From assembly GCA_046292385.1 (NCBI GenBank), contig JBKBRF010000004.1, forward strand, positions 111,654 to 175,653: a stretch of 64,000 bases of DNA. The letters run 5' to 3'. How positions within the stretch are numbered: the first letter of the stretch is position 1; the number at the start of each line of letters is the position of its first letter. Shown here one piece after another: positions 1 to 64,000 of this stretch. This stretch comes from Armatimonadota bacterium (lineage in GTDB: Bacteria > Armatimonadota > SYMT01). The notes below the pieces were generated by a model that had not been told where the DNA came from, did no database searches, and was given only the letters and a program-made list of their open reading frames with translations. A program made the position numbers and the translations under genes.

Positions 1-467
1 GTCCGGCGCCGCACTTCGAGAGTGCGCGCGTCGTAGTCGACGTACCACAGCTCTTCCAGGCCGGCGCGGTGGAACAGGGCCTCGCGGTCCTCGCGGGAGG
101 CCCGCAGGTTCGACGGTGAGAGCACCTCGACCGCGAGAGTCGCCTGCGTCACGCGCTCTCCGCGGTGGGTGGGCACCTGCTCCGGCCGGAGGTAGAGCAG
201 ATCCGGATCGAGGTAGTTGTGCGCGCCGTAGTAGATCCCGGTCTGCGCACTGAGGATCCGGCCCAACTTGCGGGCACGCACCCACGGACTGAGGAGATCG
301 GCCAGGTTCTGCGCCACGGCGCCGTGCGGCCAGGCGGGCATCGGAGCCATGTAGACCACTCCCTCCACGAGCTCATAGCGGTATCCCGCCGGAAGCCCAT
401 CCAACTCCTCAGCGCGCCAGACGTGATCGGATACCGTGGTGGTTCGCTGCAAGACCGCTTGCGCCAT
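1..467 (-). CDS. Uma2 family endonuclease (DUF820, putative restriction endonuclease-like); N-terminal part only, gene runs off the window start
   Basis: Reverse-complement translation from ATG at ~465-467 gives MAQAVLQRTTTVSDHVWRAEELDGLPAGYRYELVEGVVYMAPMPAWPHG...LAVEVLSPSNLRASREDREALFHRAGLEELWYVDYDARTLEV. The YRYELVEG and LAVEVLSPSN motifs are typical of Uma2/DUF820. A GGAGCGG Shine-Dalgarno sits upstream. This ORF is not in the supplied track because it has no stop inside the window. Confidence 0.6.
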   Translation of the reverse strand, partial: MAQAVLQRTTTVSDHVWRAEELDGLPAGYRYELVEGVVYMAPMPAWPHGAVAQNLADLLSPWVRARKLGRILSAQTGIYYGAHNYLDPDLLYLRPEQVPTHRGERVTQATLAVEVLSPSNLRASREDREALFHRAGLEELWYVDYDARTLEVRRR

Positions 468-477
468 GTCGCCGCTC

Positions 478-502
478 CTGGACCCTGGACCCTGGACCCT
501 AA
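478..502 (-). repeat. (TGGACCC)x3 heptamer repeat between the Uma2 gene start and the ispG stop. On the minus (mRNA) strand it reads TTAGGG-TCCAGGG-TCCAGGG-TCCAGG.
   Basis: Direct reading of ctggaccctggaccctggaccctaag. It is a member of the G-rich heptamer repeat family also seen at 35279, 39547 and 45003. Confidence 0.5.
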
Positions 503-1734
503 GCAGGATCTTCCCACTTTCCGTCGGCCTTGATCAGGGCGATCAGCTCCTCTACGCCGCGGTCGGCGGGGATCATGTTCTTCACCACCTCGCGGCCGCG
601 GTAGAGGGAGATCAGGTTCATGCCCTTGCCGACGTAGCCGTAGTCGGCGTCGGCCATCTCGCCCGGGCCGTTGACGATGCAGCCCATGACGGCGATGTTC
701 AGGCCCTTCAGGTGCCCGGTCGCCTGCCGCACTTCGTTGAGTACCGTGGGGAGGTCGAACTTGGTCCGGCCGCAGCTCGGGCAGGCGATGAACTCCGTCT
801 TGGTGCGCCGCAGCCCGAGGCCCTGGAGGATGTCGTAGCAGACGGTGATCTCGTTCACCGGGTCCTCGGAGAGTGAGACCCGAATGGTGTCGCCGATCCC
901 CTCGGAGAGGAGCGTGGCGATGCCCGCGGTCGACTTGATCCGCGCGTACATCCCGTCGCCCGCCTCGGTGACGCCGAGGTGGAGCGGATAGCTCATGCCG
1001 CGCTCTTCCATGCGGCGCACCATCAGCCGGTTCGCCTGGATCATCACCGGCACCCGCGAGGCCTTGAGCGATACGACGATATTCCGGAAGTCGTGCCGCT
1101 CGCAGATCTCGATGAACTCCAGGGCCGACTGAACCATGCCCTCCGGCGTGTCGCCGTACATCACCGTCAGGCGGTCCGAGAGGGAGCCGTGGTTGACTCC
1201 GATCCGCAGGGCGATGTCCCGCTCCTTCAGCCGCTGGATCAGCGGGACGAGCGACTCCTCGATGGCGGCACGGGCCTCGGCGATCTCCTCGTCGGTGTAC
1301 TCGAAACCGGCGCTGCGCTTGCGAAAGACGTAGAGGCCCGGGTTGATCCGGATCTTGTCGACGTAGTTCGCTACCTCCAGCGCGATCTGTTGGCCTTCGT
1401 GGTGCACGTCGGCGACCAGCGGCACGGAGACGCCGCGGCGCTCCAACTCGGCGCGGATGTCGCCGATCGCGTGTGCGTCCCGCAGGCTGGGCGCCGTGAC
1501 GCGCACTAGCTCGCAGCCCGCCTCGGCAAGCTGGATGATCTGCCGGACCGCGGCCTCCGTATTACGGGTGTCCTCGGTGATCATCGACTGCACCAGCGCC
1601 GGCGCCATCCCGCCGATGGTGTGCGGCCCCACCTTGACCGGACGGGTCCAGCGGCGGGGATACTCCATCTCGGGAAGGCTCGCGGCGCTCTCCGGCGCGC
1701 CGGTGGGAGTGTTCAGCGTGATCAGGTCTAGCAC
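499..1734 (-). CDS. ispG: 4-hydroxy-3-methylbut-2-en-1-yl diphosphate synthase (flavodoxin), long form, MEP pathway
   Basis: 411-aa ORF with IspG/GcpE hallmarks: [13 protein letters not shown] Cys cluster, TIM-barrel N domain, GVTEAGDG. The start codon is GTG. Confidence 0.9.
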
Positions 1735-1822
1735 GTTCTCATCCTCTCGAGACGGGGTGGGGCAGGGGCGGTGGAGCGCCGCGGAGCGGGCAAAACAACC
1801 AGTAGATTATAGCCGGAAACGC

Positions 1823-1862
1823 GCAGCGCCTCCCGCGCCGGGTGGGCGGCGGGAGGCGCTGC
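1823..1862 (-). terminator. Intrinsic-terminator-like hairpin downstream of the LVIVD-repeat gene
   Basis: Perfect 14-bp inverted repeat gcagcgcctcccgc / gcgggaggcgctgc with a ~12-nt loop. A moderately U-rich stretch follows on the minus strand. Confidence 0.45.
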
Positions 1863-1903
1863 GCTGCTCATGAGGCTCGCCCCGGGGGGTGGGGCGGGGG
1901 CCG

Positions 1904-3208
1904 TCAGGGGTCGAGCCGGAGGATGTAGAGTCCGCGGTTGATATCGCTGCCGAGGATGAGCCCATCTTCGGTGACGAAGACGCCCCAGAAGAGCGCGTTC
2001 TTCGGCTTGAAGGCGGCGAGAGCGCGGGGATGCTCCCGGTCCGCCAGGTCGAGCACGCGGATTCCGTCGCTGAACCAGGACATGTAAACGAGGTTGTCCT
2101 TCAGGACGGTGTTGTGGATGGAGTAGAGGCCGGGGCCGCGCTTGTTCCGGGAGTTCTTGGTGGCGTACTCGCTCAGCTTGCGCGGGTTGTCGACGTCGGA
2201 GATGTCCCACACCCGCAGGAAGCCCCAGGGGAACTTACCTTTCAGCGGGCTCAGGTTCTCGTCGGTAACGAGCATCAGGCTGTCGTCCGGCGAGAGATTG
2301 GTGGAGTGGGTGTTCCCTTCCGGGCCCGAGGGACGCAGGATATGGTGCTTCATGCGCGGGCGCGCGGGGTCGGTGAGGTCGAGGAAGACGGTGCCGGCGT
2401 CCCAGAACGAGATCACCGCCGTGTTGCCGGCTTCGTTTACGGTAGCGCTGTGCCCCCAGGGGAAGTGCCTGGAGCTGTCCTTGAACTTGCCGTCCTTGAA
2501 CGCGCCCCAGTCCGCAATCTGGACCGGCTCTCGCGGGTTGGTCACCTCCACGATGCGGAAGTCGCCGTAGCTGCCCGCCTCTTCCGACTCCGGGGTCATC
2601 GCGCCGACGAACGCCCGGTCCCCCTGGCTGAAGAGGTAGAGCTCGTGGACGCCGCGGGCCTGATCGCTGCGCCGGACATCGCTGCGCCAGAACGCCAGGT
2701 GGCGAGGCTGGAACGGATCGGTCACGTCCCAGATCTCCATCCCGCGCTCGCCTGCCGTGCCATACGGGCACTGGATGCCGACTACCAGCAGGTCGCCGGT
2801 GAAGTAGGGCGTCTCGATGCGCCGGACCTCCAGGTCTTCGGCGGAAGTGCCGGGGATGCGGGCGACGCGGCCAATGGTCTTTGCCCTGGAGGGGTTGCGG
2901 ATGTCGACGATCGCCACGCCCTGCGAGCTGGAGCCGACGTAGGCGAAGCCGTTGTGCGCCCACACGTCCGCCGTGTATCCGACCATGCTCACGTGACCGA
3001 GCTCGGCGATGCGCAGCTTCTCGCGCTGGGCCCGCTTCTTCGGAAGGCGCCTCACCTTCTTCGCGAGCTGCTTGGGCGGCATGCAGCAGGGGCATTTCTC
3101 CCGCTCGCCATCCGTGGAGTGGGCGCTTCCCGGGCCCGGCGCCACCAGCGCCGAGAGCGAGACCAGCGCCGCGGCTACGACGATTGCGCGCTGAAGTCGA
3201 GTCTTCAC
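1904..3208 (-). CDS. Secreted LVIVD-repeat beta-propeller protein
   Basis: N-terminal signal peptide (MKTRLQRAIVVAAALVSLSALVA). Repeated LVIVD-like motifs followed by NP/DP: GVAIVDIRNPS, MEIWDVTDPFQP, FRIVEVTNPREP, LRVWDISDVDNPRK, IRVLDLADREHPRA. Confidence 0.5.
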   Translation of the reverse strand: MKTRLQRAIVVAAALVSLSALVAPGPGSAHSTDGEREKCPCCMPPKQLAKKVRRLPKKRAQREKLRIAELGHVSMVGYTADVWAHNGFAYVGSSSQGVAIVDIRNPSRAKTIGRVARIPGTSAEDLEVRRIETPYFTGDLLVVGIQCPYGTAGERGMEIWDVTDPFQPRHLAFWRSDVRRSDQARGVHELYLFSQGDRAFVGAMTPESEEAGSYGDFRIVEVTNPREPVQIADWGAFKDGKFKDSSRHFPWGHSATVNEAGNTAVISFWDAGTVFLDLTDPARPRMKHHILRPSGPEGNTHSTNLSPDDSLMLVTDENLSPLKGKFPWGFLRVWDISDVDNPRKLSEYATKNSRNKRGPGLYSIHNTVLKDNLVYMSWFSDGIRVLDLADREHPRALAAFKPKNALFWGVFVTEDGLILGSDINRGLYILRLDP

Positions 3209-3371
3209 ACCTGCTCCTTCGGCCGGTCCGAGGGGTAGCGCCCGCTCGATCTCCCCGGGAGGGGCAGAAGGGGGAGCGCCAGGACCGGCTCACCCCCTAT
3301 CATTGGCATACCAGACGGACTTCTCTAGCGGAGAGGCCGGTAATCGGTCTCCGCGCGTCTGCGGCAGAAAA

Positions 3372-3405
3372 GCAGAGAGGCAGCCCGGCTAGGGGCTGCC
3401 TCTGC
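3372..3405 (-). terminator. Rho-independent terminator of the atp operon (downstream of atpC)
   Basis: Minus-strand hairpin gcagaggcagcccc-tagcc-gggctgcctctctgc followed by a UUUUCUG tract (plus-strand ggcagaaaag at 3364-3373). Confidence 0.6.
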
Positions 3406-3528
3406 GGGGGTTGGGGAGAGGACGTCTGAAGGATGAAGGATGAGCGATGAGGGATGAATCCGAACCTGCTGGGACGGACACTCCTACTCTTACTCGAAAG
3501 CGCTCCGGGGAGGCTGCTGCCCTGGGGA

Positions 3529-3945
3529 CTATCCGGTTGCGACGCGGATGCGGTTCTGGGCGCGGGCGAGGGTCTGCTCCGCTTGCTCGCGCGCTTCGTC
3601 GTCATACGAGGCGGTTGCCTCGCGGATCTCCTGGCGGGCGCGTTCGATGGCGCGGCGGGCTCGCTCCAGGTCGATCTCCTCCGCGCGCTCGGCGGTGTCG
3701 GCCAGCACCGTCACCTGGTTGTTGAACACCTGGAGGAAGCCGCCGCCAATCGCCAGCCGTGCCTCGTGACCGCCGTCGCGGCGGAAGCGGAGCTCGCCCG
3801 GCTCCAGCTCCGAGAGGAACGGCGCGTGGTTCGGGAGGATCCCGAACGAGCCGTTGATGCCCGGGGCGACCAGCGAGGTCGCCTCCTCGCTCAGGACCAC
3901 GCGGTCCGGCGTGACGATATCGACGGTGAACGTTCTAGCGGCCAT
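3529..3945 (-). CDS. atpC: F1 ATP synthase epsilon subunit
   Basis: 138 aa. N-terminal beta-sandwich sequence (FTVDIVTPDRVVLSEEATSLVAPGINGSFGILPNHAP) and C-terminal helical hairpin. It is the last gene of the atp operon. Confidence 0.9.
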   Translation of the reverse strand: MAARTFTVDIVTPDRVVLSEEATSLVAPGINGSFGILPNHAPFLSELEPGELRFRRDGGHEARLAIGGGFLQVFNNQVTVLADTAERAEEIDLERARRAIERARQEIREATASYDDEAREQAEQTLARAQNRIRVATG

Positions 3946-4052
3946 TTGTCTTCGTTACGTTTCCAGGATCAGAGGAACGGCTTCTCATTCGGCTGGGAGA
4001 GGAGAGAGGAACGGCCGCGGCCGCTGCCCCTCTCCCTCCGTATCCGGAATGG

Positions 4053-5495
<1,443 letters not shown>

Positions 5496-5513
5496 TCAAG
5501 TAATTGACTTCTG

Positions 5514-6392
5514 TTACTTCTGTGCTTCCGCGCCGGAGACGATCTCGGCGATCTCGGTGGTAATCGCCGCCTGGCGGGCACGGTTCAGGGAGAGCGTCAG
5601 GGTGCTGATCATCTGCCCGGCGTTCTCCGTCGCCGCGGACATGCTGGTCATCCGGGCGCCGTGCTCGCTGGCGATCGCCTCCGCCACGGTCCGGAAGACC
5701 TGTGTATCCACGTAGCGCGGGAGCAGCCGGTTCAGCAGCACCTCGGCGGAGGGCTCGAAGATCACGTCGCCGCCGGCCGCCAGCACCGCCTCCACGTGCG
5801 CCTCCGCTTCTTCCGGAGGCGTCAGCGGCAGCAGCGGAAGGACCGTCGGCACCTGGGTCATGGCGCTCTGGAAGCGCTGGTAGACGACGTAGACCGAGTC
5901 GACTTCCCGGCTCTCGAACATCCGGCGCATCGTGCGCACCAGAGGCTGCACGTCCGCGAAGGAGAGGTCCGCGCCGGAGCCGAGCGGCTGGGCCTCGATC
6001 ACCGGATAGGGCTGCCGGCGGAAGAACTGCTGGGCCTTGCGCCCCAGAAGCAGCATCTTCACCGTGTCGGGGTCGCGCGGACGCAGGAGCTGCATCGCGG
6101 CGCGGAACAGGTTGGTGTTGTAGCTGCCGCAGAGACCGCGGTCGGAGGAGATCACCAGCACCGCGGTGTTCTGCTCTTCCCGTACCTCCAGCAGCGGATG
6201 CTCCAGCGCGGCGCCCGCCGCGGAGAGACGGCGCATCATCTGCTCCATCCGCTCCGCGTACGGCCGCGCGGCCTCAACCCGCCCCTGGGCGCGCTTGAGC
6301 CGGGCAGCCGCCACCAGCTTCATCGCGCGGGTGATCTTCTCGATGTTGCGAACAGTCCGGATCCGCGTCCGGAGCTCACGCATGCTCGCCAT
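5514..6392 (-). CDS. atpG: F1 ATP synthase gamma subunit
   Basis: 292 aa. Starts MASMRELRTRIRTVRNIEKITRAMKLVAAARLKRAQ, a typical gamma-subunit N terminus. Confidence 0.9.
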   Translation of the reverse strand: MASMRELRTRIRTVRNIEKITRAMKLVAAARLKRAQGRVEAARPYAERMEQMMRRLSAAGAALEHPLLEVREEQNTAVLVISSDRGLCGSYNTNLFRAAMQLLRPRDPDTVKMLLLGRKAQQFFRRQPYPVIEAQPLGSGADLSFADVQPLVRTMRRMFESREVDSVYVVYQRFQSAMTQVPTVLPLLPLTPPEEAEAHVEAVLAAGGDVIFEPSAEVLLNRLLPRYVDTQVFRTVAEAIASEHGARMTSMSAATENAGQMISTLTLSLNRARQAAITTEIAEIVSGAEAQK

Positions 6393-6435
6393 AGTGTTTC
6401 CCTAGCCCCCGGGGCTCGTACCGACCGGCGCGCCC

Positions 6436-7953
<1,518 letters not shown>

Positions 7954-8114
7954 TTCTATGTCTCCGGTCAGTTCGTTTCAATCAGCACCGGCAAGTGCCG
8001 GAGGCGCAAGCCGGGAGCCAGAGCGGGCCCGGTCCAGATCACCGCTGCCGGGGAGCGCGAGCCCCGGCCGGTAAATACGCGGCGCCAGCGTGCGGCGCCC
8101 AGACAGACTTAACG

Positions 8115-8663
8115 TCAGGCGCCGCGGCCCGACAAGAGCCGCTGGTGCAGACGGCGCAGGCGGCTGCGGACGCTGCCGTCGATGATCGTGTCGCCCATCC
8201 GGATCCACATCCCGCCCATGATCTTCGGCTCGATCTGAACCTGCAGGCGGATGCTCTTCCCGGTGCGACGTCCAAGCGCCCCGGCGAGCGCCTCGCGCTC
8301 TTCGTCGGTGAGCGGCACCGCGGCGGTCACTTCGACCGGCAGCACGTTCCGCCACTCGTTGGCGAGTCGAACGAACTCCGGGAAGATGTGGCCCACGAGA
8401 CCCTCCCGCCGCCGGTCCAGCAGCAGGTTGAGGAACCGGAGGGTGAGCGGACTCACCCGAGGGCCGAACGCCGTCTCCAGCAGCGCCTTCTTCCGCGCCG
8501 TCGAGAGGGTGGGGGCGCCGAGCGCCCGCGTGAGCCGCGGGACGGCGCGCAGGACCTGGTCTACCGCCTTCAGGTCTTCCTCTACCTGATCAACGGTGCC
8601 TTCCCGGCGCGCGGTATCGAACAGCGCGCGGGCGTATCGACGGACGGCGGCGAGCTCTGCCAT
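8115..8663 (-). CDS. atpH: F1 ATP synthase delta (OSCP) subunit
   Basis: 182 aa. OSCP-like N terminus (RYARALFDTARREG). Position between atpF and atpA supports the call. Confidence 0.85.
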   Translation of the reverse strand: MAELAAVRRYARALFDTARREGTVDQVEEDLKAVDQVLRAVPRLTRALGAPTLSTARKKALLETAFGPRVSPLTLRFLNLLLDRRREGLVGHIFPEFVRLANEWRNVLPVEVTAAVPLTDEEREALAGALGRRTGKSIRLQVQIEPKIMGGMWIRMGDTIIDGSVRSRLRRLHQRLLSGRGA

Positions 8664-8719
8664 GGGGAAAACTTAATGTGTCAGCGTGTCCGCGGTGAGC
8701 GGACCGGCCGCGCGCGGGA

Positions 8720-9208
8720 TCAAGCCCGCGCGCCGACCTCGTTGATGAAATCGCCGATCAGCTCACGATGCACGGCGGGGTTGATCTCCCGCTCCAGCAC
8801 CTTGGATGCCGCCAGCACCGCGAGGTCCGCCATTTCGGAGCGGATCTCCACGATCGCCTTCTTGCGCTCCTGCTCGATGTCGGCCAGGGCGCGGTCGCGC
8901 TGAACGGCTGCCTCTTCCTTCGCCTTACCCACGATCGCCGCGGCCTCTTCCTGGGCCTGGCGCACCGCTCCAGCGATATGCTCCCGCGCTTCCGCCTCGA
9001 TGTTGGCGAGCCGCTGCTCGTAGTCGGCGCGGGTCTGCTCCATCGCGCGGCGGTCCGCCGCGACCTGGTCCAGAGTGCTCTCGATCTCTCGCTGGCGGGT
9101 CTCGATCACCGACCCGATCGGGCCAAAGGCGAACTTGCCGAGGATGAGAACGAGAAGGATGAAAGCGATTGCCTGGGTGAGGACGGCAATCGGATTGATG
9201 TCGAGCAT
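8720..9208 (-). CDS. atpF: Fo ATP synthase b subunit
   Basis: 162 aa. Single N-terminal transmembrane helix followed by a long charged coiled-coil (EIESTLDQVAADRRAMEQTRADYEQRLANIEAEAREH...). Confidence 0.85.
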   Translation of the reverse strand: MLDINPIAVLTQAIAFILLVLILGKFAFGPIGSVIETRQREIESTLDQVAADRRAMEQTRADYEQRLANIEAEAREHIAGAVRQAQEEAAAIVGKAKEEAAVQRDRALADIEQERKKAIVEIRSEMADLAVLAASKVLEREINPAVHRELIGDFINEVGARA

Positions 9209-9276
9209 GGCGCCCTATCTCCGGGGTGGCCGGGGGAGGCGAGAGCCGCCTCCCCCGTTGCGATTAACGCGCCGAC

Positions 9277-9555
9277 TTACTGGCCCGGCTGGATCAGCGG
9301 CAGGATCTGGTCCGGGCGGGGCAGGCCGATCACGAAGAGGATGATGAGCGCCACGAGCAGCGCGTAGATCGCCAGCGACTCGATGAGCGCCAGGGCGATA
9401 ATCATCACCATCTGGATGCGGCCGGCCGCTTCCGGCTGGCGGGCAATCCCTTCGAGGGCGGCGGCGCCGACGCGGCCCTGGGCCAGCGCGGACGAGATCA
9501 CCGCGATCGGAACGCACAGGCCGGCGGCCAGCGCAAGCATAGCAAGGTAAAGCAT
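9277..9555 (-). CDS. atpE: Fo ATP synthase c subunit (proteolipid)
   Basis: Two transmembrane helices with the conserved carboxylate in helix 2 ([16 protein letters not shown]). The ORF carries an unusual ~17-aa C-terminal tail ([16 protein letters not shown]) beyond helix 2. Confidence 0.85.
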
Positions 9556-9601
9556 CGTTCGTTCTCCTCGTTTAGAGTAAGGTCACAAAAGGACGCCGAG
9601 A

Positions 9602-11071
9602 TCAGACCGCGGGCGCCGGCGCGGCGTGGTCGGACACATGTCCATGGTCGTCGCCATGGTGCGCGTGCTCGCCGTGATGCTCGTCGTGGTCTCCGTGCGC
9701 CGTCATCAGCGCGATGTAGACGGAGGCCAGGATGCTGAACACCAGGGCCTGCACGGTGCAGGTAAAGAGTGCCAGGAAGTACATCGGGAGCTGGAACGGG
9801 ACCAGTCCCTGCGTGAAGTGGGCCGCGAGATACATCAGGATCACGAGGACCACGTCTTCGCCGAAGATGTTTCCGAAGAGACGGATCGTGAGGGACAGGA
9901 TCTTCGCCAGCTCTCCCACGATATGGATCGGCACGTTGAGCGGCCCCAGCCACCAGGGATCGCCGACGAAGTGCATGAAGTAGCCCTTCACGCCGTTCAC
10001 CCGGATCCCTTCGATGTGGCTGTAGACCACCACCACCACCGCCAGTCCGGCGGTGACATTGATGTTGGAGGTCGGACTCATCCAGCCGGGGATCAGCCCC
10101 GCCAGGTTCATCACCCAGATGTAGATGAACCCGGTTCCGATCAGCGGCACGTACTTCTTGTAGTTCTCGCCGATCAGGCCGTGAACGAAGCCGTCAAACC
10201 CGCTGTAGATCATCTCCAGGACCGTCTGCTTGCGATCCGGGATCCGGCGCAGGTTCCGCGTGAGCAGCACCGCCACCAGGAAGATCGTAAGCGCCGTCAG
10301 GAGCGAGATCACCAGCCCTTCCGGGAACATGCTCTCGAAGGCGAAGCTGACGGTGGGGTTGAGGAGCACCACCGGCCGGCCGTCGATCGTCAGCTCCTCC
10401 GTGGTAACGCCCACCGCGGAGGTCCGGTTCCCGACTTCGCCGATGGTGGGGTTCACCGCCACGCGCGGGGCCGGCTTGATATTGACGTGGTGCGGGCTGT
10501 ACGTGTAGGGGACCGTCTTCCCTTTGAGCTCCGTCGCCGGGATCGGCTGACCGGTTGCGGCGTCGAGGGCGCCGTCCGCCTTCAGCGTTGCCGGACCGCT
10601 CCACCAGAACCACTGCAGCACGCGGTAGAGCCAGGTCGGGTTGTGGATGCTGACCTGCTTGTCGTGCTCCTCCCCATGCTCGCCGCCGTGCGCGTCCCCG
10701 TGCTCGCCGCCACCGGCTTCACCGTGGCCGTCGGTCGCGGTACCGTGGCCCGGCTCGCTGGGGGTCTGCTCGCCGACCGCATGCTCGCCGCCCTGGGGGC
10801 CGTGCGAGCCGCCGGGGCCCGGTTCCTGCGCGCCGAGGTGCGTCTCCTCCGCGCGGGAGGCCTCCGGCGTGCGCTGGTTCGGGAGCGCGGTGCTGCCGTG
10901 CGCGTCGTTGGCCGGCGGAGGGGGCGGGGGCGCCGACTCGTGCTGCGCGCCGACCGGCAGGAGCGTCCAGGCGCACAGGGCCAGCGCGGAGGCGGTCAAC
11001 AGGATCCGTCGCGCAGGTTTAACTGCCCGCTTTCCGGTTCTATATTGGTTCTGGTTTCCGAAGAGCTTCAT
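9602..11071 (-). CDS. atpB: Fo ATP synthase a subunit with a ~240-aa N-terminal extension and His-rich segments
   Basis: The C-terminal ~250 aa is a canonical a-subunit (LSLTIRLFGNIFGEDVV, five transmembrane helices). The N-terminal part has a signal/anchor-like segment (ILLTASALALCAWTLLPVGAQ), a poly-Pro stretch, and an acidic His/Gly/Glu-rich low-complexity region (GHGTATDGHGEAGGGEHGDAHGGEHGEEHD). The C-terminal tail is HGDHDEHHGEHAHHGDDHGHVSDH. I set the start at the internal MKLFGN Met (11071), because the longer ORF (to 11167) overlaps atpI. Confidence 0.75.
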   Translation of the reverse strand: MKLFGNQNQYRTGKRAVKPARRILLTASALALCAWTLLPVGAQHESAPPPPPPANDAHGSTALPNQRTPEASRAEETHLGAQEPGPGGSHGPQGGEHAVGEQTPSEPGHGTATDGHGEAGGGEHGDAHGGEHGEEHDKQVSIHNPTWLYRVLQWFWWSGPATLKADGALDAATGQPIPATELKGKTVPYTYSPHHVNIKPAPRVAVNPTIGEVGNRTSAVGVTTEELTIDGRPVVLLNPTVSFAFESMFPEGLVISLLTALTIFLVAVLLTRNLRRIPDRKQTVLEMIYSGFDGFVHGLIGENYKKYVPLIGTGFIYIWVMNLAGLIPGWMSPTSNINVTAGLAVVVVVYSHIEGIRVNGVKGYFMHFVGDPWWLGPLNVPIHIVGELAKILSLTIRLFGNIFGEDVVLVILMYLAAHFTQGLVPFQLPMYFLALFTCTVQALVFSILASVYIALMTAHGDHDEHHGEHAHHGDDHGHVSDHAAPAPAV

Positions 11072-11117
11072 CGGTTGGTTGCCGGTCTTCCAGGGGGCTC
11101 GTACCCCGCCAGTTATA

Positions 11118-11567
11118 TCACCGGTAGCGCTCGCTGATCCTGTCCTGATGGGCCATGGCGGTGGCAATCACCATCACCAGCATGGTGCCGTGGACCACCA
11201 GCGTTCCGACCACCAGCGCAAAGATGTTCAGGAGGCCACGATCCGCGCTCCAGGCGACCAGCCCCAGCGCTGCGAGGATGAACGGCAGCTTCAACATCCC
11301 GGCCAGCGCCAGCTTCAAGCCGGCACCGCGGCCGCCGTTGAACAACAGCTTTACCGTTGCCTCGCACGTCCAGAGGCTGAACAGCCCGATCGCGGCGCCG
11401 GCGAGCAGTCCCACGGCCACGGTCTTCTGCTCGAAGCCGAGGAACATGAGGGCCGCTACCACGCTGATCTGTGTCGCTCTCCAGTACACCTTGCCTACGA
11501 ACCTCCGATCGAGACCCTGCTTCCAGAAGTCCCAATCTTGCGTATCCTGCGGAATGCCCGCCTCCAT
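11118..11567 (-). CDS. atpI: ATP synthase protein I
   Basis: 149-aa hydrophobic four-helix protein, immediately upstream of atpB and in the conserved operon position. Confidence 0.7.
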   Translation of the reverse strand: MEAGIPQDTQDWDFWKQGLDRRFVGKVYWRATQISVVAALMFLGFEQKTVAVGLLAGAAIGLFSLWTCEATVKLLFNGGRGAGLKLALAGMLKLPFILAALGLVAWSADRGLLNIFALVVGTLVVHGTMLVMVIATAMAHQDRISERYR

Positions 11568-11613
11568 CGCTGCTTACTTCTCCACTTGATTCGTCCCCAA
11601 GCGGCCCCCGCGA

Positions 11614-11901
11614 CTACTCGTCGGGCTCTTCCCCCCGGGATTCTGCTTCAATTCGTTCCTGTTCTCGCGTCGCGCGGATCACGCTTTGAATGAGCTGCTT
11701 GAAGCCCGCAATGATCCCGAGTAGCGTGCCGACGATGACCAGGAATCTGGTGCCCAGCTTCTGATCCAGCCACCAGCCGCCAAAGACTCCGATCGCGATC
11801 GAGATGGCCAGCGTCAGTCCGACGGTCGCCACCTGCGCGGCAAGCCGTACGGAGCGGAGGTCGGTGCGGGGTCCGTGCGGATCCCGCGGCCGCTGGCTCA
11901 T
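11614..11901 (-). CDS. AtpZ/AtpI-family small membrane protein (ATPase_gene1-like), first gene of the atp operon
   Basis: 95 aa with two transmembrane helices (LAAQVATVGLTLAISIAIGVFGGWWL; FLVIVGTLLGIIAGF) upstream of atpI. Its ATG overlaps the aspartate kinase stop (ATGA). Confidence 0.55.
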   Translation of the reverse strand: MSQRPRDPHGPRTDLRSVRLAAQVATVGLTLAISIAIGVFGGWWLDQKLGTRFLVIVGTLLGIIAGFKQLIQSVIRATREQERIEAESRGEEPDE

Positions 11902-13769
11902 TGCTCCAACTCAAAGGTCCGGTGGAGCGCCCGAGCCGCCGCCGGCGCCTCTTCCATCCGCACTAGGCAGGAAACCGACTCCGGCGAGTCCGCCATCTGG
12001 AACATCCCGATTCCGGCCTGCTGCAGCGACTCGCCGATGCGGAGGAGGAACCCGGCCTCTTCCCACATGCTCACCGCCACCAGCGAGACGAGCTCACAAT
12101 TCTCGACCGACTCGAAGCTCACGCCGAACTCGCGGAGGATCTCCTCGACGCGACGGGCGGCGGACTGGTCGACGATAAAGCTCGACGTCCTGGGGCCGAT
12201 ACTGTTGAAGTAGAAGTTGATCTCGGCTTCGCCGATGGCCCGGTAGACGCGGTACTCGATCTCCGCGCGCTGGCCGTCGTCCCGGAGCTGCAGCGTAAAG
12301 TAGACCAGCCGGGAGAGGGTCGCCACGCCGGTCACCGCGCGCTTGGTGGGGGGCTCGATCTCCGCGAGCGGCGCCACCAGCGTTCCCGGCGAGCGGACGA
12401 AGCTCGACTTCACCCAGAGCGGAATCTGGTACCGCATCGCGATCTCTGCGGCGCGGGGATGCAGCACCTTCGCCCCGAGGTGCGCCATGTTGCACACCTC
12501 TTCGTAGGTCACCATCGAGAGTGTGTGCGCGTCCGGTACCACCTCCGGGTCGGCGGTCATCACGCCGTCCACGTGGGTGTAAATCTCCACCTTCTCCGCG
12601 CCGAGGGCGGCGGCGAGCGCGGAGGCGGTGGTATCGCTGCCCCCGCGGCCCAGCGTGGTGATCGCGCCCTGCTCCGTCACGCCCTGGAAGCCGGCCACCA
12701 CCACCACGTCGACTCCTTCTTCCAGAAGGAGCTTGCGGATGTAGGTGGGATCGATGTCGAGGATCTGCGCGTCGCCGTAGCGGTAGTCGGTCAGGATGCC
12801 GGCCTGTCCGCCGGTGAGCGCCACCGCCTGGATGCCGATCGCCTTCAGCGTCTGCGCCATGATGACGGTGGAGATGATCTCTCCGCACGCCATCAGCATG
12901 TCCCGCTCCCGCGGGGCGGGCTCCGTCCCCGCGTCGACCTGGCTCAGGTGGGAGAGGAGCGTATCGGTGGCGTACGGCTCGCCCATCCGGCCGATGGCGG
13001 AGACCACCACCACCGGCAGGTAGCCTTCCTCGATCGCCTCGTGCACTCGCTCGGCGGCGAGACGCCGCGCGTCCGCCGTGCCGACCGACCTCCCACCGAA
13101 CTTCTGCACCACGATCCGCGGCCGCTCCGGCGCGACCTGGAACTCCGCGCGGAGCCGGGCGACCGCCTCTTCCGCGCGGTGGGATTCCACCAGGCAGAAG
13201 ACGGTGTCCGGAGCGTCGCCGGTCTGCAGGATCGGGATCTGCGCCTCCAGCAGCGCCCCGGCGATACGCGCCATCACGCCTGGGATGCCGCGCATCCCGC
13301 CGGCTTTCACGGAGACCATCGCGACGGAAGGCGTGACCGTGCTCTCGAAGCCGGCCGCAGCCAGGACTCGCTCCGCGGCGGTCGCCTCGTCGGCATCGAC
13401 CACGAACGAGAGGCCGAGCGTGTTCAGCTTGACCAGGTTGATGCTGATGCCCGCTTCCGTCAGGGTGCGGTAGACCTGCAGCTCCTGCGCCAGCCGGTCC
13501 GCGTGTGCCCGAGGGGCGGGGGTGGGGAGGGAGACCGCAACGAAGGCGTAGACGCCTTGCGCAGAAACAGAGGTGACTCCACGCTCTTTCTCAAACGGGG
13601 CGCCGCTTCCGGTAGCGGGGGGAAGCAGGCCAAGCGTCTGCTGTCGCGGGTTCACCAAAACTGCTCCGAGGACTGCGGGTGCCGGCCAGGATCTGTTTGA
13701 GATACCGGTATTTCCAGTCCGCTCGGAGTGTATCACGGCGCCTGAACCCTGCCAAGCACCTTTTTTCAC
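11898..13769 (-). CDS. lysC: Aspartate kinase with an additional N-terminal ACT-domain region (start codon uncertain)
   Basis: Kinase core IVVQKFGGRSVGTADARRLAAERV...VVVVSAIGRMG followed by two C-terminal ACT domains. The N-terminal ~170 aa also read as coding (GC3 above 85%) and look like two further ACT-like units (ISINLVKLNTLGLSFVVDADEATAAERVL; MVSVKAGGMRGIPGVMARIAGALLEAQIPILQTG...VESHRAEEAVARLRAEF). The first ~60 codons of the track ORF have low GC3 and are probably non-coding. Candidate starts are TTG/GTG at ~13658/13655, or further downstream. Confidence 0.8.
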   Translation of the reverse strand: MKKGAWQGSGAVIHSERTGNTGISNRSWPAPAVLGAVLVNPRQQTLGLLPPATGSGAPFEKERGVTSVSAQGVYAFVAVSLPTPAPRAHADRLAQELQVYRTLTEAGISINLVKLNTLGLSFVVDADEATAAERVLAAAGFESTVTPSVAMVSVKAGGMRGIPGVMARIAGALLEAQIPILQTGDAPDTVFCLVESHRAEEAVARLRAEFQVAPERPRIVVQKFGGRSVGTADARRLAAERVHEAIEEGYLPVVVVSAIGRMGEPYATDTLLSHLSQVDAGTEPAPRERDMLMACGEIISTVIMAQTLKAIGIQAVALTGGQAGILTDYRYGDAQILDIDPTYIRKLLLEEGVDVVVVAGFQGVTEQGAITTLGRGGSDTTASALAAALGAEKVEIYTHVDGVMTADPEVVPDAHTLSMVTYEEVCNMAHLGAKVLHPRAAEIAMRYQIPLWVKSSFVRSPGTLVAPLAEIEPPTKRAVTGVATLSRLVYFTLQLRDDGQRAEIEYRVYRAIGEAEINFYFNSIGPRTSSFIVDQSAARRVEEILREFGVSFESVENCELVSLVAVSMWEEAGFLLRIGESLQQAGIGMFQMADSPESVSCLVRMEEAPAAARALHRTFELEQ

Positions 13770-13878
13770 AAGCGAGGCGACTGAGGCAGCAGCAGACGGA
13801 CCGACAGGTGAATTCCGGACCTCGGGTGATGGAGCGCCACGGGAGGGCTGCTCCGGTTTGGCTTGGGGGGAGAAAGAG

Positions 13879-13965
13879 AATGAGAACGAGAATGAGTAGG
13901 AGCTAGGCCGCCTGGCTGCCCATCGCCCTATCTCCAGCTCATCCCCTTCTCTCCTTACTTACACC
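13879..13965. repeat. ~90-bp intergenic hairpin repeat, copy A (related copy at 18761-18850)
   Basis: gagaatgagaacgagaatgagtaggagctaggccgcctggctgcccatcgccctatctccagctcatcccc aligns at ~75% identity with the element downstream of dnaA. It contains an imperfect inverted repeat (gaatgagtaggagctagg / cctatctccagctcatcc). Confidence 0.5.
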
Positions 13966-13970
13966 TGCGC

Positions 13971-14618
13971 CTACGCAGCGCTCTCCTGCAGCTGCGCCCA
14001 GGAGACTTCTCCGCGGGCGGTTTCCAGGTCGAGCTCGGAATCGGGGCCGAGACGCGCTTCCAGCTCATCGATGCCGGCGGCGCAGATCGCTTCATACCAG
14101 CCGTCGAAGTGGCGGCGCGCGGCGGCGACCAGCGCCGACGCATACTCGGACGCGTCGGTGACGCGGAGGCTGCTGCCTTCGGACTGGAGACGGCGGAGCT
14201 CCTCCAGCACCTCGTCCGCGCTCCACCGGCGGTGGCGGCGGATCTCTTCGTAGTCGAGGCCGGCCGCTTCGATGGTGCGCTGCCAGCTCCCGAAGCGGTT
14301 CGACCGCACGGCGGCGGCGGCGAGCGCCGGGTCGAGCTCGGTGGAGACGTGCCGCCAGGAGAGGTCCTCCCCGGCTGCGTGGTACTCCCGCAGCTTGTTC
14401 AGGATTCGGTCGCGGGTCCAGACCTTGTAGAGGCGGATCTCCTCGTAGTCGAGCCCGGCATACTCCACCGCCGCTCGCCACGAGCCGAAGTGCCGGGTCG
14501 CGGCGCGCAGGAGGCGGAGGTTCCGCTTCTGCATCTCTCCATAACTGAGCGGCTCCTGCGCGGCGTGGCTGCGCAGGATCTCGACGGCGATCTCTTCCTT
14601 CGACCAGCGGGCGACCAT
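13971..14618 (-). CDS. Protein made of three tandem homing-endonuclease-associated (HEAR / HNH_repeat-like) repeats
   Basis: Three ~60-aa repeats of the pattern W-S-K/R-E-E-I...R-H-F-G-S-W...A-G-L-D-Y-E-E-I-R. Examples: WSKEEIAVEILRS...RHFGSWRAAVEYAGLDYEEIRL; WTRDRILNKLREY...NRFGSWQRTIEAAGLDYEEIRR; WSADEVLEELRRL...RHFDGWYEAICAAGIDELE. Confidence 0.5.
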   Translation of the reverse strand: MVARWSKEEIAVEILRSHAAQEPLSYGEMQKRNLRLLRAATRHFGSWRAAVEYAGLDYEEIRLYKVWTRDRILNKLREYHAAGEDLSWRHVSTELDPALAAAAVRSNRFGSWQRTIEAAGLDYEEIRRHRRWSADEVLEELRRLQSEGSSLRVTDASEYASALVAAARRHFDGWYEAICAAGIDELEARLGPDSELDLETARGEVSWAQLQESAA

Positions 14619-14906
14619 GAGCGTCCTCGTATCACAACTCGACTGCCGCGCTCACGACGGGCAGCGCCGAATTATAGGAAGGCCGAACGGCGCGCGTAAA
14701 CGGCCTGTGCGGTTGCGAATGCTGGGCGGTTCTGTGACGCACGGGGAGCCGCCGCAGGGTGTGACCCGGAGCACGCCACCCCGCGGATATACTTGTTACA
14801 GCCTATCCCGTTAGGGAGAGGGAGCTGCGGGCGGTTGCGGTCCTACGGGGGCCGGAGCCGGCGAGCTGCTGAATCGGCGTAGGCGAAGTTGCTCAGGAGA
14901 ACAGGT

Positions 14907-15425
14907 GTGCCCCACTTCATAGCCGGCATCTATCGAGACCGCGGACTGGCCGACCGGGTGGTGACCTCGCTGCTCGACGCGGGAGTGCCGAGCGGTGACA
15001 TCTCGATCGTCTTCCGCGAAGAGGCGGAGGAGGACGTGACCGAGCGGGACGAGCTGCTGCAGGAAGGCAACCCGTTCGCCGACCTGGCGGTCCATTCCGG
15101 ATGGGAGCGCCTCGGCTGGCAGGGGGGCGCCCGCCCGCCGTATCGGGACAAGATCGCGCCGAAGATCGACTTCGCCCTGATTGCCGCCGGGCCGGTGGCG
15201 ATCGCGATCGGCGGGGCGCAGCTCGGCGCCTGCTCCGGCGGGGTGGTGGGGGCGATGGACAACTTCGGCTTCCCGCTCGACCTGGCGCGGAGCTGGCGGG
15301 AGCGCGTGGTCGGTGGCGGCGCCTGGGTGATGGCGCGGGTGCAGGCCGACGATGCCGGCCGGGTGAAGGGGCTGATGGAAAAGCACGGCTGGGAGATGCC
15401 GGCCGAGTCGATCCGGCACTGGTAG
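14907..15425 (+). CDS. YflT/general-stress-protein-17M-like protein with a glycine-zipper membrane segment
   Basis: AGGAGA, 5 nt, then GTG start. The N-terminal domain (PHFIAGIYRDRGLADRVVTSLLDAGVPSGDISIVFRE) resembles heat-induced YflT. The C-terminal part is Gly/Ala-rich (AIAIGGAQLGACSGGVVGAM). Confidence 0.4.
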   Translation: MPHFIAGIYRDRGLADRVVTSLLDAGVPSGDISIVFREEAEEDVTERDELLQEGNPFADLAVHSGWERLGWQGGARPPYRDKIAPKIDFALIAAGPVAIAIGGAQLGACSGGVVGAMDNFGFPLDLARSWRERVVGGGAWVMARVQADDAGRVKGLMEKHGWEMPAESIRHW

Positions 15426-15507
15426 CCGACAGCTTTTGAAGTGGAATCGCGAGAAAGGCGGGCCCGGCTGGGCCCGCCTTTCCACGTTTATCGCGATGTG
15501 TGCTCGG

Positions 15508-15879
15508 CTACTCGCCGGTGGTCGTTCCGGTGTCGGTTCCGGTCGTTCCGCTATCCGTGGCGCCGCTGTCGGTCGCCGGGGGCGTGATGTTGATATCGGT
15601 GTCGCCGGCCGGGGCACCCGGGGCGCCCGGAGCACCCTGCGGTCCCGCGGGACCCTGCGGGCCCGGCACCGGCACCGGGATGATCGAAGGCGACGGACTC
15701 GGCTGCGGATTCGACGGCTGGACGATCGTCACGTCCCCGCCCCGGTCCGGGGTCTCGGCGTTGACACGCGGCTGCCACCAGGCGAAATATCCAATCAGCA
15801 GCGCGAACAGGGCTACGACCAGAACGATCGCCATGGTCCCCCACGCGGAGCTGTCATCGTCTCGATAAACTACAGGCAT
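15508..15879 (-). CDS. Small membrane-anchored protein with a collagen-like G-X-Y tract
   Basis: Transmembrane helix MAIVLVVALFALLIGYFAWW, then a Pro-rich segment and GPQGPAGPQGAPGAPGAP triplets, then a Thr/Gly/Asp-rich tail. I preferred it over the overlapping Arg-rich plus-strand ORF 15436-16056. Confidence 0.35.
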   Translation of the reverse strand: MPVVYRDDDSSAWGTMAIVLVVALFALLIGYFAWWQPRVNAETPDRGGDVTIVQPSNPQPSPSPSIIPVPVPGPQGPAGPQGAPGAPGAPAGDTDINITPPATDSGATDSGTTGTDTGTTTGE

Positions 15880-16052
15880 CTTGTGTTCCCTCTTTCAGAG
15901 GTCCGCCCCACGGCGGCTCCGGCCGTTGATACCCGGGCGCTGGTGGCGGTAAACGTGACCCGGAGATCAATCCGCTCCCCTCGGGACGGTGCGACTGTTT
16001 CCAGGAGAGATGCCGCTCTCTCCGGCCCTGTGGCAGTGGCGGCCCGGCTTCC

Positions 16053-16763
16053 ATGAATCCGGCCGTCCGGCTCCGAGTGGCCACCTTCAACATCCACGGC
16101 GGGCGCCCGGCCCGGGGACCGGCCGACCTGCGCGCGGTCGCCCGCGTGATCCGCGAGCTGGAAGCGGACGTGGTAGGCCTTCAGGAAGTGCACCGCTGGC
16201 TGCCGCCGCCGTACGTCTTCCGGAATCAACCTCGAATCCTCGCCTCGCTCACCGGGATGCACGTCACCTTCCGTCCCAGCTTCGCGCTGGGACCGCTGGC
16301 GTACGGCAACGCCATTCTCAGCCGGAATCGGCCGGAGCGGGCCGCGCGCGTGCGGCTGCCGGGGAGAGGGGAGCCGCGGAGCCTGCTGCACGCAGAGCTC
16401 GTGCTCGGGAGCGCCCGGTTCGCGCTGCTCTGCACCCACCTGAGCCTCCGCCCCGGCGAGCGGGAACGCCAGGCGGCCTCGATTCGAGAGTACCGCCGGC
16501 GGCTGGAGCGGCCGTCGGTGTTGCTGGCGGACCTGAATGCGCGCTCCGATTCCGAATTGGTCGCCAACCTGCACCCGGCGCCGCTTCCGCGGCCCGAGAG
16601 AGGCTATCCGCCGACCTACCCCGCGGAGAATCCGGAGTTCTGCCTCGACTACATCCTCCCTTCGGAAGAGTGGGAGATCGAACGGTACGAGGCGGTGTCG
16701 ACCGGCGTCAGCGACCATCTACCGGTAGTCGCGGAACTGGTGTGGAGGCGCCCGAACGGCTGA
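16053..16763 (+). CDS. Endonuclease/exonuclease/phosphatase (EEP) family protein
   Basis: VATFNIHGG near the N terminus, ADVVGLQEV, and the C-terminal SDHLPVVAEL catalytic motif. Confidence 0.8.
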   Translation: MNPAVRLRVATFNIHGGRPARGPADLRAVARVIRELEADVVGLQEVHRWLPPPYVFRNQPRILASLTGMHVTFRPSFALGPLAYGNAILSRNRPERAARVRLPGRGEPRSLLHAELVLGSARFALLCTHLSLRPGERERQAASIREYRRRLERPSVLLADLNARSDSELVANLHPAPLPRPERGYPPTYPAENPEFCLDYILPSEEWEIERYEAVSTGVSDHLPVVAELVWRRPNG

Positions 16764-17232
16764 GACGGCGCGCCGGGAGAGGGCAGTATCCGGGCCTGCT
16801 GTCAACCGATTCGGCGTGGCAGATTGGGGCGCTGCGAGAGGCACCCATTGCCACGAAATCGGGGTCGCGACCGAGGAGGCGTTTCGGTTACCTTAACGGA
16901 AGCTGAAGCTGTCCCGGGACCGGAGCGGCGGATGATTGCCCGCCGCCGAGAGGGTCTTCTGGACCACCGGGCGAACAGGCTTTCGCGTTGTGGGCGGGTC
17001 GGGCGGATGATATACTCTCCGCACCGGTTCTTCTGCTCTTCGACCGGGGTGAGGCCGGTGCTCTCCGCCTTGAGCGCCGCACCCCTGGCCCCTCGGAGCG
17101 ACCTCGCCGCAACCCGCGACGCGTCACTGACCGGTTCGCCCGACCCACACTTCTGCGCGGCGCAGCCCGCGGCGGTTTTTGCGTCTGGCTCACCAGAACC
17201 GAAACCTTTCTAACGGTCTAAAAGCGTCGACG

Positions 17233-18648
17233 ATGCGCCACCAGCTCCGCCTGGAAATCGAGGAAACCGGACCGCTCCACGAGCTGTGGTCGGAGGTGCT
17301 GCAGGCTGCGGAGACGCGGCTGGGCCGGGAGTCGGTGGAGAGCTGGCTTAAGGACACGGGGCCCGTCTCCCTGGAAGAAGGGGTGCTGACGATCGGCGCT
17401 CCGAACAGCACCGCGCGCACCTGGATCGAGAAGAAGTACGCCGGGGTCCTCGCCGAGGTGCTGGAGCAGGTCCACGGCGAGTCCGCCCGGATCGCGGTGG
17501 TAGTCCGCTCCCGCAAGAAGGGGGCCGAGCCGTCGCAGGCCGCCGCCGCTCCCAAGGCCGCTCCCGCGCCGCCGGCGCAGCCCGCGCGCCCCGTGCCGTC
17601 GCCGCTCTTCGCGCCGCTGCCGCTGAACGAGAAATACACCTTCGAGAACTACGTGGTGGGGCAGTCGAACCGCTTCGCCCACGCGGCGGCCGCGGCGGTG
17701 GCGGACCGGCCCGGGCGCGAGTTCAACCCCCTCTTCATCTACGGCGGGGTCGGCCTCGGCAAGACCCACCTGCTCCAGGCGATCGGCCACGGCCTGCGCG
17801 CGAAGAACCCGCGCGCCCGGGTCGCCTACGTCTCCGGCGAGACGTTTACCAGCCACTTCATCACCAGCCTGCGTGAGCACCGGGAAGAGGAGTTCCGACG
17901 GGCCTACCGGGGGGTCGACATCTGGTTGGTGGACGATATCCAGTTCATCGCGGACAAGACCAGCACCAAGGAAGAGTTCTTCCACACCTTCAACGAGCTC
18001 TACCTGACGAACCGGCAGATCGTGCTCGCGTCCGACCGCCCCCCGCGCGAGCTGCGGCTGATGGAAGACCGCCTCCGGACCCGCCTGGAATCGGGTCTGC
18101 TGGTGGAGATCGCGGCGCCCGAGCTGGAGACCCGCATGGCGATCCTGCAGAAACGGGCGGAGCTGGAAGGGGCGGACGTGCCGCCGGAGCTGGTCTACCA
18201 GATCGCGCGGACCGTCACCACGAACGTCCGCGTGCTGGAGGCGGCGCTCATCCGCATGCTCGCGCTCGCCTCCCTCAACAACTGCGGCCTCACCCCGGAG
18301 CTCGCCGGCCGGGCCCTGGCGGCCTTCGTGCAGGAGAGCCAGATCGCCGCCGTCAGCCTCCTCGCCATCCAGCGAGCCGTCTCCGAGCAGTTCAAGGTGC
18401 CGGAGCAGGAGCTGACCGGACCCCGGCGCGACCGCCACACCAGCCTGGCGCGGCAGGTGGCGATGTACCTGATGCGCGAGCTGACCCGCAAGTCGCTCTC
18501 CGAGATCGGAGAAGCGTTCGGCGGGAAGTCGCATTCTACCGTGCTCTACTCCTGCTCCAAGCTGGAGAAGGAGATGCAGCAGGACCCCTCGCTGCAGACC
18601 CTGGTCCGCGCCCTCCGCACCCGCATCGCCGGCCACGCCGGGGAGTGA
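17233..18648 (+). CDS. dnaA: Chromosomal replication initiator protein DnaA
   Basis: Domain I (LWSEVLQAAETRLGRESVESWL), AAA+ Walker A NPLFIYGGVGLGKTHLLQAIGH, and the domain IV DNA-binding region (SLSEIGEAFGGKSHSTVLYSCSKLEKEM). Start set at the internal MRHQ Met. Confidence 0.95.
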   Translation: MRHQLRLEIEETGPLHELWSEVLQAAETRLGRESVESWLKDTGPVSLEEGVLTIGAPNSTARTWIEKKYAGVLAEVLEQVHGESARIAVVVRSRKKGAEPSQAAAAPKAAPAPPAQPARPVPSPLFAPLPLNEKYTFENYVVGQSNRFAHAAAAAVADRPGREFNPLFIYGGVGLGKTHLLQAIGHGLRAKNPRARVAYVSGETFTSHFITSLREHREEEFRRAYRGVDIWLVDDIQFIADKTSTKEEFFHTFNELYLTNRQIVLASDRPPRELRLMEDRLRTRLESGLLVEIAAPELETRMAILQKRAELEGADVPPELVYQIARTVTTNVRVLEAALIRMLALASLNNCGLTPELAGRALAAFVQESQIAAVSLLAIQRAVSEQFKVPEQELTGPRRDRHTSLARQVAMYLMRELTRKSLSEIGEAFGGKSHSTVLYSCSKLEKEMQQDPSLQTLVRALRTRIAGHAGE

Positions 18649-18760
18649 CGAGCCCTTTCGCAGGGCGGAGTGCAGAGCACGGAGTGCGGAATTCCGAACC
18701 TCCGGCACGGGGGAGCCACTTGCTCGCGTGGAACTACGCCGGTTCGGACCGCCTTCTTGA

Positions 18761-18850
18761 GTAAGAGTGGGAGAACGAGTAGCGGCAAAGCCCGCCTGGC
18801 AGTTCATCTCCGTATCTCCAACTCATCCCCCTATCTCCTCTTCTTACACA
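18761..18850. repeat. ~90-bp intergenic hairpin repeat, copy B (related to 13879-13965)
   Basis: gagtaagagtgggagaacgagtagcggcaaagcccgcctggcagttcatctccgtatctccaactcatcccc aligns with copy A. It sits between dnaA and sucC, and a TTATCCGTC (DnaA-box-like) motif lies just downstream. Confidence 0.5.
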
Positions 18851-18957
18851 GGTTCGGCTCTGTCCCTTATCCGTCCGAAGTCCCGTGATACGATTGGAAG
18901 GACTACGGTGGGGGAGTGCTCCGGCACGAGAGTCTCCCCACTGCAAGGAGACTTTCC

Positions 18958-20127
<1,170 letters not shown>

Positions 20128-20135
20128 GAGCGAAC

Positions 20136-21011
20136 ATGTCCGTTTGGGTTAACCGCGATACTCGCGTTGTGGTCCAGGGAATCACCGGCAGCGCCGGCTC
20201 CTTCCACGCGCGCCAGATGCTGGAGTACGGGACCGCCGTGGTCGCCGGCGTCACGCCGGGCAAGGGCGGCACGCAATTCGAGGACCGGGTGCCAATCTTC
20301 AACACCGTCCGCGAGGCGGTGCAGGAGACCGGCGCCAACGCCAGCGTGGTCTTTGTCCCGCCGCCGTTCGCCGCCGACGCCATCCTCGAGGCGGCCGATG
20401 CCGGCGTCGGCCTCTGCGTGGTGATCACCGAAGGCATTCCGGTGCTCGACATGGTCCGCGTGAAGCGGGCTCTCTCCGACTCGCCGATGCGCTACATCGG
20501 CCCGAACTGCCCCGGCATCATCACCCCCGGCGAGTGCAAGATCGGCATCATGCCGGGCCACATCCACAAGCCGGGCGACATCGGCGTGGTCAGCCGCTCC
20601 GGCACGCTCACCTACGAGGCGGTCGACCAGCTCACCCGCCTCGGCCTGGGGCAGAGCACCGCCATCGGCATCGGCGGCGACCCGGTGAACGGTACCAACT
20701 TCATCGACGCCCTCGCCGCCTTCGAGAACGATCCCGGCACCCGCGCGATCATCATGATCGGCGAGATCGGGGGCACGGCGGAAGAGGAAGCGGCCGCCTG
20801 GGCGCAGGAGAACGTGACGAAGCCGATCGTCGCCTTCATCGCCGGCCAGACCGCCCCGCCCGGACGGCGGATGGGCCACGCGGGCGCCATCATCGCCGGC
20901 GGCAAGGGCACGGCGGCGGAGAAGATGCGGGCGCTGCGAGAGGCCGGCATCACGGTAGTCGAGAGCCCGGCCGACATGGGCTCCACGCTCGCCGCGCGGC
21001 TGCAGTCCTGA
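20136..21011 (+). CDS. sucD: Succinyl-CoA synthetase alpha subunit
   Basis: 291 aa. CoA-binding [10 protein letters not shown] and the phospho-His region SRSGTLTYE. Confidence 0.95.
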
Positions 21012-21027
21012 TCCGAGGAGAGATTGA

Positions 21028-22044
21028 ATGGCTTACCTGACCGATAAGAAGGTCGCGATCATGGGAGCGGCGGGCGCCATCGGCTCCACGCTGGTGCAGG
21101 ACCTGCTCTCGACCGGCACTGCGAACCACATCGCGATGTACGACCCGTTCGCGCAGGGCCTGGAAGGCGCGGCGGAAGAGATCTACCACTGCGGCTACCC
21201 CGGCCAGCGCGTCACCTGGACCACCGATCCGGCCGAGGCGCTGCGGGACGCGGCCTACATCATCTCCTCCGGCGGCGCGCCGCGGAAGGAAGGGATGACG
21301 CGCGAGGACCTCTTGAAGGGCAACTGCGAGATCGCCAAGGGACTCGGCGAGAGCATCAAGCAGTACGCGCCGAACGCGGAGTACGTGGTGATCATCTTCA
21401 ACCCGGCCGACATTACCGGCCTCACCACCCTCGTCTACTCCGGCCTCAAGCCGGGCTGCGTCAGCACGCTCGCCGCGCTCGACAGCACCCGCCTGCAGAC
21501 GAAGCTGATGCAGCACTTCGGCGTGGCGCAGGACGAGGTGACCGGCTGCAAGACCTACGGCGGTCACGGCGAGAAGATGGCGGTCTTCAAGGGCGACCTG
21601 GCGATCCAGGGCGTGAAGCTGACCGACATCCTGAACGGCGGCGCGACGGTGAACGGCCGCGGCATGTCGCAAGACGAGTGGACCGCGGTGCAGGACCACG
21701 TCCGCAGCGGCGGCGCCCGCATCATCAAGCTGCGCGGCCGCTCATCCTGGCAGAGCCCCGCCCACCAGAGCATCGAGATGCTCCGCGGCCGCATCCGGAA
21801 CGGCGGCTACCCCTGGCCGTGCGGCGTCTATTTCGGCGAGGGCGAGTTCAAGAACGTGATGATGGCGGCCGACGTGGAGTTCACGCCGGACGGCATGGTC
21901 CCGCAGCCCCCGCAGGGCGATGAGGAAGACATGGCCGCGCTCCGCGACAGCTACCATCACCTCTGCCAGCTCCGCGACCAGGTGATCGGCTTCGGGACGC
22001 TTCCGCCGGTCGACCGATGGAAAGAGCTCAACCCGCACCTCTAA
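21028..22044 (+). CDS. mdh: Malate dehydrogenase (LDH/MDH superfamily)
   Basis: KVAIMGAAGAIGS Rossmann motif. Clustered with sucCD. Confidence 0.85.
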   Translation: MAYLTDKKVAIMGAAGAIGSTLVQDLLSTGTANHIAMYDPFAQGLEGAAEEIYHCGYPGQRVTWTTDPAEALRDAAYIISSGGAPRKEGMTREDLLKGNCEIAKGLGESIKQYAPNAEYVVIIFNPADITGLTTLVYSGLKPGCVSTLAALDSTRLQTKLMQHFGVAQDEVTGCKTYGGHGEKMAVFKGDLAIQGVKLTDILNGGATVNGRGMSQDEWTAVQDHVRSGGARIIKLRGRSSWQSPAHQSIEMLRGRIRNGGYPWPCGVYFGEGEFKNVMMAADVEFTPDGMVPQPPQGDEEDMAALRDSYHHLCQLRDQVIGFGTLPPVDRWKELNPHL

Positions 22045-22150
22045 ACGGTGAGGTAGTGAGGAACGGGGAGGGCGCCGGAAGCGGCGCCCTCTTCTACGTA
22101 CCGGCAACTTCTGCACGGGCAGCGAGTCTCTCCTGAGTGGAGGACTCCCC

Positions 22151-22795
22151 GTGAAGCCCCGGCACGCCGCCCTGCTGGTCCTGACGCTCTGCCTGGTGTG
22201 GAAGGCCTACGCCGCGCTCGCGCCTGACTTCGAACGCGACGGTCGCACGGAGCGCGTCCTTGCCAGCCATGGCCTGCACCGGGAGCGCCTCCGCGGGGCG
22301 TCACTTCGGGGGCTGAACCTGCGGGGCCTCGACTTCTCTGGCCTCGATCTCGATTCTGCGGATCTCCGCCGGGCCGACCTCCGCGGCGCTTCCTTCGAGG
22401 AAGCCAATCTCTCCGGAGCGCGCCTGGACGGCGCCGACCTTCGCGGAGCGAGCTTCCGCAGCACCGACTTGATCTTCACCAGCCTGGACGGGGCGGACGC
22501 TCGCGGCGCGGACCTGCGCGGCTCCTTCCTGGTGGTGACCTTCAAGGGTACCGACCTCCGCGGCGCCGACCTTCGCGTCCGAAAGATCACGAGGAACGCG
22601 GCGGATTGCGGCGCCCCATTTCAGTGCTGCAGCGGAGCCACCGACCTCCGCGGCGCCCGCTACGACGCCCGCACTCTCTTTGCACCGGAGATCAACCCGG
22701 TGCAGCGGGGGATGGTGTTCGTCTCCACCCCCCCATTAACCCTGAAGATCGGTTCACCGCGGAGGCGTGATGAGGTTACACCGAGATGGCTGTAG
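22151..22795 (+). CDS. Secreted pentapeptide-repeat protein
   Basis: Signal peptide, then ~20 tandem A(D/N)LRGA-type pentapeptides (ASLRGLNLRGLDFSGLDLDSADLRRADLRGASFEEANLSGARLDGADLRGA...). Confidence 0.8.
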   Translation: MKPRHAALLVLTLCLVWKAYAALAPDFERDGRTERVLASHGLHRERLRGASLRGLNLRGLDFSGLDLDSADLRRADLRGASFEEANLSGARLDGADLRGASFRSTDLIFTSLDGADARGADLRGSFLVVTFKGTDLRGADLRVRKITRNAADCGAPFQCCSGATDLRGARYDARTLFAPEINPVQRGMVFVSTPPLTLKIGSPRRRDEVTPRWL

Positions 22796-22813
22796 TAAGA
22801 ACGTTGTTCTTAC
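22795..22813. promoter_or_regulatory. Palindromic operator candidate upstream of the antitoxin-doc operon
   Basis: Perfect inverted repeat gtaagaac-gtt-gttcttac starting right at the stop codon of the upstream gene, ~55 nt before the antitoxin start. AbrB/MazE-type antitoxins typically autoregulate through such repeats. Confidence 0.4.
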
Positions 22814-22870
22814 GGTAAGCTCTGAGTGCTACGTGAAACTCCCACCTGGGGAGACCACTCGAGAGGGGCT

Positions 22871-23170
22871 ATGATGTCGATCACACGCCGAATCCAGAAG
22901 GTGGGAAACAGTAAGGGCCTCATTCTCACGAGTGACATGCTCGCTCACCTCGGCGTGGACGACCAGGTCACCATCACATACGAGACGGGCCGGATCGTCT
23001 TGAGCGCGCCAGCGGCTGCAGCGAGGCTGGCCCCGGGGCGTAATCGCCAGAGCAAGACAGAGGCGATGCGGGCGACATTCGACCAGTACGAAGATGCGCT
23101 TCAGCGGATGGCAGAGGTGCCGAGAGGGGGGCTTTCGATGGATGCCGCTCGGGATCAGAAGAGCGAGTGA
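22871..23170 (+). CDS. AbrB/MazE/SpoVT-family antitoxin
   Basis: MMSITRRIQKVGNSKGLILTSDMLAHLGVDDQVTI is a swapped-hairpin DNA-binding domain. GAGAGGGG Shine-Dalgarno upstream. Its stop overlaps the toxin start (GTGA). Confidence 0.65.
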   Translation: MMSITRRIQKVGNSKGLILTSDMLAHLGVDDQVTITYETGRIVLSAPAAAARLAPGRNRQSKTEAMRATFDQYEDALQRMAEVPRGGLSMDAARDQKSE

Positions 23171-23598
23171 CTCCGGCATCCGGGGATGAGGGAGGCGAGC
23201 ACCTCGGTGTCGCCTTCCTCACCGTAGCGGACGTTGTGGATCTGCACCGCGAGGCGGTCCGCCGCTTCTCGCCGGGAGAGTCGCTGGTTCTGCGGGATCC
23301 CGGATTGCTCGAGTCGGCGGTGATGAACCCGCAGCAGACCTTTGACGGTGAGTTCCTCTACTCCTCGCTCGCAGAGATGGCCGCGGCCTATTTGATCGGG
23401 CTCGCGCTCAACCATCCCTTCGAGAACGGTAACAAGAGAGTCGCCTTCGCTGCGTGCTCCATCTTCCTTCGCATCAATGGATACCGCCTGGTGCTAAGCC
23501 AGGATGCGGCGGTGGAGCTCACTTTCAACGTGATCAATCGCGTCCTCGATCGCCCACAGATCATCCGGGTGATCGAAGACGCGATGGAAGAGCTTTGA
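23167..23598 (+). CDS. doc: Doc (death-on-curing) / Fic-family toxin
   Basis: HPFENGNKRVAF matches the Fic/Doc core HxFx(D/N)GNKR. 143 aa, translationally coupled to the upstream antitoxin. Confidence 0.8.
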   Translation: MTPASGDEGGEHLGVAFLTVADVVDLHREAVRRFSPGESLVLRDPGLLESAVMNPQQTFDGEFLYSSLAEMAAAYLIGLALNHPFENGNKRVAFAACSIFLRINGYRLVLSQDAAVELTFNVINRVLDRPQIIRVIEDAMEEL

Positions 23599-23627
23599 GT
23601 TGGATCCGCGTGTGGCGAAGCCTCGCG

Positions 23628-24611
23628 TCACTCGGCGCGCAGCACCTCCGGGTTGACGCAGTTCGGCGGTCGCTCGCCCTTGAGCACCGCCAGGATGTTG
23701 CGGACCGCCATCCGCGTCATGGCGGCGCGGGTGGGGCCGCTGGCGCTGCCGAGGTGGGGGAGCACGAAGATCCCGGGCGTGTGCAGGATCGGGTCGTCCG
23801 GTCGAGAGGGAGGCTCCGGATCGGTCACGTCGAGGCCGGCGCCCGCGATCGTGCCGCTCGTGATCGCTTCCAGCAGCGCCGCCTGGTCCACCAGTCCGCC
23901 GCGTCCGGTGTTGACCAGGATGGCGGTCCGCTTCATCTGCCGCAGGCGCTCCGCGTTGATCAGGTGGCGCGTCTCCGGCGTCATCGCGCAGTGGAGGCTG
24001 ACGAAGTCGCTCTCCGCCAGGAGCCGGTCCAGGGAGCTGTACTCGCAGCCGAGGGAGAACTCCAGCTCCGGCTTGCGAGTGCGGGAATGGTAGAGCACCC
24101 GCATCCCGAATCCCTGTGCCCGCCGCGCGACCGCCGCGCCGATCCGGCCCATGCCGACGATCCCGAGGGTCGCCCCGCTCACTTCCTGGCCCCACAGGAG
24201 CCCCTGCGCCCACTGCCAGCGATCTTCCCGCGCGGCGACAAGCCCCTCGCCGAAGCGGCGGGCGGCGGCGATGATCAGCCCGAAGGCGAGGTCCGCGGTG
24301 GCGTTCACCACCACGTCCGGCGTGTTCGTCACGATGACGCCGCGCGCGGTCGCGGCGGGAACCTCGATGTTGTCGTAGCCGACTCCGAAGTTCGCTACCA
24401 CCTTCAGTGAGGCGCCGGCGGCGTCGAGCACCGCGGCGGAGACGCCCGCGCCGCTGACGGGAAGCAGGGCGGCGACTCCTTCGGCGTGGGTAAGCATCTC
24501 TCCCAGGGAAGGCTTCTCGGGAGCCGGGCGGACCGTCACCTCCGCCAGCTCACGGAGTGGAGCGAGCTCCGCGTCGGCCACGGGGCCGGTTACGAAGACG
24601 CGCGGCTTCAT
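23628..24611 (-). CDS. D-isomer-specific 2-hydroxyacid dehydrogenase (glyoxylate/hydroxypyruvate reductase-like)
   Basis: NAD-binding GIVGMGRIGAAVARRAQGFGMRV plus the catalytic Arg/Glu/His arrangement of the D-2-hydroxyacid dehydrogenase family. Confidence 0.85.
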   Translation of the reverse strand: MKPRVFVTGPVADAELAPLRELAEVTVRPAPEKPSLGEMLTHAEGVAALLPVSGAGVSAAVLDAAGASLKVVANFGVGYDNIEVPAATARGVIVTNTPDVVVNATADLAFGLIIAAARRFGEGLVAAREDRWQWAQGLLWGQEVSGATLGIVGMGRIGAAVARRAQGFGMRVLYHSRTRKPELEFSLGCEYSSLDRLLAESDFVSLHCAMTPETRHLINAERLRQMKRTAILVNTGRGGLVDQAALLEAITSGTIAGAGLDVTDPEPPSRPDDPILHTPGIFVLPHLGSASGPTRAAMTRMAVRNILAVLKGERPPNCVNPEVLRAE

Positions 24612-24654
24612 TCCTGCCCTCCGGCGAGCGGGGGCACTCGATCGTTCATCGGCA

Positions 24655-25152
24655 TCAGTAGGTCCAGTCCTTGTGCTGGGCGTAGGCGAGGATTCCGAGC
24701 AGGCACTCCGCGCTCGGACGCCCGCGCGGGCCGCTCAGGATCCAGTAGCAGGAGAGGTTTCCCTGGCTGTCGATCAGGAAGACGGCGGGCGCCATGTAGT
24801 AGTGGTACGAGTCCGGGAGCTGGTGGTGCGGCTCGTAGATGCCGAGCATCTCCCCGACCGCGCCGTCGTCGTCGATCAGAATCCGGGGCCGGATCTTGAA
24901 TTGCTCCCGGAAGATCCGGTGCTCCTCTCGGCCGCCGCGCAGCAGAAAGACCAGCTCCGTGTTGTTCCACTTGAAGATGTGCTGGAACGTGTCCCAGAGG
25001 GCGAACTCGCCCCGGGTGGTCGGTCAGAACTCGCCGCGGCAGGCGTGGATGATCACCATCTTGCCGCGGTAGTCGCTCAGGCGCCACTCTTCGCCGTCGG
25101 TATCCTTCAGGACGATATCGGGGACCGGCTCCCCATTCTTAAGCGAGGACAT
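24655..25152 (-). CDS. Bcp/PrxQ-type peroxiredoxin with in-frame UGA (candidate selenocysteine) at the peroxidatic position
   Basis: ATG ~25152 with a GGAGAG Shine-Dalgarno gives MSSLKNGEPVPDIVLKDTDGEEWRLSDYRGKMVIIHACRGEF, then TGA at 25024-25026. The same frame continues PTTRGEFALWDTFQHIFKWNNTELVFLLRGGREEHRIFREQFKIRPRILIDDDGAVGEMLGIYEP...APAVFLIDSQGNLSCYWILSGPRG...WTY to the stop at 24655; the 64-aa track ORF is the tail of this frame. The same-frame relationship is confirmed by the two overlapping track ORFs 24608-25087 and 24655-24849. It aligns along its length with E. coli Bcp ([44 protein letters not shown]), with the TGA at the peroxidatic Cys. Confidence 0.6.
24993..25016 (-). promoter_or_regulatory. 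bSECIS-like stem-loop immediately 3' of the in-frame UGA
   Basis: On the mRNA: UGA-ccgacca-CCC-g-GGGCG-AGUU-CGCCC-ucu-GGG. This is a 5-bp GC upper stem with an AGUU apical loop (containing the G-U dinucleotide), beginning ~12 nt after the UGA, with a 3-bp lower stem. Spacing and shape resemble bacterial SECIS elements. Confidence 0.4.
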
Positions 25153-25185
25153 AGGACTCTCCGCGCGCGGCCGACCCGCGCGCCG

Positions 25186-25374
25186 TCAGGCAGATTCGGA
25201 GGGCTGCTCCGGGAGCGGGCGCAGGGCCAGGTAGCAGCTGGTGCACTTGAGGTGCTGGCGCGCGCCGCTGCCGGCAATCTCCAGCGTGCCGCAGCATTCG
25301 GGGCAGAAGTCCCGCTCCGTCAGCTCGAGCCGCACCAGCTCTCCGCGGACGATCGTCTCGGTAACGATTCTCAT
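25186..25374 (-). CDS. Small zinc-ribbon protein (four Cys)
   Basis: 62 aa with CPECCG...CTSC. Sits between mogA and the peroxiredoxin gene. Confidence 0.4.
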   Translation of the reverse strand: MRIVTETIVRGELVRLELTERDFCPECCGTLEIAGSGARQHLKCTSCYLALRPLPEQPSESA

Positions 25375-25381
25375 GGTCCGG

Positions 25382-25900
25382 CTACCGGTGCAGCTCCCAG
25401 ACCAGGTGCTCCAGCTCCGGGATGATCAGGCGGTCCATCGCCAGCTTCACCGCGTTGGAGCTTCCCGGCATGCTGAAGAAGACGCGCCTGCGGTAGACGC
25501 CGGCGGTGGCGCGGCTGAGCATGGCGGCGGCGCCGATCTCCTGGTACGAGAGCATCCGGAACAGCTCCCCGAAACCGGACAGCTCCTTCTCCAGGCGCTT
25601 GGCCAGGGCGTCGTAGGTGGTGTCGCGGGTAGCGATGCCGGTGCCGCCGTTCAGCAGCACCGCCTGCGCCTCGCCCGCGTCCAGCTCGTGGTCGATCAGC
25701 GCCAGGATCCGCTCCGGCTCGTCTTTCACGATCTGGTAGAAGACGACGCGGTGCCCCGCGGCCTCCAGGCGCTCGCGGATCAGTTGGCCGCTGGTGTCGG
25801 TCTCCGGCGTGCGGGTGTCGCTGACGGTGAGCACGGCGCAAGCCACCGGGCCTCGCTCCGCGGCGGCGGCCCGGTGCTGTTGGGTCGATTCACTCGGCAT
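25382..25900 (-). CDS. mogA: Molybdenum cofactor biosynthesis protein MogA/MoaB (molybdopterin adenylyltransferase)
   Basis: LTVSDTRT, the [12 protein letters not shown] motif and an overall MoaB/MogA fold over 172 aa. Confidence 0.8.
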
Positions 25901-25961
25901 GGAGCTCCGCGGCGGCAGCTGGGCGTCTGCCTGCCGCTTCCTTTCTCGTGAACATGATGCT

Positions 25962-27005
25962 CTACAAGCCTACCCGCCGGCCGGTCGCGGCGCTTTCGTA
26001 CGCGCCGAGGCACATGTGCGTGGAGACCCGCCCGCCGCGTGCGTCGCAGTCCGGCGCCGCTTCCGCCTTGAGCTGGTCGATCCACGGCCTCGGCACGGCG
26101 GCGATCCGCTCGCCGTGCGTCTTCGGAATCGGCATGCGGATCTCTTCCCACCGCTGCGGCTCGCCCCGCCGGTAGAGCTTCAGCGGGACCGCTCCCTCGG
26201 GTGCGAACGGGGTGGAGACCCCGTCTCCGTAGTAATGCTGCACCGTCCCGCGGTCGCCGTAAACCTCCGTGGTGATCTCCGCGCCGAGGGTGACCGAGCA
26301 GTTGTAGAGCAGCCCGAGCGCGCCCTGACGGAACCGGTAGATCGCCATCCCGGTATCGTCCGGCGCGCAGTCGGTCAGGACGTTCCCGATCTCCGCCATT
26401 ACGCTGACCGGCTCTCCCAGGAACCAGTAGAGGAGGTCCGCGGCGTGGACCGCGTCGTCCATGAACATGCCCTTGTTGGCGACCGGATCGATGTGCCAGC
26501 GGCTCGGGCCGGAGAGGAACGCCTCGTTGAAGAGGAGGTTGAGGCAGTGCCGGCGGCGCAGGGTGCCGATCTTCCCCAGCGTGCCGTCGTCGATCATCTG
26601 CTTCATCCGCTGGTTCACCGGATCGCAGCGCATCTGGAACGCCATGCGCAGCGTCACTCCGGCGCGGTCGACCGCCGCGATGATCCGGTCGCACTCCTCC
26701 AGGGTGAGCGCCATCGGCTTCTGCAGCAGGATCTGCTTGCCCGCCTCCGCCGCGGCGACGCAGTGGTCGCCATGCTTGTTCGTCTCGCTGGTGACGATCA
26801 CGGCGTCGAGGTCCCGCCGGCCGAGCAGGTCCTCCAGGTGCGGGGTGAACTCCATCCCGAACTTCTCGGCGCCCGCCCGGCCGCGGTCCAGGTCATCGTC
26901 CCAGGCGGCGACCAGGCGCACGTCGTCCCAGTCCTTCATCTGGTTGCAGTAGGCGTTGATGTGCCCGTGTGCGAAGCTGATCACGCCGACGTTGATGCGA
27001 CTCAT
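25962..27005 (-). CDS. Gfo/Idh/MocA-family NAD(P)-dependent oxidoreductase
   Basis: N-terminal Rossmann [16 protein letters not shown] and the EKP-type motif [16 protein letters not shown]. Its start overlaps the stop of the upstream gene (ATGA). Confidence 0.8.
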
Positions 27006-28429
27006 CGCTCTCCTTCCATCTTCCGCAGCAATCCAGCCGCGGCGGTCGCCCACGACTCTCCGGTCCCCGGGACGTACCGGGCGCTACGGTAGCCCGCCTC
27101 ATACCCGCCCTCGGCGTAGCCCTGGCGGTGGGGGATGTAGCCCATCGCCCCGTTGGTGAGGCCGATCGTGCGGGTCACGGCGAGGGGGGAGTCGGCCTCC
27201 ACCTGCCGCGCCAGCTCTACGAAGACCTCTCCCGGCAGCGCCGCCAGGCCGAACTGGCCCAGGCGAAGCGCCGTCACGCGCGCGGTGTGCTCACGGTCGC
27301 GTGTCTCCGCCAGCACCACCGCCGCCGGCGCGAAGAGGCCGTTGAACTCGAAGGCGTCCTTTCCGGTGCGAAGGCGCTCCCGGGCCTCCGTCAGCTCTTC
27401 CGGGGTGGGGCGGCGGAGACGCGACTTCACCCCGGTGCTCCGCGCCTGGAGCGGGCCGCTCAGCGCCTCGCCTCCCTTCGCCAGCGCCGCCAGGGCGGAC
27501 GCCGCAAGCTGCCGGCCGATCCGGCGCGACTCCTCCGGGCCGGACTTCTGCGCGGCATTCTTCACGTCGATGTGGTTGATGTTGCCGCAGCAGGTGTTGA
27601 GGAACACGACACGCCAGTCCGCTCCCAGTCGCTCGCGCAGCGCCTCGGAGAGGTGCGCGGGGTAGTCGGCGGAGTACTGCGTGCCGCTCACGCAGTCCGG
27701 ATGCAGGCCATACAGGACGGTGACGACCTTCCGGTCCGGGAAGCGGAGCAGGTGTACGCGCGGATCGATGGTGCCGGCCGGCTCCACCACCTCCGGGTTG
27801 CTGCGGCCGGGGTTGGTGCGCACGGAGCCGTCCCGCATCCGGAAGCGTCGATAGAACGCGACCGTCTCCTCGCGCCCCTCGTGCAGGGTCGGCGCGCTCT
27901 CCGGCGCAGCCTCCGCTGCCGCGCGCCCGACCGCCTCCGCCGTCTTGCGGACGAGGGTGTCGACCCACGTGGTATCCACCTGGCCCGGGTAGAACTCCGG
28001 GTAGATCTTCTCCGTGTCGGAGGTGAAGGTTCCCTCGCGTGGGATCATCCCACCGGTGTGCGTGTGGGTGGCGTGGACCCAGACGTGGCGCGGCGCGGGC
28101 CGGACCGAGTCGGCCATCGCTTTCCGGATCCGCTGCGCCAGCGGCTCGCCGACCGCAATCAGGTCGCAGGCCACGATCGCCACGCTTTCTCCGCCTTTCC
28201 GAAGGTAGAGCACCTTGCTCTTGAGCGGGTCGAGCGTGCCGGTCGCGCGACGGTCGCCGAAGTAGCCCGGCATGGAGCCGCCGAGCGGCGGAGTGACGTC
28301 GGCCTCCGCATAGCCGACGTGGAGCACTGCGGGAGCGGCGGCGGGAGCGGTGCGCTGCCACGCGAGGGCGGCAGTCACGAGCCCCGATGCGACGGCGGCA
28401 CGGGCGATCAGGGGAAGCGGTTGGGCCAT
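27002..28429 (-). CDS. Secreted hydrolase, tentatively neutral/alkaline-ceramidase-like
   Basis: Signal peptide MAQPLPLIARAAVASGLVTAALAWQ. LHVGYAEADVTPPLGGSMPGYF resembles the N terminus of neutral ceramidases. The assignment is weak. Confidence 0.35.
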   Translation of the reverse strand: MAQPLPLIARAAVASGLVTAALAWQRTAPAAAPAVLHVGYAEADVTPPLGGSMPGYFGDRRATGTLDPLKSKVLYLRKGGESVAIVACDLIAVGEPLAQRIRKAMADSVRPAPRHVWVHATHTHTGGMIPREGTFTSDTEKIYPEFYPGQVDTTWVDTLVRKTAEAVGRAAAEAAPESAPTLHEGREETVAFYRRFRMRDGSVRTNPGRSNPEVVEPAGTIDPRVHLLRFPDRKVVTVLYGLHPDCVSGTQYSADYPAHLSEALRERLGADWRVVFLNTCCGNINHIDVKNAAQKSGPEESRRIGRQLAASALAALAKGGEALSGPLQARSTGVKSRLRRPTPEELTEARERLRTGKDAFEFNGLFAPAAVVLAETRDREHTARVTALRLGQFGLAALPGEVFVELARQVEADSPLAVTRTIGLTNGAMGYIPHRQGYAEGGYEAGYRSARYVPGTGESWATAAAGLLRKMEGER

Positions 28430-28591
28430 GGAGAGCCTCCGAGGGCCAGGCGCGAGCGACGGTGCTTCGCGCGTCGGTCCGTCTCTCCTTAGCACGAGGG
28501 CGCGCCTGTATTCCTTCTCGTCTAAGCGGCAGCGCCCCTTTCTGCCGGGGCAGGAAGGGGCGCAGAGCGCAATCGGGGCACCATGCCGGCG

Positions 28592-30025
28592 TCAGATCGG
28601 CGGAACGCCGGAGGGGGAGCCGCCCGGGATAATTGGCGTCAGCTTCGGGGCGTTCTTCGGGACAGGCGGCATCAGGTCTTGCTTCGCGGCCGGCGACTCT
28701 GTTTGGAGCCACTGCAGCACCGCGCGCTGAAGCTGTTTCTTCGTCTCCGGCTCGAGCTCTCGCAGGTCGATTCGCTCACCCGGGTCTTTCACCACGTTGT
28801 AGAGCGAGGCGGGCGCGCCTCGGGCGGGGAAGATCAGCTTCATGTCGCCGCGCATCGCCGCCAGCTGGTAGCTGCCTTCCGCCCGCCACTCCCAGTACAG
28901 CGTGCGCTCCGGCGCCTTCGCCCTGCCGGTCCACACCGGCAGCACGTTGAGGCCGTCCAGCGCCCACTCCGGCTGCGGCGCAACGCCGGCGGCCGCCAGT
29001 AAGCTCGGCATCACATCCACCATGTGGAGCGGCTCCTCGACCACGCTCCTGGCCGGCACCTGCCCGGGCCACCGCAGCGCCGCGGGGACGCGGATGCCGC
29101 CCTCCAGCAGCGTGCGCTTCTGGCCGCGGAAGGGCCGGTTGCTGTCGTGGAACGCCGGGGCACCCTTGGCGCCCTGCTCGAAGGTAGCGCCGTGGTCGCT
29201 CGTGAAGAGCACCAGCGTGTTCTCCGCCAGTCCCAGCTCCTCCAGGTGGTCGAGCACGCGGCCGACCTCTTTGTCGAGGCGGGTGATCATCGCTGCGTAG
29301 GTGGCGTTGACCGGCTCGGAAGGATTCGCTTCCGGGAACTTGCCGCGGTGCTCCGCCACGTCCTCGGCGGGCGCCTCGATTCCGAAATGGGGGGCGGTGT
29401 AGGAGAGCGTCAGGAAGAACGGCTCCGTCTGGTGCTGATCCAGGAATTCCAGCGCCCGGTTAGTAAAGAGCGTGTCCGCGTAGCCGGAGACCGGCACCTG
29501 CTGGCGTCCGTCCCAGAGCCGGGATGGGAAATGGTGGTGCGCCTCGTTGGCGTTGGTGAAGCCGAAGAAGCTCTCGAACCCCTGGTCCATCGGGTGGGTG
29601 TAGCTCGACTTCCCGGGCCGGGTGCGACCGTGGTGCCACTTGCCGTACAGCCCGGTGGCGTACCCACGGGTCTGGAGCGCCTCGGCGAGCGTCACCTCCT
29701 CCTCCGGCAGGTCGCCGCCGTTGCCGATCACCCCATTGTGGATGCCGTAGCGGCCGGTCAGCAGCGCGGCGCGGCTGGGGCCGCAGACGGCCGAGGCGCT
29801 GTACCAGCGGGTGAAGCGCGCCCCCTGCGACGCGAGCCGGTCCAGCCGCGGAGTCTTCCACTCCGTCCGGCCGTTGAAGCCGACGTCACCCCAGCCGAGA
29901 TCATCCGCCAGGATGAAGACGAGATTCGGGCGGCGAGGCGTGGAGCCGGGACGCTGCGACGCAGCCGCCCAGGTGACGAGGCTGGCGAGGACCGCCAGGG
30001 TGACGAGCAGCGATCTGCACTTCAT
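28592..30025 (-). CDS. Arylsulfatase (formylglycine-dependent sulfatase family), secreted
   Basis: Signal peptide, then LVFILADDLGWGDVG and the CGPSRAALLTGRY formylglycine motif (C-x-P-S-R), and GKWH. Confidence 0.85.
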   Translation of the reverse strand: MKCRSLLVTLAVLASLVTWAAASQRPGSTPRRPNLVFILADDLGWGDVGFNGRTEWKTPRLDRLASQGARFTRWYSASAVCGPSRAALLTGRYGIHNGVIGNGGDLPEEEVTLAEALQTRGYATGLYGKWHHGRTRPGKSSYTHPMDQGFESFFGFTNANEAHHHFPSRLWDGRQQVPVSGYADTLFTNRALEFLDQHQTEPFFLTLSYTAPHFGIEAPAEDVAEHRGKFPEANPSEPVNATYAAMITRLDKEVGRVLDHLEELGLAENTLVLFTSDHGATFEQGAKGAPAFHDSNRPFRGQKRTLLEGGIRVPAALRWPGQVPARSVVEEPLHMVDVMPSLLAAAGVAPQPEWALDGLNVLPVWTGRAKAPERTLYWEWRAEGSYQLAAMRGDMKLIFPARGAPASLYNVVKDPGERIDLRELEPETKKQLQRAVLQWLQTESPAAKQDLMPPVPKNAPKLTPIIPGGSPSGVPPI

Positions 30026-30507
30026 CTTTGGATTTATTCAGCATTGATTAAGATTTGGTTCCGAGACACGGCAATATTCGGAGTGACCACAGTCACTTAC
30101 CTCCCTGAAAAGCGCCTGTACGGTCGAATCTAGATAATCTTTAGACGGAGCACACATGGGTGGGACGTCAAGATGGGCCGGCGACCACGAAATCGCCGGT
30201 TGGGGACGCAGAGGGGAGGCGTGACGCGGCATGGCTGAGATCTCAACTCACTGCCATCGTGGGGCCCGTCACCAGGCGCTTCGGCTGCAGCGCGCGGCCG
30301 GGGAGTTGCTAATGCCGCTCCGGGCACCCGGGCAGGATGAAGCCACGGTGAGCGCTGCGTCTCACGCGGCCTCACCCCCGGCCTCTCTCCTGCGAGGAGG
30401 GGGGAGCCATGGGTGGCAGGCAGGCTGCCTCCCCCTTCCACTCGCCCTGCGCCTTCGAGAGCCGTTCAAAGTAGGCTCACTTCCTCGTCCGGTATGATCA
30501 GGCCGGA

Positions 30508-32601
30508 TCAGCGGGCCTGGAGCGCGACGAGGCGATCGGTGAAGGCGAGGAGGGCCGTACGGCCGACGAGGGTGACGGTCGGGGTGCCGCTGGCGCCCTT
30601 CGTCGCTTCCTCGATGTCGATTTCTTCCAGGACGCGACCGTCCGCGGCGGAGAGCACGATCAGCTTCTCGCCGGTGGGAACGTAGATCCGGTCGCCCGCG
30701 AGCGCAGGATAGCCGAGGCGGGAGCGCGTGGTGTCCGGCTCCCAGACCCACTCGCGGGCGCCGTCGGAGACGTTGATCGCCTGGACGTGGTCGCCCCCGA
30801 TGTAGGCGTGCTTCTTATCGACCGCGAAGAGCGAGCCGGGGGCGTCCGGCAGGGGGCCCTTCGGCGAAACCCACAGGAGCTTGAGCGTGGCCGGATCGAT
30901 CCCGACGGCGTCCTGGCCCCAGCGCGGCGAGAAGACGATCGGCCCGGGCCCGGAGGCGAGGAGGCTGATCGGCTCATTCGGCACCTGGGGAGCGCCGCCC
31001 AGCCCGCCGCCTCGATAGCTGGCGGCACCGCGGCGCGTCGGCGTGTAGCGGTAGATCAGCCGGATGTCGCCGGTGATCAGGTCGAGCGCGTTCAGCGTGT
31101 AGAGCGAGCTCTCGATCCAGACGATGCCGTCCCGCACGGCGGCGGGGGAGCCGTCGGCGGTGGTGAGCAGGTCGCTACCGGCGCCGAGGTAGGTGCTCCA
31201 GAGCGGCTCGCCCGTGCCGGGGTCGAGCGCCACCGCCGAGTACTCGGTGATGCCGCCTTTGTAGGCGGTGTAGCCGGTCAGCACGGCGTCGGCGGTGAGG
31301 CTCGGCAGGTTGAAGAAATAGCCGCGCGGATCGCCGCCGGCCACCCGCTGCCAGAGTGGGGTGCCGTCGCGGGCGTCGAGCATCGTCACGGCGTAGTCGA
31401 TCGGGGTCCGCCCGCGGGAGCTTCCGCCGACGGAGAGGGAGCTGAGCGTCACCAGCCGGTCGGCGATGATGCTCGGCGCCGTCTGGAGCGATCGCCGGGT
31501 GCCGCGAGTGCTGACGCCGCGCGCGTCGGTGGCGAAGTTGATGATCTCATCCGCGCGCAGGCTGTCGCCCTCGCGGGACCAGGCCGGCTTTCCGTCGGCC
31601 AGTGAGAGCGCCGTCACCCCGGCCGGTCCCTGCACCCAGACGCGGTCTCCCGCGACCGCCGGCCAGACCATTCCGCCGAAGGACGAGCCGCCGCCGACGA
31701 CGACCGAGCGAGTGCCGGTGTAGTTGACGTCGGTGTCGTCCGGGAAGATGAAGCCCCATTGACGCTGCAGCGCGCCCGCGACGGACCCGCTCATGACGCG
31801 GCTCCCGTCGTCGCCGGCAAAATCGGTCCACCGCGGACCTTCCCCTGGCGGCGGCGCGGCCTGCAGGGTCTTGCTGAGCGCGTCCGCCGCGGCGGCGCCG
31901 GTCTGCTTCGCCCCGGCCACCGTCACCGGCGCGGCGCCGTGCTCTTTCCGGATCCGATCGAGAACCTGCCGCGCCTCGGCCGGCTTGCCGGCCAGGTGCG
32001 CGGAGAGGGCGTAGCGGAGCAGGGTCGGCACCGGGGTGGCGGGCGATCGCGCGAGGCGCGTGTAGGCCACGCGGGCCAGCTCCGGACGGCCGCCGTCCAG
32101 GGCGCGGTTGGCGATCCAGAGCAGCGCGCGGTCGCCGTAAGAGCTGAAGCGGTACTGGGAGTAGACCTCCCGCATCTGCTCCTCGCTCTGCTCCGCGACC
32201 GCCTGGTCGTAGAGCCGGCGCGCGTCCGCGTCGTACTTCGCCCGGTACTTGTCCCGCACCACGGCCGGCAGCCCGGCCATCTGCTGGTGGCAGAAGTGGC
32301 GCACGCCGACCAGGAACTCCGAGTCCTGCTCCATCACCGGGTCGCTCGGGTCGCTCACCAGCGCCTGGTAGGTCTGGATCCACTCGTCCCAGAGCTTCTG
32401 CCCCGCCAGGCGGCCGAGGCGGTCGACCTGCTGCTTGAGACGGGGGTTGGTGGAGAAGGTCGGCACGAATTCGGTGCCGCCGCGCTGGGCGGAAGCCGGG
32501 AGCGTCACGATGAGGGCGGCGAGCGCGGCGCCGGCCAGGAGCAGGCCCGGCACCCCCGGGCGCATTGCGTGCTTGTGCCTGGCGGGACCTCGTCTCATCA
32601 C
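30508..32601 (-). CDS. Secreted TPR-like plus PQQ-type beta-propeller repeat protein; terminal gene of the MoxR/vWA cluster
   Basis: Signal peptide. Helical N-terminal region, then repeated beta-propeller blades (GDRVWVQG..., DGTPLWQ..., GEPLWSTYLG..., LKLLWVS..., GAREWVWE..., DRIYVPTG...). Confidence 0.55.
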   Translation of the reverse strand: MMRRGPARHKHAMRPGVPGLLLAGAALAALIVTLPASAQRGGTEFVPTFSTNPRLKQQVDRLGRLAGQKLWDEWIQTYQALVSDPSDPVMEQDSEFLVGVRHFCHQQMAGLPAVVRDKYRAKYDADARRLYDQAVAEQSEEQMREVYSQYRFSSYGDRALLWIANRALDGGRPELARVAYTRLARSPATPVPTLLRYALSAHLAGKPAEARQVLDRIRKEHGAAPVTVAGAKQTGAAAADALSKTLQAAPPPGEGPRWTDFAGDDGSRVMSGSVAGALQRQWGFIFPDDTDVNYTGTRSVVVGGGSSFGGMVWPAVAGDRVWVQGPAGVTALSLADGKPAWSREGDSLRADEIINFATDARGVSTRGTRRSLQTAPSIIADRLVTLSSLSVGGSSRGRTPIDYAVTMLDARDGTPLWQRVAGGDPRGYFFNLPSLTADAVLTGYTAYKGGITEYSAVALDPGTGEPLWSTYLGAGSDLLTTADGSPAAVRDGIVWIESSLYTLNALDLITGDIRLIYRYTPTRRGAASYRGGGLGGAPQVPNEPISLLASGPGPIVFSPRWGQDAVGIDPATLKLLWVSPKGPLPDAPGSLFAVDKKHAYIGGDHVQAINVSDGAREWVWEPDTTRSRLGYPALAGDRIYVPTGEKLIVLSAADGRVLEEIDIEEATKGASGTPTVTLVGRTALLAFTDRLVALQAR

Positions 32602-32768
32602 GGCTCTCCGTATCCTTTCCAGCGGTTCGCTCCGCGCCGCCCGAGTTCCGGGCGTCGTTCAGGTCGCCATTACCGGCGAGTCAGTGGGAAGCCAGGCGGG
32701 GAAGAGTAGTACCGGCCTGATTCTCCCCACTCGCTCCCGGTTCGGAACTGCCAATTCTTACACCGGCC

Positions 32769-35153
32769 TTATAGAAGACCCTTCCGCTTGCGCAGGATCC
32801 ATTCGCCGACCAGCAGCGTCACGAACAGGATCAGCGGCAGCGGCGCGTCCCACAGCTCATGCTCCACCCGGCTCCGCACCTCCTGGCTGCGGTCCGGCAG
32901 TAGCTCCGGCAAGCTCTTCGCCTCGCTCCAGAGGAGGTACTTGCCGCCGGAGACGGAGGCGAGCCGCTTCAGCAGCTCCACGTTCTGCTGCGGCTCCTCC
33001 AGCTCGAGGCTCGCCGACTCCACCACCACGTTCGTGAGCGACTCGGCCTTCCGGACTCCCGGCGCCTTCAGCGACGCCTTGTACGAGCCCGGACGCGAGG
33101 CGATCCACTCGCCGGAATAGACGCCCGCCGCGCCGGGGACCGGCTCCAGCTTCACGGGGAAGCGCTGGCCATCTTCGCGGGTGAGGTCGGCGTCGACCGA
33201 GTTCACCCGCACCGGGTGGAAGTTCGGCGTCAGCAGCCGCGCGCGGAGCACCACCCGCTCTCCCAGCGTGTAGGTGGTGCGGTCCGCGGTGAGCCGGACG
33301 TACCGGTTGTCCCCCGGCAGCTCGTGCGGCGTGAGCGAGCGGATCACCTGCCCCCAGAACCGGTAGAAGTACTTGTCCCCGGTCCGGTGGCGCCACTGCC
33401 AGGTGCTGTCGACCATCGTCATGAACGAGGTGCCTTCGCCCACCTGCTGGAGCGCCATCAGCGGGATCTTGCCGTCGGTCCCGGTGATGCCGGGATGCCG
33501 TGCCAGCACCGTGGCGCCCGGCTTGGCCCGGTCGGTGATCCCGCACCAGTACATTCCCGGCAGGTCGTTCCAGACCGTGCGGTTCTGCTCCCGGTCCGGC
33601 ACCAGCAGCATCATCGGGTGTCCGGCGCCCGCGTCGCTCAGCTCGAGCTGGAACGGCTCGCGGAAGATCTGCTCCCGATGCGCGAGCGGCACAACGATCG
33701 GCCACACCGCTTCCAGGTCGGTCTGGCGGTACTGCCACGGCAGGAAGTTCTCGCCCGCCATCGTGATCAGGCTGCCGCCGCGCTCTTCCACGAACGCGCG
33801 CACGTTCTTCAGGTCCGCCGCCGTGAAATAGTCGCGCGGCACGTCGCCGAGCACCAGGATATCGAACTCGAAGAGCGCCTTCTTCGTCCGCGGGAATCCG
33901 AAGATCGGGACGTTCCCCTCGCCACCGCGGGACGGGTCCGGATCGTCGGCTAGCATGCAGGAGAACTGGGTGGTGGTGTCCCGCATGATCGCGTTCTTGA
34001 GGAAGCGATACTCCCAACGGGGATAGCCCTCCACGTAGAGGATCTTCAGCTTCTTGTCGACGATTCGGATCGGCCACGACTTCCGGTTATTGGAGAGCGT
34101 CACCTCGCCCGTCTGTCCCGGCACCGAGACGCTAAGCGTGCGAGCGCCGACCATATCCGGGGTGAACGAGAGGGTCAGCTCCTGCTTGCCGCCCGCGCCC
34201 CGGAGCGGCACGTTGATCCGCTGCAGCACCCGGTTTCCGATTGCGAGGGTGAGTGGGACCGTCCGGCCGGCGAAGCCGCGCTGGCGGAGGCTGACGGAGA
34301 CCACCACCTCGTCGCCCTTCCGCACCACCTCGTCCGCCAGCAGGCTGGTGACGGCGACGTCGCGCGGCGGGGTGGGGTCGCCGAAGCCGACCGTGTAGAT
34401 CGGGGCGCGCAGCTCCGCGGAGCGCCGTGCGGCGAGGGCAGGGTCCTCGCCCATGTTCTGCCCGCCGTCGCTGAGCAGCACCACTCCCGCCAGCGGCTGG
34501 CCGGCGGTGTCCTGCAGCACGAAGTCGATCGCGTCCCCAATGCGGGTTTGCTCGTCCTCCGGCTTACCCACCGCCAGCGGGATCCGCTCTCCGGCCGCCC
34601 CGGGCTCCTTCGGGTCGCCCTTGGCGTCCTTCAGCTCGGTGCCGGTCGCCTCCGTGCCGAAGCGGTAGAGCCGGACGGAGTGCTTCGCGACCAGCTCCTT
34701 CAGCAGCGTGGCGTCCCCCTGGTTCAGGAGCCGCCCCAGCGTCTCCATCCGGGTCGCCTCCGCCATCTTCGGATCGCCGAGCGCCTGGATCAGGTCGGCC
34801 TTGCGCTTTGCGTCCTGCCACCGGTCCTTCAGCCCCATGCTGCTCGACTCGTCGACCAGCACGGCGACCACCGACCGGTTCACCTGCGTCCGGTGACTCC
34901 GCAGCATCGGCTGCCAGATCAGCAGCGCCAGGATCACCATGGCGGCGATCCGCATCACCGAGAGCGGCCCCTTCCAGAGCCACGACGGCCGCCGCCCGTC
35001 TCGCGCGTAAAAGACGACCACCCACGCGAGCAGCCCCAGCCCCGCCGCCACGGCGACCCAGACCGGCCAGGGCTGGACGAAGAACAGGCGGTCCCACCGC
35101 AGCATGTCCTGCCCGGGCTCAATCCCCAGTAATCGGTAGATCCAGTCGCTCAT
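32769..35153 (-). CDS. Membrane-anchored von Willebrand factor A (vWA) domain protein with a large extracytoplasmic C-terminal region
   Basis: Two N-terminal transmembrane helices. vWA MIDAS start VAVLVDESSSMG. 794 aa. Confidence 0.6.
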   Translation of the reverse strand: MSDWIYRLLGIEPGQDMLRWDRLFFVQPWPVWVAVAAGLGLLAWVVVFYARDGRRPSWLWKGPLSVMRIAAMVILALLIWQPMLRSHRTQVNRSVVAVLVDESSSMGLKDRWQDAKRKADLIQALGDPKMAEATRMETLGRLLNQGDATLLKELVAKHSVRLYRFGTEATGTELKDAKGDPKEPGAAGERIPLAVGKPEDEQTRIGDAIDFVLQDTAGQPLAGVVLLSDGGQNMGEDPALAARRSAELRAPIYTVGFGDPTPPRDVAVTSLLADEVVRKGDEVVVSVSLRQRGFAGRTVPLTLAIGNRVLQRINVPLRGAGGKQELTLSFTPDMVGARTLSVSVPGQTGEVTLSNNRKSWPIRIVDKKLKILYVEGYPRWEYRFLKNAIMRDTTTQFSCMLADDPDPSRGGEGNVPIFGFPRTKKALFEFDILVLGDVPRDYFTAADLKNVRAFVEERGGSLITMAGENFLPWQYRQTDLEAVWPIVVPLAHREQIFREPFQLELSDAGAGHPMMLLVPDREQNRTVWNDLPGMYWCGITDRAKPGATVLARHPGITGTDGKIPLMALQQVGEGTSFMTMVDSTWQWRHRTGDKYFYRFWGQVIRSLTPHELPGDNRYVRLTADRTTYTLGERVVLRARLLTPNFHPVRVNSVDADLTREDGQRFPVKLEPVPGAAGVYSGEWIASRPGSYKASLKAPGVRKAESLTNVVVESASLELEEPQQNVELLKRLASVSGGKYLLWSEAKSLPELLPDRSQEVRSRVEHELWDAPLPLILFVTLLVGEWILRKRKGLL

Positions 35154-35164
35154 TTAAAAGGCAA

Positions 35165-35237
35165 AAGGCTAAAGGTTCACCCCCGAATGGGGGGCTAAAG
35201 GTTCACCCCCCGAACGGGGGCTAAAGGGCTGCACGGG
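35165..35237. repeat. Tandem direct repeat of a C5-GAAY-G5 hairpin unit (2.5 copies) in the vWA/BatA intergenic spacer
   Basis: ggctaaaggttcaCCCCCgaatGGGGGgctaaaggttcaCCCCCCgaacGGGGGctaaagggctgcacggg. Confidence 0.5.
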
Positions 35238-35278
35238 AGCGCGTTCCTACTGTCGTATGGCGCACCTCGACCGCGCCA

Positions 35279-35315
35279 GCCCTACACGCTACACCCTAAA
35301 CGCTACCCCCTAGCC
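35279..35315 (-). repeat. G-rich heptamer (TACACCC / CTAAACG) repeat. The minus strand carries three to four GGG tracts.
   Basis: ccctacacgctacaccctaaacgctaccccctagcc, directly after the BatA-like gene stop. Confidence 0.45.
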
Positions 35316-35316
35316 A

Positions 35317-37470
35317 CTACGATCTTCTCCCGAACGCCTGGGCCAGCATCGTCTCGATCGCCATCAGGGCGAGCGCGGCGATCAGCAGGTGACGCCACAG
35401 CTCGATCCCCTGGCGGCTCCGCGTCAGCTCCGTGAGAAGGTTGTCGTTCAGGCTGATCCAGGTCAGCTCTCGCACCGGCAGCAGCTTCCGGACCGCGGCT
35501 TCATCGAGGCCGCGGAGGTCGGCTTCCGCCGGATCCCGGTTTACCGCAAAGAGGTCTTCGCTGCCGCCGGCGGAGGCCAGCCGGTAGAATCCCGCCGCCT
35601 TCGTGGAGGGCACCGTCACCACGGCGCCGCGCTCGTCGACCACCGGCTTCAGCGTCGTCTTCTGTCCTTTCGGACTGATCGCGGTGACGCGCTCTCCTGC
35701 TTCGGAGAGCGGCAGCGGCTTCACCAGCGGCTCCCCCAGCCGTCCGTTGCGGGTGCCGTCCGCGCTGCTCGCCAGGTAGGCGATGAGCTGATGCACCATC
35801 GGCAGGAACGCGGGCCGCAGCGGGAGCGTGTTCCACTCCGTGTTCGCCGTGCTCGCCACCAGGATCACGCGCCCCAGCCCGAACTCCTTCTCCACGATTG
35901 CCGGCGCGCCGTTGCTGAAGCGGGCCATCACCTGGACCGACTTGTCGCCTTCCTTCGGAGTGAGCCGGAAATAGCGGGAGAAGTCGGCGGTATTCAGGTC
36001 GACGTCCTGCGCGCCGCGGAACCGCTGCAGGGCGGGGTGCTCCACGCTGGCGGGGTCGAGGAACGCCTTCTCGGTCCCAACGCCGGAGAGGCGGGCCGGC
36101 AGCAGGCTCGGCTGCGCCTCGTAGAGGTCCCGATTGTAAAGGCTGGCGTTCACCCGGCTGCCGAGGAAGATCACCGCGCCGCCGCCGTTCTGTACGAACT
36201 CCGCCAGCAGGCGGCGGTCGCCCTCGCCGAGGGTCGCCACGTCGGAGAGCGCCACCACGTCGTAGCCGCGCACGTTCTCGCCGCCGAAGGTGCTGCCGGT
36301 GATCACCCGCGGCTCCAGCGGCGTCGCCTCCTGGCCGGGGGAGGTGAGCGGCGGTGCGAGCGCGAGCTGCAGGAAGAAAGCGCCGTCCTTCTGGGGCGTC
36401 TGCGGGTTGGGCCGACCGTTCAGCACCAGCACCTTCACGTTCTGCCGCACCGGGAGCGCCAGGTAGCCGCGGTCGTCCGCCGGGAGGCGGTCTTCCGAGA
36501 TCCGGACCGTACAGGCCCGCACGCCCGGACGGTCGAAGATCTGGTTGAAGGTGACGAGGGTGCCCTGGCCCGGCTCCACGTCGATCCGCTGCGTCGATCC
36601 CTGCGCCTGGCCGTCGACCTCCAGCGTCACCAGCAGCCCGCGGGCCGCCTGGGTGCCGCGGTTGATGACGCGGGCCTGGATCCGCGCGGAGGAGCGGGCG
36701 GTCGCCAGCCCCCGCGCCGCCTGGACCCACTCCACGGCCAGGTTCGAGGCGCGCGGCTCGCGCGCCGGCAGCATCACGAGGCGCGCGGCCTTCGCCAGCG
36801 ACTCCCACGCGGCGGGGTCGCGTCCCTTGCCGTCGAAGCCGAGCGCCTGGTTATCGCTGATCAGGAAGACCTCGCGATTGACGAAGCGCGACTCGTTCAG
36901 CACCTCGACCGCCAGGCGCGCCGCGCCGCCGAAGTTGGTGCCGGCGTCGGAAAGCGCCACGCCCTTCCGCAGCACCTCCGTGACCGTGTTCAGGTCGAGG
37001 CTGGGCTGGCGGATCAGCGCCCGGGGCGGCTCTGAGGCGAGGATGACGCTGACGCCGTCGCCCTGCCGGAGCCCCCGCTGCACCAGGTCGAGCGCCCGGT
37101 CGCGGGCGCGGTCGAAGACCGTCTCGGCGCGCCCTACCGACGGGCGGTAGCCCATGCTGTAGGAGTTGTCCAGGATGATGACCGCGTGGACCTGCCCCCG
37201 CTGGCTCGCTACCGGGACCCCGCCCATCCGCACGATGGGGCGGCAGAGAGCGAGCACGACCAGCGCGATGATGAGGCAGCGGATCAGGAGGAGCAGGAGT
37301 TGCTCGATCATCAGGCGCCGGCTGCGGTTCCGCTGGCTCTGGCGCAGGAACTCCATCGCCCCCCACCGCACCACGCGGAAGCGCTTCCGCTGGAGCAGGT
37401 GGATGATGATCGGAATGCTGACCAGCGCGAGCGCGCCGAGCAGACCGCTGTTGATGAAAGAGAGTCCCAT
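35317..37470 (-). CDS. BatA-like protein: aerotolerance-regulator N-terminal domain plus vWA domain
   Basis: BatA_N-type start MGLSFINSGLLGALALVSIPIIIHLLQRKRF, a second transmembrane helix, then vWA MIDAS VIILDNSYSMG. 717 aa. Confidence 0.7.
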   Translation of the reverse strand: MGLSFINSGLLGALALVSIPIIIHLLQRKRFRVVRWGAMEFLRQSQRNRSRRLMIEQLLLLLIRCLIIALVVLALCRPIVRMGGVPVASQRGQVHAVIILDNSYSMGYRPSVGRAETVFDRARDRALDLVQRGLRQGDGVSVILASEPPRALIRQPSLDLNTVTEVLRKGVALSDAGTNFGGAARLAVEVLNESRFVNREVFLISDNQALGFDGKGRDPAAWESLAKAARLVMLPAREPRASNLAVEWVQAARGLATARSSARIQARVINRGTQAARGLLVTLEVDGQAQGSTQRIDVEPGQGTLVTFNQIFDRPGVRACTVRISEDRLPADDRGYLALPVRQNVKVLVLNGRPNPQTPQKDGAFFLQLALAPPLTSPGQEATPLEPRVITGSTFGGENVRGYDVVALSDVATLGEGDRRLLAEFVQNGGGAVIFLGSRVNASLYNRDLYEAQPSLLPARLSGVGTEKAFLDPASVEHPALQRFRGAQDVDLNTADFSRYFRLTPKEGDKSVQVMARFSNGAPAIVEKEFGLGRVILVASTANTEWNTLPLRPAFLPMVHQLIAYLASSADGTRNGRLGEPLVKPLPLSEAGERVTAISPKGQKTTLKPVVDERGAVVTVPSTKAAGFYRLASAGGSEDLFAVNRDPAEADLRGLDEAAVRKLLPVRELTWISLNDNLLTELTRSRQGIELWRHLLIAALALMAIETMLAQAFGRRS

Positions 37471-37484
37471 GCCCGAAAAACTGC

Positions 37485-38387
37485 TCAGGTGCGGCGCATG
37501 CGCCCGGCGAGATAGCGCGAGAGCCCGTCCGCCGGGTTTTCAGAGGTCAAAAGCCGCACCACGTCTACCTGGATCTCCCGGCAGCCGCGCTCCAGCTCGG
37601 TACAGAACTCCTGGAACTGGCGGAGGTACTCCTCGCGGATGCCGCGCGGGTCTACCAGCAGCTCCGGCTCCAGCTCCAACCCCTCGAACTTGGTCAGCTC
37701 GTCGAACGGGAACTCCACCTCGTCATCGTCCAGCACGTGAAAGACGATCACTTCGTGCTTGCGGTAGCGGAAGTGCCGGAGTCCCTCCAGCACGTCGCGC
37801 ACGTCGCCGAACAGATCTGAGAAGACGACGACCAGTCCTCGCCGCTTCAACTGCTCCGCGATCTGGTGGAAGGTGGGGGCGAGCTCCGTCTTGGGACGCG
37901 ACTCGGCAGTCGCCAGCGCCTCCAGCATCTGGGTAAAGTGGCTGCCGGTCGCCTTGGGTGGGATCGTGGTCCGCACCCCTTCGTCGAAGAGCACCAGGCC
38001 CGCGGCATCCCGCTGCTGCATCAGCAGCGACGAGAACGCGGCGGCGGCGACGGAGGCGTACTCCAGCTTGTCGAGCTTGCGGTTCTTCCCGCGGTAGCGC
38101 ATCGACTCGCTGGTGTCGACCATCAGCACCGCCTTCAGGTTCGTCTCTTCCTCGTACTCCTTCACGTAGTAGCGGTCGGAGCGCGCCAGGACCCGCCAGT
38201 CGATGTACCGGATCTCGTCTCCGGGCGTGTACTCGCGGTGCTGGGCAAACTCCACGCTGAAGCCGTGGTAGGGGCTCTTGTGGAGACCCGAGATGACGCC
38301 CTCCACCACCTCGCGCGCGTGGAACTCGAGGCGCGAGACGGCGCCCAGGACTTTCGGATCACCGAGTTGCTGCTGGGTGAGGGGCAT
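37485..38387 (-). CDS. DUF58-family protein (MoxR-associated vWA-like)
   Basis: GFSVEFAQHREYTPGDEIRYIDWRVLARSDRYYVKEYEEE...VLMVDTSESM is typical of DUF58 partners of MoxR ATPases. Confidence 0.75.
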   Translation of the reverse strand: MPLTQQQLGDPKVLGAVSRLEFHAREVVEGVISGLHKSPYHGFSVEFAQHREYTPGDEIRYIDWRVLARSDRYYVKEYEEETNLKAVLMVDTSESMRYRGKNRKLDKLEYASVAAAAFSSLLMQQRDAAGLVLFDEGVRTTIPPKATGSHFTQMLEALATAESRPKTELAPTFHQIAEQLKRRGLVVVFSDLFGDVRDVLEGLRHFRYRKHEVIVFHVLDDDEVEFPFDELTKFEGLELEPELLVDPRGIREEYLRQFQEFCTELERGCREIQVDVVRLLTSENPADGLSRYLAGRMRRT

Positions 38388-38391
38388 CGGT

Positions 38392-39444
<1,053 letters not shown>

Positions 39445-39546
39445 ATTCAGCTCCGAGAGTGATCTAGGGTCTAGCGTCCAGGGTCGAGTGGCTACGGTGG
39501 GGGGTTAGAGGTAGGTGTGTGTGCACGGCGAACCCGCCCCCACAGA

Positions 39547-39580
39547 CCTAAACCCTACACCCTAGACCCTAGACCCTAAC
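39547..39580 (-). repeat. G-rich heptamer repeat (CCCTAAA/CCCTACA/CCCTAGA units; minus strand TTAGGG-like) abutting the stop of the downstream toroid-protein gene
   Basis: cctaaaccctacaccctagaccctagaccctaac. A complementary G-rich arm ggggggttagaggtaggtgtgtg lies ~30 nt upstream, so a long imperfect hairpin is also possible. Confidence 0.5.
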
Positions 39581-39583
39581 TAA

Positions 39584-40702
39584 CTACAGTGATTGCTTGC
39601 AGTTCGCGAGGGAGATGAGCGAGTAGCCGGTCGACAGCTCGGCGCGGTTCTCCCACCAGCGCGGGTTCTGGTTGACCCAGGAGCCGTCCGGCCGCTGCCG
39701 GCGCACGATGGCGGCCGACACCTCCTGCGCCCACGGATGCTTCTTCCCACGCGAGTCGGTAACTACCTTCTGACCCCAGACATTCAACGTCTTCGTCATC
39801 GTGTGGTAGTAGTAGTAAAGCCCGTCGTCCTTCATGCGCGGGTTCTGCTCCACGTCCCAGTTCGCTCGCAGCCAGCTCCACGCCGCCTGCACGCGGGGAT
39901 CGGTCTTGGAGACGTTGGCGTAGAGGTAGCTCTTCAGCCCGGCGTAGGTCATGCTGCCGTAAGAGCTGTGCGGCTGCTTGGTGTACTCGTCCGCCTTGCT
40001 CTCCCCACTGGAGGCGTAGACGAAGCCGCCGTCGTTCCCCGCCCACTGCTGATCGTTGCTCTCGGAGCGGTTCTGGCACCGCTGCAGGAACAGGATCGCC
40101 TTCTGGAAGACCTCGGAGTTCCGCGGGTAACCGGACTCCTTCAGCGCCTCCAGCGCGTTCTGCAGGTTGGAGACGTCCGGGTTGTCCGCGCGGGAGCCGT
40201 ACCCGATGCCGCCGTACTGCGAGTCCTTCCGCGTGTAGCCCTCGCCTTCGTCGAACTGCGACTTCGCCAGGAACGCCTGCGCCTTGCGGATCGTCTCGCG
40301 GTGGGCCGGGTTCCGGGTGAGGTGCAGCGCGGTCAAGGCGAGCGCCGTGTTGTAGTTCGGAAGCCGCTGCGCCGGTCCGAACTGGTCGGTATAGATGGCG
40401 CCGTCCGGCTTGGCCAGGCCGGCCAGGTACTTCACCGCCTTCGCCACCGCGGGGTCCTTTTCGGTGACGCCGTTCCGCAGGAAGCCGATCAGGCAGACCG
40501 CCGTGATGCCGGGGTACTGGCCCCAGGAGCCGTCCTGTCCCTGTTTCTGACGCAGGAACGCCAGTCCTTTACGGACCGCCTGCGCGTTCCGCTGGGAGAC
40601 CGCCGCGCCGGCCGGAGCCGACTGCGCGGAGGCCGCGGAGAGCGGCATGGAGATCGCCACGGCGCTGCAGCCGAGCGCTATCAGGGAGAAGAGACGAAGC
40701 AT
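39584..40702 (-). CDS. Secreted prenyltransferase/squalene-oxidase-repeat (alpha/alpha-toroid) protein 1
   Basis: Signal peptide MLRLFSLIALGCSAVAISMPLSAASAQS. QW-type repeats QKQGQDGSWGQ, AKPDGAIY, QQWAGNDGGFVYASSG, RRQRPDGSWVNQN. Start set at the internal Met to avoid overlapping the upstream gene. Confidence 0.6.
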   Translation of the reverse strand: MLRLFSLIALGCSAVAISMPLSAASAQSAPAGAAVSQRNAQAVRKGLAFLRQKQGQDGSWGQYPGITAVCLIGFLRNGVTEKDPAVAKAVKYLAGLAKPDGAIYTDQFGPAQRLPNYNTALALTALHLTRNPAHRETIRKAQAFLAKSQFDEGEGYTRKDSQYGGIGYGSRADNPDVSNLQNALEALKESGYPRNSEVFQKAILFLQRCQNRSESNDQQWAGNDGGFVYASSGESKADEYTKQPHSSYGSMTYAGLKSYLYANVSKTDPRVQAAWSWLRANWDVEQNPRMKDDGLYYYYHTMTKTLNVWGQKVVTDSRGKKHPWAQEVSAAIVRRQRPDGSWVNQNPRWWENRAELSTGYSLISLANCKQSL

Positions 40703-40706
40703 GGGA

Positions 40707-41537
40707 TCAGTCCTTCGATAGTTGACGGGTGACCCGCCAGAGGCAGAGCGCCGCGAGGGCTCCGTACACCCCTGCGGTCTGCCAGACGGGTGGATAGACG
40801 TAGAAATACTCATTCGCGCTCAGATGGCGGTAGAGCCAGCCGAAGCGGAGCACGTCGGTCTCGAGCGCGCTGCCGACCGCCGTGACCGGGTTCGGGAGCA
40901 GGGCCCAGTTGATCCAGCGCTCCGGAGTTTCCATTTGACGGTAGAACGGCTCCAGACCTGCGAGCGCCAGGATCGCCGCCGCCAGTATTAGGAGTGCCAG
41001 CGGCACCGCCAGCGCCGGATACCGCACGCGGCTGGTGAGCCAGAGCCCCAGCGCCGCGAAGGCGGCACTCTGGACCAGCAGCAGCAGGTGCGCCTGGATC
41101 GTGCCGAAGACCGGAAGCTCGTAACCGCCCAGGGCCACCGCCAGCGCCACTCCCAGTGAGAGGGCCAGCAGCGCGGTCACCGGATAGAGCACCGCGGCGA
41201 GCGCGCCGGCGGTGATCGTGAGCGGGGAGAGCCGCGTCCGGCGGTACTCCTCCAGGTGGCCGTCCCGCTCCAGCCGGCGCCAGAGCAGCGCCCCGCGCAC
41301 CGCCGCCCAGGGGAGCGCGATCACGGTTTCCGCCACCAGCGACATGCCGATCCAGCGGTCGAGCATCCGGGGCCGCAGGAAGGCGTACTCCGCCATCTCA
41401 AGCCAGTAACGCTGCAGCGCCGCGCCCGCGGCGCCCGCCACGAAGAGCAGCAGCAGGACCGCCCACGCACGGCCGCTGCTTCGCCCCAGCCGGGACGCGT
41501 GCCGTGCTACCGGGTTGTCCCAGATGCGTGCCGCCAT
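40707..41537 (-). CDS. Polytopic membrane protein (six to seven transmembrane helices), function unknown
   Basis: Hydropathy reading of the 276-aa ORF. No recognizable catalytic motif. Confidence 0.45.
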   Translation of the reverse strand: MAARIWDNPVARHASRLGRSSGRAWAVLLLLFVAGAAGAALQRYWLEMAEYAFLRPRMLDRWIGMSLVAETVIALPWAAVRGALLWRRLERDGHLEEYRRTRLSPLTITAGALAAVLYPVTALLALSLGVALAVALGGYELPVFGTIQAHLLLLVQSAAFAALGLWLTSRVRYPALAVPLALLILAAAILALAGLEPFYRQMETPERWINWALLPNPVTAVGSALETDVLRFGWLYRHLSANEYFYVYPPVWQTAGVYGALAALCLWRVTRQLSKD

Positions 41538-41639
41538 GACGTGCAGTCGAGTTACTCTCCGGTTCGGATAGGAAAAGCCGTGCCAGTTACCGCGTTAGAC
41601 GAGCCCGGGCACAGGTGAGAAGCAGAGAAAACAAGGAGA

Positions 41640-42461
41640 TTACCGGCTCCCGCTCGCCGTCTTCGCGGCGCCCGCGGGCCGGGGCGCAAACGTCACGGTC
41701 ACCGGAGTCTCGAATTTGGGGCAGATCCGCTCGTTCACCTTGTAGAGCGAGTCGTCCGTCCCTCCCGGCAGCCCGTTGTTCACGATCGCCGCCGGGTCCC
41801 GGTAGGTCGCGATCAGCGAGAGCTCCTCATCCGCCACGAACTGCCCGTCCCGCACGATGGAGCCGCTGAAGATCCACGGCCCGCGCTGCAGCGGCCGCTT
41901 TCGCTCCAGGTCCCAGACCAGGTCTTCCGCGTGCACCTTCACGCTGCGCCCGTCTCGCTTCCAGGAGACGAAGACGTCGACCGGCGAGCCCTGCGGCGGC
42001 TTCTCGTCGCCCTGCACGTCGATCCCGCCCTTCGGCTCCAGCCCGAGCAGGATCAGGCCGATCTGCAGGTGGAGCGGCCGCACGTCGAGCGAGAGCACGC
42101 TTTCGTGGAGCTTGCCGCCGGGCGCCACCGCCAGGTACTCGATGGTGCTCCGGTCCATGTTCACCTTGCCGCTGCAGGTAGCGGTGCGGCTCTTCAGGTC
42201 GACCTTCAGCTTGCCCACCTGGTAGAGGTCGTCCCCGATCTTCCGCGCGGGCGACTCTTCGGCTCCGGGAGCGCTCGTCACGGCGGCGGCCATTCCGGAC
42301 CCAAAGCACGGCGGCCGGTTGAACGCCGAGACCCCGAGGAGCCCCACCACCGCCGCGGTCGCAAGCCACCACCGGGGCGCGGGTAGATAAGGGGCGACTG
42401 GAGCGAGTGGGCGGCGAAGCATCGTCATGCGAGCGGAGGAGCCTTTCGGGTGCTGAGCCAC
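41640..42461 (-). CDS. Secreted/lipoprotein-like hypothetical protein
   Basis: N-terminal hydrophobic segment (WWLATAAVVGLLGVSAFNRPPCFGS). No motif I can assign. Confidence 0.4.
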   Translation of the reverse strand: MAQHPKGSSARMTMLRRPLAPVAPYLPAPRWWLATAAVVGLLGVSAFNRPPCFGSGMAAAVTSAPGAEESPARKIGDDLYQVGKLKVDLKSRTATCSGKVNMDRSTIEYLAVAPGGKLHESVLSLDVRPLHLQIGLILLGLEPKGGIDVQGDEKPPQGSPVDVFVSWKRDGRSVKVHAEDLVWDLERKRPLQRGPWIFSGSIVRDGQFVADEELSLIATYRDPAAIVNNGLPGGTDDSLYKVNERICPKFETPVTVTFAPRPAGAAKTASGSR

Positions 42462-42464
42462 TTT

Positions 42465-43652
42465 TTATTCCCGCATCAGGCGCGTGTCAACCCAATCGGC
42501 GTGATCGGCCGCGTCGCCGTTGTCGGCGTAGTCCACCTCCAGGCGCAGCAGCAGCACTCCCTTGAGCGGCACCTCTACCGGCAGCGGCGCATCGCCGCCG
42601 CGCACGATCGGGCTCTCCCAGAGCAGCTTGTCGTCGCCGAACACCCGGTAGACGACGCTGCCGCCGCGGCCGACCTCATCGTCGATCCCGACGAGCGAGA
42701 CGAGCTTCGCGAAGCTGCCGTCGAGCGTGTACGTCACCTGGCTGCGGCTCCGCATCCCGAGCCCGCGGGTGTAGGTGCGCCCCCGGAGACGCAGCGGCCG
42801 GCCGGAGGCAGACTGGTTCTGCCGGATGGTGAAGGCACCGTCGAGATAGGGGATGGTCCGCGACTCGCTCGGCTCCAGGTCGGAGACGTAGACGAGCTTT
42901 CCGTTCCGGACCTCCAGCGCCGTGAGGGAGGCGAGCGGCAGCTCCAGCTCCGCGCCCCAGTCCAGCTTCACGGTGAGCGACTGCTCCCCGAGCTTGACGA
43001 ACGTGCCCGTGAGACGGTCTCCGCCCCCAAGGTCGAGCGACAGCACCACCCCGGTCCGCGGAGGGGCCGCCGCTTCCGCGCGCGGCGCCAGCGCGATCGC
43101 CTGCACGCGCTCGATCGGCACGGGAATCGGGCCGCCGCCCGGGTCGATGCTCACCTTATCCGCGGCGATCCCCTGCAGCTCGCCCTGTACGCGGTCGTTC
43201 GCGAGGATCACGGTGTCCTTACCCACCGGTCCGGGCAGCGCCGCCTTCTCCTGCAGCCGAAGCGCGGAGACGCGGGGGAGGGGGATCGTGATCTCGCCCC
43301 AGCCGGCCGAAACCTTCACCTGGCGCGCCGCCGGGAACGAGAGCTTTCCGAAGACCCGGTCGCCGTTCGCCAGGCGGACCGTCGGCGTGATGGTGCGGCC
43401 CGCGACCTTCCCGAAGCTGACCTGCACCAGGTCCTTTACGGAGACGGTCAGCGGCTCTCCCTCGGAGGGGGTGAGCACGATCTGCTCCGCCGTGGCGCCC
43501 GGTTTCAGGTCGACGCCCGTGACCGTCTTCCCGTCGGCGAGCAGCACCGAGGCGTCTCCCGCCCACGCGGGGCCGGCGAGAAGCGAGCTGAGAAGCAGGA
43601 TGCCGCCGACGAGAGCGCCGGGCATGCGGGGGGATGTGGGAAGCCTGAACAA
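42465..43652 (-). CDS. Secreted protein with a C-terminal NPCBM/NEW2-like carbohydrate-binding module
   Basis: Signal peptide. The C-terminal ~130 aa (GLGMRSRSQVTYTLDGSFAKLVSLVGIDDEVGRGGSVVYRVFGDDKLLWESPIVRGGD...LLLRLEVDYADNGDAADHADWVDTRL) matches the NPCBM pattern. Confidence 0.55.
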   Translation of the reverse strand: MFRLPTSPRMPGALVGGILLLSSLLAGPAWAGDASVLLADGKTVTGVDLKPGATAEQIVLTPSEGEPLTVSVKDLVQVSFGKVAGRTITPTVRLANGDRVFGKLSFPAARQVKVSAGWGEITIPLPRVSALRLQEKAALPGPVGKDTVILANDRVQGELQGIAADKVSIDPGGGPIPVPIERVQAIALAPRAEAAAPPRTGVVLSLDLGGGDRLTGTFVKLGEQSLTVKLDWGAELELPLASLTALEVRNGKLVYVSDLEPSESRTIPYLDGAFTIRQNQSASGRPLRLRGRTYTRGLGMRSRSQVTYTLDGSFAKLVSLVGIDDEVGRGGSVVYRVFGDDKLLWESPIVRGGDAPLPVEVPLKGVLLLRLEVDYADNGDAADHADWVDTRLMRE

Positions 43653-43687
43653 CTGAACCGCCTTTATTGCTTCCGGTCTGTTTTCAA

Positions 43688-43772
43688 GTTCCAGGTCGAC
43701 AGGTTTCAGGTTCCGAGCCCCGCCTCCGGCGGCCCCAACCTGCAGCCTGCTAACGTGCTCACCTGCAACACG
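43688..43772. repeat. CAGGTT/AACCTGC heptamer-repeat element (related to 62561-62645)
   Basis: ttccaggtcgacaggtttcaggttccgag ... aacctgcagcctgctaacgtgctcacctgcaac. The second half aligns with aacctgcaacctgctaacctgcaac at 62620. Confidence 0.4.
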
Positions 43773-43777
43773 ACCGG

Positions 43778-44926
43778 CTATTTCTGGTAGATCGGGAGGA
43801 GCGCGGCCGGAACCTGGAGCGCCAGGACCCCCATCGCGGTGGCGTAGGCATAGCCCGGGCCGTCATACCAGCTTCCGTCCGGCCGCTGGGTGGAGACGAG
43901 GTGGTCCGCCAGCTTGGGGAACCAGTAGCGCCAGTACTTATCGCCCGCCTGGTACATCGCCTGGGTGCAGTAATAGTGGGCGTAAAAGGTGTGCCCGTCC
44001 CGGGTGGTGGGGCTGCGAGCCATCAGGTAGGAGAGGCCGCGCTTGCACTCCGGCGCGTTCCGCTCGCCCATCACGATCAGCGAGAGCACGCCGGCGCCGG
44101 TTCGCGCCAGGCCGGAGCCCTTCTGGTTGGTCATGTAGCTGAAGCCGCCGTCGTCGTTGTTCTGGCAGCGCTTCACGTATTCGATCGCGCGGGCGGTGGT
44201 GTCCTTGGGCACCCGCACGCCGGCGTTGGCGGCCGCCCGCAGCGCCATGATCTGGCAGATCACCACGCTGATGTCGGCATCCGCCACGCGCGGCTGGTAG
44301 CGCCAGCCGCCTTCCGCGTTCTGCGTGCGGAGGATCAGCGCCACCGCGTTCTCCAGCTTGTCCCGCAGGTCGCCGCGGCGGGTCATGCCGTACAGCTCCG
44401 CCAGGGCGAGCGTGGCGAAGCCGTGCCCGTACATCGGGGGACCCGCCTGGGCCTGCGCATTGAAGATCAGCCCGGTCCGCTGCGCGTTATTGGCGAGGTA
44501 GTCGGCCGCCTTCCGGAGCACCTGCCCGTAGGGCCCGCGGTCCGGCTGGTGCCCCGCAGCCATGAAGGCGAGGGAGCAGAGCCCGACGATCCCGACGTCC
44601 GAGCTGTAGCGGGAGTCGCCCCAGGAGCCGTCGGCGTTCTGCTGCTCCGCCAGGTACTTGAGCGCCTTCTTTGCCGCCGCCTCGGTCTTCGGCGTGCCGA
44701 GATACTCCCGCGCTTCGGCGTCGAGCCCGCCCCGTTCCTGCAGCGTAAAGCCGCTCCCGGAGATGTTCTTCCCGGAGCCGGCCTTCGGCTTGGGCGCCGG
44801 CTTCTGGGCCGGCTTGCGCTGCGCGAACGAGCTCGCCCCCGCCAGCAGCGAAGCCGCCGCAAAGCCCGCGATGAGGAGTGTGCCGATCCCTCGCTGTGCC
44901 ATCTTCCCGTTTCGTCTCATCCGCAC
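43778..44926 (-). CDS. Secreted prenyltransferase/squalene-oxidase-repeat (alpha/alpha-toroid) protein 2
   Basis: Signal peptide. Repeats EQQNADGSWGDS, RTQNAEGGWRYQP, KRCQNNDDGGFSYMTNQ, STQRPDGSWYDG. Confidence 0.6.
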   Translation of the reverse strand: MRMRRNGKMAQRGIGTLLIAGFAAASLLAGASSFAQRKPAQKPAPKPKAGSGKNISGSGFTLQERGGLDAEAREYLGTPKTEAAAKKALKYLAEQQNADGSWGDSRYSSDVGIVGLCSLAFMAAGHQPDRGPYGQVLRKAADYLANNAQRTGLIFNAQAQAGPPMYGHGFATLALAELYGMTRRGDLRDKLENAVALILRTQNAEGGWRYQPRVADADISVVICQIMALRAAANAGVRVPKDTTARAIEYVKRCQNNDDGGFSYMTNQKGSGLARTGAGVLSLIVMGERNAPECKRGLSYLMARSPTTRDGHTFYAHYYCTQAMYQAGDKYWRYWFPKLADHLVSTQRPDGSWYDGPGYAYATAMGVLALQVPAALLPIYQK

Positions 44927-45002
44927 GCCTGCGCGCCAAATCCCATGTCTGCCCAGGATCAGGAGTAGCTGCAGCCGGGGCGCGCCCCGCCTTCGGACCA
45001 GC

Positions 45003-45030
45003 TACACCCTACACCCTACACCCTACACCC
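45003..45030 (-). repeat. (TACACCC)x4 perfect heptamer repeat. On the minus strand it reads (GGGTGTA)4, a canonical G3N4G3N4G3N4G3 quadruplex motif.
   Basis: ctacaccctacaccctacaccctacacccc between the toroid-protein-2 start and the giant-protein stop. Confidence 0.55.
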
Positions 45031-45043
45031 CGGGGCGAAGCCC

Positions 45044-48000
45044 CTACTTCCGTCCATCCTTCGAGAGCCCGCTGTAGTAGCGCTGGATCAGGTCCTGGTA
45101 TTCCGCCGGGATCTTCTCCTTGTACCCCTGCCGGAGCGCGTCCTGGCTGCGCGGGTCGAGGCCGGCGAAGCCGCGGTTGGTCGGGTCGTAGCCGGCCTGG
45201 GGACCGCCCTGGAGGCCGGTGCGGCGCTGGAGCGACCGCAGCGCGGGGGAGTTGCCCTGCTGGGCCTGGCCGGGTGAGGGTTGGCCCTGTCCCGCCTGCT
45301 GCTCTTGCTGCCCCTGCTGGCGGCCGGCCTGCTGCTGACGCTGCTGCTGCTGGCGCTGCTGCTGCTGTTGGCGGGCCATCTGCTGGGTCAGCTTCAGCGC
45401 CTCGCTCAGCTTGATGATCGCCTGCGACTCCTGCTCCTGCACCGGCTCGCCGGACTGCGACCGGTCGAGGCCGCGCTTCGCCTCCGACATGTGACCGCTC
45501 GCGGCCTTGATCCGGGAGGAGATCTGTCCGTTCCGCTTCAGGGCTTCCGCCACCTCGTCGGCGAACTTCCGCGCTTCCTCCTGCTGCCGCGCCGCTTCCG
45601 CGATCTGGTCCTTCTGGGCCGGCGTCAGCTCGTCGCCGCTGCGGTTGTCGTCGACGTCCTGGGTCTGCGCGCGGATGCCCTGCTCCATGAACCGGAGCAG
45701 GCGGATCTCCGCCAGGCGGCGCTGGATCTCCTTGTCGTCCTGCTGCTGCTGCTGGCCGCCCTGCTGCTGGCCGCCCTGCTGCTGGCCGCCGCCATCCTGC
45801 TCGTCGTTATCGTCCGGGTTGGGATCGAGCGCGTTCTTGAGCTGCTCCAGCAGGGAGGCCGCGCGGCCCTGCGCCTGCTGGGTCGGGTTCGCGCCCGCGT
45901 TGCCCTGCTCCAGGCCCTGCTTGGCGCGCTCCATCTGCCGGCGGGCCTGCCGGGAGAAGCTCTTGAAGACGTCGCTGGGCAGCTCCGCCTCCAGCTTCTG
46001 GGTGTCTGCCTCCAGGTCGCGCTGCTGCGCGGGGAGCTCGCCGAGCTGGCGGGTCGCTTCCGCCTGGCGGGTGCCCTGCTGGATCGCCTTCTGCCGCGCC
46101 ACGAGCTGTTCCAGCGACTTCCGCAGCTCCGCGAACGGGTCCTGCCGCTCCTGTCCCTGGGCTTCCGCCTGCGCCTGCTGCAGGCTCTCCATGGCGCGCC
46201 GCATCGCCTGCATCGCCCGCTGCTGCTGCTGCTGGGCCTGCTGCTGGCCGTTCTGGCCCTGGCTCAGCGACTGGCTCGCCTGCTGGCTCTGCTCCCCCGC
46301 CTGCTCCAGCTGCTGCGCCGCGCGGCCGGCGGAGGGAGTCTGCCGCTGCAGCCGCTGGAGCTGCCGCGCCAGGCTGCGCGCCTCCCGCTCGATCTCCCGC
46401 TGGCGCTGCGCCAGCTCGGCGCGCTGCTGCGGCGACATGAGCTGCCGCGCCTGCTGCTGCGCCTCCTGCTGCTGGGTCATCAGCCGCTGCAGCCGGCGCG
46501 ACGCCTGGCGGAGCTGCCGCTGCACGTTGCGCGGGTCGTTCGGATCGGCGGCGCTGCGGAGCTGCTCCGCCGCCTGCTCCAGCGCCTCCGCCGCCTGCTG
46601 CTGCTGGGAGTTCGCCTGGCCCAGCGAGTTCCGGCTGGCGTTCTGCGCCGCCTGGCTCTGCTGCTCCGTCACGCCGCTGCGCTGGAGGTCCTGCGCCGTC
46701 TCCCGCGCCGCTTCCGCCTGCGCCCCGTTCGCGCTGCGCATCGCCTCGGCGGCGCGCTGCAGGTCCTGGAGCGCCTCGGCCGTGGCGCGCTGGAGGTTCG
46801 CCTGCTGCTGCGCGTTCTCCTGAAGCTGCGCGCGCTGCTCGGCCGAAAGCTCGCTCATCTCCCGGCCGAGGGTCTGCGGCAGCATCTTGCGCGTCTCCGC
46901 CTGGAGCTGGCGCTGCTGCTGCGCGAGCCGCTCGAACCGCTGAGCCATCCGCTGCAGCTCGCTGCCGGGGCGGAGGAGCTGCTCGATCTTCTGCAGCTCC
47001 TGCTGGATCTGCTGCTGCTCGCCGGACGCCTGCGAGAGCTCGGAGCGAGCCTGCTGCGCGTTCGACTGCGCCTGGGCCTGCGCGCTGCCGATCCGGTTGG
47101 CGGCTTGCGGCACCTGGTTCTTCGAGAGCTGGTCGAGCCGCTGCTGCGCGTTCTGCTGCGACTGCACGTCTGCCTGCGGCGCCAGGTTGTTCGTCTCCGC
47201 CATGCGGCGCAGGTCCTGGACCCGCCGCGCGAGATCGGCTGCCGTGAAGCCGACGGAGCGCTGCCGCTCTTCCGCGGAGGCGAGCGCGTCGGCGTTCGGC
47301 GCGCCGCGGCGCCGCTCGGCTTCCACCTCGGCGCGGCTGCCCTTCTGCTCCTTCTGCAGCTCGCGCAGCGCCGCCAGGATCTCAGCCCGCTGCTCCTCGT
47401 ACCGGCGGTTCGCCTCCGCCTCGTCGATGATCCGGAGCTGGAACTCGCCGGTCTTCCCGACGTGCGGCCCGTTCAAGTTGTCGTAGTCGAGCGCCTCCGC
47501 GCGGTAGCGCACCAGGTCGCCCGGCTTGAGATTCAGCGCCCCGAGCTCCCAGAGGCTGGTCAGCTCGAGCTGCTTCTCGCGCCGCCCGCCTTGACCCGCC
47601 GGCATCGACCGGGAGGCGCCCTCGCCGACCCGGTAGGGGACTCGCACTGTCGCGATGCCGTAGTCGTCTTTCGCCGTGATCACCAGCTTGATGCGGGCGT
47701 TGGGGACGACGTCGAGGTCCCCGGCGGGGTCGAGAAGCTGGACTTCCGGCGTCTGGTCGCGGATCGCCTTGATCGGAAACGTCTGCGGCTCGGGAGCGAA
47801 GAAACCGTCGGTGTCTTTCAGCCGCAGCGCGTAGTGGCCGTTGTCCTTGACGGTGAGCGCGCCGGCGACGGTGTCGCCCTTCACGCTCCAGGGGGCCGGC
47901 TTCGCCTTCGGCAGCGTCGCCTCCGCAATCTCCAGCGGCTTGTTCGCCTTCAGCTCCAGCTCCACGAGCGTCCCGACCGGCGCGGCCACCCCGCCGGAGT

Positions 48001-48910
48001 CGGAGCTTACCGTCTCCGCCGGGCGCGCCATGTACTCCGGGAAGGTGAGCTTCAGCTTCGCGCCGATCACCGCCGCCGGGTCGACCACCACCACCTCACC
48101 CTGGTCGGTAATCCCGTCGCCGGCGGTTGCGTAGTACTCCATCCGCTCCGTGAGCGAGGCGAAGCGGTGCTCGAACGGCTGTCCCATCCCGCTCTTCAGC
48201 GCTACCGACTGCCACGCGCCGCCGTTGAAGCGGAAGTGGAGCCGGCCGCGGTCGACCGACTTTCCTTCCTGGCTCACGTTCAGCTCGAAGTCAGTGCCGC
48301 GGAGGAGCTTGGCGCTGAGCGGGGAGACCTGGATCCGGGTGTCCCGCCAGACCGGCGTGTTCATGAGCGCCATGCGCTGCAGGAAGGCGGAGAAGGCCGG
48401 CCCCGCCGCCACCACGTGGAGCAGGAGCGCCAGGAGCACGACTCCGAGGCCGGTGGCCGACCGCATCAGCCCGGTCCGCGCGAACGCCGCCTGGAAGTTG
48501 AGCCCCCCGGCCTCCTGCTCCGCCTCTCGCTCCAGGTCGTGCAGCAGCGCCGCGGACATTCCCTGGCGCTGCTCCGGGGTGAGGCCGCGGAACTCCACCG
48601 CGGAGAGGAGCCGCTCGCGGAGCTGCGGGTACTTCCGTTCGACGAGGACCGCGATCTCCTCCGGGCTGCGCCGCTGCAGCAGCGGCCGCAGGATCAGGAA
48701 GAGGAAGAGGCCGGAGAAGAGGACGCCCAGCACGGCCCACACCGCCAGCCGGACCCGCATGGGGAAGACGAGCCAGCGGTCCAGATGGAAGCAGACGAGG
48801 AACGCGGCGAGCAGGACCGCGGTGGTCCACAGGGTTCCTTCGGCGGCCAGGAGCGCGCGCCAGTAACTGCGGGCACGGTCCAGCCTGGCGTTCAGCGCCA
48901 TCTGGGTCAT
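45044..48910 (-). CDS. Giant (1288-aa) membrane-anchored protein with an extracytoplasmic beta-rich region, a long Q/E/R-rich coiled-coil and a poly-Q tail
   Basis: Two N-terminal transmembrane helices (LWTTAVLLAAFLVCFHL; LAVWAVLGVLFSGLFLFLIL). ~400 aa of mixed sequence. ~500 aa of Q/A/E/R-rich heptad-like sequence. The C-terminal stretch QQQQQRQQQQRQQQAGRQQGQQEQQAGQGQ. The plus-strand L-rich ORF 45281-48958 and the Cys-rich ORF 45507-46823 are antisense shadows of it. Confidence 0.6.
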   Translation of the reverse strand: MTQMALNARLDRARSYWRALLAAEGTLWTTAVLLAAFLVCFHLDRWLVFPMRVRLAVWAVLGVLFSGLFLFLILRPLLQRRSPEEIAVLVERKYPQLRERLLSAVEFRGLTPEQRQGMSAALLHDLEREAEQEAGGLNFQAAFARTGLMRSATGLGVVLLALLLHVVAAGPAFSAFLQRMALMNTPVWRDTRIQVSPLSAKLLRGTDFELNVSQEGKSVDRGRLHFRFNGGAWQSVALKSGMGQPFEHRFASLTERMEYYATAGDGITDQGEVVVVDPAAVIGAKLKLTFPEYMARPAETVSSDSGGVAAPVGTLVELELKANKPLEIAEATLPKAKPAPWSVKGDTVAGALTVKDNGHYALRLKDTDGFFAPEPQTFPIKAIRDQTPEVQLLDPAGDLDVVPNARIKLVITAKDDYGIATVRVPYRVGEGASRSMPAGQGGRREKQLELTSLWELGALNLKPGDLVRYRAEALDYDNLNGPHVGKTGEFQLRIIDEAEANRRYEEQRAEILAALRELQKEQKGSRAEVEAERRRGAPNADALASAEERQRSVGFTAADLARRVQDLRRMAETNNLAPQADVQSQQNAQQRLDQLSKNQVPQAANRIGSAQAQAQSNAQQARSELSQASGEQQQIQQELQKIEQLLRPGSELQRMAQRFERLAQQQRQLQAETRKMLPQTLGREMSELSAEQRAQLQENAQQQANLQRATAEALQDLQRAAEAMRSANGAQAEAARETAQDLQRSGVTEQQSQAAQNASRNSLGQANSQQQQAAEALEQAAEQLRSAADPNDPRNVQRQLRQASRRLQRLMTQQQEAQQQARQLMSPQQRAELAQRQREIEREARSLARQLQRLQRQTPSAGRAAQQLEQAGEQSQQASQSLSQGQNGQQQAQQQQQRAMQAMRRAMESLQQAQAEAQGQERQDPFAELRKSLEQLVARQKAIQQGTRQAEATRQLGELPAQQRDLEADTQKLEAELPSDVFKSFSRQARRQMERAKQGLEQGNAGANPTQQAQGRAASLLEQLKNALDPNPDDNDEQDGGGQQQGGQQQGGQQQQQDDKEIQRRLAEIRLLRFMEQGIRAQTQDVDDNRSGDELTPAQKDQIAEAARQQEEARKFADEVAEALKRNGQISSRIKAASGHMSEAKRGLDRSQSGEPVQEQESQAIIKLSEALKLTQQMARQQQQQRQQQQRQQQAGRQQGQQEQQAGQGQPSPGQAQQGNSPALRSLQRRTGLQGGPQAGYDPTNRGFAGLDPRSQDALRQGYKEKIPAEYQDLIQRYYSGLSKDGRK

Positions 48911-49146
48911 CGGGGAATACTCCTCCCTCCGCGGCTGGGATGCGGGTTACCCGGTTAGACGCGGCCTTCTCCTGAAGGTTTCGGCGGCAGCCGCAAACGC
49001 GGCCGCCGGATAGCGGGAGTATAGCGCGGGATGCGCGCGCTGGCAGGGGTGCTGCGCCTTGAACAGGTAGCTCGGCACCTCGACGCGGCCTCACTCCGAT
49101 CCGAGGGGGTGGGGGAGGCCGCGTGAGAAGCAGTCGTCCGCGCCCG

Positions 49147-51558
49147 TCAACCACCCCGCCCGACCACCCCATCCCGCTGCGACTTCAGCCAGCCGTCCAG
49201 CAGGGCCTGGCAGTTCACCACTTTCTCCACCAGGTCGGCCGGCACGTAGTAGTAGTGGTTTGTCGCCTCGAAGCCGATGCGGGAGTCGCGCTGCTGGATC
49301 TGGTAGAGCCGCTTCGCCAGGGCGATCTCGCTCCGCAGCGTCGTCTCGAGCTGGTCACAGAGCGCGGCGACGCGGGCGGGCTCGCGCTCCGCGGCGAGCG
49401 CGTCCCGGTCGCGGACGAAGCGCGCCTGGTTCGCGACGCTGCGGAAATGGATCGCGGCCGCCTCGGCGACATCCTGCTCGCGCGCCAGCTCCCGCCGCTG
49501 CTCCCGCGACGCCTTGCCGCCGAGCGCCTCGGTTTGCGCGCGGAGATCGCGCAGGCCGGCGTCGAAACCGTCCGCCACCCGCTCGAGCTGGCCGATGAAG
49601 ACGTCGGGCGGGAAGACGCTCCGCCAGCTCGCCAGATCGTCGTACGGGAAGCCGACCATCGTGGCGCCGTAGCCGGTCCGCTCCGCCCAGAGCGGGTTGG
49701 CGGGGCCGGTCTGCAGCGGCGCGTTGTAGACGACCCCGATGTGGTAGGGAAACTCCCGGAAGGCGGCGCTCCAGGCCCGCCAGGCCCGGACCACGTGCGG
49801 CGCGGCCGCCGGGCCGAAGCGCCGCTCCGCCACGCGCGCTATCGCGCCCTCCGGCGTCAGCTCCTGATGGCGGCCCAGCTCCGAGACGACCTCCAGGTTG
49901 GGAGAGGGGTAGCCGCCGAGGGTCCAGCCGAGCATCAGCCCGCGGACCCCGCTCCCGCGCAGGTTGGCGGCGTGCTGGGCGACGTTTTCCACGGCGGGAA
50001 TGTACGGCACGGCGGAGAGCTCCCACGTGTTGCCCGCCTGGATCTTCGCCATCGTCCCCAGCCCCGCCGCCCGGGCCGCCTGCCAGTGCCGCGTGGCGCG
50101 GGGGCCGGGGCCGACCGTGGAGATCGAGTACTCGCCGACCACGCTCTCCACCCCGCCGCGGCGGATCGGGATGCTCCACTCGCTCACGCTCATCAGCATC
50201 GACTGCTTCGGCAGGCGCCGGATCGCCTCTTCCGCCCAGTCGTCCGCCCAGCCCCAGTCCCACACCAGGAGCCGGGTCTTACTGCGGGCGCGGTCGATCC
50301 CCTCCTGGATCAGCGCGTTCGCCTCCGCGGTCACCACCGCCGCGCCGCGAGGGCCGCACCGGGGGCACTCGGTGCCGCGCCCGTGCGACCAGCAGTGCGT
50401 CAGGTTCTCGGAGCCGCTGATGGTGAACAATCCAGCCAGCTCCGGCACCGTGCGGCAGATCCGCTCCACGGCGCCGGTCAGGTACGCCCGCACCTCCGGG
50501 ACGCTGGTGCAGAGGGTGGCGTAGTCGCCCTCCACCACCCCCTTCAGGTGCGGGCGCGTCTCGAACCAGGAGAGGGGGAGGGCGCGCGGCTCGTTCAGGT
50601 AGAGATAGAGGCCGAGGTCGTGCCGCTTCGCCCGCGCGGCGAGGCGCTTCAGCCCCTGCAGCCGCTCCTCCCAGCGCGCGCTGCGGGTGGGCTCCCACGG
50701 GAACGGCGCCAGCTTTTGCAGGAGGCCCTGCAGCCAGACCCCGCCGACGCCGGCATCCGCCAGCCGCGCCAGGTAGCCGTCCGGGAATGGATCGGCCTCG
50801 CGCTCCAGGAGGGGGTCGCCGTAGAGCGCGAAGTAGGAGTAGCAGTAGCGCGGCGAGAAGCCCGACGCGCCCGCCTCCACGCGCTCCCGCTTCTCCGGCG
50901 GGCGGGAGAGCTCCGTCACGAACTGGAAGAGCGGCTCGCGGATCGTCCCCGCCCCTTCACCGAACTGCTCCCGGACCACCCGCGCCACCTCCGCCGCGCG
51001 GCGGCGCGTCTCCGGGTCCGGCGCGGCGTACCGGAGCGTCTCGCACCTAGGCTTGCGGCTGCCGAGCTTGACGTAGAGGAAGTCGTCTTCCCGCAGCGTG
51101 AACGCCAGCTCCTCCGCGTCCCAGTCGAGGAGCTGCAGGAGCTGCTCGTACGGCAGCAGGTGCCAGTTCCGCTTGATGACGCTGATGTAGGAGCGCCGCT
51201 GCTGGTCCGCCGTGATCCGCGGCGGGCCGGAGAGCCCCAGCTCCCGACCCAGCTCCCGGATCTGTGCGGCGGTGGCGCCGACCACCCGCCCCATCCGCTC
51301 CGCCGGTACGAGCTGCCAGTTGCGCCAGACGAAGGCGTGCAGGCGGCTGGGAAAGTGCGGGAACGGCACCGGGGCGGGCGCGTCGCCCACCGGCAGCTCC
51401 ACGGGGGCGGAAGCCCCCTGCGGCGGCGCCGGCGGCTGCTTGCGCGCGGCGTCCGCGGGGACGGCGGAGGCGAGCAGGCCGCCCCCCAGGGCGAGGGTGG
51501 TCTGCTTCAGGAAGCGGCGGCGCGGGGACTCGGAGCGGGGATCATCTTCATAGCGCAT
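49147..51558 (-). CDS. Tat-exported hypothetical protein (possible glycoside-hydrolase-like)
   Basis: Twin-arginine signal SPRRRFLKQTTLALGGGLLASA. 803 aa. No family motif I can name with confidence. Confidence 0.45.
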   Translation of the reverse strand: MRYEDDPRSESPRRRFLKQTTLALGGGLLASAVPADAARKQPPAPPQGASAPVELPVGDAPAPVPFPHFPSRLHAFVWRNWQLVPAERMGRVVGATAAQIRELGRELGLSGPPRITADQQRRSYISVIKRNWHLLPYEQLLQLLDWDAEELAFTLREDDFLYVKLGSRKPRCETLRYAAPDPETRRRAAEVARVVREQFGEGAGTIREPLFQFVTELSRPPEKRERVEAGASGFSPRYCYSYFALYGDPLLEREADPFPDGYLARLADAGVGGVWLQGLLQKLAPFPWEPTRSARWEERLQGLKRLAARAKRHDLGLYLYLNEPRALPLSWFETRPHLKGVVEGDYATLCTSVPEVRAYLTGAVERICRTVPELAGLFTISGSENLTHCWSHGRGTECPRCGPRGAAVVTAEANALIQEGIDRARSKTRLLVWDWGWADDWAEEAIRRLPKQSMLMSVSEWSIPIRRGGVESVVGEYSISTVGPGPRATRHWQAARAAGLGTMAKIQAGNTWELSAVPYIPAVENVAQHAANLRGSGVRGLMLGWTLGGYPSPNLEVVSELGRHQELTPEGAIARVAERRFGPAAAPHVVRAWRAWSAAFREFPYHIGVVYNAPLQTGPANPLWAERTGYGATMVGFPYDDLASWRSVFPPDVFIGQLERVADGFDAGLRDLRAQTEALGGKASREQRRELAREQDVAEAAAIHFRSVANQARFVRDRDALAAEREPARVAALCDQLETTLRSEIALAKRLYQIQQRDSRIGFEATNHYYYVPADLVEKVVNCQALLDGWLKSQRDGVVGRGG

Positions 51559-51611
51559 ACCCCGCAGTTACCACCGCCCGCCGGCACCTCCTCCCCGGCG
51601 CAGACCGGCGG

Positions 51612-53582
51612 TTAGCGGACCTCGCCGGAGGAGCGGATCCGCTCGATCACCTCGTCCTCGAACTCCTTGCCGGAGTCGACCGCGGCGTTCGGATCGTCAC
51701 CCAGCGGCAGAAAGAGCTCCTTCGCGGCGGCGGCGAGCGCTTCCGGATCGGCGAACACGAGCTCGGCCACCTGCCCGTCGCCCACCAGGGCGACAAAGCG
51801 CCGCCGCTCGCCCGCGTCGGCCAGCGCCCGGTTCGCGGCGTCGACCACCGCCGTCACGTCGTACCAGTCGCCGAGGTTCTCCGCCTTGAACTTGTAGAGC
51901 TTGCCGCCGTGGATGAACTGCACCACGTACGGCGCCTCCTCGTCGTCATCGGAGCCGAGCCAGCGCTCGTACGGCGCCTCCGGCTTGAACGCGCCGCCGC
52001 TGTGCCTGGCGAAGTCGCGCAGCAGGCGGTCGTGCCGCACCGGGATCACGCCCGTCTCCGCGTCGAACGAGGTGAGAAGGCCCGCCGCTTCGAAGGTCGC
52101 GCCGAGAAACCGCTTCGCGCCGGTCGGATCGTCCGCTTCCCGCCCCGCCTGGGAGTACTCGTAGATACCGTCGTCGGTCAGGCGGTCGGCAGGCTCCTGC
52201 TTCAGAGCTGCCGCCAGCTTCGCCCGCGCGCGGGCCAGCGCCTTCTCATCCAGCACCTTCAGCTCCCCCAGCCGCTGGAGCGCCTTCTCCGCCGTGATCC
52301 CGTGCTCCGCCCAGCGCACCGCCGCCCGGTCAGCCGGGTCGAGGCGGTCCGCCAGCGCGGCGGCGGCGCGGATGGCCGCGTCCCCACCGATCAGCAGCAG
52401 CGCCGAAGCGGCGGCGGGAGCGACTCCGTCGCCGTCCTGCGACCGGGCAGCGGTCTCGCGGAGGACGCGGACCAGCTCCGCGTCGCCGCTCCCGCGGCCC
52501 GCAGTGCCGAGCGTCGAGATGGCGGCACTCCGCAGCTCCGGGATCGAGAGGAGGGAGAGCGCCAGCGCGCGCCCGCGGGGCGGGTCTCGCCGCGCCAGCG
52601 CCTCCAGGGCCCGGGCGCGAAGGGGGTCCGGCGTCGTGGACGCGCGCGCCAGGCGCTCCAGCAGCTCCGCGGCCTTCGCGCCGCCGTGCTCCGCCACCGC
52701 CTCGAGGGCGGACGCCTCCCCGCCGCTCGTCCCGCCTCCCAGCCCGTCGTCCCGGCGGCGAGTCAGCGCCTGCGCACACGCCTCTACGGCTGCGGCGGAG
52801 ACCGCGGGGGACTTCGCCGCGGCCGCCTCCGCCAGGCCGGTCAGATACCAGTAGCTCTCCTGCTGGTCGGTGGACCGGAGCCGCGCCGCGCTGAGCCGAA
52901 TCAGCTCTTCGGACGGCGCCGCCTGCGACAGCCAGAAGGCGGCGCGCCCACCGGTCTCATCCCCTTTGCGGATCAGCTCCAGCAGCCTCCGATTCATCGC
53001 CGGACTCGCCAGCCGCCCCGCCGCCTCCACCGCCACCCGGCGGAGCTCCCGGTCCCGCGAATCGAGGGAGCGGAGCACCACCCCCTCCAATCCCGGCAGC
53101 TTCGCGCGGTCCGCCGGGCCGAGCTCCGCCGCGGCGCCCAGCACTGCGAACGACTCACCAGGGACGGTGAGTGCCTTCCGCGCGGCGTCGATGCCCGCCG
53201 GGTCGCCCAGCCGCAGCAGCATGAACGCCGCCGCCGTCCGCTGGGAGTTACGGCTCCCCGCCGGCCCTTCGAGCTGTTTCCGCAGCACCGGGACCACCCC
53301 CGCCCGCCGCTTTCGGAGCGCCGCGAACGACTCCGCGTCGACGTCCGCCATCATGATCAGCGTGTCGAGCTCCTCTGCGCGGTCCTCCCGCTGCCGCCGC
53401 GCCCCCAGCTCCCGCGCCCGCCGGAGCGCCGCCGGATCGGCCGACACCTCGATGCGGGTGGCAGCCGCTGCGGCGCGCACCACGTCCCCCGCCGCAGCCG
53501 GAGGCCCGCTCACCGCCCCGCAGCCCAGGAGCGAAAACCCCAACGGCACAGCCCAAACCCAGCGGTAGCTCATCTCACGCAC
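51612..53582 (-). CDS. HEAT/PBS-lyase-like repeat lipoprotein
   Basis: Lipobox ...GFSLLGC. Alpha-helical Ala/Leu/Arg-rich repeats over ~600 aa. Confidence 0.55.
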   Translation of the reverse strand: MREMSYRWVWAVPLGFSLLGCGAVSGPPAAAGDVVRAAAAATRIEVSADPAALRRARELGARRQREDRAEELDTLIMMADVDAESFAALRKRRAGVVPVLRKQLEGPAGSRNSQRTAAAFMLLRLGDPAGIDAARKALTVPGESFAVLGAAAELGPADRAKLPGLEGVVLRSLDSRDRELRRVAVEAAGRLASPAMNRRLLELIRKGDETGGRAAFWLSQAAPSEELIRLSAARLRSTDQQESYWYLTGLAEAAAAKSPAVSAAAVEACAQALTRRRDDGLGGGTSGGEASALEAVAEHGGAKAAELLERLARASTTPDPLRARALEALARRDPPRGRALALSLLSIPELRSAAISTLGTAGRGSGDAELVRVLRETAARSQDGDGVAPAAASALLLIGGDAAIRAAAALADRLDPADRAAVRWAEHGITAEKALQRLGELKVLDEKALARARAKLAAALKQEPADRLTDDGIYEYSQAGREADDPTGAKRFLGATFEAAGLLTSFDAETGVIPVRHDRLLRDFARHSGGAFKPEAPYERWLGSDDDEEAPYVVQFIHGGKLYKFKAENLGDWYDVTAVVDAANRALADAGERRRFVALVGDGQVAELVFADPEALAAAAKELFLPLGDDPNAAVDSGKEFEDEVIERIRSSGEVR

Positions 53583-53790
53583 CCTCGAGCACGAAGCTCA
53601 CCAAGAAACGCCAGGGAGTGATGCCTTACTTTCCAGGTCCGCCAGCAGACGCCCAAAAACCCTCAACCGCCTGCCAACCCGGCAACCGATCCACAGCCAA
53701 ACCGCGGCGTCTGCAGGCCCAGCCGCAGGCTGGGCTGGAGGAGGCCACCTGTGACCGCCCCTGGGCGCAGGGGCGGTAGCTCGACGGCGG

Positions 53791-53941
53791 TCGATTCAGC
53801 CCGTGATCCGCACTCCTGATGAAATCCGTCGCGGTGGCGCGGGAAGAGCCTTTCGGAGCGCACTCCCGGAGCAGCCCGCTAACGGAGCGAAGCGGAGTGT
53901 GAAAGGGCCGCGGAGGGCTTTCGCCGCGGGAGGGCTGAAGC
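53791..53941. mobile_element. MITE-like ~150-bp element, copy 1 (degenerate terminal inverted repeats)
   Basis: gattcagccc ... ggcgcgggaagag ... gagcgcactcccggagc ... aaagggccgcggagggc ... cgcgggagggctgaagc. Aligns end-to-end with the element at 59009-59166. Confidence 0.45.
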
Positions 53942-54059
53942 GGCCGACTAGGGCTCGGGGTCGGGCTTTCGGTACGGACGCTGCCTCTCGACCGCAGCCT
54001 GAGATCAACCCCACGTAGCCGACGCTGCCATCCGCCACGAGAGGTGAAACACTCGGTCC

Positions 54060-55310
54060 TCAGTCCCCCCGCATCACCCAATCCACTCCAAACCGCGCAT
54101 GCCGGATCGCCTCCCGCAAGGGCCTCCCTTCCACGTCTTTCTGCGCCGCACGCTCCGGCAGGCTGTAAGTGTAGGTGGCATGGAGCGCGCCGTCCTTCGC
54201 CTCGATGATGGAGGGGTAGTGGAACCCGGTGCCGTCCGGCACGTCCCGCTCCAGGTGCCGGTTCCAGCGCCACGTCTTGCCGTCGTCGTCGGAGATCGAG
54301 ACGAGCAGCGAGTGCCGCCCGCGCTCGGTGTCGTTGTTGATCAGGACCCAGCGGCCGTCGCGCAGGGTGACGACGTCGACTCCGGAGCCGGGGTTCAGGA
54401 TCTCGGAGTCGCGGACGGTCGACCAGGTCAGGCCGCCGTCCCGCGACTCGCTGTAGAGGAGGCGCTGCGGCGGGCCGCCGTTATCCCGCATGAAGGCGGC
54501 GAGGGTGCCGTCCCGCTTCCGAGCGAGGGCGGGCTGCACCGGGCCGTCGCCGACCAGCGGCGTGCTGGTGGTCCAGGTCTCGCCCCAGTCATCGGTGATC
54601 GCCATCAGGGAGAAGTCGAAGCCGTCCGAGTAGAGCGGCAGGATCATCCGGCGGCCGTCCAGGATATACGGGTGGACGCGGGGCATCCAGCCGAGGCGGT
54701 TGAAGTACCTGTCCGCGGCGTTGGCCCGGCGGCGCTCCAGATACTCCCGCACCGCCGGCCGCTGCGCCTCCGGGAAGGTGTCGACCCGGCGGAGGTCGCG
54801 CTCCACCGCTTCCTGTACGATTTGCGTGAACTCCGGCCCCGGCTTCAGGTGGACCACCCGCTCCTCCGCCCAGACCGGCGCGGCGCCGCGCCGCTGGTAA
54901 TTGCGGGAGATGCGGCACTTGAGCAGCGCGGTGTGCCACTCGTTCGCCTGGATCACCGGCCAGAAAAGCCAGAGCCGCTCCTGCGGGTCGATGATCATGC
55001 AGGGGTTGCAGTCCGGAAAGCCGGGAACGTCCGCCATCAGGAACGGCTCGCTCCAGGCGGTGTCCCGCGGCCGCTTGCGGGCGCCCATGATGCGCACGTC
55101 ATCCGCCCGCCGCTCGCCGGAGCCGAGGTACCAGCACGCCAGGAGGTCGCCGTTCGGGCACTGCACCACGCAGCTCCCGTGGCTGTGGAGGTGTCCGAGC
55201 GGAAAGATCAGCTCCGACCGCACCGGCGGCGGACTCCCCGCACACGCCGCCGAAGCCGCCCCCGCGGCGATCCCGCCACCCACCCCCATTAGGAACTCGC
55301 GCCGGTCCAT
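54060..55310 (-). CDS. Tat-exported exo-alpha-sialidase/BNR-repeat family protein
   Basis: Tat signal MDRREFLMGVGGG. Asp-box motifs SESRDGGLTWS and SISDDDGKTWR. Six-bladed-propeller-like composition. Confidence 0.65.
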   Translation of the reverse strand: MDRREFLMGVGGGIAAGAASAACAGSPPPVRSELIFPLGHLHSHGSCVVQCPNGDLLACWYLGSGERRADDVRIMGARKRPRDTAWSEPFLMADVPGFPDCNPCMIIDPQERLWLFWPVIQANEWHTALLKCRISRNYQRRGAAPVWAEERVVHLKPGPEFTQIVQEAVERDLRRVDTFPEAQRPAVREYLERRRANAADRYFNRLGWMPRVHPYILDGRRMILPLYSDGFDFSLMAITDDWGETWTTSTPLVGDGPVQPALARKRDGTLAAFMRDNGGPPQRLLYSESRDGGLTWSTVRDSEILNPGSGVDVVTLRDGRWVLINNDTERGRHSLLVSISDDDGKTWRWNRHLERDVPDGTGFHYPSIIEAKDGALHATYTYSLPERAAQKDVEGRPLREAIRHARFGVDWVMRGD

Positions 55311-55477
55311 GCTCGCTCTCCCGTTTCGCTCTTTGCCTGACAGGGAGGCGGTTCGCCGCAGGGACCACGCTTCCATCCACGGAACTGGGCTCCATCGGAC
55401 GCCCCGCCGGCGGAAGCGCTGAATGCCGCTTCAAACTCAGCCGCGTGCGCCATGTCCCTGATGGATAGAGGCTGCGG

Positions 55478-55996
55478 ATGATGGACTGGACCTCACTCTC
55501 CCTCGAATCAGCGAAGCCGGCACTCGCGTGGATGCAGGAGCCGGAATCGCTCTTCCGGAAACCGGAGTACCGGAAGCGTCCGGGCGACGCCTGGATCGGA
55601 CCGTTCTTCCGAGCGCTGGACGAGGGCCTAACCGAGCTGTGCGCGCAGGGACAGCAAGCCTTTGACCGCAGCGCCGTGACGATCGTCCAGCAGCTTCAGG
55701 TCGAGCTTGCCGAGCACGCGCGCCAGTACAACGTCACTGGGTTCTCCGCCTCGATCGAGGCAGGGCTCAGCGGCGACCACTGGTTCCTTCTGAATCACCG
55801 CTCATGGATCGAAGCCTACCTCCGCGCGCCGCGGCTCATCGAGCGAGTGATTGAGTATCCTCCGGAGGTGCTGGCGCGGATCGAAGCTGAGGACACGCTC
55901 CTGAGGTCGGTTGGCTCCCGCCTCCAGGAACTGCAACCGGAGTCACCAAGCGGGCGTGAGCCGCCGCATCACTGGTGGTGGCACGGAGAGGGGTAG
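55478..55996 (+). CDS. Hypothetical protein
   Basis: 172-aa ORF with coding-like composition. No assignable motif. Confidence 0.35.
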   Translation: MMDWTSLSLESAKPALAWMQEPESLFRKPEYRKRPGDAWIGPFFRALDEGLTELCAQGQQAFDRSAVTIVQQLQVELAEHARQYNVTGFSASIEAGLSGDHWFLLNHRSWIEAYLRAPRLIERVIEYPPEVLARIEAEDTLLRSVGSRLQELQPESPSGREPPHHWWWHGEG

Positions 55997-56020
55997 GGTG
56001 CGGTTTTTCTGGAACCGGCA

Positions 56021-57157
56021 ATGAGAGGGAAGAGGATGCGACGACGCGAGTTTCTTTCGTGGAGCGGCGGACTGGCGGCGGGACTGCTGGCGGTCCGCTC
56101 CGAGGCGGCGCAGGCGCGGCCGGAGGTGGATGGCGGGCTGGCGTGGTACGACGTGCAGCAGTGGGGGGTAGAGGGCAAGGGCTGGCGGGAGACGGCGCGG
56201 TACTTCGACCGCCTCCCGTCACGCGCCGAGGGCGTGGTACGGGATCCGGTCTGGAGCCTGAGCCGCCACTCCGCGGGCATGCTGGTTCGGTTCGAGACCG
56301 ACGCGCCCGCGATCCACGCGCGCTACTCCCTCCTCTCCGCCAACCTGGCGATGCCGCACATGCCGGCGACCGGCGTGAGCGGGCTCGACCTCTACGCGCG
56401 GGCCGAGGAGGGCCGCGACCGCTGGCTCGCCGTGGCACAGCCGCGGGACCGGGAGGTGGAGGTGCGGCTGGCGCAGGGGATCGACCCCACTCCGGAGGGC
56501 CGGCCCCGGCTCTACACCATCTACCTGCCGCTCTACAACGGCACGGAGACGCTCAAGATCGGGGTCGATCCGCAGGCCCGCTTCCGACCGGTGCCGCCGC
56601 GGGAGGAGCGGCCGATCGTCTTCTACGGCACGTCGATCATGCACGGCGCCTGCGCGTCGCGGCCCGGGATGTCGATCTCCGCCATTCTCGGGCGGCGGCT
56701 GGAGCGCCCGACGATCAACCTTGGCTTCTCCGGAAATGGGAAGATGGAGGCGGAGGTCGGCGCGCTGCTGGCGGAGCTCGACCCGGCCGTCTACGCGATC
56801 GACTGCCTCCCGAACATGTCGCCGGAGGAGGTCGCCGCCCGCACGGAGCCGCTGGTGCGGCAGCTCCGGAAGGCACGGCCACAGACGCCGATCCTGCTGG
56901 TGGAAGACCGGACGTTCACCCAGGCGCGGTTCCACCGGAACGTCCGGGAGCAGCACGCGCAGCGGCGCGCCGCCCTGCGGGAGAGCTACGAGCGGTTGGT
57001 GAAAGACGGCGTGCGCCGGCTCGGCTATCTCCGCGGAGAGGAGCTGCTGGGCGATGACGGCGAAGCGGCGACCGACGGCTCCCATCCGAACGACCTGGGG
57101 ATGGTGCGCTACGCGGACGCCTACGAGCGGCCGCTGCGGCGACTGCTCCGGAGCTGA
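56021..57157 (+). CDS. Tat-exported SGNH/GDSL-family hydrolase (possible sialate O-acetylesterase-like)
   Basis: Tat signal MRRREFLSWSGGLAAG. IVFYGTSIMHGA (the GDS(L)-type block with catalytic Ser), and later DGSHPND (Asp-x-x-His). Confidence 0.65.
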   Translation: MRGKRMRRREFLSWSGGLAAGLLAVRSEAAQARPEVDGGLAWYDVQQWGVEGKGWRETARYFDRLPSRAEGVVRDPVWSLSRHSAGMLVRFETDAPAIHARYSLLSANLAMPHMPATGVSGLDLYARAEEGRDRWLAVAQPRDREVEVRLAQGIDPTPEGRPRLYTIYLPLYNGTETLKIGVDPQARFRPVPPREERPIVFYGTSIMHGACASRPGMSISAILGRRLERPTINLGFSGNGKMEAEVGALLAELDPAVYAIDCLPNMSPEEVAARTEPLVRQLRKARPQTPILLVEDRTFTQARFHRNVREQHAQRRAALRESYERLVKDGVRRLGYLRGEELLGDDGEAATDGSHPNDLGMVRYADAYERPLRRLLRS

Positions 57158-57170
57158 GCGCGGACGCGGC

Positions 57171-58589
57171 TCACACCCGCTCCAACTCGGTCCAGTGGCT
57201 CAGGGCGCTGTCCAGCTTCACGCCGGGCGGCGACTTCACCACCAGCGCGCCGTTCAGCACGTCGCCGCGGTGGTGCAGGTCGAGGTGGAGGTGGTACGGC
57301 CGCCGGTTGGCATCCTCGGTGCCGATGTCGCCCGCGAAGCAGCCGGTGAGCCAGCCGTCTCGCAGCACCGGCTCGCTCACCAGGGTCGTAAGCTGGCTGC
57401 CCAGGCGCACGTGCACGTCGCTGTCCGGGTGGAACGCCAGCGCGAGTGGCAGCTCGGCCTCGCCGGTGGCGACCGTCCCCCGCCACTCGCCGCGGAGTGT
57501 GGGGTAGGGACGCGGCTCGCCGTCGGCCTCCGCAGGCGACGGCTTGCGGCGCGCCTGCTCCGCGATCCGGGGGACCAGCAGCGCCACCACTTCCCGCGCG
57601 ACGTCGAACGGAAGGCTGGAGGCGGCGTTGCAGAGGGCGACCACCGCCAGCCGCTCGGCCGGAACCAGCAGCAGGATCGTGTTCACGCCGTCCATCCCAC
57701 CGGTATGACTCACGCTCCGCGCGCCTTCCCATTCGTCGCTGATCCGCCAGCCGACGCCGTAGCCGACCGTCTCGGTGCAGGTGGCGGTCGGCTTCTGCAT
57801 CTCCTCGATCCCGGCGTGGGTCAGGATCGGCTTCTGGTCCGGCAGCCCCGCCTGGAGATGGAACATGCCGAAGCGGAGGAGGTCGCGCGCGCTGCAGAAG
57901 ACGGCGGAGGCCCCGGGGTGATCGAAGTCGTAGAACGGCAGCCGCAGCCCATCCGGCGCGTAGCGGGCCGCGGCGTACGGCTCCAGCCCGGGGCCGACGC
58001 CGACCGAGGCGCGGGTCATTCCGAGCAGTAGGAAGACCTCGCGGCGCATGAACTCCGCGAAGCTCTGTCCGGAGACGTGGGAAATCACCTCGTCCAGCAC
58101 GCCGTAGCCGAGGTTGGAGTACTGATAGCGCTCGCCCGGCGCGGTGACCAGGTTCCCGTAGCGGCGCAGCGTCTCGCGGAAGGGTGGACGCCGGCGCGGC
58201 TCGTCCTCCGGAAAGAAGTGCCAGTGGAGCGGCAGGCCGGAGGTGTGGTTCGCCACCCGGCGCAGCGTCGCGTCGTCCGCGTCTCCCACCCGCGCGGTGA
58301 GGCGGGCGTCCCCCAGGTAGTCGTGCGCCGGCCGGTCCAGGTCCAGCTCGCCTCGCTCGTGCAGCACCATCAGCCCGGTCGCCGTGATCGGCTTGGAGAT
58401 GGAGGCGAGGGAATAGAGCGTGTCCGGCGTGGCGGGAATCCGCGCCTCGCGGTCCGCCCAGCCGAACGCCTCCTCCCAGAGCGGCTCCCCGTGCTGGGCC
58501 ACCGCTACGGCGAGCGACGGCAGCGATTCCTCACTCAGGCGGGCGCGGATCTCTCCGCGAAGGGCGTGGAACAGGTCGGCGCGGCTCAT
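57171..58589 (-). CDS. Serine hydrolase (beta-lactamase / penicillin-binding-protein-like)
   Basis: S-x-x-K active-site motif SISKPIT, a YSN-like motif and an HTGG element. Start taken at the internal MSRADL. Confidence 0.7.
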   Translation of the reverse strand: MSRADLFHALRGEIRARLSEESLPSLAVAVAQHGEPLWEEAFGWADREARIPATPDTLYSLASISKPITATGLMVLHERGELDLDRPAHDYLGDARLTARVGDADDATLRRVANHTSGLPLHWHFFPEDEPRRRPPFRETLRRYGNLVTAPGERYQYSNLGYGVLDEVISHVSGQSFAEFMRREVFLLLGMTRASVGVGPGLEPYAAARYAPDGLRLPFYDFDHPGASAVFCSARDLLRFGMFHLQAGLPDQKPILTHAGIEEMQKPTATCTETVGYGVGWRISDEWEGARSVSHTGGMDGVNTILLLVPAERLAVVALCNAASSLPFDVAREVVALLVPRIAEQARRKPSPAEADGEPRPYPTLRGEWRGTVATGEAELPLALAFHPDSDVHVRLGSQLTTLVSEPVLRDGWLTGCFAGDIGTEDANRRPYHLHLDLHHRGDVLNGALVVKSPPGVKLDSALSHWTELERV

Positions 58590-58982
58590 GCGGCTCCTTC
58601 CGGGCAACAGCCAGCCGCCGCCCGGCAATCCGGCGGCGGCCACAATCCGGGTTCCACGTTGGCGGGAGGGGGGAGAACTTCCTGTCTTGCTTGTTCGGCG
58701 CGAGGGTCTTCCTCGCCCCGGAGCGAGGTGTCCCCCAATCGTACGCTGGATTCATCTCCCCGAGGAAGCCACCCCGTGCCCTTGCCGGATACTGTTGGCG
58801 AGATCTGGAAGCCGCTCCGAACGCACCGCTGGCGCGGGACGCGAAAGCAAGCATTCGCACTCCACATGCCGGACCGGAAGGGATTCCCTCGCGCCCGAAG
58901 GGAGACTGCCTCGGTGCAGTCGGCGGAGTCCGGGGCGTCCGGAGGAGCAGCCGGAGGCTGCGCCGGAGGATGGCATTTGTGA

Positions 58983-59004
58983 CCACCCCTTGGCCAAGGG
59001 GTGG
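58983..59004. terminator. Perfect palindromic hairpin ccaccccttgg/ccaaggggtgg
   Basis: 22-nt perfect palindrome in the 0.7-kb non-coding stretch between the helicase stop and the serine-hydrolase start. Likely a terminator for the helicase gene. Confidence 0.4.
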
Positions 59005-59008
59005 TTGC

Positions 59009-59166
59009 TCGAAGGGTCGGGATTCAGCCCGTGAACCAGGCTGCTGTAACGGTAGTGCGCACTGGCGCGGGAAGAGTGAATGGGAGCGCACTCCCGGAGC
59101 GGCCTGCTAGCGCCGGAGGCGCGTTAAAGGGCCGCGGAGGGCAATGTCGCGGGAGGGCTGAATCCC
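59009..59166. mobile_element. MITE-like ~158-bp element, copy 2, with perfect 12-bp terminal inverted repeats GGGATTCAGCCC / GGGCTGAATCCC
   Basis: The terminal inverted repeats were read directly. The interior aligns with copy 1 (ggcgcgggaagag, gagcgcactcccggagc, aaagggccgcggagggc, cgcgggagggctgaa). Confidence 0.5.
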
Positions 59167-59283
59167 GACACAAGGGCACGGGGTTGACCTCGCGAAATCG
59201 ACGCTGCCACACGGCAAAAAGCGCGACGACTGGCGGCGGGTCGGCCCCGCGGCATTACACCGCGAGGCCGAACCCAGAACCCT

Positions 59284-60696
59284 CTAGCGCGACACGCTCT
59301 TGAACGAAGGCAGCCGCGCCGGCGCCGCCGCCGGGCTCGGGCTTGCTTCCGGACGTCGGCCCCGGCGGCTGCGGCTGCCGCTGCGGGCGGTGTCCTGCGT
59401 GCTTCCGCGCGACTCCCGCACCGGCGCGGAGCTCGTCGGCTGGGACCGCGTGCCGCTGCTCCGCTTCGGCGGCTGCGGGGCGGGCGCTGCCGGCCGCTCC
59501 TGGGCGCGCGGGCGCGCCTGGCCGCGCGGCTGCCGCGGCGGAGGCGGCACGGAGGGCGCGATGCCGCTCGACTGGTAGTCGAACCCGTCGGCTTTCGCCC
59601 GCGGCAGCGACTTCCCGAGCGCCTTCTCGATGTCTCGCAGGCACGCTTCTTCGTCCGGAGAGACGAACGTCACCGCGTCGCCGCTCGCCTCCGCGCGGGC
59701 CGTCCGCCCCACGCGGTGGATGTAGTCTTCCGTCACGTTCGGCACGTCGAAGTTGACCACGTGGCTCAGCCCGTGGACGTCGATCCCGCGGGCGGCGATG
59801 TCGGTCGCCACCAGCACGCGCGCCTCGCCGCTGCGGAAGCTCGCCAGCGCGTTGGTGCGCTGCGACTGGCTCCGGTTGCCGTGGATCCGCTCGCACGCGA
59901 CGCCGTGCTTGGAGAGGAAGTCGGCCAGGCGGTTGGCACGGTGCTTGGTGCGGGTGAAGACGACGACCGACTGCATCTCTTCGCTCTGCAGCAGGTGGAG
60001 CAGCAGCGGCGACTTCAGCGTCTGCGCCACGGGGTAGAGCTTGTGCGCGATCTTCTTGGCGGGAGTCGCCCGGCGCTCGATGTTGAACGTCACCGGATTC
60101 ACCAGCATGTCGCGCGCCAGCTCCGCGATCGGGCCGGGGAGCGTGGCGGAGAAGAGCAGCGTCTGCCGCTGCTTCGGCACGTGGCTCAGTACCCGTCGGA
60201 TGTCCGGCAGGAAGCCCATGTCGAGCATGCGGTCGGCTTCGTCCAGCACCAGGTGCTCGATGCCGTCCAGCCGGGCGTAGGGGCGGCTCAGGTGATCGAG
60301 CAGGCGGCCCGGCGTGGCGACGAGCACGTCGGCGCCGCGGCGGAACGCCTCTTCCTGGGGACCCATGCCGACCCCGCCGAAGATGGCGGCGCCGGTCAGG
60401 CGCGTGTAGCGGCCCAGGAGCTGCAGGTGCTCGTGGATCTGCGCCGCCAGCTCGCGGGTGGGGGCCAGGATCAGCGCCCGGGTGCGGCCACGGGGCTGCT
60501 TCAGGAGCTGGTTCAGGATCGGCAGGCCGAACGCGGCGGTCTTGCCGCTGCCGGTGGAAGCGCACCCCAGCACGTCGCGCCCCTCCAGGCCGGGAGGAAT
60601 GGCGTCGCGCTGGATGGCGGTCGGCTCGGTGAAGCCGAGCTCCTGGACCGCCCGCCGCAGGTCGGCGTGCAGCTCGAAAGAATCAAAGTGGGACAT
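59284..60696 (-). CDS. DEAD-box ATP-dependent RNA helicase (RhlE/CshA-like)
   Basis: Q motif, Walker A ASTGSGKTAAF, PTRELA, DEAD (VLDEADRMLDMGF), SAT, HRVGRTARA. Basic Arg/Gly/Ser-rich C-terminal tail. Confidence 0.9.
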   Translation of the reverse strand: MSHFDSFELHADLRRAVQELGFTEPTAIQRDAIPPGLEGRDVLGCASTGSGKTAAFGLPILNQLLKQPRGRTRALILAPTRELAAQIHEHLQLLGRYTRLTGAAIFGGVGMGPQEEAFRRGADVLVATPGRLLDHLSRPYARLDGIEHLVLDEADRMLDMGFLPDIRRVLSHVPKQRQTLLFSATLPGPIAELARDMLVNPVTFNIERRATPAKKIAHKLYPVAQTLKSPLLLHLLQSEEMQSVVVFTRTKHRANRLADFLSKHGVACERIHGNRSQSQRTNALASFRSGEARVLVATDIAARGIDVHGLSHVVNFDVPNVTEDYIHRVGRTARAEASGDAVTFVSPDEEACLRDIEKALGKSLPRAKADGFDYQSSGIAPSVPPPPRQPRGQARPRAQERPAAPAPQPPKRSSGTRSQPTSSAPVRESRGSTQDTARSGSRSRRGRRPEASPSPAAAPARLPSFKSVSR

Positions 60697-60959
60697 ATCG
60701 ATCTCGGCGCGGACTCGCGCTGAAGGGCAGCAAGTCGTCGCGCGAAAAAAGGCGCCGCATACCGCGGCAAACGGTGTGGAGGCCGTGGAGAAGGGGCAGC
60801 CGGGGACCCGCCCTGCGGCTCCGCGGAAGTCAATCCGGGTGCGGCGTCCCTCCGGGCGGAGGCTGACCGATCACACGGGCCCGGCGGGCGCTGCACGAGG
60901 GGGATCCCGATCGGGACCGCCTCCGGAGTGCGCCGCGCACTGCCCAGAGTGAGGGGGAA

Positions 60960-61249
60960 CAGTGGACCTGGCCGAAGCCAGCACCGTCACGTTATCACGT
61001 CCGGAAGATTAAAGCAAGCAGTTCACTTTGTAGCGTTGAGAGCGAATGGCGCTCCTGTCCGTAATCTGGTAGAGTTGAATCGCAAGTTCACATCGGGTTC
61101 GTAACGCATTATGGATCACGGAAGCTGTAGCCCGCTCCGCTAGTGCCTTACCCTCATCGGTGTAGCGCGCTGATAAAACCTGGCAGCGGTGCGGTAGGCC
61201 TGCCGCATCCAGCGACCGTCCCCGCTTGGGGAATCTTCCGAGGAACGTG
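60960..61249 (+). promoter_or_regulatory. Long, locally AT-rich (~45% GC) leader upstream of the RRM-protein gene; candidate cold-shock-type 5' UTR
   Basis: A marked GC drop in a 70%-GC genome (gttatcacgtccggaagattaaagcaagcagttcactttgtagcgttgagagcgaatgg...). It lies between the divergent helicase and RNA-binding-protein genes. Confidence 0.35.
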
Positions 61250-61693
61250 ATGAGCAAGAGACTCTACGTCGGCAACCTGTCTTACGACATGTCGGAGCAG
61301 GAGCTGCAGTCCCTTTTCGAGCCGTACGGCGCACGCAGCGTCAACCTGATCACGGAGCACGATGGACGCTCGAAAGGCTTTGCCTTCGTGGAAGTTGACG
61401 ACGAGCAGATGGACGCGGCGATCTCCGCGCTGAATGGCAAAGAGGTGCGGGGACGCAGCCTGAACGTCAATGAAGCGCGGCCGCGCGAGGACCGCGGTGG
61501 TGGCGGTGGTGGTTACGGCGGCGGCGGTGGCGGCGGCCGGCGCGGCGGCGGTGGCGGCGGCTACGGCGGCGGCGGTGGTTACGGCGGCGGCGGCGGTGGC
61601 TACGGTGGTGGTGGCGGCGGCTACGGCGGCGGCGGCGGCGGTGGTGGCCGGCGCGGTGGCGGCGGCGGCGGCCGGGACCGCGGCGGCTGGTAG
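61250..61693 (+). CDS. RRM-type RNA-binding protein with a glycine-rich (RGG/GGYGGG) tail
   Basis: RNP2 LYVGNL and RNP1 KGFAFVEV. The C-terminal tail is (GGGGYGGGGG)n with RRGGGGG. GAGGAAC Shine-Dalgarno. Confidence 0.85.
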   Translation: MSKRLYVGNLSYDMSEQELQSLFEPYGARSVNLITEHDGRSKGFAFVEVDDEQMDAAISALNGKEVRGRSLNVNEARPREDRGGGGGGYGGGGGGGRRGGGGGGYGGGGGYGGGGGGYGGGGGGYGGGGGGGGRRGGGGGGRDRGGW

Positions 61694-61946
61694 TTCCTCC
61701 TTCGGCCCGAGTTACACTCGGCGGAGGCTGAAAGTCGACTCACGCGGGCCGGACTTGCTCCGTAACCCGCGTGAGCGCTCTCGAGCGGGAGGGCCTCGCT
61801 CTCCTCTCCCCCGATCGAACCAAACCTGCTGTGCGTCTAGGCCCCGGGGCTTCTCCGGGGCCGTCCGCTGCGCGCGGGTGGAATACAACGTCCTGCAGCC
61901 GGCGCTGTGCGGACGGTCTAGGGATGTTTAGGAAAGGTGGAAGATC

Positions 61947-62549
61947 GTGAAGACCTGTGTCCTGTGTGACCTGGAAAAGCCGGAAGTGTCCCTGGTGCAA
62001 GTAGTACCCGCAACCTGGACTGGCTTTGGCCGGTTCGTCGCGATCTGCCCCGAGTGCCAGTCTTCGGACCGGTTCACCCGCCTGGTAAAGCAGAAGAAGA
62101 TCGTCTCCGCCAAGCCGGCGAAAGCCGCCAAGGAGAGCACCGAAGCCGCCACCGCGGTCGCCGAGCCGGAGGCCCCGCGCGTCGTGAGTCCGGGTGTCAA
62201 GATCCGGCACCGGAAGTCGGGCGAAGTACTGCTGGAGCTGGAGACCAAGACGCTGACCGAGGCGTCGCTGGTCGGCGCGGCGCTCTCCAACGCGGACCTG
62301 CACGGCACCGGCCTGACGGGCGCGGACCTGCACAACGCCGACCTCCGCCTGGCCGACCTCGCCGGCGCCGATCTCCGGAACGTCGACCTGCGCAACGCCA
62401 ACCTGCGCGGTGCCGATCTCCGCTCCACCGATCTCCGCGGCGCGCGCCTGCAGCGGGCCGATCTGCGGTTCGCGCTCTACGACGAGCAGACCCGCTGGCC
62501 GGAAGGCTTCGACACCGTCGCCTCCGGCGCCCAGCGCCAGGGCCGCTAG
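61947..62549 (+). CDS. Pentapeptide-repeat protein with an N-terminal zinc-ribbon-like motif
   Basis: CVLCD...CPEC N terminus, then ADLHNADLRLADLAGADLRNVDLRNANLRGADLRSTDLRGARLQRADL repeats. Confidence 0.7.
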   Translation: MKTCVLCDLEKPEVSLVQVVPATWTGFGRFVAICPECQSSDRFTRLVKQKKIVSAKPAKAAKESTEAATAVAEPEAPRVVSPGVKIRHRKSGEVLLELETKTLTEASLVGAALSNADLHGTGLTGADLHNADLRLADLAGADLRNVDLRNANLRGADLRSTDLRGARLQRADLRFALYDEQTRWPEGFDTVASGAQRQGR

Positions 62550-62560
62550 CCCTTCGATTT

Positions 62561-62645
62561 GGTTGGCAGGTTAGCAGGTTCCAGGTTAGCGTCCCGTCTG
62601 CGAGAAGCTAAACTTGCAAACCTGCAACCTGCTAACCTGCAACTT
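62561..62645. terminator. Long imperfect inverted repeat built from GCAGGTT/AACCTGC heptamers; bidirectional terminator candidate between convergent genes
   Basis: ggcaggttagcaggttccaggttagcg ... gcaaacctgcaacctgctaacctgcaac. The arms are reverse complements (acctgctaacctgc). Confidence 0.45.
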
Positions 62646-62658
62646 CCTCCGCCCGCTC

Positions 62659-62985
62659 TCAGACCGTGACCAGGAGCTGTCCGTCCTCTTCCCGCACCGG
62701 GTAGGTACGGATGGCGCACGCCGCATCGTTCGCGCAGGCGCCGCCGGCCAGGTCGAACCGGTAGGCGTGGTAAGGACAGATCACCTCTCCGCCCCCGAGG
62801 ATCCCTTCGGAGAGCGGCGCGCCGCGGTGGGGGCAGCGGTCCTGGGTGGCGTAGAGGCTCCCGTCGCGACCGCGGAAGACCGCGATCTCCTGCCCCAGCA
62901 CCAGGAAGCGCCGCCCTTCCCCCGCCGGAACGCGCTCCACCGCGCCCAGCAACACTTCGGTCCGTTCCTCTGCCGCGTTCATCGT
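62659..62985 (-). CDS. nirD: Nitrite reductase [NAD(P)H] small subunit (Rieske-type)
   Basis: CPHRGAPLSEG ... CPYHAYRFDL Rieske 2Fe-2S ligands. Start at the internal MNAAEERT. The longer Arg-rich track ORF is an artefact. Confidence 0.8.
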   Translation of the reverse strand, partial: TMNAAEERTEVLLGAVERVPAGEGRRFLVLGQEIAVFRGRDGSLYATQDRCPHRGAPLSEGILGGGEVICPYHAYRFDLAGGACANDAACAIRTYPVREEDGQLLVTV

Positions 62986-64000
62986 CCACTCCTCGCCGCA
63001 GCCGGCGCGCCCAGGCTCTCCAGCGGGATCAGGCTGCCGGAGAACTGCTCCGGATGGTACGGGCGCTTCGCCTCTTCCCACGGGTCGACGTAGGCGTCGA
63101 CCGCCCGCTGCATCTCCGCGTCCAGCTGCTCCGCGATCCCGTCCACGTCGTCGACCAGGAGCGCGCGCAGGCGGTCGATCCCGATCCGCTCCACGAAGGC
63201 GTGCGTCCGCTCCATCCACTTTCCGTGCTCCCGGTAGTACTGCATGAAGCGGCCGGCCAGCAGGAGCGCCTCCTCCTGGGTGCGCACCTCGCAGAGCAGG
63301 TCGGCGGCGCGGACCTTGCTCCCCGCCGCGCCGCCGATGAAGATCTCCCAGCCGTCGTCGACCGCCACGAAGCCGACGTCCTTCACCGTCGACTCGGCGC
63401 AGTTGCGGGGGCAGCCGCTCGCCGCGAGCTTGACCTTATGCGGGAACTCGATGCCCTGGAACCGCCGCTCCGCCGCCACGCCGAGTGCCGTGGAATCGCC
63501 GACCCCGTAGCGGCAGAACTCGGTGCCGACACAGGTCTTGCAGGTCCGGAACGCCTTGGTGTAGGCATGTCCGCTCGGCATCCCCAGCTCGCGCCAGATC
63601 GCCGGCAGATCTTCCTTCTTCACTCCCAGAATGTCGATGCGCTGTCCGCCGGTGATCTTCACCATCCGCGCCTCGTACCGCTCCGCCACGTCGGCGATCC
63701 GCCGCAGCTCGTCCGGCGAGGTGATGCCGCCGTAGATCCGCGGAATCACGGAGAAGGTGGCGTCCTTCTGGATGTTCGCGTGGACCCGATCGTTGATAAA
63801 CCGGGCGTCCCGCTCGTCCTCGTACTCCTCGTTCCAGAGGGAGCGGAGAAGGGAGGCGAGTCCCATCTTGCTGGCGGCATCTTCCTGCCCGCCGGCAAGC
63901 TCGCGGAACACGGCGCTCACGCTGCGGAGGCCGCGCGCCCGGATCTCCCGCACTAGCTCCGGCTTGGAGTACGGCACGCCCGGCACGTACCAGTCGTCGC
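62979..64000 (-). CDS. nirB: Nitrite reductase [NAD(P)H] large subunit, C-terminal part (gene continues beyond the window end)
   Basis: Siroheme/4Fe-4S region CKTCVGTEFCRYG ... CPRNCAE. The reading frame stays open to the window edge (…DDWYVPGVPY…). Confidence 0.8.
   Translation of the reverse strand, partial: DDWYVPGVPYSKPELVREIRARGLRSVSAVFRELAGGQEDAASKMGLASLLRSLWNEEYEDERDARFINDRVHANIQKDATFSVIPRIYGGITSPDELRRIADVAERYEARMVKITGGQRIDILGVKKEDLPAIWRELGMPSGHAYTKAFRTCKTCVGTEFCRYGVGDSTALGVAAERRFQGIEFPHKVKLAASGCPRNCAESTVKDVGFVAVDDGWEIFIGGAAGSKVRAADLLCEVRTQEEALLLAGRFMQYYREHGKWMERTHAFVERIGIDRLRALLVDDVDGIAEQLDAEMQRAVDAYVDPWEEAKRPYHPEQFSGSLIPLESLGAPAAARSGR

What the first reader, a model, noticed from the sequence alone, without database searches (positions are those of the whole stretch)
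24655..25152. Candidate selenocysteine-containing Bcp/PrxQ peroxiredoxin: in-frame UGA at the peroxidatic Cys plus a SECIS-like hairpin
What the sequence shows:
- A minus-strand gene starts with a good RBS (GGAGAG-N4-ATG, ~25152) and encodes MSSLKNGEPVPDIVLKDTDGEEWRLSDYRGKMVIIHACRGEF.
- It then hits TGA at 25024-25026 and continues in the SAME frame for 122 more codons with clear Bcp-family similarity (…ELVFLLRGGREEHRIFREQFKIRPRILIDDD…APAVFLIDSQGNLSCYW…) to the stop at 24655.
- I verified the frame relationship against the two overlapping track ORFs that cover this stretch.
- Aligned to E. coli Bcp (…[17 protein letters not shown]…), the UGA sits exactly where the peroxidatic cysteine (T-P-x-C) belongs.
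- About 12 nt after the UGA there is a GC stem with an AGUU loop, reminiscent of bacterial SECIS elements.

Prx/Bcp-like selenoproteins are an established selenoprotein class. This locus would be missed by standard gene callers, or annotated as two fragments or a pseudogene.
Basis: partly seen in the sequence, partly recalled or inferred. Interest (0 to 1): 0.75.

Follow-up and report, generated by a model that had tools for sequence, protein, structure and literature searches.

The report
Selenocysteine-coding peroxiredoxin-like gene in Armatimonadota
An apparently broken antioxidant-type gene is almost certainly intact, because its internal stop codon and the small RNA hairpin after it are conserved across many related soil bacteria, which is the signature of selenocysteine insertion. 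The protein is a peroxiredoxin-shaped enzyme with a differently placed active site, not the ordinary Bcp/PrxQ enzyme first proposed.

Summary
A minus-strand gene (25152..24655) has a good RBS and an in-frame TGA at 25026..25024. It continues for 122 conserved codons and ends at another TGA.

- **Sec/Cys pairing.** Across 34 distinct homologous loci, mostly Armatimonadota/Abditibacteriaceae MAGs, 21 carry TGA at this column and 13 carry TGC/TGT.
- **Hairpin conservation.** In 20 of the 21 TGA forms the 15 nt GGGGCGAGTTCGCCC is identical. It forms a hairpin (G·U plus 5 G-C pairs, AGUU loop, 16 nt after UGA). The 21st form has a compensatory G-C to A-U change.
- **Synonymous sites.** Among the 15 TGA genes analysed by codon, third-position differences are 0.00 in these five codons and about 0.55 elsewhere.
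- **Cys forms.** They encode the same residues with other codons and have no stable hairpin.
- **Public gene calls.** They split or truncate the TGA genes.

This is a genuine recoded UGA with a bacterial SECIS, so very probably a selenoprotein.

The family assignment is wrong in detail. The Sec aligns with the Thr of the Prx TxxC motif, which is the N-terminal Cys position of CxxC. The Prx Pro, peroxidatic Cys and Arg are replaced by Arg, Thr and Pro. No NCBIfam model reaches its cut-off. It is a Prx-scaffold protein with a UxxT centre.

Sec machinery could not be tested in this 64-kb window.

The parts
24655..25152 (-). Complete coding sequence of the Prx-like (AhpC/TSA-fold) selenoprotein candidate: 165 sense codons including Sec-UGA at codon 43, plus the terminal TGA.
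   Evidence: Translation. Pfam AhpC-TSA 1e-16. Full-length Cys homologs at 54-64% identity. A coding-type substitution pattern (pos3>pos1>pos2) on both sides of the TGA in 15 TGA-bearing genes.
25157..25162 (-). Shine-Dalgarno-like GGAGAG, 4 nt upstream of the ATG at 25152.
   Evidence: Read directly from the sequence.
25024..25026 (-). In-frame UGA (codon 43), the proposed selenocysteine codon, in the motif RGEF-U-PTT.
   Evidence: The same column is TGA in 21 distinct loci and TGC/TGT in 13. It is Cys in all 29 full-length database homologs.
24998..25013 (-). Core SECIS-like hairpin GGGGCG-AGUU-CGCCCU: 6 bp including a closing G.U, a 4-nt loop with G at position 2, and 16 nt between the UGA and the loop.
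   Evidence: RNAalifold consensus of -10.6 kcal/mol, invariant in 15/15. The five codons CGG GGC GAG TTC GCC are the only frozen ones among 49 conserved degenerate columns. The exact 15-mer is in 20/21 TGA forms and 0/13 Cys forms, Fisher p=1.5e-8. L026 has a compensatory G-C to A-U change. The hairpin meets the four bSECIS criteria quoted in PMC13188914.
24993..25016 (-). Possible lower helix extension in this window: CCC (25016..25014) pairs with GGG (24995..24993) across a CU bulge.
   Evidence: RNAfold MFE. The lower helix differs between homologs and is not independently supported.
24655..24657 (-). Terminating TGA of the same gene, which shows that TGA is an ordinary stop in this genome.
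   Evidence: 10 of the 14 other TGA-form genes also end in TGA.
25186..25374 (-). Upstream neighbour: a conserved 62-aa Cys-rich (CPEC...CTSC) small ORF, 33 nt upstream of the Prx-like start. Context only; a functional link is not shown.
   Evidence: Translation. Conserved next to the gene in L002, L018 and L020. No Pfam hit.
23628..24611 (-). Downstream neighbour: a D-isomer-specific 2-hydroxyacid dehydrogenase, starting 43 nt after the Prx-like stop. Probably the same transcription unit (inferred).
   Evidence: Pfam 2-Hacid_dh_C 1e-62. Synteny with L002, L018 and L023.
25382..25900 (-). Upstream neighbour: a MogA-type molybdopterin-binding protein, part of the syntenic block GFO-MogA-small ORF-Prx-like-2HADH.
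   Evidence: Pfam MoCF_biosynth 1e-32. Synteny.

Best explanation
The gene is intact and encodes a 165-residue cytoplasmic thioredoxin-fold oxidoreductase built on a peroxiredoxin (AhpC/TSA) scaffold. Codon 43 (UGA) is recoded as selenocysteine.

**Recoding (inferred from the established bacterial mechanism).** The hairpin GGGGCG-AGUU-CGCCCU lies 11-26 nt downstream of the UGA, inside the coding sequence. It would be bound by SelB carrying GTP and Sec-tRNA(Sec), which delivers Sec to the ribosome when the UGA is in the A site.

**Active site.**
- The Sec is the N-cap residue of the first long helix, in the motif R-G-E-[FY]-U-[PH]-T-T-R-G-E. This is the position of the nucleophilic N-terminal Cys of CxxC proteins and of the Sec in GPx (UxxT). 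It is not the Prx peroxidatic position.
- No second Cys is universally conserved.

**Most likely chemistry (inferred, not shown).** A 1-Sec cycle: the selenolate attacks a peroxide or an oxidised sulfur substrate, forming a selenenic acid or selenenylsulfide. This is resolved by an external thiol, or by the frequent but non-essential Cys38 or Cys135.

**Evolution.** Sec and Cys forms interconvert within the family, and the hairpin decays once UGA becomes UGY.
For: 1. **Sec/Cys pair.** 21 distinct loci have TGA and 13 have TGC/TGT at one column. All 29 full-length database homologs have Cys there.
2. **Both sides of the TGA are translated in one frame.** Pairwise differences by codon position are 0.32/0.23/0.53 upstream and 0.27/0.20/0.57 downstream. 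The first possible start after the TGA is 58 codons downstream.
3. **The hairpin is selected as RNA.**
   - Of 49 fully conserved degenerate amino-acid columns in the 15 TGA genes analysed by codon, only 5 use a single codon. These are the consecutive codons +4..+8 that form the hairpin.
   - Third-position difference there is 0.00, against 0.36 in Cys forms.
   - The same peptide RGEF at -4..-1 is not frozen.
4. **Association with UGA.**
   - The exact 15-mer is in 20/21 TGA forms and 0/13 Cys forms.
   - CGG at +4 shows the same split (p=1.5e-8).
   - Hairpin dG is -7.7 or lower in all Sec forms and -6.5 or higher in all Cys forms.
5. **One compensatory change.** G-C becomes A-U in L026.
6. 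**All four published bSECIS criteria are met**.
7. **TGA is a real stop.** This gene and 10 of 14 homologs end in TGA.
8. **U and C forms are interleaved** in an NJ tree.
9. **Not an assembly error.** An independent Logan assembly is 100% identical over 2,522 bp, including the TGA.
11. **Lineage plausibility.** The window is from an Armatimonadota MAG. Armatimonadota MAGs with canonical tRNA-Sec and Sec-type hydrogenases are reported in PMC13582414.
Against: - No selA, selB, selD or tRNA-Sec is in the 64-kb window. No tRNA gene is in L001-L024 (about 330 kb of related loci). The rest of the genome could not be reached, so the machinery is unverified for this organism.
- The hairpin is minimal and almost invariant, so support from covariation rests on a single compensatory change.
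- The Fisher and Mann-Whitney tests are not corrected for phylogeny.
- In a single sequence, such a hairpin follows 14.5% of UGA triplets.
- Sec is not distinguished from SECIS-dependent Cys insertion.
- The biochemical activity is entirely inferred.
Confidence: 0.8

Rival explanations
1. The same UGA and hairpin are used, but the residue inserted is cysteine. This could be always, or when selenium is scarce. A SelC-like tRNA(ReC), charged with Cys, would be delivered by SelB.
For: PMC13582414 reports tRNA(ReC)-like genes, in addition to canonical SelC, in 5/5 Armatimonadota genomes carrying UXXU-type hydrogenases. It cites evidence that such tRNAs decode UGA as Cys in the presence of a SECIS. 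The Cys forms of this family are evidently functional.
Against: No such tRNA was seen in the window or in L001-L024. Maintaining a costly UGA and hairpin in 21 lineages, when a single-base change gives Cys, argues that something other than Cys is being inserted. Those reported genomes also carry canonical SelC.
Confidence: 0.08
2. One reading: an ordinary Bcp/PrxQ peroxiredoxin whose peroxidatic Cys (the C of TxxC) has been replaced by Sec, as in PrxU-type TxxU selenoproteins.
Against: - HMMER and hhalign alignments put U on the Thr of TxxC. The Cp column is Thr, the PxxxT Pro column is Arg, and the catalytic Arg column is Pro/Ser.
- In the model the residue precedes the helix rather than lying in its first turn.
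- NCBIfam scores are PrxQ 29.5 against 260, Bcp 26.9 against 140, and PrxU 28.4 against 270.
Confidence: 0.04
3. The gene is a pseudogene, a nonsense allele, or a sequencing or assembly error. Only fragments are made, or nothing.
For: Gene callers report only fragments. One homolog, L009, carries a second in-frame TGA.
Against: The TGA recurs at the same column in 21 distinct assemblies spanning about 60-90% protein identity. Purifying selection acts on both sides, and the adjacent hairpin is frozen. A second assembly has identical sequence.
Confidence: 0.01
4. UGA is read without Sec. This could be near-cognate readthrough (for example Trp), local code reassignment, or termination followed by re-initiation giving two polypeptides.
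For: None specific. It cannot be excluded without protein data.
Against: - TGA terminates this gene and most homologs.
- The column pairs only with Cys.
- There is no start codon for 58 codons after the TGA.
- The Cys homologs are single polypeptides.
- The conserved hairpin has the geometry of a bSECIS.
Confidence: 0.02

Closest known systems
Prx-like thiol:disulfide oxidoreductase selenoproteins (PF00578; UxxC/UxxU; 'Prx-like 1-3' of the Sargasso/GOS surveys)
   Same: AhpC/TSA-superfamily scaffold. Sec sits at the N-terminal position of the CxxC-equivalent motif rather than at the Prx peroxidatic position. Cys-containing homologs exist, and the bSECIS lies inside the ORF.
   Different: The +3 position is Thr (Thr or Pro in Cys forms), never Cys or Sec, so no intramolecular selenenylsulfide within the motif is possible. 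The family has its own signature (RGE[FY]U[PH]TTRGE ... SGPRGRP). It matches no curated NCBIfam model.
Sec-containing peroxiredoxin (PrxU, TxxU; Eubacterium acidaminophilum type)
   Same: Same Pfam family (PF00578) and overall fold. Sec replaces a redox Cys. A peroxide-detoxifying role is plausible.
   Different: Sec is three residues upstream, on the Thr column. The Prx Pro, Cp and Arg are absent. The NCBIfam PrxU score is 28 against a cut-off of 270.
Peroxiredoxin-like family protein, cd02970, UxxS selenoprotein (Olavius symbiont; listed in PMC13188914)
   Same: A Prx-like scaffold with a single Sec followed at +3 by a hydroxyl residue (UxxS against UxxT).
BCP/PrxQ and AhpE peroxiredoxins (solved structures 5id2, 5epf, 3drn, 3hjp, 2ywn)
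   Different: About 21-25% identity. The active-site residues are not conserved, and the nucleophile is moved by one helical turn.
Glutathione peroxidase (UxxT)
   Same: The same redox motif type, U-x-x-T, at the N-terminus of the first helix of a thioredoxin fold. A 1-Sec peroxidase cycle is the best mechanistic analogy.
ResA/TlpA/CcmG thiol-disulfide oxidoreductases
   Same: The best NCBIfam and PDB sequence hits include ResA. Sec aligns with the first Cys of CxxC. Foldseek scores tie with BCP.
   Different: There is no second Cys. No N-terminal membrane anchor or signal is evident from reading the sequence. The score is 33 bits against a cut-off of 170.

Membership tests
Bacterial selenoprotein gene (Sec-UGA + bSECIS) | In-frame UGA with protein-coding conservation on both sides | tested here: met
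   The pos3>pos1>pos2 pattern holds upstream and downstream in 15 genes. There is no start codon for 58 codons after the UGA.
Bacterial selenoprotein gene (Sec-UGA + bSECIS) | Homologs with Cys aligned to the UGA column | tested here: met
   13 distinct loci with TGC/TGT. 29/29 full-length database homologs have Cys there.
Bacterial selenoprotein gene (Sec-UGA + bSECIS) | Stem-loop meeting the bSECIS consensus: loop 3-9 nt, stem 4-16 bp, G in the first two loop positions, 16-37 nt from UGA to loop, dG <= -7.5 | tested here: met
   4-nt loop AGUU, 6 bp, 16 nt, -10.6 kcal/mol. The criteria are as quoted from PMC13188914. About 14.5% of random UGAs here also pass.
Bacterial selenoprotein gene (Sec-UGA + bSECIS) | Hairpin conserved beyond what the protein requires, and linked to the presence of UGA | tested here: met
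   five frozen codons; the exact 15-mer in 20/21 TGA forms and 0/13 Cys forms; one compensatory change.
Bacterial selenoprotein gene (Sec-UGA + bSECIS) | selA, selB, selC (tRNA-Sec) and selD present in the same genome | not testable with these tools
   None is in the 64-kb window, and no tRNA gene is in L001-L024. The rest of the 309-kb contig and the MAG could not be fetched. There is only lineage-level literature support.
Bacterial selenoprotein gene (Sec-UGA + bSECIS) | Selenium actually incorporated at the UGA position | not testable with these tools
   Needs 75Se labelling or mass spectrometry.
Peroxiredoxin (incl. BCP/PrxQ) | AhpC/TSA thioredoxin-like fold | tested here: met
Peroxiredoxin (incl. 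BCP/PrxQ) | PxxxTxxC active-site motif with the redox residue at the C position (first helical turn) | tested here: not met
   Pro becomes Arg, Thr becomes U/C, and Cp becomes Thr. Residue 43 is the helix N-cap in the model.
Peroxiredoxin (incl. BCP/PrxQ) | Conserved catalytic Arg (..R..F.ID strand) | tested here: not met
   The aligned column is Pro or Ser (APAV/ASSV).
Peroxiredoxin (incl. BCP/PrxQ) | Score above the curated cut-off of a PrxQ/Bcp/PrxU equivalog model | tested here: not met
   NCBIfam scores against cut-offs: 29.5/260, 26.9/140, 28.4/270.
Prx-like thiol:disulfide oxidoreductase selenoproteins (UxxC/UxxU) | Sec at the N-terminal position of the CxxC-equivalent on a PF00578 scaffold | tested here: met
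   U aligns with the first Cys of ResA's CxxC and with the Thr of the Prx TxxC.
Prx-like thiol:disulfide oxidoreductase selenoproteins (UxxC/UxxU) | Second redox residue (Cys/Sec) at +3 | tested here: not met
   +3 is Thr in all 21 Sec forms. It is Thr or Pro in Cys forms.
Prx-like family protein cd02970 (UxxS selenoprotein) | Match to the cd02970 (PRX_like2) model | not tested
ResA/TlpA/CcmG | CxxC motif, and a score above the ResA subfamily cut-off | tested here: not met
   The motif is UxxT. The NCBIfam ResA score is 32.8 against a cut-off of 170.

The most novel reading that the evidence does not exclude
The deeply conserved UGA and 15-nt hairpin in this Armatimonadota family may not be a plain Sec site. 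It could be a dual-use recoding site, read by SelB with either Sec-tRNA(Sec) or Cys-tRNA(ReC) according to selenium supply. tRNA(ReC) has been reported in Armatimonadota genomes. That would make this abundant, easily assayed small enzyme a natural model for SECIS-dependent cysteine insertion.

A milder reading is more probable, at about 0.5. The family would be a selenoprotein family absent from current catalogues, with a GPx-like UxxT centre on a Prx scaffold that has lost every Prx catalytic residue.
Probability: 0.1. Interest if true: 0.75.

Novelty: new member of a known kind. Interest (0 to 1): 0.5.

Why it matters
**Annotation.** In every public record examined, the Sec forms of this family are mis-annotated. 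Of the 120 best protein clusters, 91 are C-terminal fragments and none carries U. A correct call restores a full-length redox enzyme in many soil and groundwater Armatimonadota/Abditibacteriaceae genomes. It also marks these lineages as Sec users.

**A natural experiment on the bacterial SECIS.** The locus offers an unusually clean comparison. One family has 21 Sec forms with a nearly invariant minimal hairpin (6 bp plus an AGUU loop, at the shortest allowed distance from the UGA). It also has 13 Cys forms in which the hairpin has decayed, interleaved with the Sec forms in the tree. This is directly usable to define the SelB-binding determinants of this phylum and to seed searches for its other selenoproteins.

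**Enzymology.** A peroxiredoxin scaffold can carry its nucleophile at the CxxC/GPx position while lacking the Prx Pro, Thr, Cp and Arg residues.

None of this overturns current understanding. Prx-like selenoproteins with Sec/Cys pairs are a well-known class.

Tried and rejected
**Searches that found nothing**
- tRNA-Sec and Rfam: ARAGORN found no tRNA in the window or in L001-L024. Rfam gathering gave no hit over the window. A permissive scan of 24900-25100 gave only noise, E>2.
- Sel genes: Pfam annotation of about 47 window ORFs showed no SelA, SelB or SelD domains.
- Other selenoprotein genes: a scan for in-frame TGA flanked by coding-type GC3 signal found only this site in the window. Nothing convincing turned up in about 450 kb of related loci.

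**Steps that failed for technical reasons**
- Reaching the rest of the source genome: exact-protein look-ups failed for 5 of 6 window proteins, including the 100%-identical AtpD record. Only a 2.5-kb Logan contig was found.
A 63%-identical Cys homolog (P0001) was modelled instead.
- No supplementary tables were held for the Armatimonadota Sec paper.

**Evidence that proved uninformative**
- Covariation: RNAalifold found none because the stem is invariant. Only L026 gives one compensatory pair.
- Single-sequence folding significance (z=-1.0) was rejected as evidence either way.

**Explanations considered and rejected**
- Code reassignment: TGA also terminates these genes.
- Pseudogene or assembly error: the TGA recurs and the flanks are under selection.
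- Canonical Bcp/PrxQ: the active-site columns do not match.
Full report
**1. The observation**

On the minus strand, an ATG at 25152 is preceded by GGAGAG (25162..25157) and a 4-nt spacer. The frame reads MSSLKNGEPVPDIVLKDTDGEEWRLSDYRGKMVIIHACRGEF and then TGA at 25026..25024. It stays open in the same frame for 122 codons, up to a TGA at 24657..24655. The mechanical ORF list shows only a 42-aa ORF (25024..25152) and a 64-aa ORF (24655..24849) in this frame. The first possible start after the TGA is therefore 58 codons downstream.

With Cys in place of the stop, the 165-residue product matches Pfam AhpC-TSA (E=1e-16) and Redoxin (1.5e-11).

On its own the hairpin is not significant. The 76-nt region folds no better than shuffles (z=-1.0). 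In addition, 14.5% of all 1,284 UGA triplets in this 69%-GC window are followed by a hairpin that satisfies the published bSECIS criteria.

**2. Comparative evidence that the UGA is decoded**

*Database homologs.* A protein search returned two populations.
- 29 full-length homologs (165-169 aa, 53-64% identical). All have Cys at the stop column, in the motif RGE[YF]-C-P-T-[TP].
- 91 closer relatives (up to 92% identical), all C-terminal fragments of 96-124 aa. They begin at an internal Met such as MNTELVF, MHIINGM or MTTRGEF. None contains U.

*DNA of related loci.* I fetched species-representative genomes (L001-L024) and metagenomes (L025-L054). After removing three duplicates, 34 distinct loci remained, including the window. 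Of these, 21 have TGA and 13 have TGC/TGT at exactly this column.

*Coding signature.* Among the 15 TGA genes analysed by codon, pairwise differences by codon position are 0.32/0.23/0.53 upstream of the TGA and 0.27/0.20/0.57 downstream. This is a coding signature in one and the same frame on both sides.

*TGA is a normal stop.* The window gene and 10 of 14 TGA-form homologs also terminate in TGA. The neighbouring small ORF does too. TGA is therefore not reassigned in these genomes.

*Independent assembly.* A Logan assembly of run SRR31360857 is 100% identical to the window over 2,522 bp, including the TGA. Its gene calls are exactly the 42-aa and 64-aa fragments.

Pseudogene, sequencing error and code reassignment are therefore excluded for practical purposes.

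**3. The hairpin is selected as RNA, and only with UGA**

- *Frozen codons.* In the 15 TGA genes, codons +4..+8 (Arg-Gly-Glu-Phe-Ala) are always CGG GGC GAG TTC GCC. Of 49 amino-acid columns that are fully conserved and degenerate, only these five consecutive columns use a single codon. Third-position pairwise difference is 0.00 there, against 0.53-0.57 elsewhere.
- *Internal control.* The same peptide RGEF occurs at -4..-1 and is not frozen (CGC/CGG, GAG/GAA, TTC/TTT).
- *Cys forms.* They encode the same residues with CGC or AGG, GAA, TTT and so on.
- *Association across all 34 loci (tests not phylogenetically corrected).*

| Measure | TGA forms | Cys forms | Test |
|---|---|---|---|
| Exact GGGGCGAGTTCGCCC | 20/21 | 0/13 | Fisher p=1.5e-8 |
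| Local hairpin energy | -7.7 to -11.8 kcal/mol | -0.6 to -6.5 kcal/mol | complete separation, Mann-Whitney p=9e-7 |

- *Compensatory change.* The one deviant TGA form (L026, U-M-T-T) has AGGCG-AGUU-CGCCU, a compensatory G-C to A-U change.
- *Consensus structure.* RNAalifold gives 6 pairs at -10.6 kcal/mol, with no covariation because the stem is invariant.
- *bSECIS criteria.* The hairpin meets all four criteria of the bacterial SECIS model as quoted in PMC13188914. The loop is 4 nt (allowed 3-9). The stem is 6 bp (allowed 4-16). G is at loop position 2 and is followed by U. Sixteen nt lie between the UGA and the loop, which is the lower limit of 16-37. The free energy is below -7.5.
- *Tree.* In an NJ tree the U and C forms are interleaved. 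For example, L011(C) is sister to L015/L037(U), and L033(C) is sister to L003/L009(U). Given the single shared hairpin sequence, the simplest history is one origin of Sec followed by several Sec-to-Cys conversions, after which the hairpin decays. This is inferred.

**4. What the protein is**

*Active site.* It is not the Prx one.
- The family's C/U-P-T-T aligns with T-x-x-C. The Sec is on the Prx Thr, and the Prx peroxidatic Cys column is Thr.
- The Pro of PxxxT is an invariant Arg.
- The catalytic Arg column is Pro or Ser.
- Against ResA, the Sec aligns with the first Cys of CxxC.

*Curated models.* No NCBIfam model reaches its cut-off: ResA 33/170, PrxQ 29.5/260, Bcp 27/140, PrxU 28/270.

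*Second cysteine.* No second Cys is universally conserved.
- Cys at -5 is present in 13/15 Sec forms but in only 13/29 full-length Cys forms.
- The SC[FY]W Cys135 is at least 90% conserved but absent from several members, including one Sec form.

*Conclusion.* The protein is a cytoplasmic Prx-scaffold oxidoreductase with a single redox residue in a UxxT/CxxT(P) motif at the CxxC-N-terminal, GPx-like position. No N-terminal hydrophobic segment is evident from reading the sequence. The family signature also includes RGE[FY]U[PH]TTRGE and SGPRGRP.

**5. Mechanism**

*Shown:* a recoded UGA paired with Cys homologs, and a UGA-dependent conserved hairpin with bSECIS geometry.

*Inferred from the established bacterial pathway:* SelB with GTP and Sec-tRNA(Sec) binds the hairpin and inserts Sec at codon 43.

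*Inferred by analogy to GPx and 1-Cys thioredoxin-fold enzymes:* the selenolate at the helix N-terminus attacks a peroxide or an oxidised sulfur substrate. The resulting selenenic acid or selenenylsulfide is resolved by an external thiol, or by Cys38/Cys135 where present.

*Context:* the gene lies in a same-strand block of GFO/IDH oxidoreductase, MogA, a 62-aa CPEC...CTSC small ORF, the Prx-like gene and a 2-hydroxyacid dehydrogenase, with short gaps between them. The block is shared with L002, L018 and L020/L023 but not with the Abditibacteriaceae members. It gives no firm functional clue.

**6. What could not be tested**

- The window lies near oriC. It contains dnaA, the ATP synthase operon, sucCD and mdh.
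- It holds no tRNA, no Rfam hit, and no SelA, SelB or SelD domain among about 47 annotated ORFs.
- L001-L024 hold no tRNA gene. The scan of about 450 kb of all held loci found no other convincing UGA gene.
- AtpD is 100% identical to a protein of an NCBI 'MAG: Armatimonadota bacterium' on a 309-kb contig, but that contig could not be retrieved.
- Literature gives lineage-level plausibility only. Armatimonadota MAGs with Sec-type group 4 hydrogenases carry canonical SelC. Strikingly, 5/5 also carry tRNA(ReC)-like genes, which can decode UGA as Cys with a SECIS (PMC13582414). That is the main live rival, at about 0.08.

**7. Comparison with what is known, and novelty**

The catalogues I could read are the Sargasso survey PMC1088965, the GOS survey PMC2398784 and the 2026 review PMC13188914. 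The BSepDB paper adds nothing specific. These sources list the following for this superfamily:
- Prx (TxxU)
- Prx-like 1-3 (UxxC/UxxU)
- a UGC form
- a cd02970 'peroxiredoxin-like family protein' (UxxS)

A UxxT form on an AhpC/TSA scaffold is not listed, and Armatimonadota are not mentioned. No public protein of this family carries U. I could not query BSepDB or CDD, so prior cataloguing cannot be excluded.

It is best filed as a new member of a known kind: another thioredoxin-fold, Prx-like Sec/Cys selenoprotein family. The active-site motif, the very compact and conserved SECIS, and the phylum are its distinguishing points.

**8. Verdict**

| Reading | Confidence |
|---|---|
| Genuine recoded UGA with a functional SECIS, residue inserted Sec or Cys | about 0.9 |
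| Sec specifically | about 0.8 |
| Cys via tRNA(ReC) | about 0.08 |
| Canonical Bcp/PrxQ with Sec at the peroxidatic Cys | about 0.04 |
| Pseudogene or assembly error | about 0.01 |

Interest is moderate at 0.5. The finding is well supported, useful for annotation, for SECIS and SelB work and for the Armatimonadota selenoproteome, but conceptually expected.

Noticed in passing
L009 ~9143-9145 (JACQGJ010000226.1, Armatimonadetes NC_groundwater_1070): This TGA-form homolog has a second in-frame TGA ten codons after the Sec codon, at the otherwise invariant Trp column (FAL*DTF; TGG to TGA). It lies in the 3' flank of the hairpin. It could be a recent pseudogenisation, an assembly error or a second recoding event.
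   Followed up: no
window 25186-25374 (-): A conserved 62-aa Cys-rich ORF (CPEC...CTSC, zinc-ribbon-like) lies directly upstream of the Prx-like gene. It is 51-61% identical and in the same position in L002, L018 and L020, and has no Pfam hit. Its TGA stop is in the same reading frame as the Prx-like gene.
   Followed up: partly
L026 3001-3495 (JGI10216J12902_100417081): A Sec form with Met after the Sec (U-M-T-T), so the gene caller starts at MTTRGEF. Its hairpin is a variant, AGGCG-AGUU-CGCCU. This is the only compensatory (G-C to A-U) change seen.
   Followed up: yes
window 17179-18648 (+) and 3529-11167 (-): dnaA and a complete F1Fo ATP synthase operon, followed by sucC, sucD and mdh. The window lies at or near the chromosomal origin region of an Armatimonadota MAG.
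   Followed up: partly
L001, L002, L020/L023 (record titles): The loci closest to the window (72-88% identity; L002 and L020/L023 share the GFO-MogA-small ORF-Prx-2HADH synteny) are titled 'Actinomycetes/Actinomycetota bacterium' in NCBI. The window's AtpD is identical to an 'Armatimonadota bacterium' protein, and its best named relatives are Armatimonadota. The bins are probably mislabelled.
   Followed up: no
window 32769-35153, 35317-39444, 45044-53582 (-): A BatA/VWA-DUF58-MoxR (AAA_3) aerotolerance-type cluster, followed by several very large ORFs (1288, 803 and 656 aa) with unusually high GC (0.71-0.74), strong negative AT skew and almost no Pfam matches.
   Followed up: no
window 13971-14618 (-): A 215-aa ORF matches the 'homing endonuclease associated repeat' (HNH_repeat, 1.9e-17). 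It lies between the aspartate-kinase-like gene and the dnaA region and may be a mobile-element remnant.
   Followed up: no

Follow-up and report, generated by a model that had tools for sequence, protein, structure and literature searches.

The four G-rich repeat sites analysed here belong to a real family of tandem GGGTNNA heptamers, and their occurrence in this 64-kb stretch of DNA (hereafter, the window) is far from random. The arrays are confined to non-coding DNA, lie 0-13 nt after stop codons and occur singly or as convergent pairs. The explanation we prefer, and regard as reasonably probable, is that the four sites are simple-sequence repeats (SSRs) of the G-rich heptamer class of Rehm et al. 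2015, born by slippage and tolerated in transcribed spacers.

An earlier note on this DNA had reported four arrays, and all of them were found in their places, both by reading the sequence and with TRF. Site 1 (about 477-501, minus strand) is (GGGTCCA) x3.4, which TRF reported as CCTGGAC x3.4 with 100% match at 477-500. Its first unit overlaps the TAG stop (499-501) of ispG/gcpE, and its last unit merges with the AGGAG Shine-Dalgarno (475-479) of the following gene, which starts at ATG 465-467 and was assigned as Uma2-like by eye from its translation. Site 2 (about 35279-35315, minus strand) is a degenerate array with units such as GTAGGGC, GTAGCGT, TTAGGGT and again GTAGCGT, where GGG and GCG take turns; TRF placed it at 35280-35312 with a degenerate period of 7/14. 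It lies 4 nt past the TAG stop (35317-35319) of a BatA/VWA gene. Site 3 (about 39547-39585, minus strand) reads TTAGGGT, CTAGGGT, CTAGGGT, GTAGGGT and TTAGG, and forms a G-rich 5' arm in the mRNA (TRF: 39547-39578, CCTAGAC x4.6, 92% match). It is found 3 nt past a TAG stop (39584-39586), with the MoxR start at 39444. Site 4 (about 45002-45031, minus strand) is a perfect (GGGTGTA)4, reported by TRF as CTACACC x4.1 with 100% match at 45002-45030, and it lies 13 nt past the TAG stop (45044-46) of a DUF4175-like gene.

The four sites share a head-to-tail period of 7 nt in TRF, and the G3 run is intact at sites 1, 3 and 4. The units in the window are GGGTCCA, GGGTGTA, GGGTCTA and GGGTTTA, with the consensus (Y/G)(T/C)AGGGT, that is, GGGTNNA. 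Each array starts 0-13 nt past the TAG stop of a minus-strand gene and the next gene is co-directional, which confirms that the arrays sit right after stop codons inside co-directional gene strings. Moreover, a DEAD-box helicase gene (59284-60696) is followed, right at its stop, by a two-unit copy (AGGGTTCTGGGT; 59272-59283, minus strand). The genes upstream of arrays are ispG, BatA/VWA, prenyltransferase-like, DUF4175-like and helicase genes.

Motif counts in the 64-kb window supported a non-random family. With up to three mismatches, CCCTNNACCCTNNACCCTNNACCC gave 11 overlapping matches at five places against a chance expectation of 0.04, and with up to one mismatch, AGGGTNNAGGGT gave 13 matches against 2.04 expected. 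Eight period-7 arrays were present, compared with a mean of 1.23 in 100 Markov-1 simulations. Intergenic DNA makes up 12.6% of the window, yet seven of these eight arrays are located there, as are all six places of the family. For arrays of period 3, 6, 9 or 12 in the window, the coding to noncoding ratio was 31:2. The window arrays lie outside ORFs and promoters, so they do not qualify as contingency SSRs of phase variation.

The arrays were also described as always G-rich on the transcribed strand. This is true for the four listed sites, but the site-3 spacer contains a reversed array at 39458-39490 (minus strand), which is C-rich in mRNA sense, G-rich on the plus strand and ends 17 nt ahead of the MoxR start (39444). 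The two 27-nt arms show 81% complementarity and allow pairing in several registers 7 nt apart. On RNA folding, the whole stop-to-start stretch (39445-39590, minus strand) became one long imperfect hairpin of ~120 nt (-67.2 kcal/mol, z = -3.64), with a stem base where the upstream gene's last codon and stop are joined to part of the GGAG before MoxR. Thus, the long hairpin proposed as an alternative fits site 3 (27-nt arms, z = -3.6), whereas three of the four sites lack a partner arm. At site 4, the spacer without a partner arm folded with z = +0.69.

The same layout appears in the window with other units. CAGGTTN and AACCTGN arms at 43653-43777 (minus strand) form a stop-to-start hairpin between the prenyltransferase-like gene and an NPCBM gene (-54 kcal/mol, z = -4.55). 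Between two convergent genes, (GGTTAGCA) x3.9 and (AAACCTGC) x4.2 at 62555-62648, with no strand assigned, provide 25-nt arms that are 92% complementary (-47 kcal/mol, z = -4.53). A weaker example is the minus-strand element at 13866-13965, (GAGAAT)n on the plus strand, where a purine-rich 5' arm directly after the stop at 13971 faces a pyrimidine-rich 3' arm in the mRNA (z = -1.9). Downstream of atpC (3529-3945), the array (TGAAGGA) x4.6 at 3427-3458 (minus strand) pairs only weakly with a purine-rich segment closer to the stop. Units, loops and lengths vary among the sites, and even the two CAGGTTN hairpins are unlike.

Known signals did not coincide with the arrays. An intrinsic terminator search over 34000-46000 gave no terminator-like match at any site, and the stems of the site-3, CAGGTTN and 62555-62648 hairpins are not followed by a T run. 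Intrinsic (Rho-independent) terminators are ruled out because the U tract is absent. Rfam 15 at gathering thresholds matched no family in the whole window, and at E <= 1 over 35100-45100 (sites 2-4) it gave four sub-threshold matches, none of them on the arrays. No sigma-70-like promoter was found near the arrays, and a literature search for the repeat strings themselves retrieved nothing relevant.

The source genome is an Armatimonadota MAG. In four relatives (L121-L124), whose MoxR is ~85% identical, the operon is kept and GGGTNNA arrays are absent from the orthologous spacers. One of them (L124) presents ATGA/GTGA overlaps or spacers of 5-95 nt where the window has 117-163 nt, and another (L121) carries other short-unit arrays at equivalent spacers. 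This comparison shows the window arrays to be lineage-specific expansions of operon spacers. Such absence is as expected of fast-evolving simple repeats, and the contrast with random microsatellites drawn in the earlier note fails for that reason. The orthologous operons with and without arrays are natural comparisons for the effect of the spacer on operon expression.

A scan of public contigs for (GGGTNNA)n retrieved at least 120 stretches from many phyla; the source genome is not among the matches listed. In the flanks of the listed stretches, we counted 352 arrays of period 7 and 27-35 each of periods 6, 8 and 9. The genomes with GGGTNNA arrays carry, among the matches listed, 211 further heptamer arrays that do not match the query, of which 60 have a G3 or C3 run and 72% lack a G3 run. 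Gene calls on the 120 comparison loci are crude, made with GC-by-codon-position heuristics that put ~25-30% of arrays 'inside' called ORFs, and with them the G-rich strand has its 5' end next to the closest ORF (5' neighbour at 18-25 nt, 3' neighbour at 107-122 nt; listed loci). Just after a stop, G-rich arrays outnumber C-rich ones by 78 to 23, and the G arm comes first in 45 of 47 paired arrays, both among the listed loci. Heptamer arrays without G3 follow the same positional and polarity rules among the matches listed. A few public matches are at contig ends (L004, L101, L117) and may be telomeric contamination.

Sense-strand G-richness as a general rule was not borne out, since the listed public loci showed no overall bias (23 vs. 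20). The polarity is of another kind: the G-rich strand points away from the ORF closest to it, pairs have the G arm first, and hairpins extend from stop to start codon.

The earlier note interpreted the sites as G-quadruplex candidates with a telomere-like TTAGGG unit. In that case, an RNA (or DNA) G-quadruplex after the stop, built from four G3 tracts with 4-nt spacing, would tune termination, decay or polarity, which we consider quite unlikely. Sites 3 and 4 do contain canonical G3N4 x4 motifs (39553-39576 and 45007-45031), related GGGAATC and GGGGAYT oligonucleotides form K+-dependent G-quadruplexes in vitro, and four-unit arrays are favoured in Xanthomonas (PMC4692102). The sense-strand preference of G-rich arrays right after stops (among the at least 120 public stretches) also points in this direction. 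However, sites 1 and 2 fall outside the canonical G3N1-7 x4 motif, with three G3 tracts at site 1 and loops of 9-11 nt at site 2, and 11 canonical motifs occur in the whole window. G4Hunter gave -0.8 to -1.84 at the sites, unexceptional at 69% GC: site 4 scored -1.84, and 55 window regions reach a score >= 1.5. A hairpin of -67 kcal/mol competes at site 3. The window has arrays of the same layout without any G3 tract, and the G3-less majority of co-occurring heptamer arrays among the matches listed obeys the same position and polarity rules; Rehm et al. likewise saw the same distribution for repeats incapable of forming G-quadruplexes (PMC4692102). The quadruplex reading is thus weakened, and the evidence favours a hairpin over a G-quadruplex. 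The resemblance of TTAGGG to a telomere repeat is incidental, and a telomere meaning was rejected for the window sites, which are internal operon spacers.

Selection could instead have acted on stop-to-start RNA hairpins, with a G-rich arm from the stop and a C-rich arm to the next ribosome-binding site, although we find this doubtful. Translational coupling would result if a terminating ribosome opened the base of the stem and so freed the start codon downstream; in another version, the long duplex would act as an RNase III site or a barrier to 3' exonucleases. Single arrays would be decayed halves. The pairing at the base of the site-3 stem suits the coupling version, and so do the stop/start overlaps at the same junctions in L124, which indicate that coupling is ancestral there. 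Hairpins span the entire spacer in the window and also in other genomes, where the left ORF ends within 25 nt of paired arrays in 20/39 and the right ORF lies within 25 nt in 14/38 of the listed loci, and the G-arm-first polarity of the listed pairs suggests selection on the transcript. Five of seven window spacers fold better on the sense strand, by 9-13 kcal/mol for the three clear hairpins, which would fit RNA-level selection. This sense-strand optimisation via G-U pairs, seen in the window, was gone in a larger set, as 19 co-directional pairs showed no sense/antisense bias (10/19; mean difference -0.1 kcal/mol). Moreover, the elements are not conserved among relatives, the partner arm is missing at three of the four reported sites, and such hairpins are also seen between convergent genes, for which coupling makes no sense.

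Two further explanations are far less probable. REP/BIME- or MITE-like mobile palindromes, carried around by a transposase such as a RAYT, would also be intergenic, often palindromic and placed in otherwise compact operons; the GTAGGGT unit includes the GTAG tetranucleotide typical of REPs, and L121 has a Y1-transposase gene (RAYT) flanked by REP-like repeats. Those repeats (GGAGCGCGGACGTCCCGTCCGCC) are unrelated in sequence, however, and no element sequence is common to the sites; on these two grounds we rejected REP/MITE mobility. Besides, no target-site duplications were noticed on reading site 3 and other spacers by eye, and no transposase or Y1_Tnp was present among the window ORFs scanned, all of which makes mobility very improbable. 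We give equally little credence to DNA-level protein-binding arrays, in which the repeats would be iteron-like sites and a regulator or nucleoid protein would read their 7-bp register. A constant repeat size with variable sequence has elsewhere been argued to favour protein polymerisation on tandem repeats (PMC8161180), but here the unit sequence is too variable within one genome for a sequence-specific binder. Position follows ORF ends rather than promoters, with no sigma-70-like promoter nearby, and the published class is under-represented between divergent genes (PMC4692102).

In our preferred explanation of slippage-born, tolerated SSRs, slippage during replication, preferably in steps of 7 nt, would create the arrays, and paired arms would be kept alike by arm-to-arm template switching. 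They may persist only where expression is unharmed, that is, with G-rich RNA after a stop and C-rich RNA before a start. Arrays would be transcribed within the polycistronic mRNA, and physically they would mainly give the spacer a secondary structure, in RNA (or DNA). With a partner arm, as in site 3 and the CAGGTTN elements, this would be a long hairpin able to slip in register; with four G3 tracts and no partner, as in site 4, it is possibly an RNA G-quadruplex. Any influence of the arrays on mRNA stability, processing or translational coupling is likely to be small and not conserved.

The neutral SSR model alone leaves the strict polarity unexplained, and the polarity could reflect a selected function. 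To our knowledge, cyanobacteria have no Rho. Since Nostoc shows the same distance rule as described by Rehm et al. (PMC4692102), a Rho-avoidance filter cannot be the sole cause of the polarity. A bolder view, to which we lend limited confidence, is that of a cross-phylum heptamer class with fixed unit size and variable sequence, whose strict, strand-symmetric polarity reflects a conserved, selected mechanism acting on inter-cistron untranslated RNA. If true, the candidates would be coupling of termination and reinitiation through the hairpin, or a shield against Rho or exonucleases, and G-quadruplex capacity would be a mere side effect of one unit family.

Regarding known repeat classes, the pattern itself is not novel: the whole of it was already described for the GGGAATC repeats of Xanthomonas and the GGGGAYT repeats of Nostoc (Rehm et al. 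2015, PLoS One; PMC4692102). Those arrays have about four units, are ~90% intergenic and are flanked by housekeeping genes, with the 5' neighbour ORF at 28 nt and the 3' neighbour at 160 nt (PMC4692102). Coding-strand arrays are no more than 50 bp from a stop and non-coding-strand arrays no more than 50 bp from a start, and this rule holds in both hosts. The arrays are under-represented between divergent genes, 30-35% are found on each strand, and many are paired, the pairs being always convergent and able to form stem-loops (PMC4692102). The listed public loci follow matching rules. The window arrays are likewise tandem 7-nt repeats with a G3 tract, intergenic and close to the 5' ORF, and they include a convergent inverted pair (site 3 with 39458-39490). 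Judged by unit sequence, they are a different unit family within this class, since the consensus here is GGGTNNA / YAGGGT instead of GGGNATC / GGGGAYT, and the arrays come from an uncultured Armatimonadota. Two Xanthomonas species have 83% of sites in common, whereas none is common here to relatives at ~85% MoxR identity. G-quadruplex formation was measured for the Rehm repeats and is judged here by sequence criteria alone.

The Rehm class in turn falls within the heptanucleotide 'long SSRs' of Mrazek, Guo and Shah 2007, and it resembles the cyanobacterial STRR. According to later accounts of the 2007 work, long SSRs have 5-11-nt units, with heptanucleotides the most abundant; they characterise large, GC-rich genomes of non-pathogens, are kept out of coding DNA, and were proposed to originate by polymerase slippage (PMC4679880, PMC4692102). 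By the same accounts, the work is a statistical survey without GGGTNNA units, stop-codon proximity or hairpin pairs. STRR, from Mazel et al. 1990, are reportedly intergenic tandem heptamers, often in operons, with several unit families per genome; the units are said to be CCCCAGT, TTGGTCA and CAACAGT, and the hosts low-GC heterocystous cyanobacteria. STRR thus differ from the window arrays in units and host, and we know of no polarity rule described for them.

Other heptamer elements are the TAACTGA direct repeats of Beggiatoaceae and cyanobacteria (MacGregor 2015, PMC4679880) and the GGACCGG x4 and MTYCTGA x5 elements of Geobacter metallireducens (PMC2700814). Like the window arrays, they consist of 2-6 heptamers at many intergenic sites per genome, with a suspected post-transcriptional role, but each genome has a single fixed unit. 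TAACTGA repeats are forward and just upstream of start codons, and the Geobacter element is also found within genes. REP/BIME are intergenic palindromes in operons that can stabilise upstream mRNA (PMC3333891, PMC2817692). REPs form a conserved sequence family, headed by GTAG and paired with a cognate Y1 transposase, whereas the window elements share a 7-nt period and layout, not sequence.

Our finding extends a little-studied repeat class to the Armatimonadota and adds the new unit family GGGTNNA. The presence of at least 120 arrays in many phyla, the G3-less arrays with the same rules, and the operons with and without arrays together suggest that the 7-nt period and the geometry define the 'quadruplex-forming repeat' class of 2015 better than its G-quadruplex potential does.

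At the sequence level, the four G-rich heptamer arrays described in the earlier note all read as claimed. Tandem Repeats Finder gave 3.4 perfect copies of CCTGGAC at 477-500 (site 1), a degenerate array of period 7/14 at 35280-35312 (site 2), 4.6 copies of CCTAGAC at 39547-39578 (site 3), and 4.1 perfect copies of CTACACC at 45002-45030 (site 4). Their placement after stop codons inside operons was confirmed as well: each begins 0-13 nt past a TAG stop, and both the gene that ends there and the one that follows are on the minus strand. In the spacer of site 3, another array of this family, previously unreported, lies at 39458-39490. It runs opposite to site 3, so the proposal that the arrays are always G-rich on the transcribed strand holds for sites 1-4 but not for this one. 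A sixth site, the two-unit GGGTTCT array AGGGTTCTGGGT (59272-59283), lies past the stop of the DEAD-box helicase gene (59284-60696, minus strand).

Allowing up to three mismatches, CCCTNNACCCTNNACCCTNNACCC had 11 overlapping matches at five places in the window, against 0.04 in shuffles; AGGGTNNAGGGT, with at most one mismatch, had 13 against 2.04 expected. The window has a G+C content of about 69%, and calling its genes from the GC at the three codon positions left 12.6% outside genes. Of the eight period-7 arrays, seven fall within this non-genic fraction, and arrays of period 3, 6, 9 or 12 are distributed 31:2 inside versus outside genes. First-order Markov simulations of the window produced a mean of 1.23 period-7 arrays, against the eight observed.

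The genes flanking the arrays are housekeeping genes rather than surface or contingency genes. Site 1 is flanked by ispG and then a Uma2-like gene (assigned by eye from its translation); the others include a MoxR, DUF58, BatA/VWA and DUF4175-like cluster with prenyltransferase-like and NPCBM genes, atpC, and the DEAD-box helicase. Rfam gave zero matches in the whole window at gathering thresholds and, at E ≤ 1 across sites 2-4 (35100-45100), sub-threshold matches only, none at the sites. There were no tRNAs in the window, and the U-tract terminator motif was absent from every site.

Other elements of the window deserve mention. A 26-nt tandem repeat, GGCTAAAGGTTCACCCCCCGAACGGG (2.3 copies, 35167-35227), with a CCCCC-N4-GGGGG hairpin in every copy, shares the spacer of site 2 and lies directly upstream of the ATG at 35153 (minus strand). 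Read on the minus strand, two non-coding stretches, each of about 280 nt, share 80% identity. One (53640-54000) lies upstream of a gene for 656 aa (51612-53582) that lacks a clear Pfam match, the other (58880-59240) upstream of a beta-lactamase-family gene (57171-58643). Neither had a credible Rfam match, even at E ≤ 1, and the pair may be a dispersed repeat, or else a structured leader or ncRNA not yet described. Next to the helicase gene lies one (61226-61693, plus strand) for a protein with an RRM domain and a long tail rich in Gly and Tyr; elsewhere, RRM proteins of the RGG/Gly-rich kind bind G-rich RNA. Finally, the GC3 heuristic called no gene within 22796-23627 (830 nt), which apparently contains two small plus-strand ORFs of lower GC3, possibly, from the look of their sequence, an antitoxin-like and Fic/Doc-like pair.

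The long hairpin that had been offered as an alternative to a G-quadruplex (G4) is directly supported for site 3. Its two arms of 27 nt are 81% complementary, with several possible pairing registers because of the 7-nt period, and the entire stop-to-start spacer folds at -67.2 kcal/mol (z = -3.64). The hairpin reading likewise applies to elements with another unit, the CAGGTTN/AACCTGN arms at 43653-43777 (z = -4.55) and at 62555-62648, between convergent genes (92% complementary, z = -4.53). Weaker structures of a purine and a pyrimidine arm were found at 13866-13965 (z = -1.9) and after atpC (3427-3458). Sites 1, 2 and 4 have no partner arm, and the fold of site 4 is no more stable than that of shuffled sequence (z = +0.69). 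The sense strand folded better than the antisense for five of seven window spacers; among 19 co-directional pairs from other genomes it did so in 10, with a mean difference of -0.1 kcal/mol. Since the bias is absent across these pairs, we make no claim of fine-tuned selection at the RNA level.

Arrays of the (GGGTNNA)n type are not peculiar to one genome, because a scan of species-representative genomes found at least 120 stretches matching CCCTNNACCCTNNACCCTNNACCC. The matches listed span Acidobacteriota, Planctomycetota, Verrucomicrobiota, Gemmatimonadota, Chloroflexota, Bacteroidota, Cyanobacteria, Patescibacteria and further groups, and the window arrays belong to a cross-phylum class. The matches were mostly internal intergenic arrays, many visibly paired with an inverted copy; for some at contig ends (L004, L101 and L117, of TTTAGGG type), contamination with eukaryotic telomeres or the ends of replicons is a possible source. 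About 0.9 Mb of their flanking sequence held 352 period-7 arrays (at least three copies), versus 27-35 each for periods 6, 8 and 9. Many genomes have individual intergenic spacers pieced together from several different tandem arrays set back to back (L022 365-470, L091 2939-3060, L105 7380-7520), for example (GGGTCGA)n and then (CCTGTCCG)n or (GGGGTC)n.

Across these listed loci, where gene calls were crude and figures are approximate, there was no overall strand bias relative to genes: between co-directional genes the G-rich strand was sense in 23 cases and antisense in 20. The position bias was strong. The ORF 5' of the G-rich strand lay at a median distance of 18 nt for arrays matching the query and 25.5 nt for the others, versus 107.5 and 122.5 nt for the ORF 3' of it. 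Just after stops, G-rich arrays outnumbered C-rich ones 78 to 23; just before starts, C-rich outnumbered G-rich 37 to 18. When 6-9-nt tandem arrays formed inverted pairs, the G-rich arm was 5' of the C-rich arm in 45 of 47 (14 of 16 among pairs not matching the query), and many pairs occupied the entire stretch between neighbouring ORFs. This pair polarity cannot be a by-product of gene direction, since it is identical on both strands. All the window elements conform to these rules of proximity, orientation and arm order.

We compared the window with five syntenic or partly syntenic loci of Armatimonadota relatives (L121-L125), and none of its arrays was conserved there; the window MoxR is 100% identical to a protein annotated as from an Armatimonadota MAG, and the next relatives are at 86% identity or less. 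Orthology of the cluster is clear in L124 (52% and 66% full-length identity for two large proteins), where the same junctions are ATGA/GTGA overlaps or 5-95-nt spacers, versus 117-163 nt in the window. The arrays are thus lineage-specific expansions of operon spacers, dispensable for the operon. Equivalent spacers of L121 (GCA_041690135.1) carry other short-unit arrays or G-first hairpins, including a hairpin past the DUF4175-like gene and 11 copies of (ACCTGAAC) ahead of a 795-aa gene. L122 and L125 have a few arrays of their own, and L123 and L124 essentially none. This is how fast-turnover simple repeats with lineage-dependent occurrence behave.

The relatives also carry insertions. In L121, the operon contains a Y1-transposase (RAYT-like) gene (6114-7017) with inverted REP-like copies of GGAGCGCGGACGTCCCGTCCGCC around it, a classical REP/RAYT pair whose sequence is unrelated to the heptamer arrays. 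L121 (12192-12572) and L122 (11884-12417) have a short unannotated ORF, absent from the window, between DUF58 and BatA; the inverted octamer arrays ACGCCAAG / CTTGGCGT on either side give it the look of a small selfish gene cassette with tandem-repeat ends. Uma2-family (putative endonuclease) genes occupy differing positions in otherwise syntenic operons (window 3-467, minus strand; L121 18101-18661; L122 17350-17880), which suggests mobility; that of the window follows ispG, directly behind the site 1 array.

The earlier note had held that the arrays fit the canonical G4 motif. Four G3 tracts with 1-7-nt loops are present at sites 3 (39553-39576) and 4 (45007-45031) but not at site 1, with three G3 tracts, or site 2, with 9-11-nt loops. 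G4Hunter scores at the four sites (-0.8, -1.36, -1.6 and -1.84) are no outliers, because 55 regions of the window reach an absolute score of 1.5 or more and 11 canonical motifs occur in it. The G arm of site 3 is half of a very stable duplex, which competes with a G4. Of the 211 heptamer arrays left after removing query matches from the flanks of the matches listed, just 60 had a G3 or C3 run, and the rules were obeyed all the same. For these reasons G4 formation is not the organising principle of the arrays, although it is possible at site 4. The interpretation in the earlier note stands in part: the array family, its position and, at site 3, the hairpin hold, and the G4 motif fits two of the four sites.

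As to how the arrays arose, we favour, with some confidence, a composite of slippage, template switching, a selective filter and transcribed spacer hairpins of small effect. Arrays would originate by replication slippage with a favoured step of 7 nt, and paired arms would be kept alike by arm-to-arm template switching, the quasipalindrome correction known from E. coli genetics. Selection would remove arrays whose RNA is G-rich, Shine-Dalgarno-like or prone to G4 if they lie shortly before a start, and also those that leave a long untranslated stretch of C-rich RNA directly behind a stop; the observed geometry would be what survives. Surviving elements would be transcribed within the operon mRNA and would add a long hairpin to the spacer, or at site 4 possibly an RNA G4, and whatever influence they have on decay, processing or coupling is probably slight and unconserved.

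A hairpin selected between stop and start for translational coupling, as an RNase III site or as an exonuclease barrier would suit the fold of site 3; with no conservation in the relatives and no general sense-strand bias, we consider it unlikely. We are similarly doubtful of a reading in which a conserved mechanism, one that acts on intercistronic RNA and does not depend on G4, underlies the polarity rule. A role as G4 regulators is less probable still, and published heptamer repeats unable to form G4 share the same distribution as those that can (PMC4692102). Mobile elements and protein-binding sites are each a very improbable reading of the arrays. Besides the composite, a simple filter for Rho avoidance was considered as the sole cause. 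Cyanobacteria are not known to have Rho. The distance rule holds in Nostoc too (PMC4692102), so Rho avoidance is not the whole story.

The oldest known example of heptamer arrays is the STRR heptamers of heterocystous cyanobacteria. Arrays with a fixed unit include TAACTGA in Beggiatoaceae and cyanobacteria (PMC4679880) and four-copy GGACCGG at 49 sites in Geobacter metallireducens (PMC2700814). That heptanucleotide repeats are overabundant in large GC-rich genomes was reported, with slippage as the explanation, by Mrazek et al. 2007, as summarised in PMC4679880 and PMC4692102. The closest parallel is the class of Rehm et al. 2015 (PMC4692102), which covers GGGAATC repeats from two species of Xanthomonas and GGGGAYT repeats from Nostoc. 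Those repeats are 89-93% intergenic, prefer a length of four units, and lie within 50 bp of a stop (coding strand) or a start (non-coding strand), with 30-35% on each strand between aligned ORFs. Their neighbouring ORF is near on the 5' side (28 nt) and distant on the 3' side (160 nt). Each genome has 70-75 'convergent' inverted pairs, potential stem-loops; the repeats form G4 in vitro, most are transcribed, and their function could not be assigned. The window arrays share every structural feature of this class (heptamer units with G3 runs, intergenic position, ORF proximity and convergent pairs) and differ in the unit consensus. They are thus a new unit family, GGGTNNA, within a class known since 2015.

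Follow-up and report, generated by a model that had tools for sequence, protein, structure and literature searches.

A duplicated ~285-nt intergenic element with a covarying predicted fold in an Armatimonadota genome: a candidate structured non-coding RNA family

Introduction

Orphan large structured non-coding RNA motifs of bacteria, including raiA, HEARO and the GC-rich intergenic-region candidates of the Breaker laboratory, have emerged from comparative genomics, and among the large orphan RNAs of bacteria, those with invariant junctions have repeatedly proved to be ribozymes, riboswitches or the guide and scaffold RNAs of new systems. Paralogous trans-acting small RNAs (sRNAs) encoded near each other comprise, among others, the pairs (i) OmrA/OmrB, (ii) AbcR1/AbcR2, (iii) 6S-1/6S-2, and (iv) CsrB/CsrC. 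A further group, the REP/BIME and ERIC repeats and the Correia/NEMIS miniature inverted-repeat transposable elements (MITEs), displays simple palindromes or conserved terminal repeats and occurs in tens to hundreds of copies. To our knowledge, almost no non-coding RNAs have been characterized in the Armatimonadota.

Here we describe two copies of an intergenic element located in a 64-kb stretch of an Armatimonadota genome, hereafter the window. A preliminary description of the same stretch had proposed either a MITE or a structured small RNA family; the structural comparison of the two copies supports the second option as far as two sequences allow, based on 13 compensated base pairs and a column-shuffle z score of -6.85 for the consensus fold.

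Extent and Copy Number of the Element

The direct-repeat search, the MAFFT alignment, blastn and nhmmer agree that the two copies are homologous over ~285 nt, with ~53703-53990 corresponding to ~58931-59213. The copies share 73.7% identity over 289 aligned nt in blastn (E 1.5e-40), the nhmmer similarity reaches E ~1e-89, and both lie on the plus strand, separated by ~5 kb. The whole units are as follows:

53703-53990, plus strand, ~288 nt: copy 1, boundaries from blastn and nhmmer; 321.6 bits with the covariance model R1
58931-59213, plus strand, ~283 nt: copy 2, boundaries from blastn and nhmmer; 319.7 bits with the covariance model R1

The preliminary description had reported two copies of ~150 bp; their homology, their common orientation and the exact shared blocks that it quoted stand, but the length must be corrected, since the homologous unit of ~285 nt takes in a 3' tail and, on the upstream side, two hairpins beyond the ~150 nt first described. 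The flanks upstream of the copies show no conservation between the loci. Neither a third copy nor partial modules were detected in the 64-kb window, which includes ~40 spacers, by nhmmer without filters (--max) or by the covariance model R1 at its default filter settings.

Coding Potential

Where the alignment runs without gaps (183 nt), its 49 mismatches are spread evenly over the codon positions (17/17/15) and clustered in runs. The indels between the copies measure 4 nt and 1 nt, and all frames on both strands encounter stops or lose register. The elements are thus non-coding, as first described, with no open frame common to both. A small ORF starting from a conserved GGAGGA-N8-GUG (53737-53755 and 58965-58983) was considered and set aside as probably no gene, comprising 22 codons in one copy versus 44 in the other, with differences that are almost all non-synonymous. 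The GGAGGA itself resembles a Shine-Dalgarno sequence and is kept in both copies.

Genomic Setting

According to a map of G+C at third codon positions and to Pfam scans, the genes adjoining both elements are ordinary chromosomal genes, all encoded on the minus strand:

51612-53573, minus strand: orphan gene (653/656 aa), its start adjoining copy 1
54060-55376, minus strand: BNR sialidase gene, its stop adjoining copy 1
57171-58643, minus strand: beta-lactamase-family gene, its start adjoining copy 2
59284-60696, minus strand: DEAD-box helicase gene, its stop adjoining copy 2
between the two copies, plus strand: SGNH/GxDLY esterase gene

The position of both elements on the 3' side of minus-strand genes, noted from the outset, is confirmed at ~70 nt past the sialidase and helicase stop codons. 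Toward the other side, the distance from the element to the start codon of the minus-strand gene is 133 nt for copy 1 and ~290 nt for copy 2, and the intervening sequence is not conserved. Since the flanking genes of the two loci are unrelated, the element itself must have been duplicated or moved, rather than being part of a segmental duplication. Genes for transposases, reverse transcriptases, Cas, RAYT or IS200/IS605-type proteins are absent from the 20 ORFs scanned with Pfam between 39.5 and 64 kb of the window, a set that includes all neighbours.

The product of the orphan gene displays no Pfam domain above the gathering cut-off, and a search among 5.8 billion proteins returned no homologue but the protein itself. 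The next genes in the same direction encode an 803-aa protein without Pfam match and then a 1300-aa DUF4175 protein. At the second locus, the helicase, which is RhlE-like, is divergently oriented to the gene of a glycine-rich RRM RNA-binding protein (61226-61693, plus strand), with a GGY/RGG tail encoded by a repeat at 61467-61700, an arrangement that recalls cold-shock gene pairs.

A Conserved Multi-branch Fold

The consensus structure predicted by RNAalifold for the plus strand comprises 79 base pairs, 13 of which are changed on both sides between the copies with pairing kept. The predicted layout includes (i) a possible terminal helix, (ii) two 5' hairpins, (iii) a closing helix of ~19 bp, and (iv) a multi-branch core, arranged as follows:

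53710-53742, plus strand: hairpin a of copy 1, GCCCAGCC-GCA-GGCTGGGC plus outer pairs (helices 3-4)
58938-58970, plus strand: hairpin a of copy 2, GCAGCC-GGA-GGCTGC
53754-53777, plus strand: hairpin b of copy 1, ACCGCCCCTG-GGCG-CAGGGGCGGT (helix 5, 10 bp)
58982-59005, plus strand: hairpin b of copy 2, ACCACCCCTT-GGCC-AAGGGGTGGT
53778-53802, plus strand: 5' strands of the closing helix of copy 1, first described as the left terminal inverted repeat; outer GCTC, covarying CGGTCG and invariant TTCAGCCC (copy 2, 59006-59030)
53803-53931, plus strand: core interior of copy 1, with a GUGA junction, a variable arm and invariant blocks (copy 2, 59031-59154)
53932-53955, plus strand: 3' strands of the closing helix of copy 1, first described as the right terminal inverted repeat; GGGCTGAA-G-CGGCCG ... 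GGGCT (copy 2, 59155-59178)
53956-53990, plus strand: 3' tail of copy 1, with conserved CGGGGT and GACGCTGCC (copy 2, 59179-59213)

The covariation is distributed over the hairpins and the closing helix. Hairpin a shows one compensatory pair (C-G to G-C) and two G·U-to-G-C changes, and hairpin b two compensatory pairs (G-C to A-U and G-C to U-A). The closing helix (helices 6 and 7) carries six compensatory pairs and is built, in order, of GCUC/GGGC, a 6-bp extension and UUCAGCCC/GGGCUGAA; the extension reads CGGUCG/CGGCCG in copy 1 versus GUCGGG/CCCGAC in copy 2, comprising five consecutive compensatory pairs within helix 7. This helix is where the proposed terminal inverted repeats lie. The inverted repeat of copy 2, GGGATTCAGCCC...GGGCTGAATCCC, is indeed perfect over the 12 bp originally given and extends to 15 bp (GTCGGGATTCAGCCC / GGGCTGAATCCCGAC), but copy 1 has only TTCAGCCC/GGGCTGAA. 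The supposed terminal repeat is the inner part of an internal helix, the outer 5-6 bp of which covary and are not conserved.

Two controls bear on the fold, with statistics that are optimistic because the structure is derived from the same two sequences (n = 2). The 13 double-sided changes compare with 0-2 once each pairing partner is shifted 1-3 columns along the alignment, and 0/500 shuffles reach the observed value. Over 300 column shuffles that keep the gap and conservation patterns, the plus-strand consensus energy of -113.6 kcal/mol compares with -75.5 ± 5.6 kcal/mol (z = -6.85), and the structure conservation index of 0.74 with 0.555 ± 0.039.

Five blocks of 14-18 nt are invariant beside the drifted helices. 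Within the core, the invariant blocks comprise TGGCGCGGGAAGAG, GGAGCGCACTCCCGGAGC (a GGAG-CGCA-CUCC hairpin), AAAGGGCCGCGGAGGGC, and CGCGGGAGGGC (a CCGCGG hairpin), while the single-sequence folds of copies 1 and 2 disagree in the core interior. The possible terminal helix, read from the sequence, would pair GACGCT of the tail with GGCGTC at 53706-53711 (partner in copy 2, 58934-58939), and is devoid of covariation support because it is invariant between the copies. Since 13 compensated pairs stand next to five unchanged blocks, a neutral local duplication is an inadequate account of the pair.

Four GGG tracts are fully conserved at 53905-53933 and 59129-59156, with loops of 7, 9-10 and 1 nt, and overlap the CCGCGG hairpin. 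They have the potential to form a predicted G-quadruplex that would compete with this hairpin.

Folded Strand and Transcription Signals

Watson-Crick covariation is blind to the strand, so that G·U pairs must decide. In the helices backed by covariation, each cell that departs from Watson-Crick pairing is G·U on the plus strand and none is A·C; on the minus strand at least six of the same cells would be A·C, and the minus-strand prediction leaves such cells unpaired. The minus-strand shuffle test is also weaker (z = -5.15 and a structure conservation index of 0.67, compared with z = -6.85 and 0.74 for the plus strand). The favoured folded strand is the plus strand, which would be antisense to all four flanking genes, an assignment that rests on a handful of positions. 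No sigma-70-like promoter, the one promoter type scanned, and no canonical intrinsic terminator were detected on the plus strand by either copy.

Search for Relatives

None of the 4227 models of Rfam 15 matches at the gathering score across the whole window. At E <= 10, the matches over either copy are short chance matches (miRNA, lncRNA, terminator-like), none spanning the element and none to 6S, and ARAGORN, which was also negative for the tmRNA considered as a candidate, reports no tRNA or tmRNA genes. The searches of sequence collections comprise (i) the exact 18-nt GGAGCGCACTCCCGGAGC in GTDB representative genomes, with 25 matches, none with another block nearby and all attributable to chance; (ii) AAGGGCCGCGGAGGGN{4,14}GCGGGAGGGC in JGI metagenomes, with 0 matches; (iii) the three-junction pattern CCCGTGA...GGGAAGAG...AAAGGGCC in JGI metagenomes, with 12 matches, all by chance; (iv) four patterns in IMG/VR viral contigs, with a single chance match; and (v) blastn against plasmids and phages, with no match. 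These pattern scans require 18-25 exact bases and close relatives are absent from the collections, so that the negatives say little on the wider distribution of the element. A literature search that included the element's own sequence strings found no mention of it.

The best non-self relatives of the helicase and sialidase share only 76% and 73% identity, respectively, which places the organism in a lineage without close sequenced relatives. Seven contigs from relatives, reached through the helicase and sialidase homologues, gave no nhmmer or R1 covariance-model match. In the closest sialidase relative (73%), a convergent gene lies 5 nt past the stop codon and the element is absent. At the GCA_041690135.1 locus, 1062 nt without a called gene (11476-12538) lie downstream of the helicase homologue; this gap neither matches an Rfam model above threshold nor resembles the element. 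The lack of any homologue elsewhere is unusual for a large complex RNA.

A Candidate Structured RNA

We tentatively interpret the two copies as a paralogous pair of a previously undescribed ~285-nt structured non-coding RNA family, a reading that leads the alternatives while falling somewhat short of probable. Such an RNA would most likely be transcribed from the plus strand, antisense to the flanking genes, with selection acting on the RNA and not on the DNA. The purine-rich invariant GGGAAGAG, AAAGGG, GGAGGGC and the GGAG-CGCA-CUCC hairpin may provide contact surfaces for a protein or nucleic-acid partner, or engage in tertiary contacts, and the terminal helix would join the 5' and 3' ends, as observed in stable processed RNAs. 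The molecule might then be a stable RNA that acts in trans, as a scaffold or by sequestration, and not the leader of adjacent genes.

A bolder version is possible, though doubtful: the pair could represent a new large multi-branch RNA class in an isolated Armatimonadota lineage, with two diverged paralogues the invariant junctions of which form a binding pocket or a protein platform. Such a class, unrelated to curated families, could be a ribonucleoprotein component, a ligand-binding RNA or a catalytic RNA, and might switch between hairpin and G-quadruplex in GGG-N7-GGG-N9/10-GGG-N1-GGG.

At present the element is a lead, backed by two sequences. Should it prove to be an RNA gene, the Armatimonadota would gain a family of complex structured RNAs; should it be a lineage-specific structured repeat, it would be ordinary, and relevant mainly for the assembly and annotation of this metagenome-assembled genome.

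Alternative Explanations

The main rival to the RNA pair, which we regard as rather unlikely, is a lineage-specific intergenic repeat of the REP/BIME, ERIC or PATE type. Such an element would be non-autonomous or formerly mobile, would spread or persist through hairpins in single-stranded DNA or mRNA, would have many further copies and, if active, would stabilize or punctuate the mRNA between co-directional genes. Both copies do occupy spacers of co-directional genes, ~70 nt past a stop codon, and the failure to find homologues outside the organism is typical of genome-specific repeats; yet the 64 kb and ~40 spacers contain two copies only and no partial modules, and the window between 39.5 and 64 kb lacks RAYT and IS200/IS605-type genes. 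The architecture also argues against a repeat of this kind, being a multi-branch fold with invariant junction blocks and no simple palindrome, and the G·U asymmetry puts the folded strand opposite the mRNAs. At 74% identity, 13 double changes nonetheless keep pairing, which points to long-term selection on the fold and not to recent copying.

Assembly data are compatible with both sides of this comparison. Two Logan short-read contigs of the same organism (SRR31360857) are identical to the window, one ending at 53903 and the other starting at 53937, and thus stop either side of the 33-nt GGG-rich AGGGCCGCGGAGGGCTTTCGCCGCGGGAGGGCT (53904-53936), the most conserved part of copy 1. The gap could reflect a branch of the assembly graph caused by further near-identical copies, as a multi-copy repeat would produce, or sequencing dropout in an 82% G+C hairpin/G-quadruplex segment, which explains the breaks equally well. 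Contig ends are frequent in the SRR31360857 assembly, which is interrupted within the beta-lactamase gene as well.

A repeat element is made more plausible a priori by the other short, structured repeats and hairpin arrays found between genes of this genome. Heptamer tandem repeats, which read (GGGTGTA)n or (TAGGGTC)n along the minus strand, the coding one, are located at 45002-45030, 39548-39580 and 35282-35324, and also at 478-506, in short spacers directly past the stop codons of minus-strand genes; their four GGG tracts with 4-nt loops give the mRNA strand a canonical G-quadruplex motif. In addition, 2-3 tandem small hairpin units, CCTTTAGCCCCCC-RTTC-GGGGGGTGAA, are present at 35160-35235 (minus strand), immediately before the gene at 32769-35153 begins.

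That the element acts in cis on the minus-strand mRNAs is improbable. It would then be either a riboswitch-like or protein-binding leader of the orphan gene with its downstream genes and of the beta-lactamase-family gene, or a 3' UTR of the sialidase and helicase messages. The location of each copy, upstream of one minus-strand gene (133 nt and ~290 nt) and downstream of another, would suit either role; the fold of the minus strand is likewise significantly better than that of shuffled alignments (z = -5.15), and this strand displays several CCUCC motifs resembling anti-Shine-Dalgarno sequences, read from the sequence. Against a leader, the start codons are distant and no conserved expression platform is apparent, the adjoining genes are functionally unrelated between the loci, and known riboswitch and leader families of Rfam 15 give no match. 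As for a 3' UTR, a terminator-like long hairpin with a T5 run separates copy 2 from the helicase stop codon on the minus strand, which makes copy 2 unlikely to belong to the helicase message. Both roles are also disfavoured by the strand comparison, with at least six A·C mismatches in the supported helices on the minus strand and 0 on the plus strand, and with weaker minus-strand consensus energy and z score.

A strict MITE, meaning a non-autonomous DNA transposon that is mobilized by a transposase and has both terminal inverted repeats and target-site duplications, is very improbable and largely refuted: the perfect 12-15-bp inverted repeat of copy 2 and the two same-orientation copies in unrelated spacers would suit it, but the repeat is internal to a homologous unit that runs ~85 nt further left and ~50 nt further right, only 8 bp of it are common to copy 1 while the remainder covaries, the searches of plasmid, phage and viral collections gave nothing similar, target-site duplications are absent (read from the sequence) at both the 150-nt and the 285-nt boundaries of either copy, and no cognate transposase occurs among the 20 Pfam-scanned ORFs. 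Two copies only, without target-site duplications, is what the 64-kb window contains, an outcome that the preliminary description had itself taken to point to local duplication in place of a transposon.

Further candidates were rejected, including (i) a hammerhead core (CUGAUGA...GAAA), which copy 2 lacks; (ii) a cobalamin-like GGGAA / GAUGAAAUCC, likewise confined to copy 1 and wrongly ordered there; (iii) attL/attR of an island or an integron attC, owing to too low identity, wrong size and no GTTRRRY motif; and (iv) a retron, omega-RNA or bridge RNA, as no reverse transcriptase, IscB, TnpB or IS110 gene is adjacent.

Comparison with Known Systems

The element shares with the REP/BIME, ERIC and Correia/NEMIS families its non-coding nature, its location just past stop codons, its stable stem-loops and its apparent restriction to one lineage. 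It differs from them in being multi-branched, with an end-proximal helix that covaries, no target duplications, and two copies seen in the window.

As in the paralogous sRNA pairs, two diverged same-orientation copies lie a few kb apart, with functional blocks kept and helices drifting. In size and branching the element far exceeds typical base-pairing sRNAs and, unlike these, has no recognizable promoter or terminator. The terminal helix that may link its two ends resembles that of 6S RNA, although the 6S model gives no match at E <= 10. The GGA triloops of copy 2, in hairpin a and in the GCGCC-GGA-GGCGC arm, have as their copy 1 counterparts a GCA loop and an arm with another fold; the loop GGA motifs are thus not conserved between the copies, and the element is not CsrB-like.

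Compared to the motifs of the raiA and HEARO type, the element lacks an Rfam 15 match and is known from two copies in one uncultured Armatimonadota genome; in addition, HEARO occurs with IscB, whereas the element has no associated protein gene. On the other hand, it resembles these motifs in its size of a few hundred nt, its intergenic location, its conserved non-coding sequence, its compensated multi-helix fold and its invariant junction and loop blocks, in a genomic context that is likewise uninformative on function.
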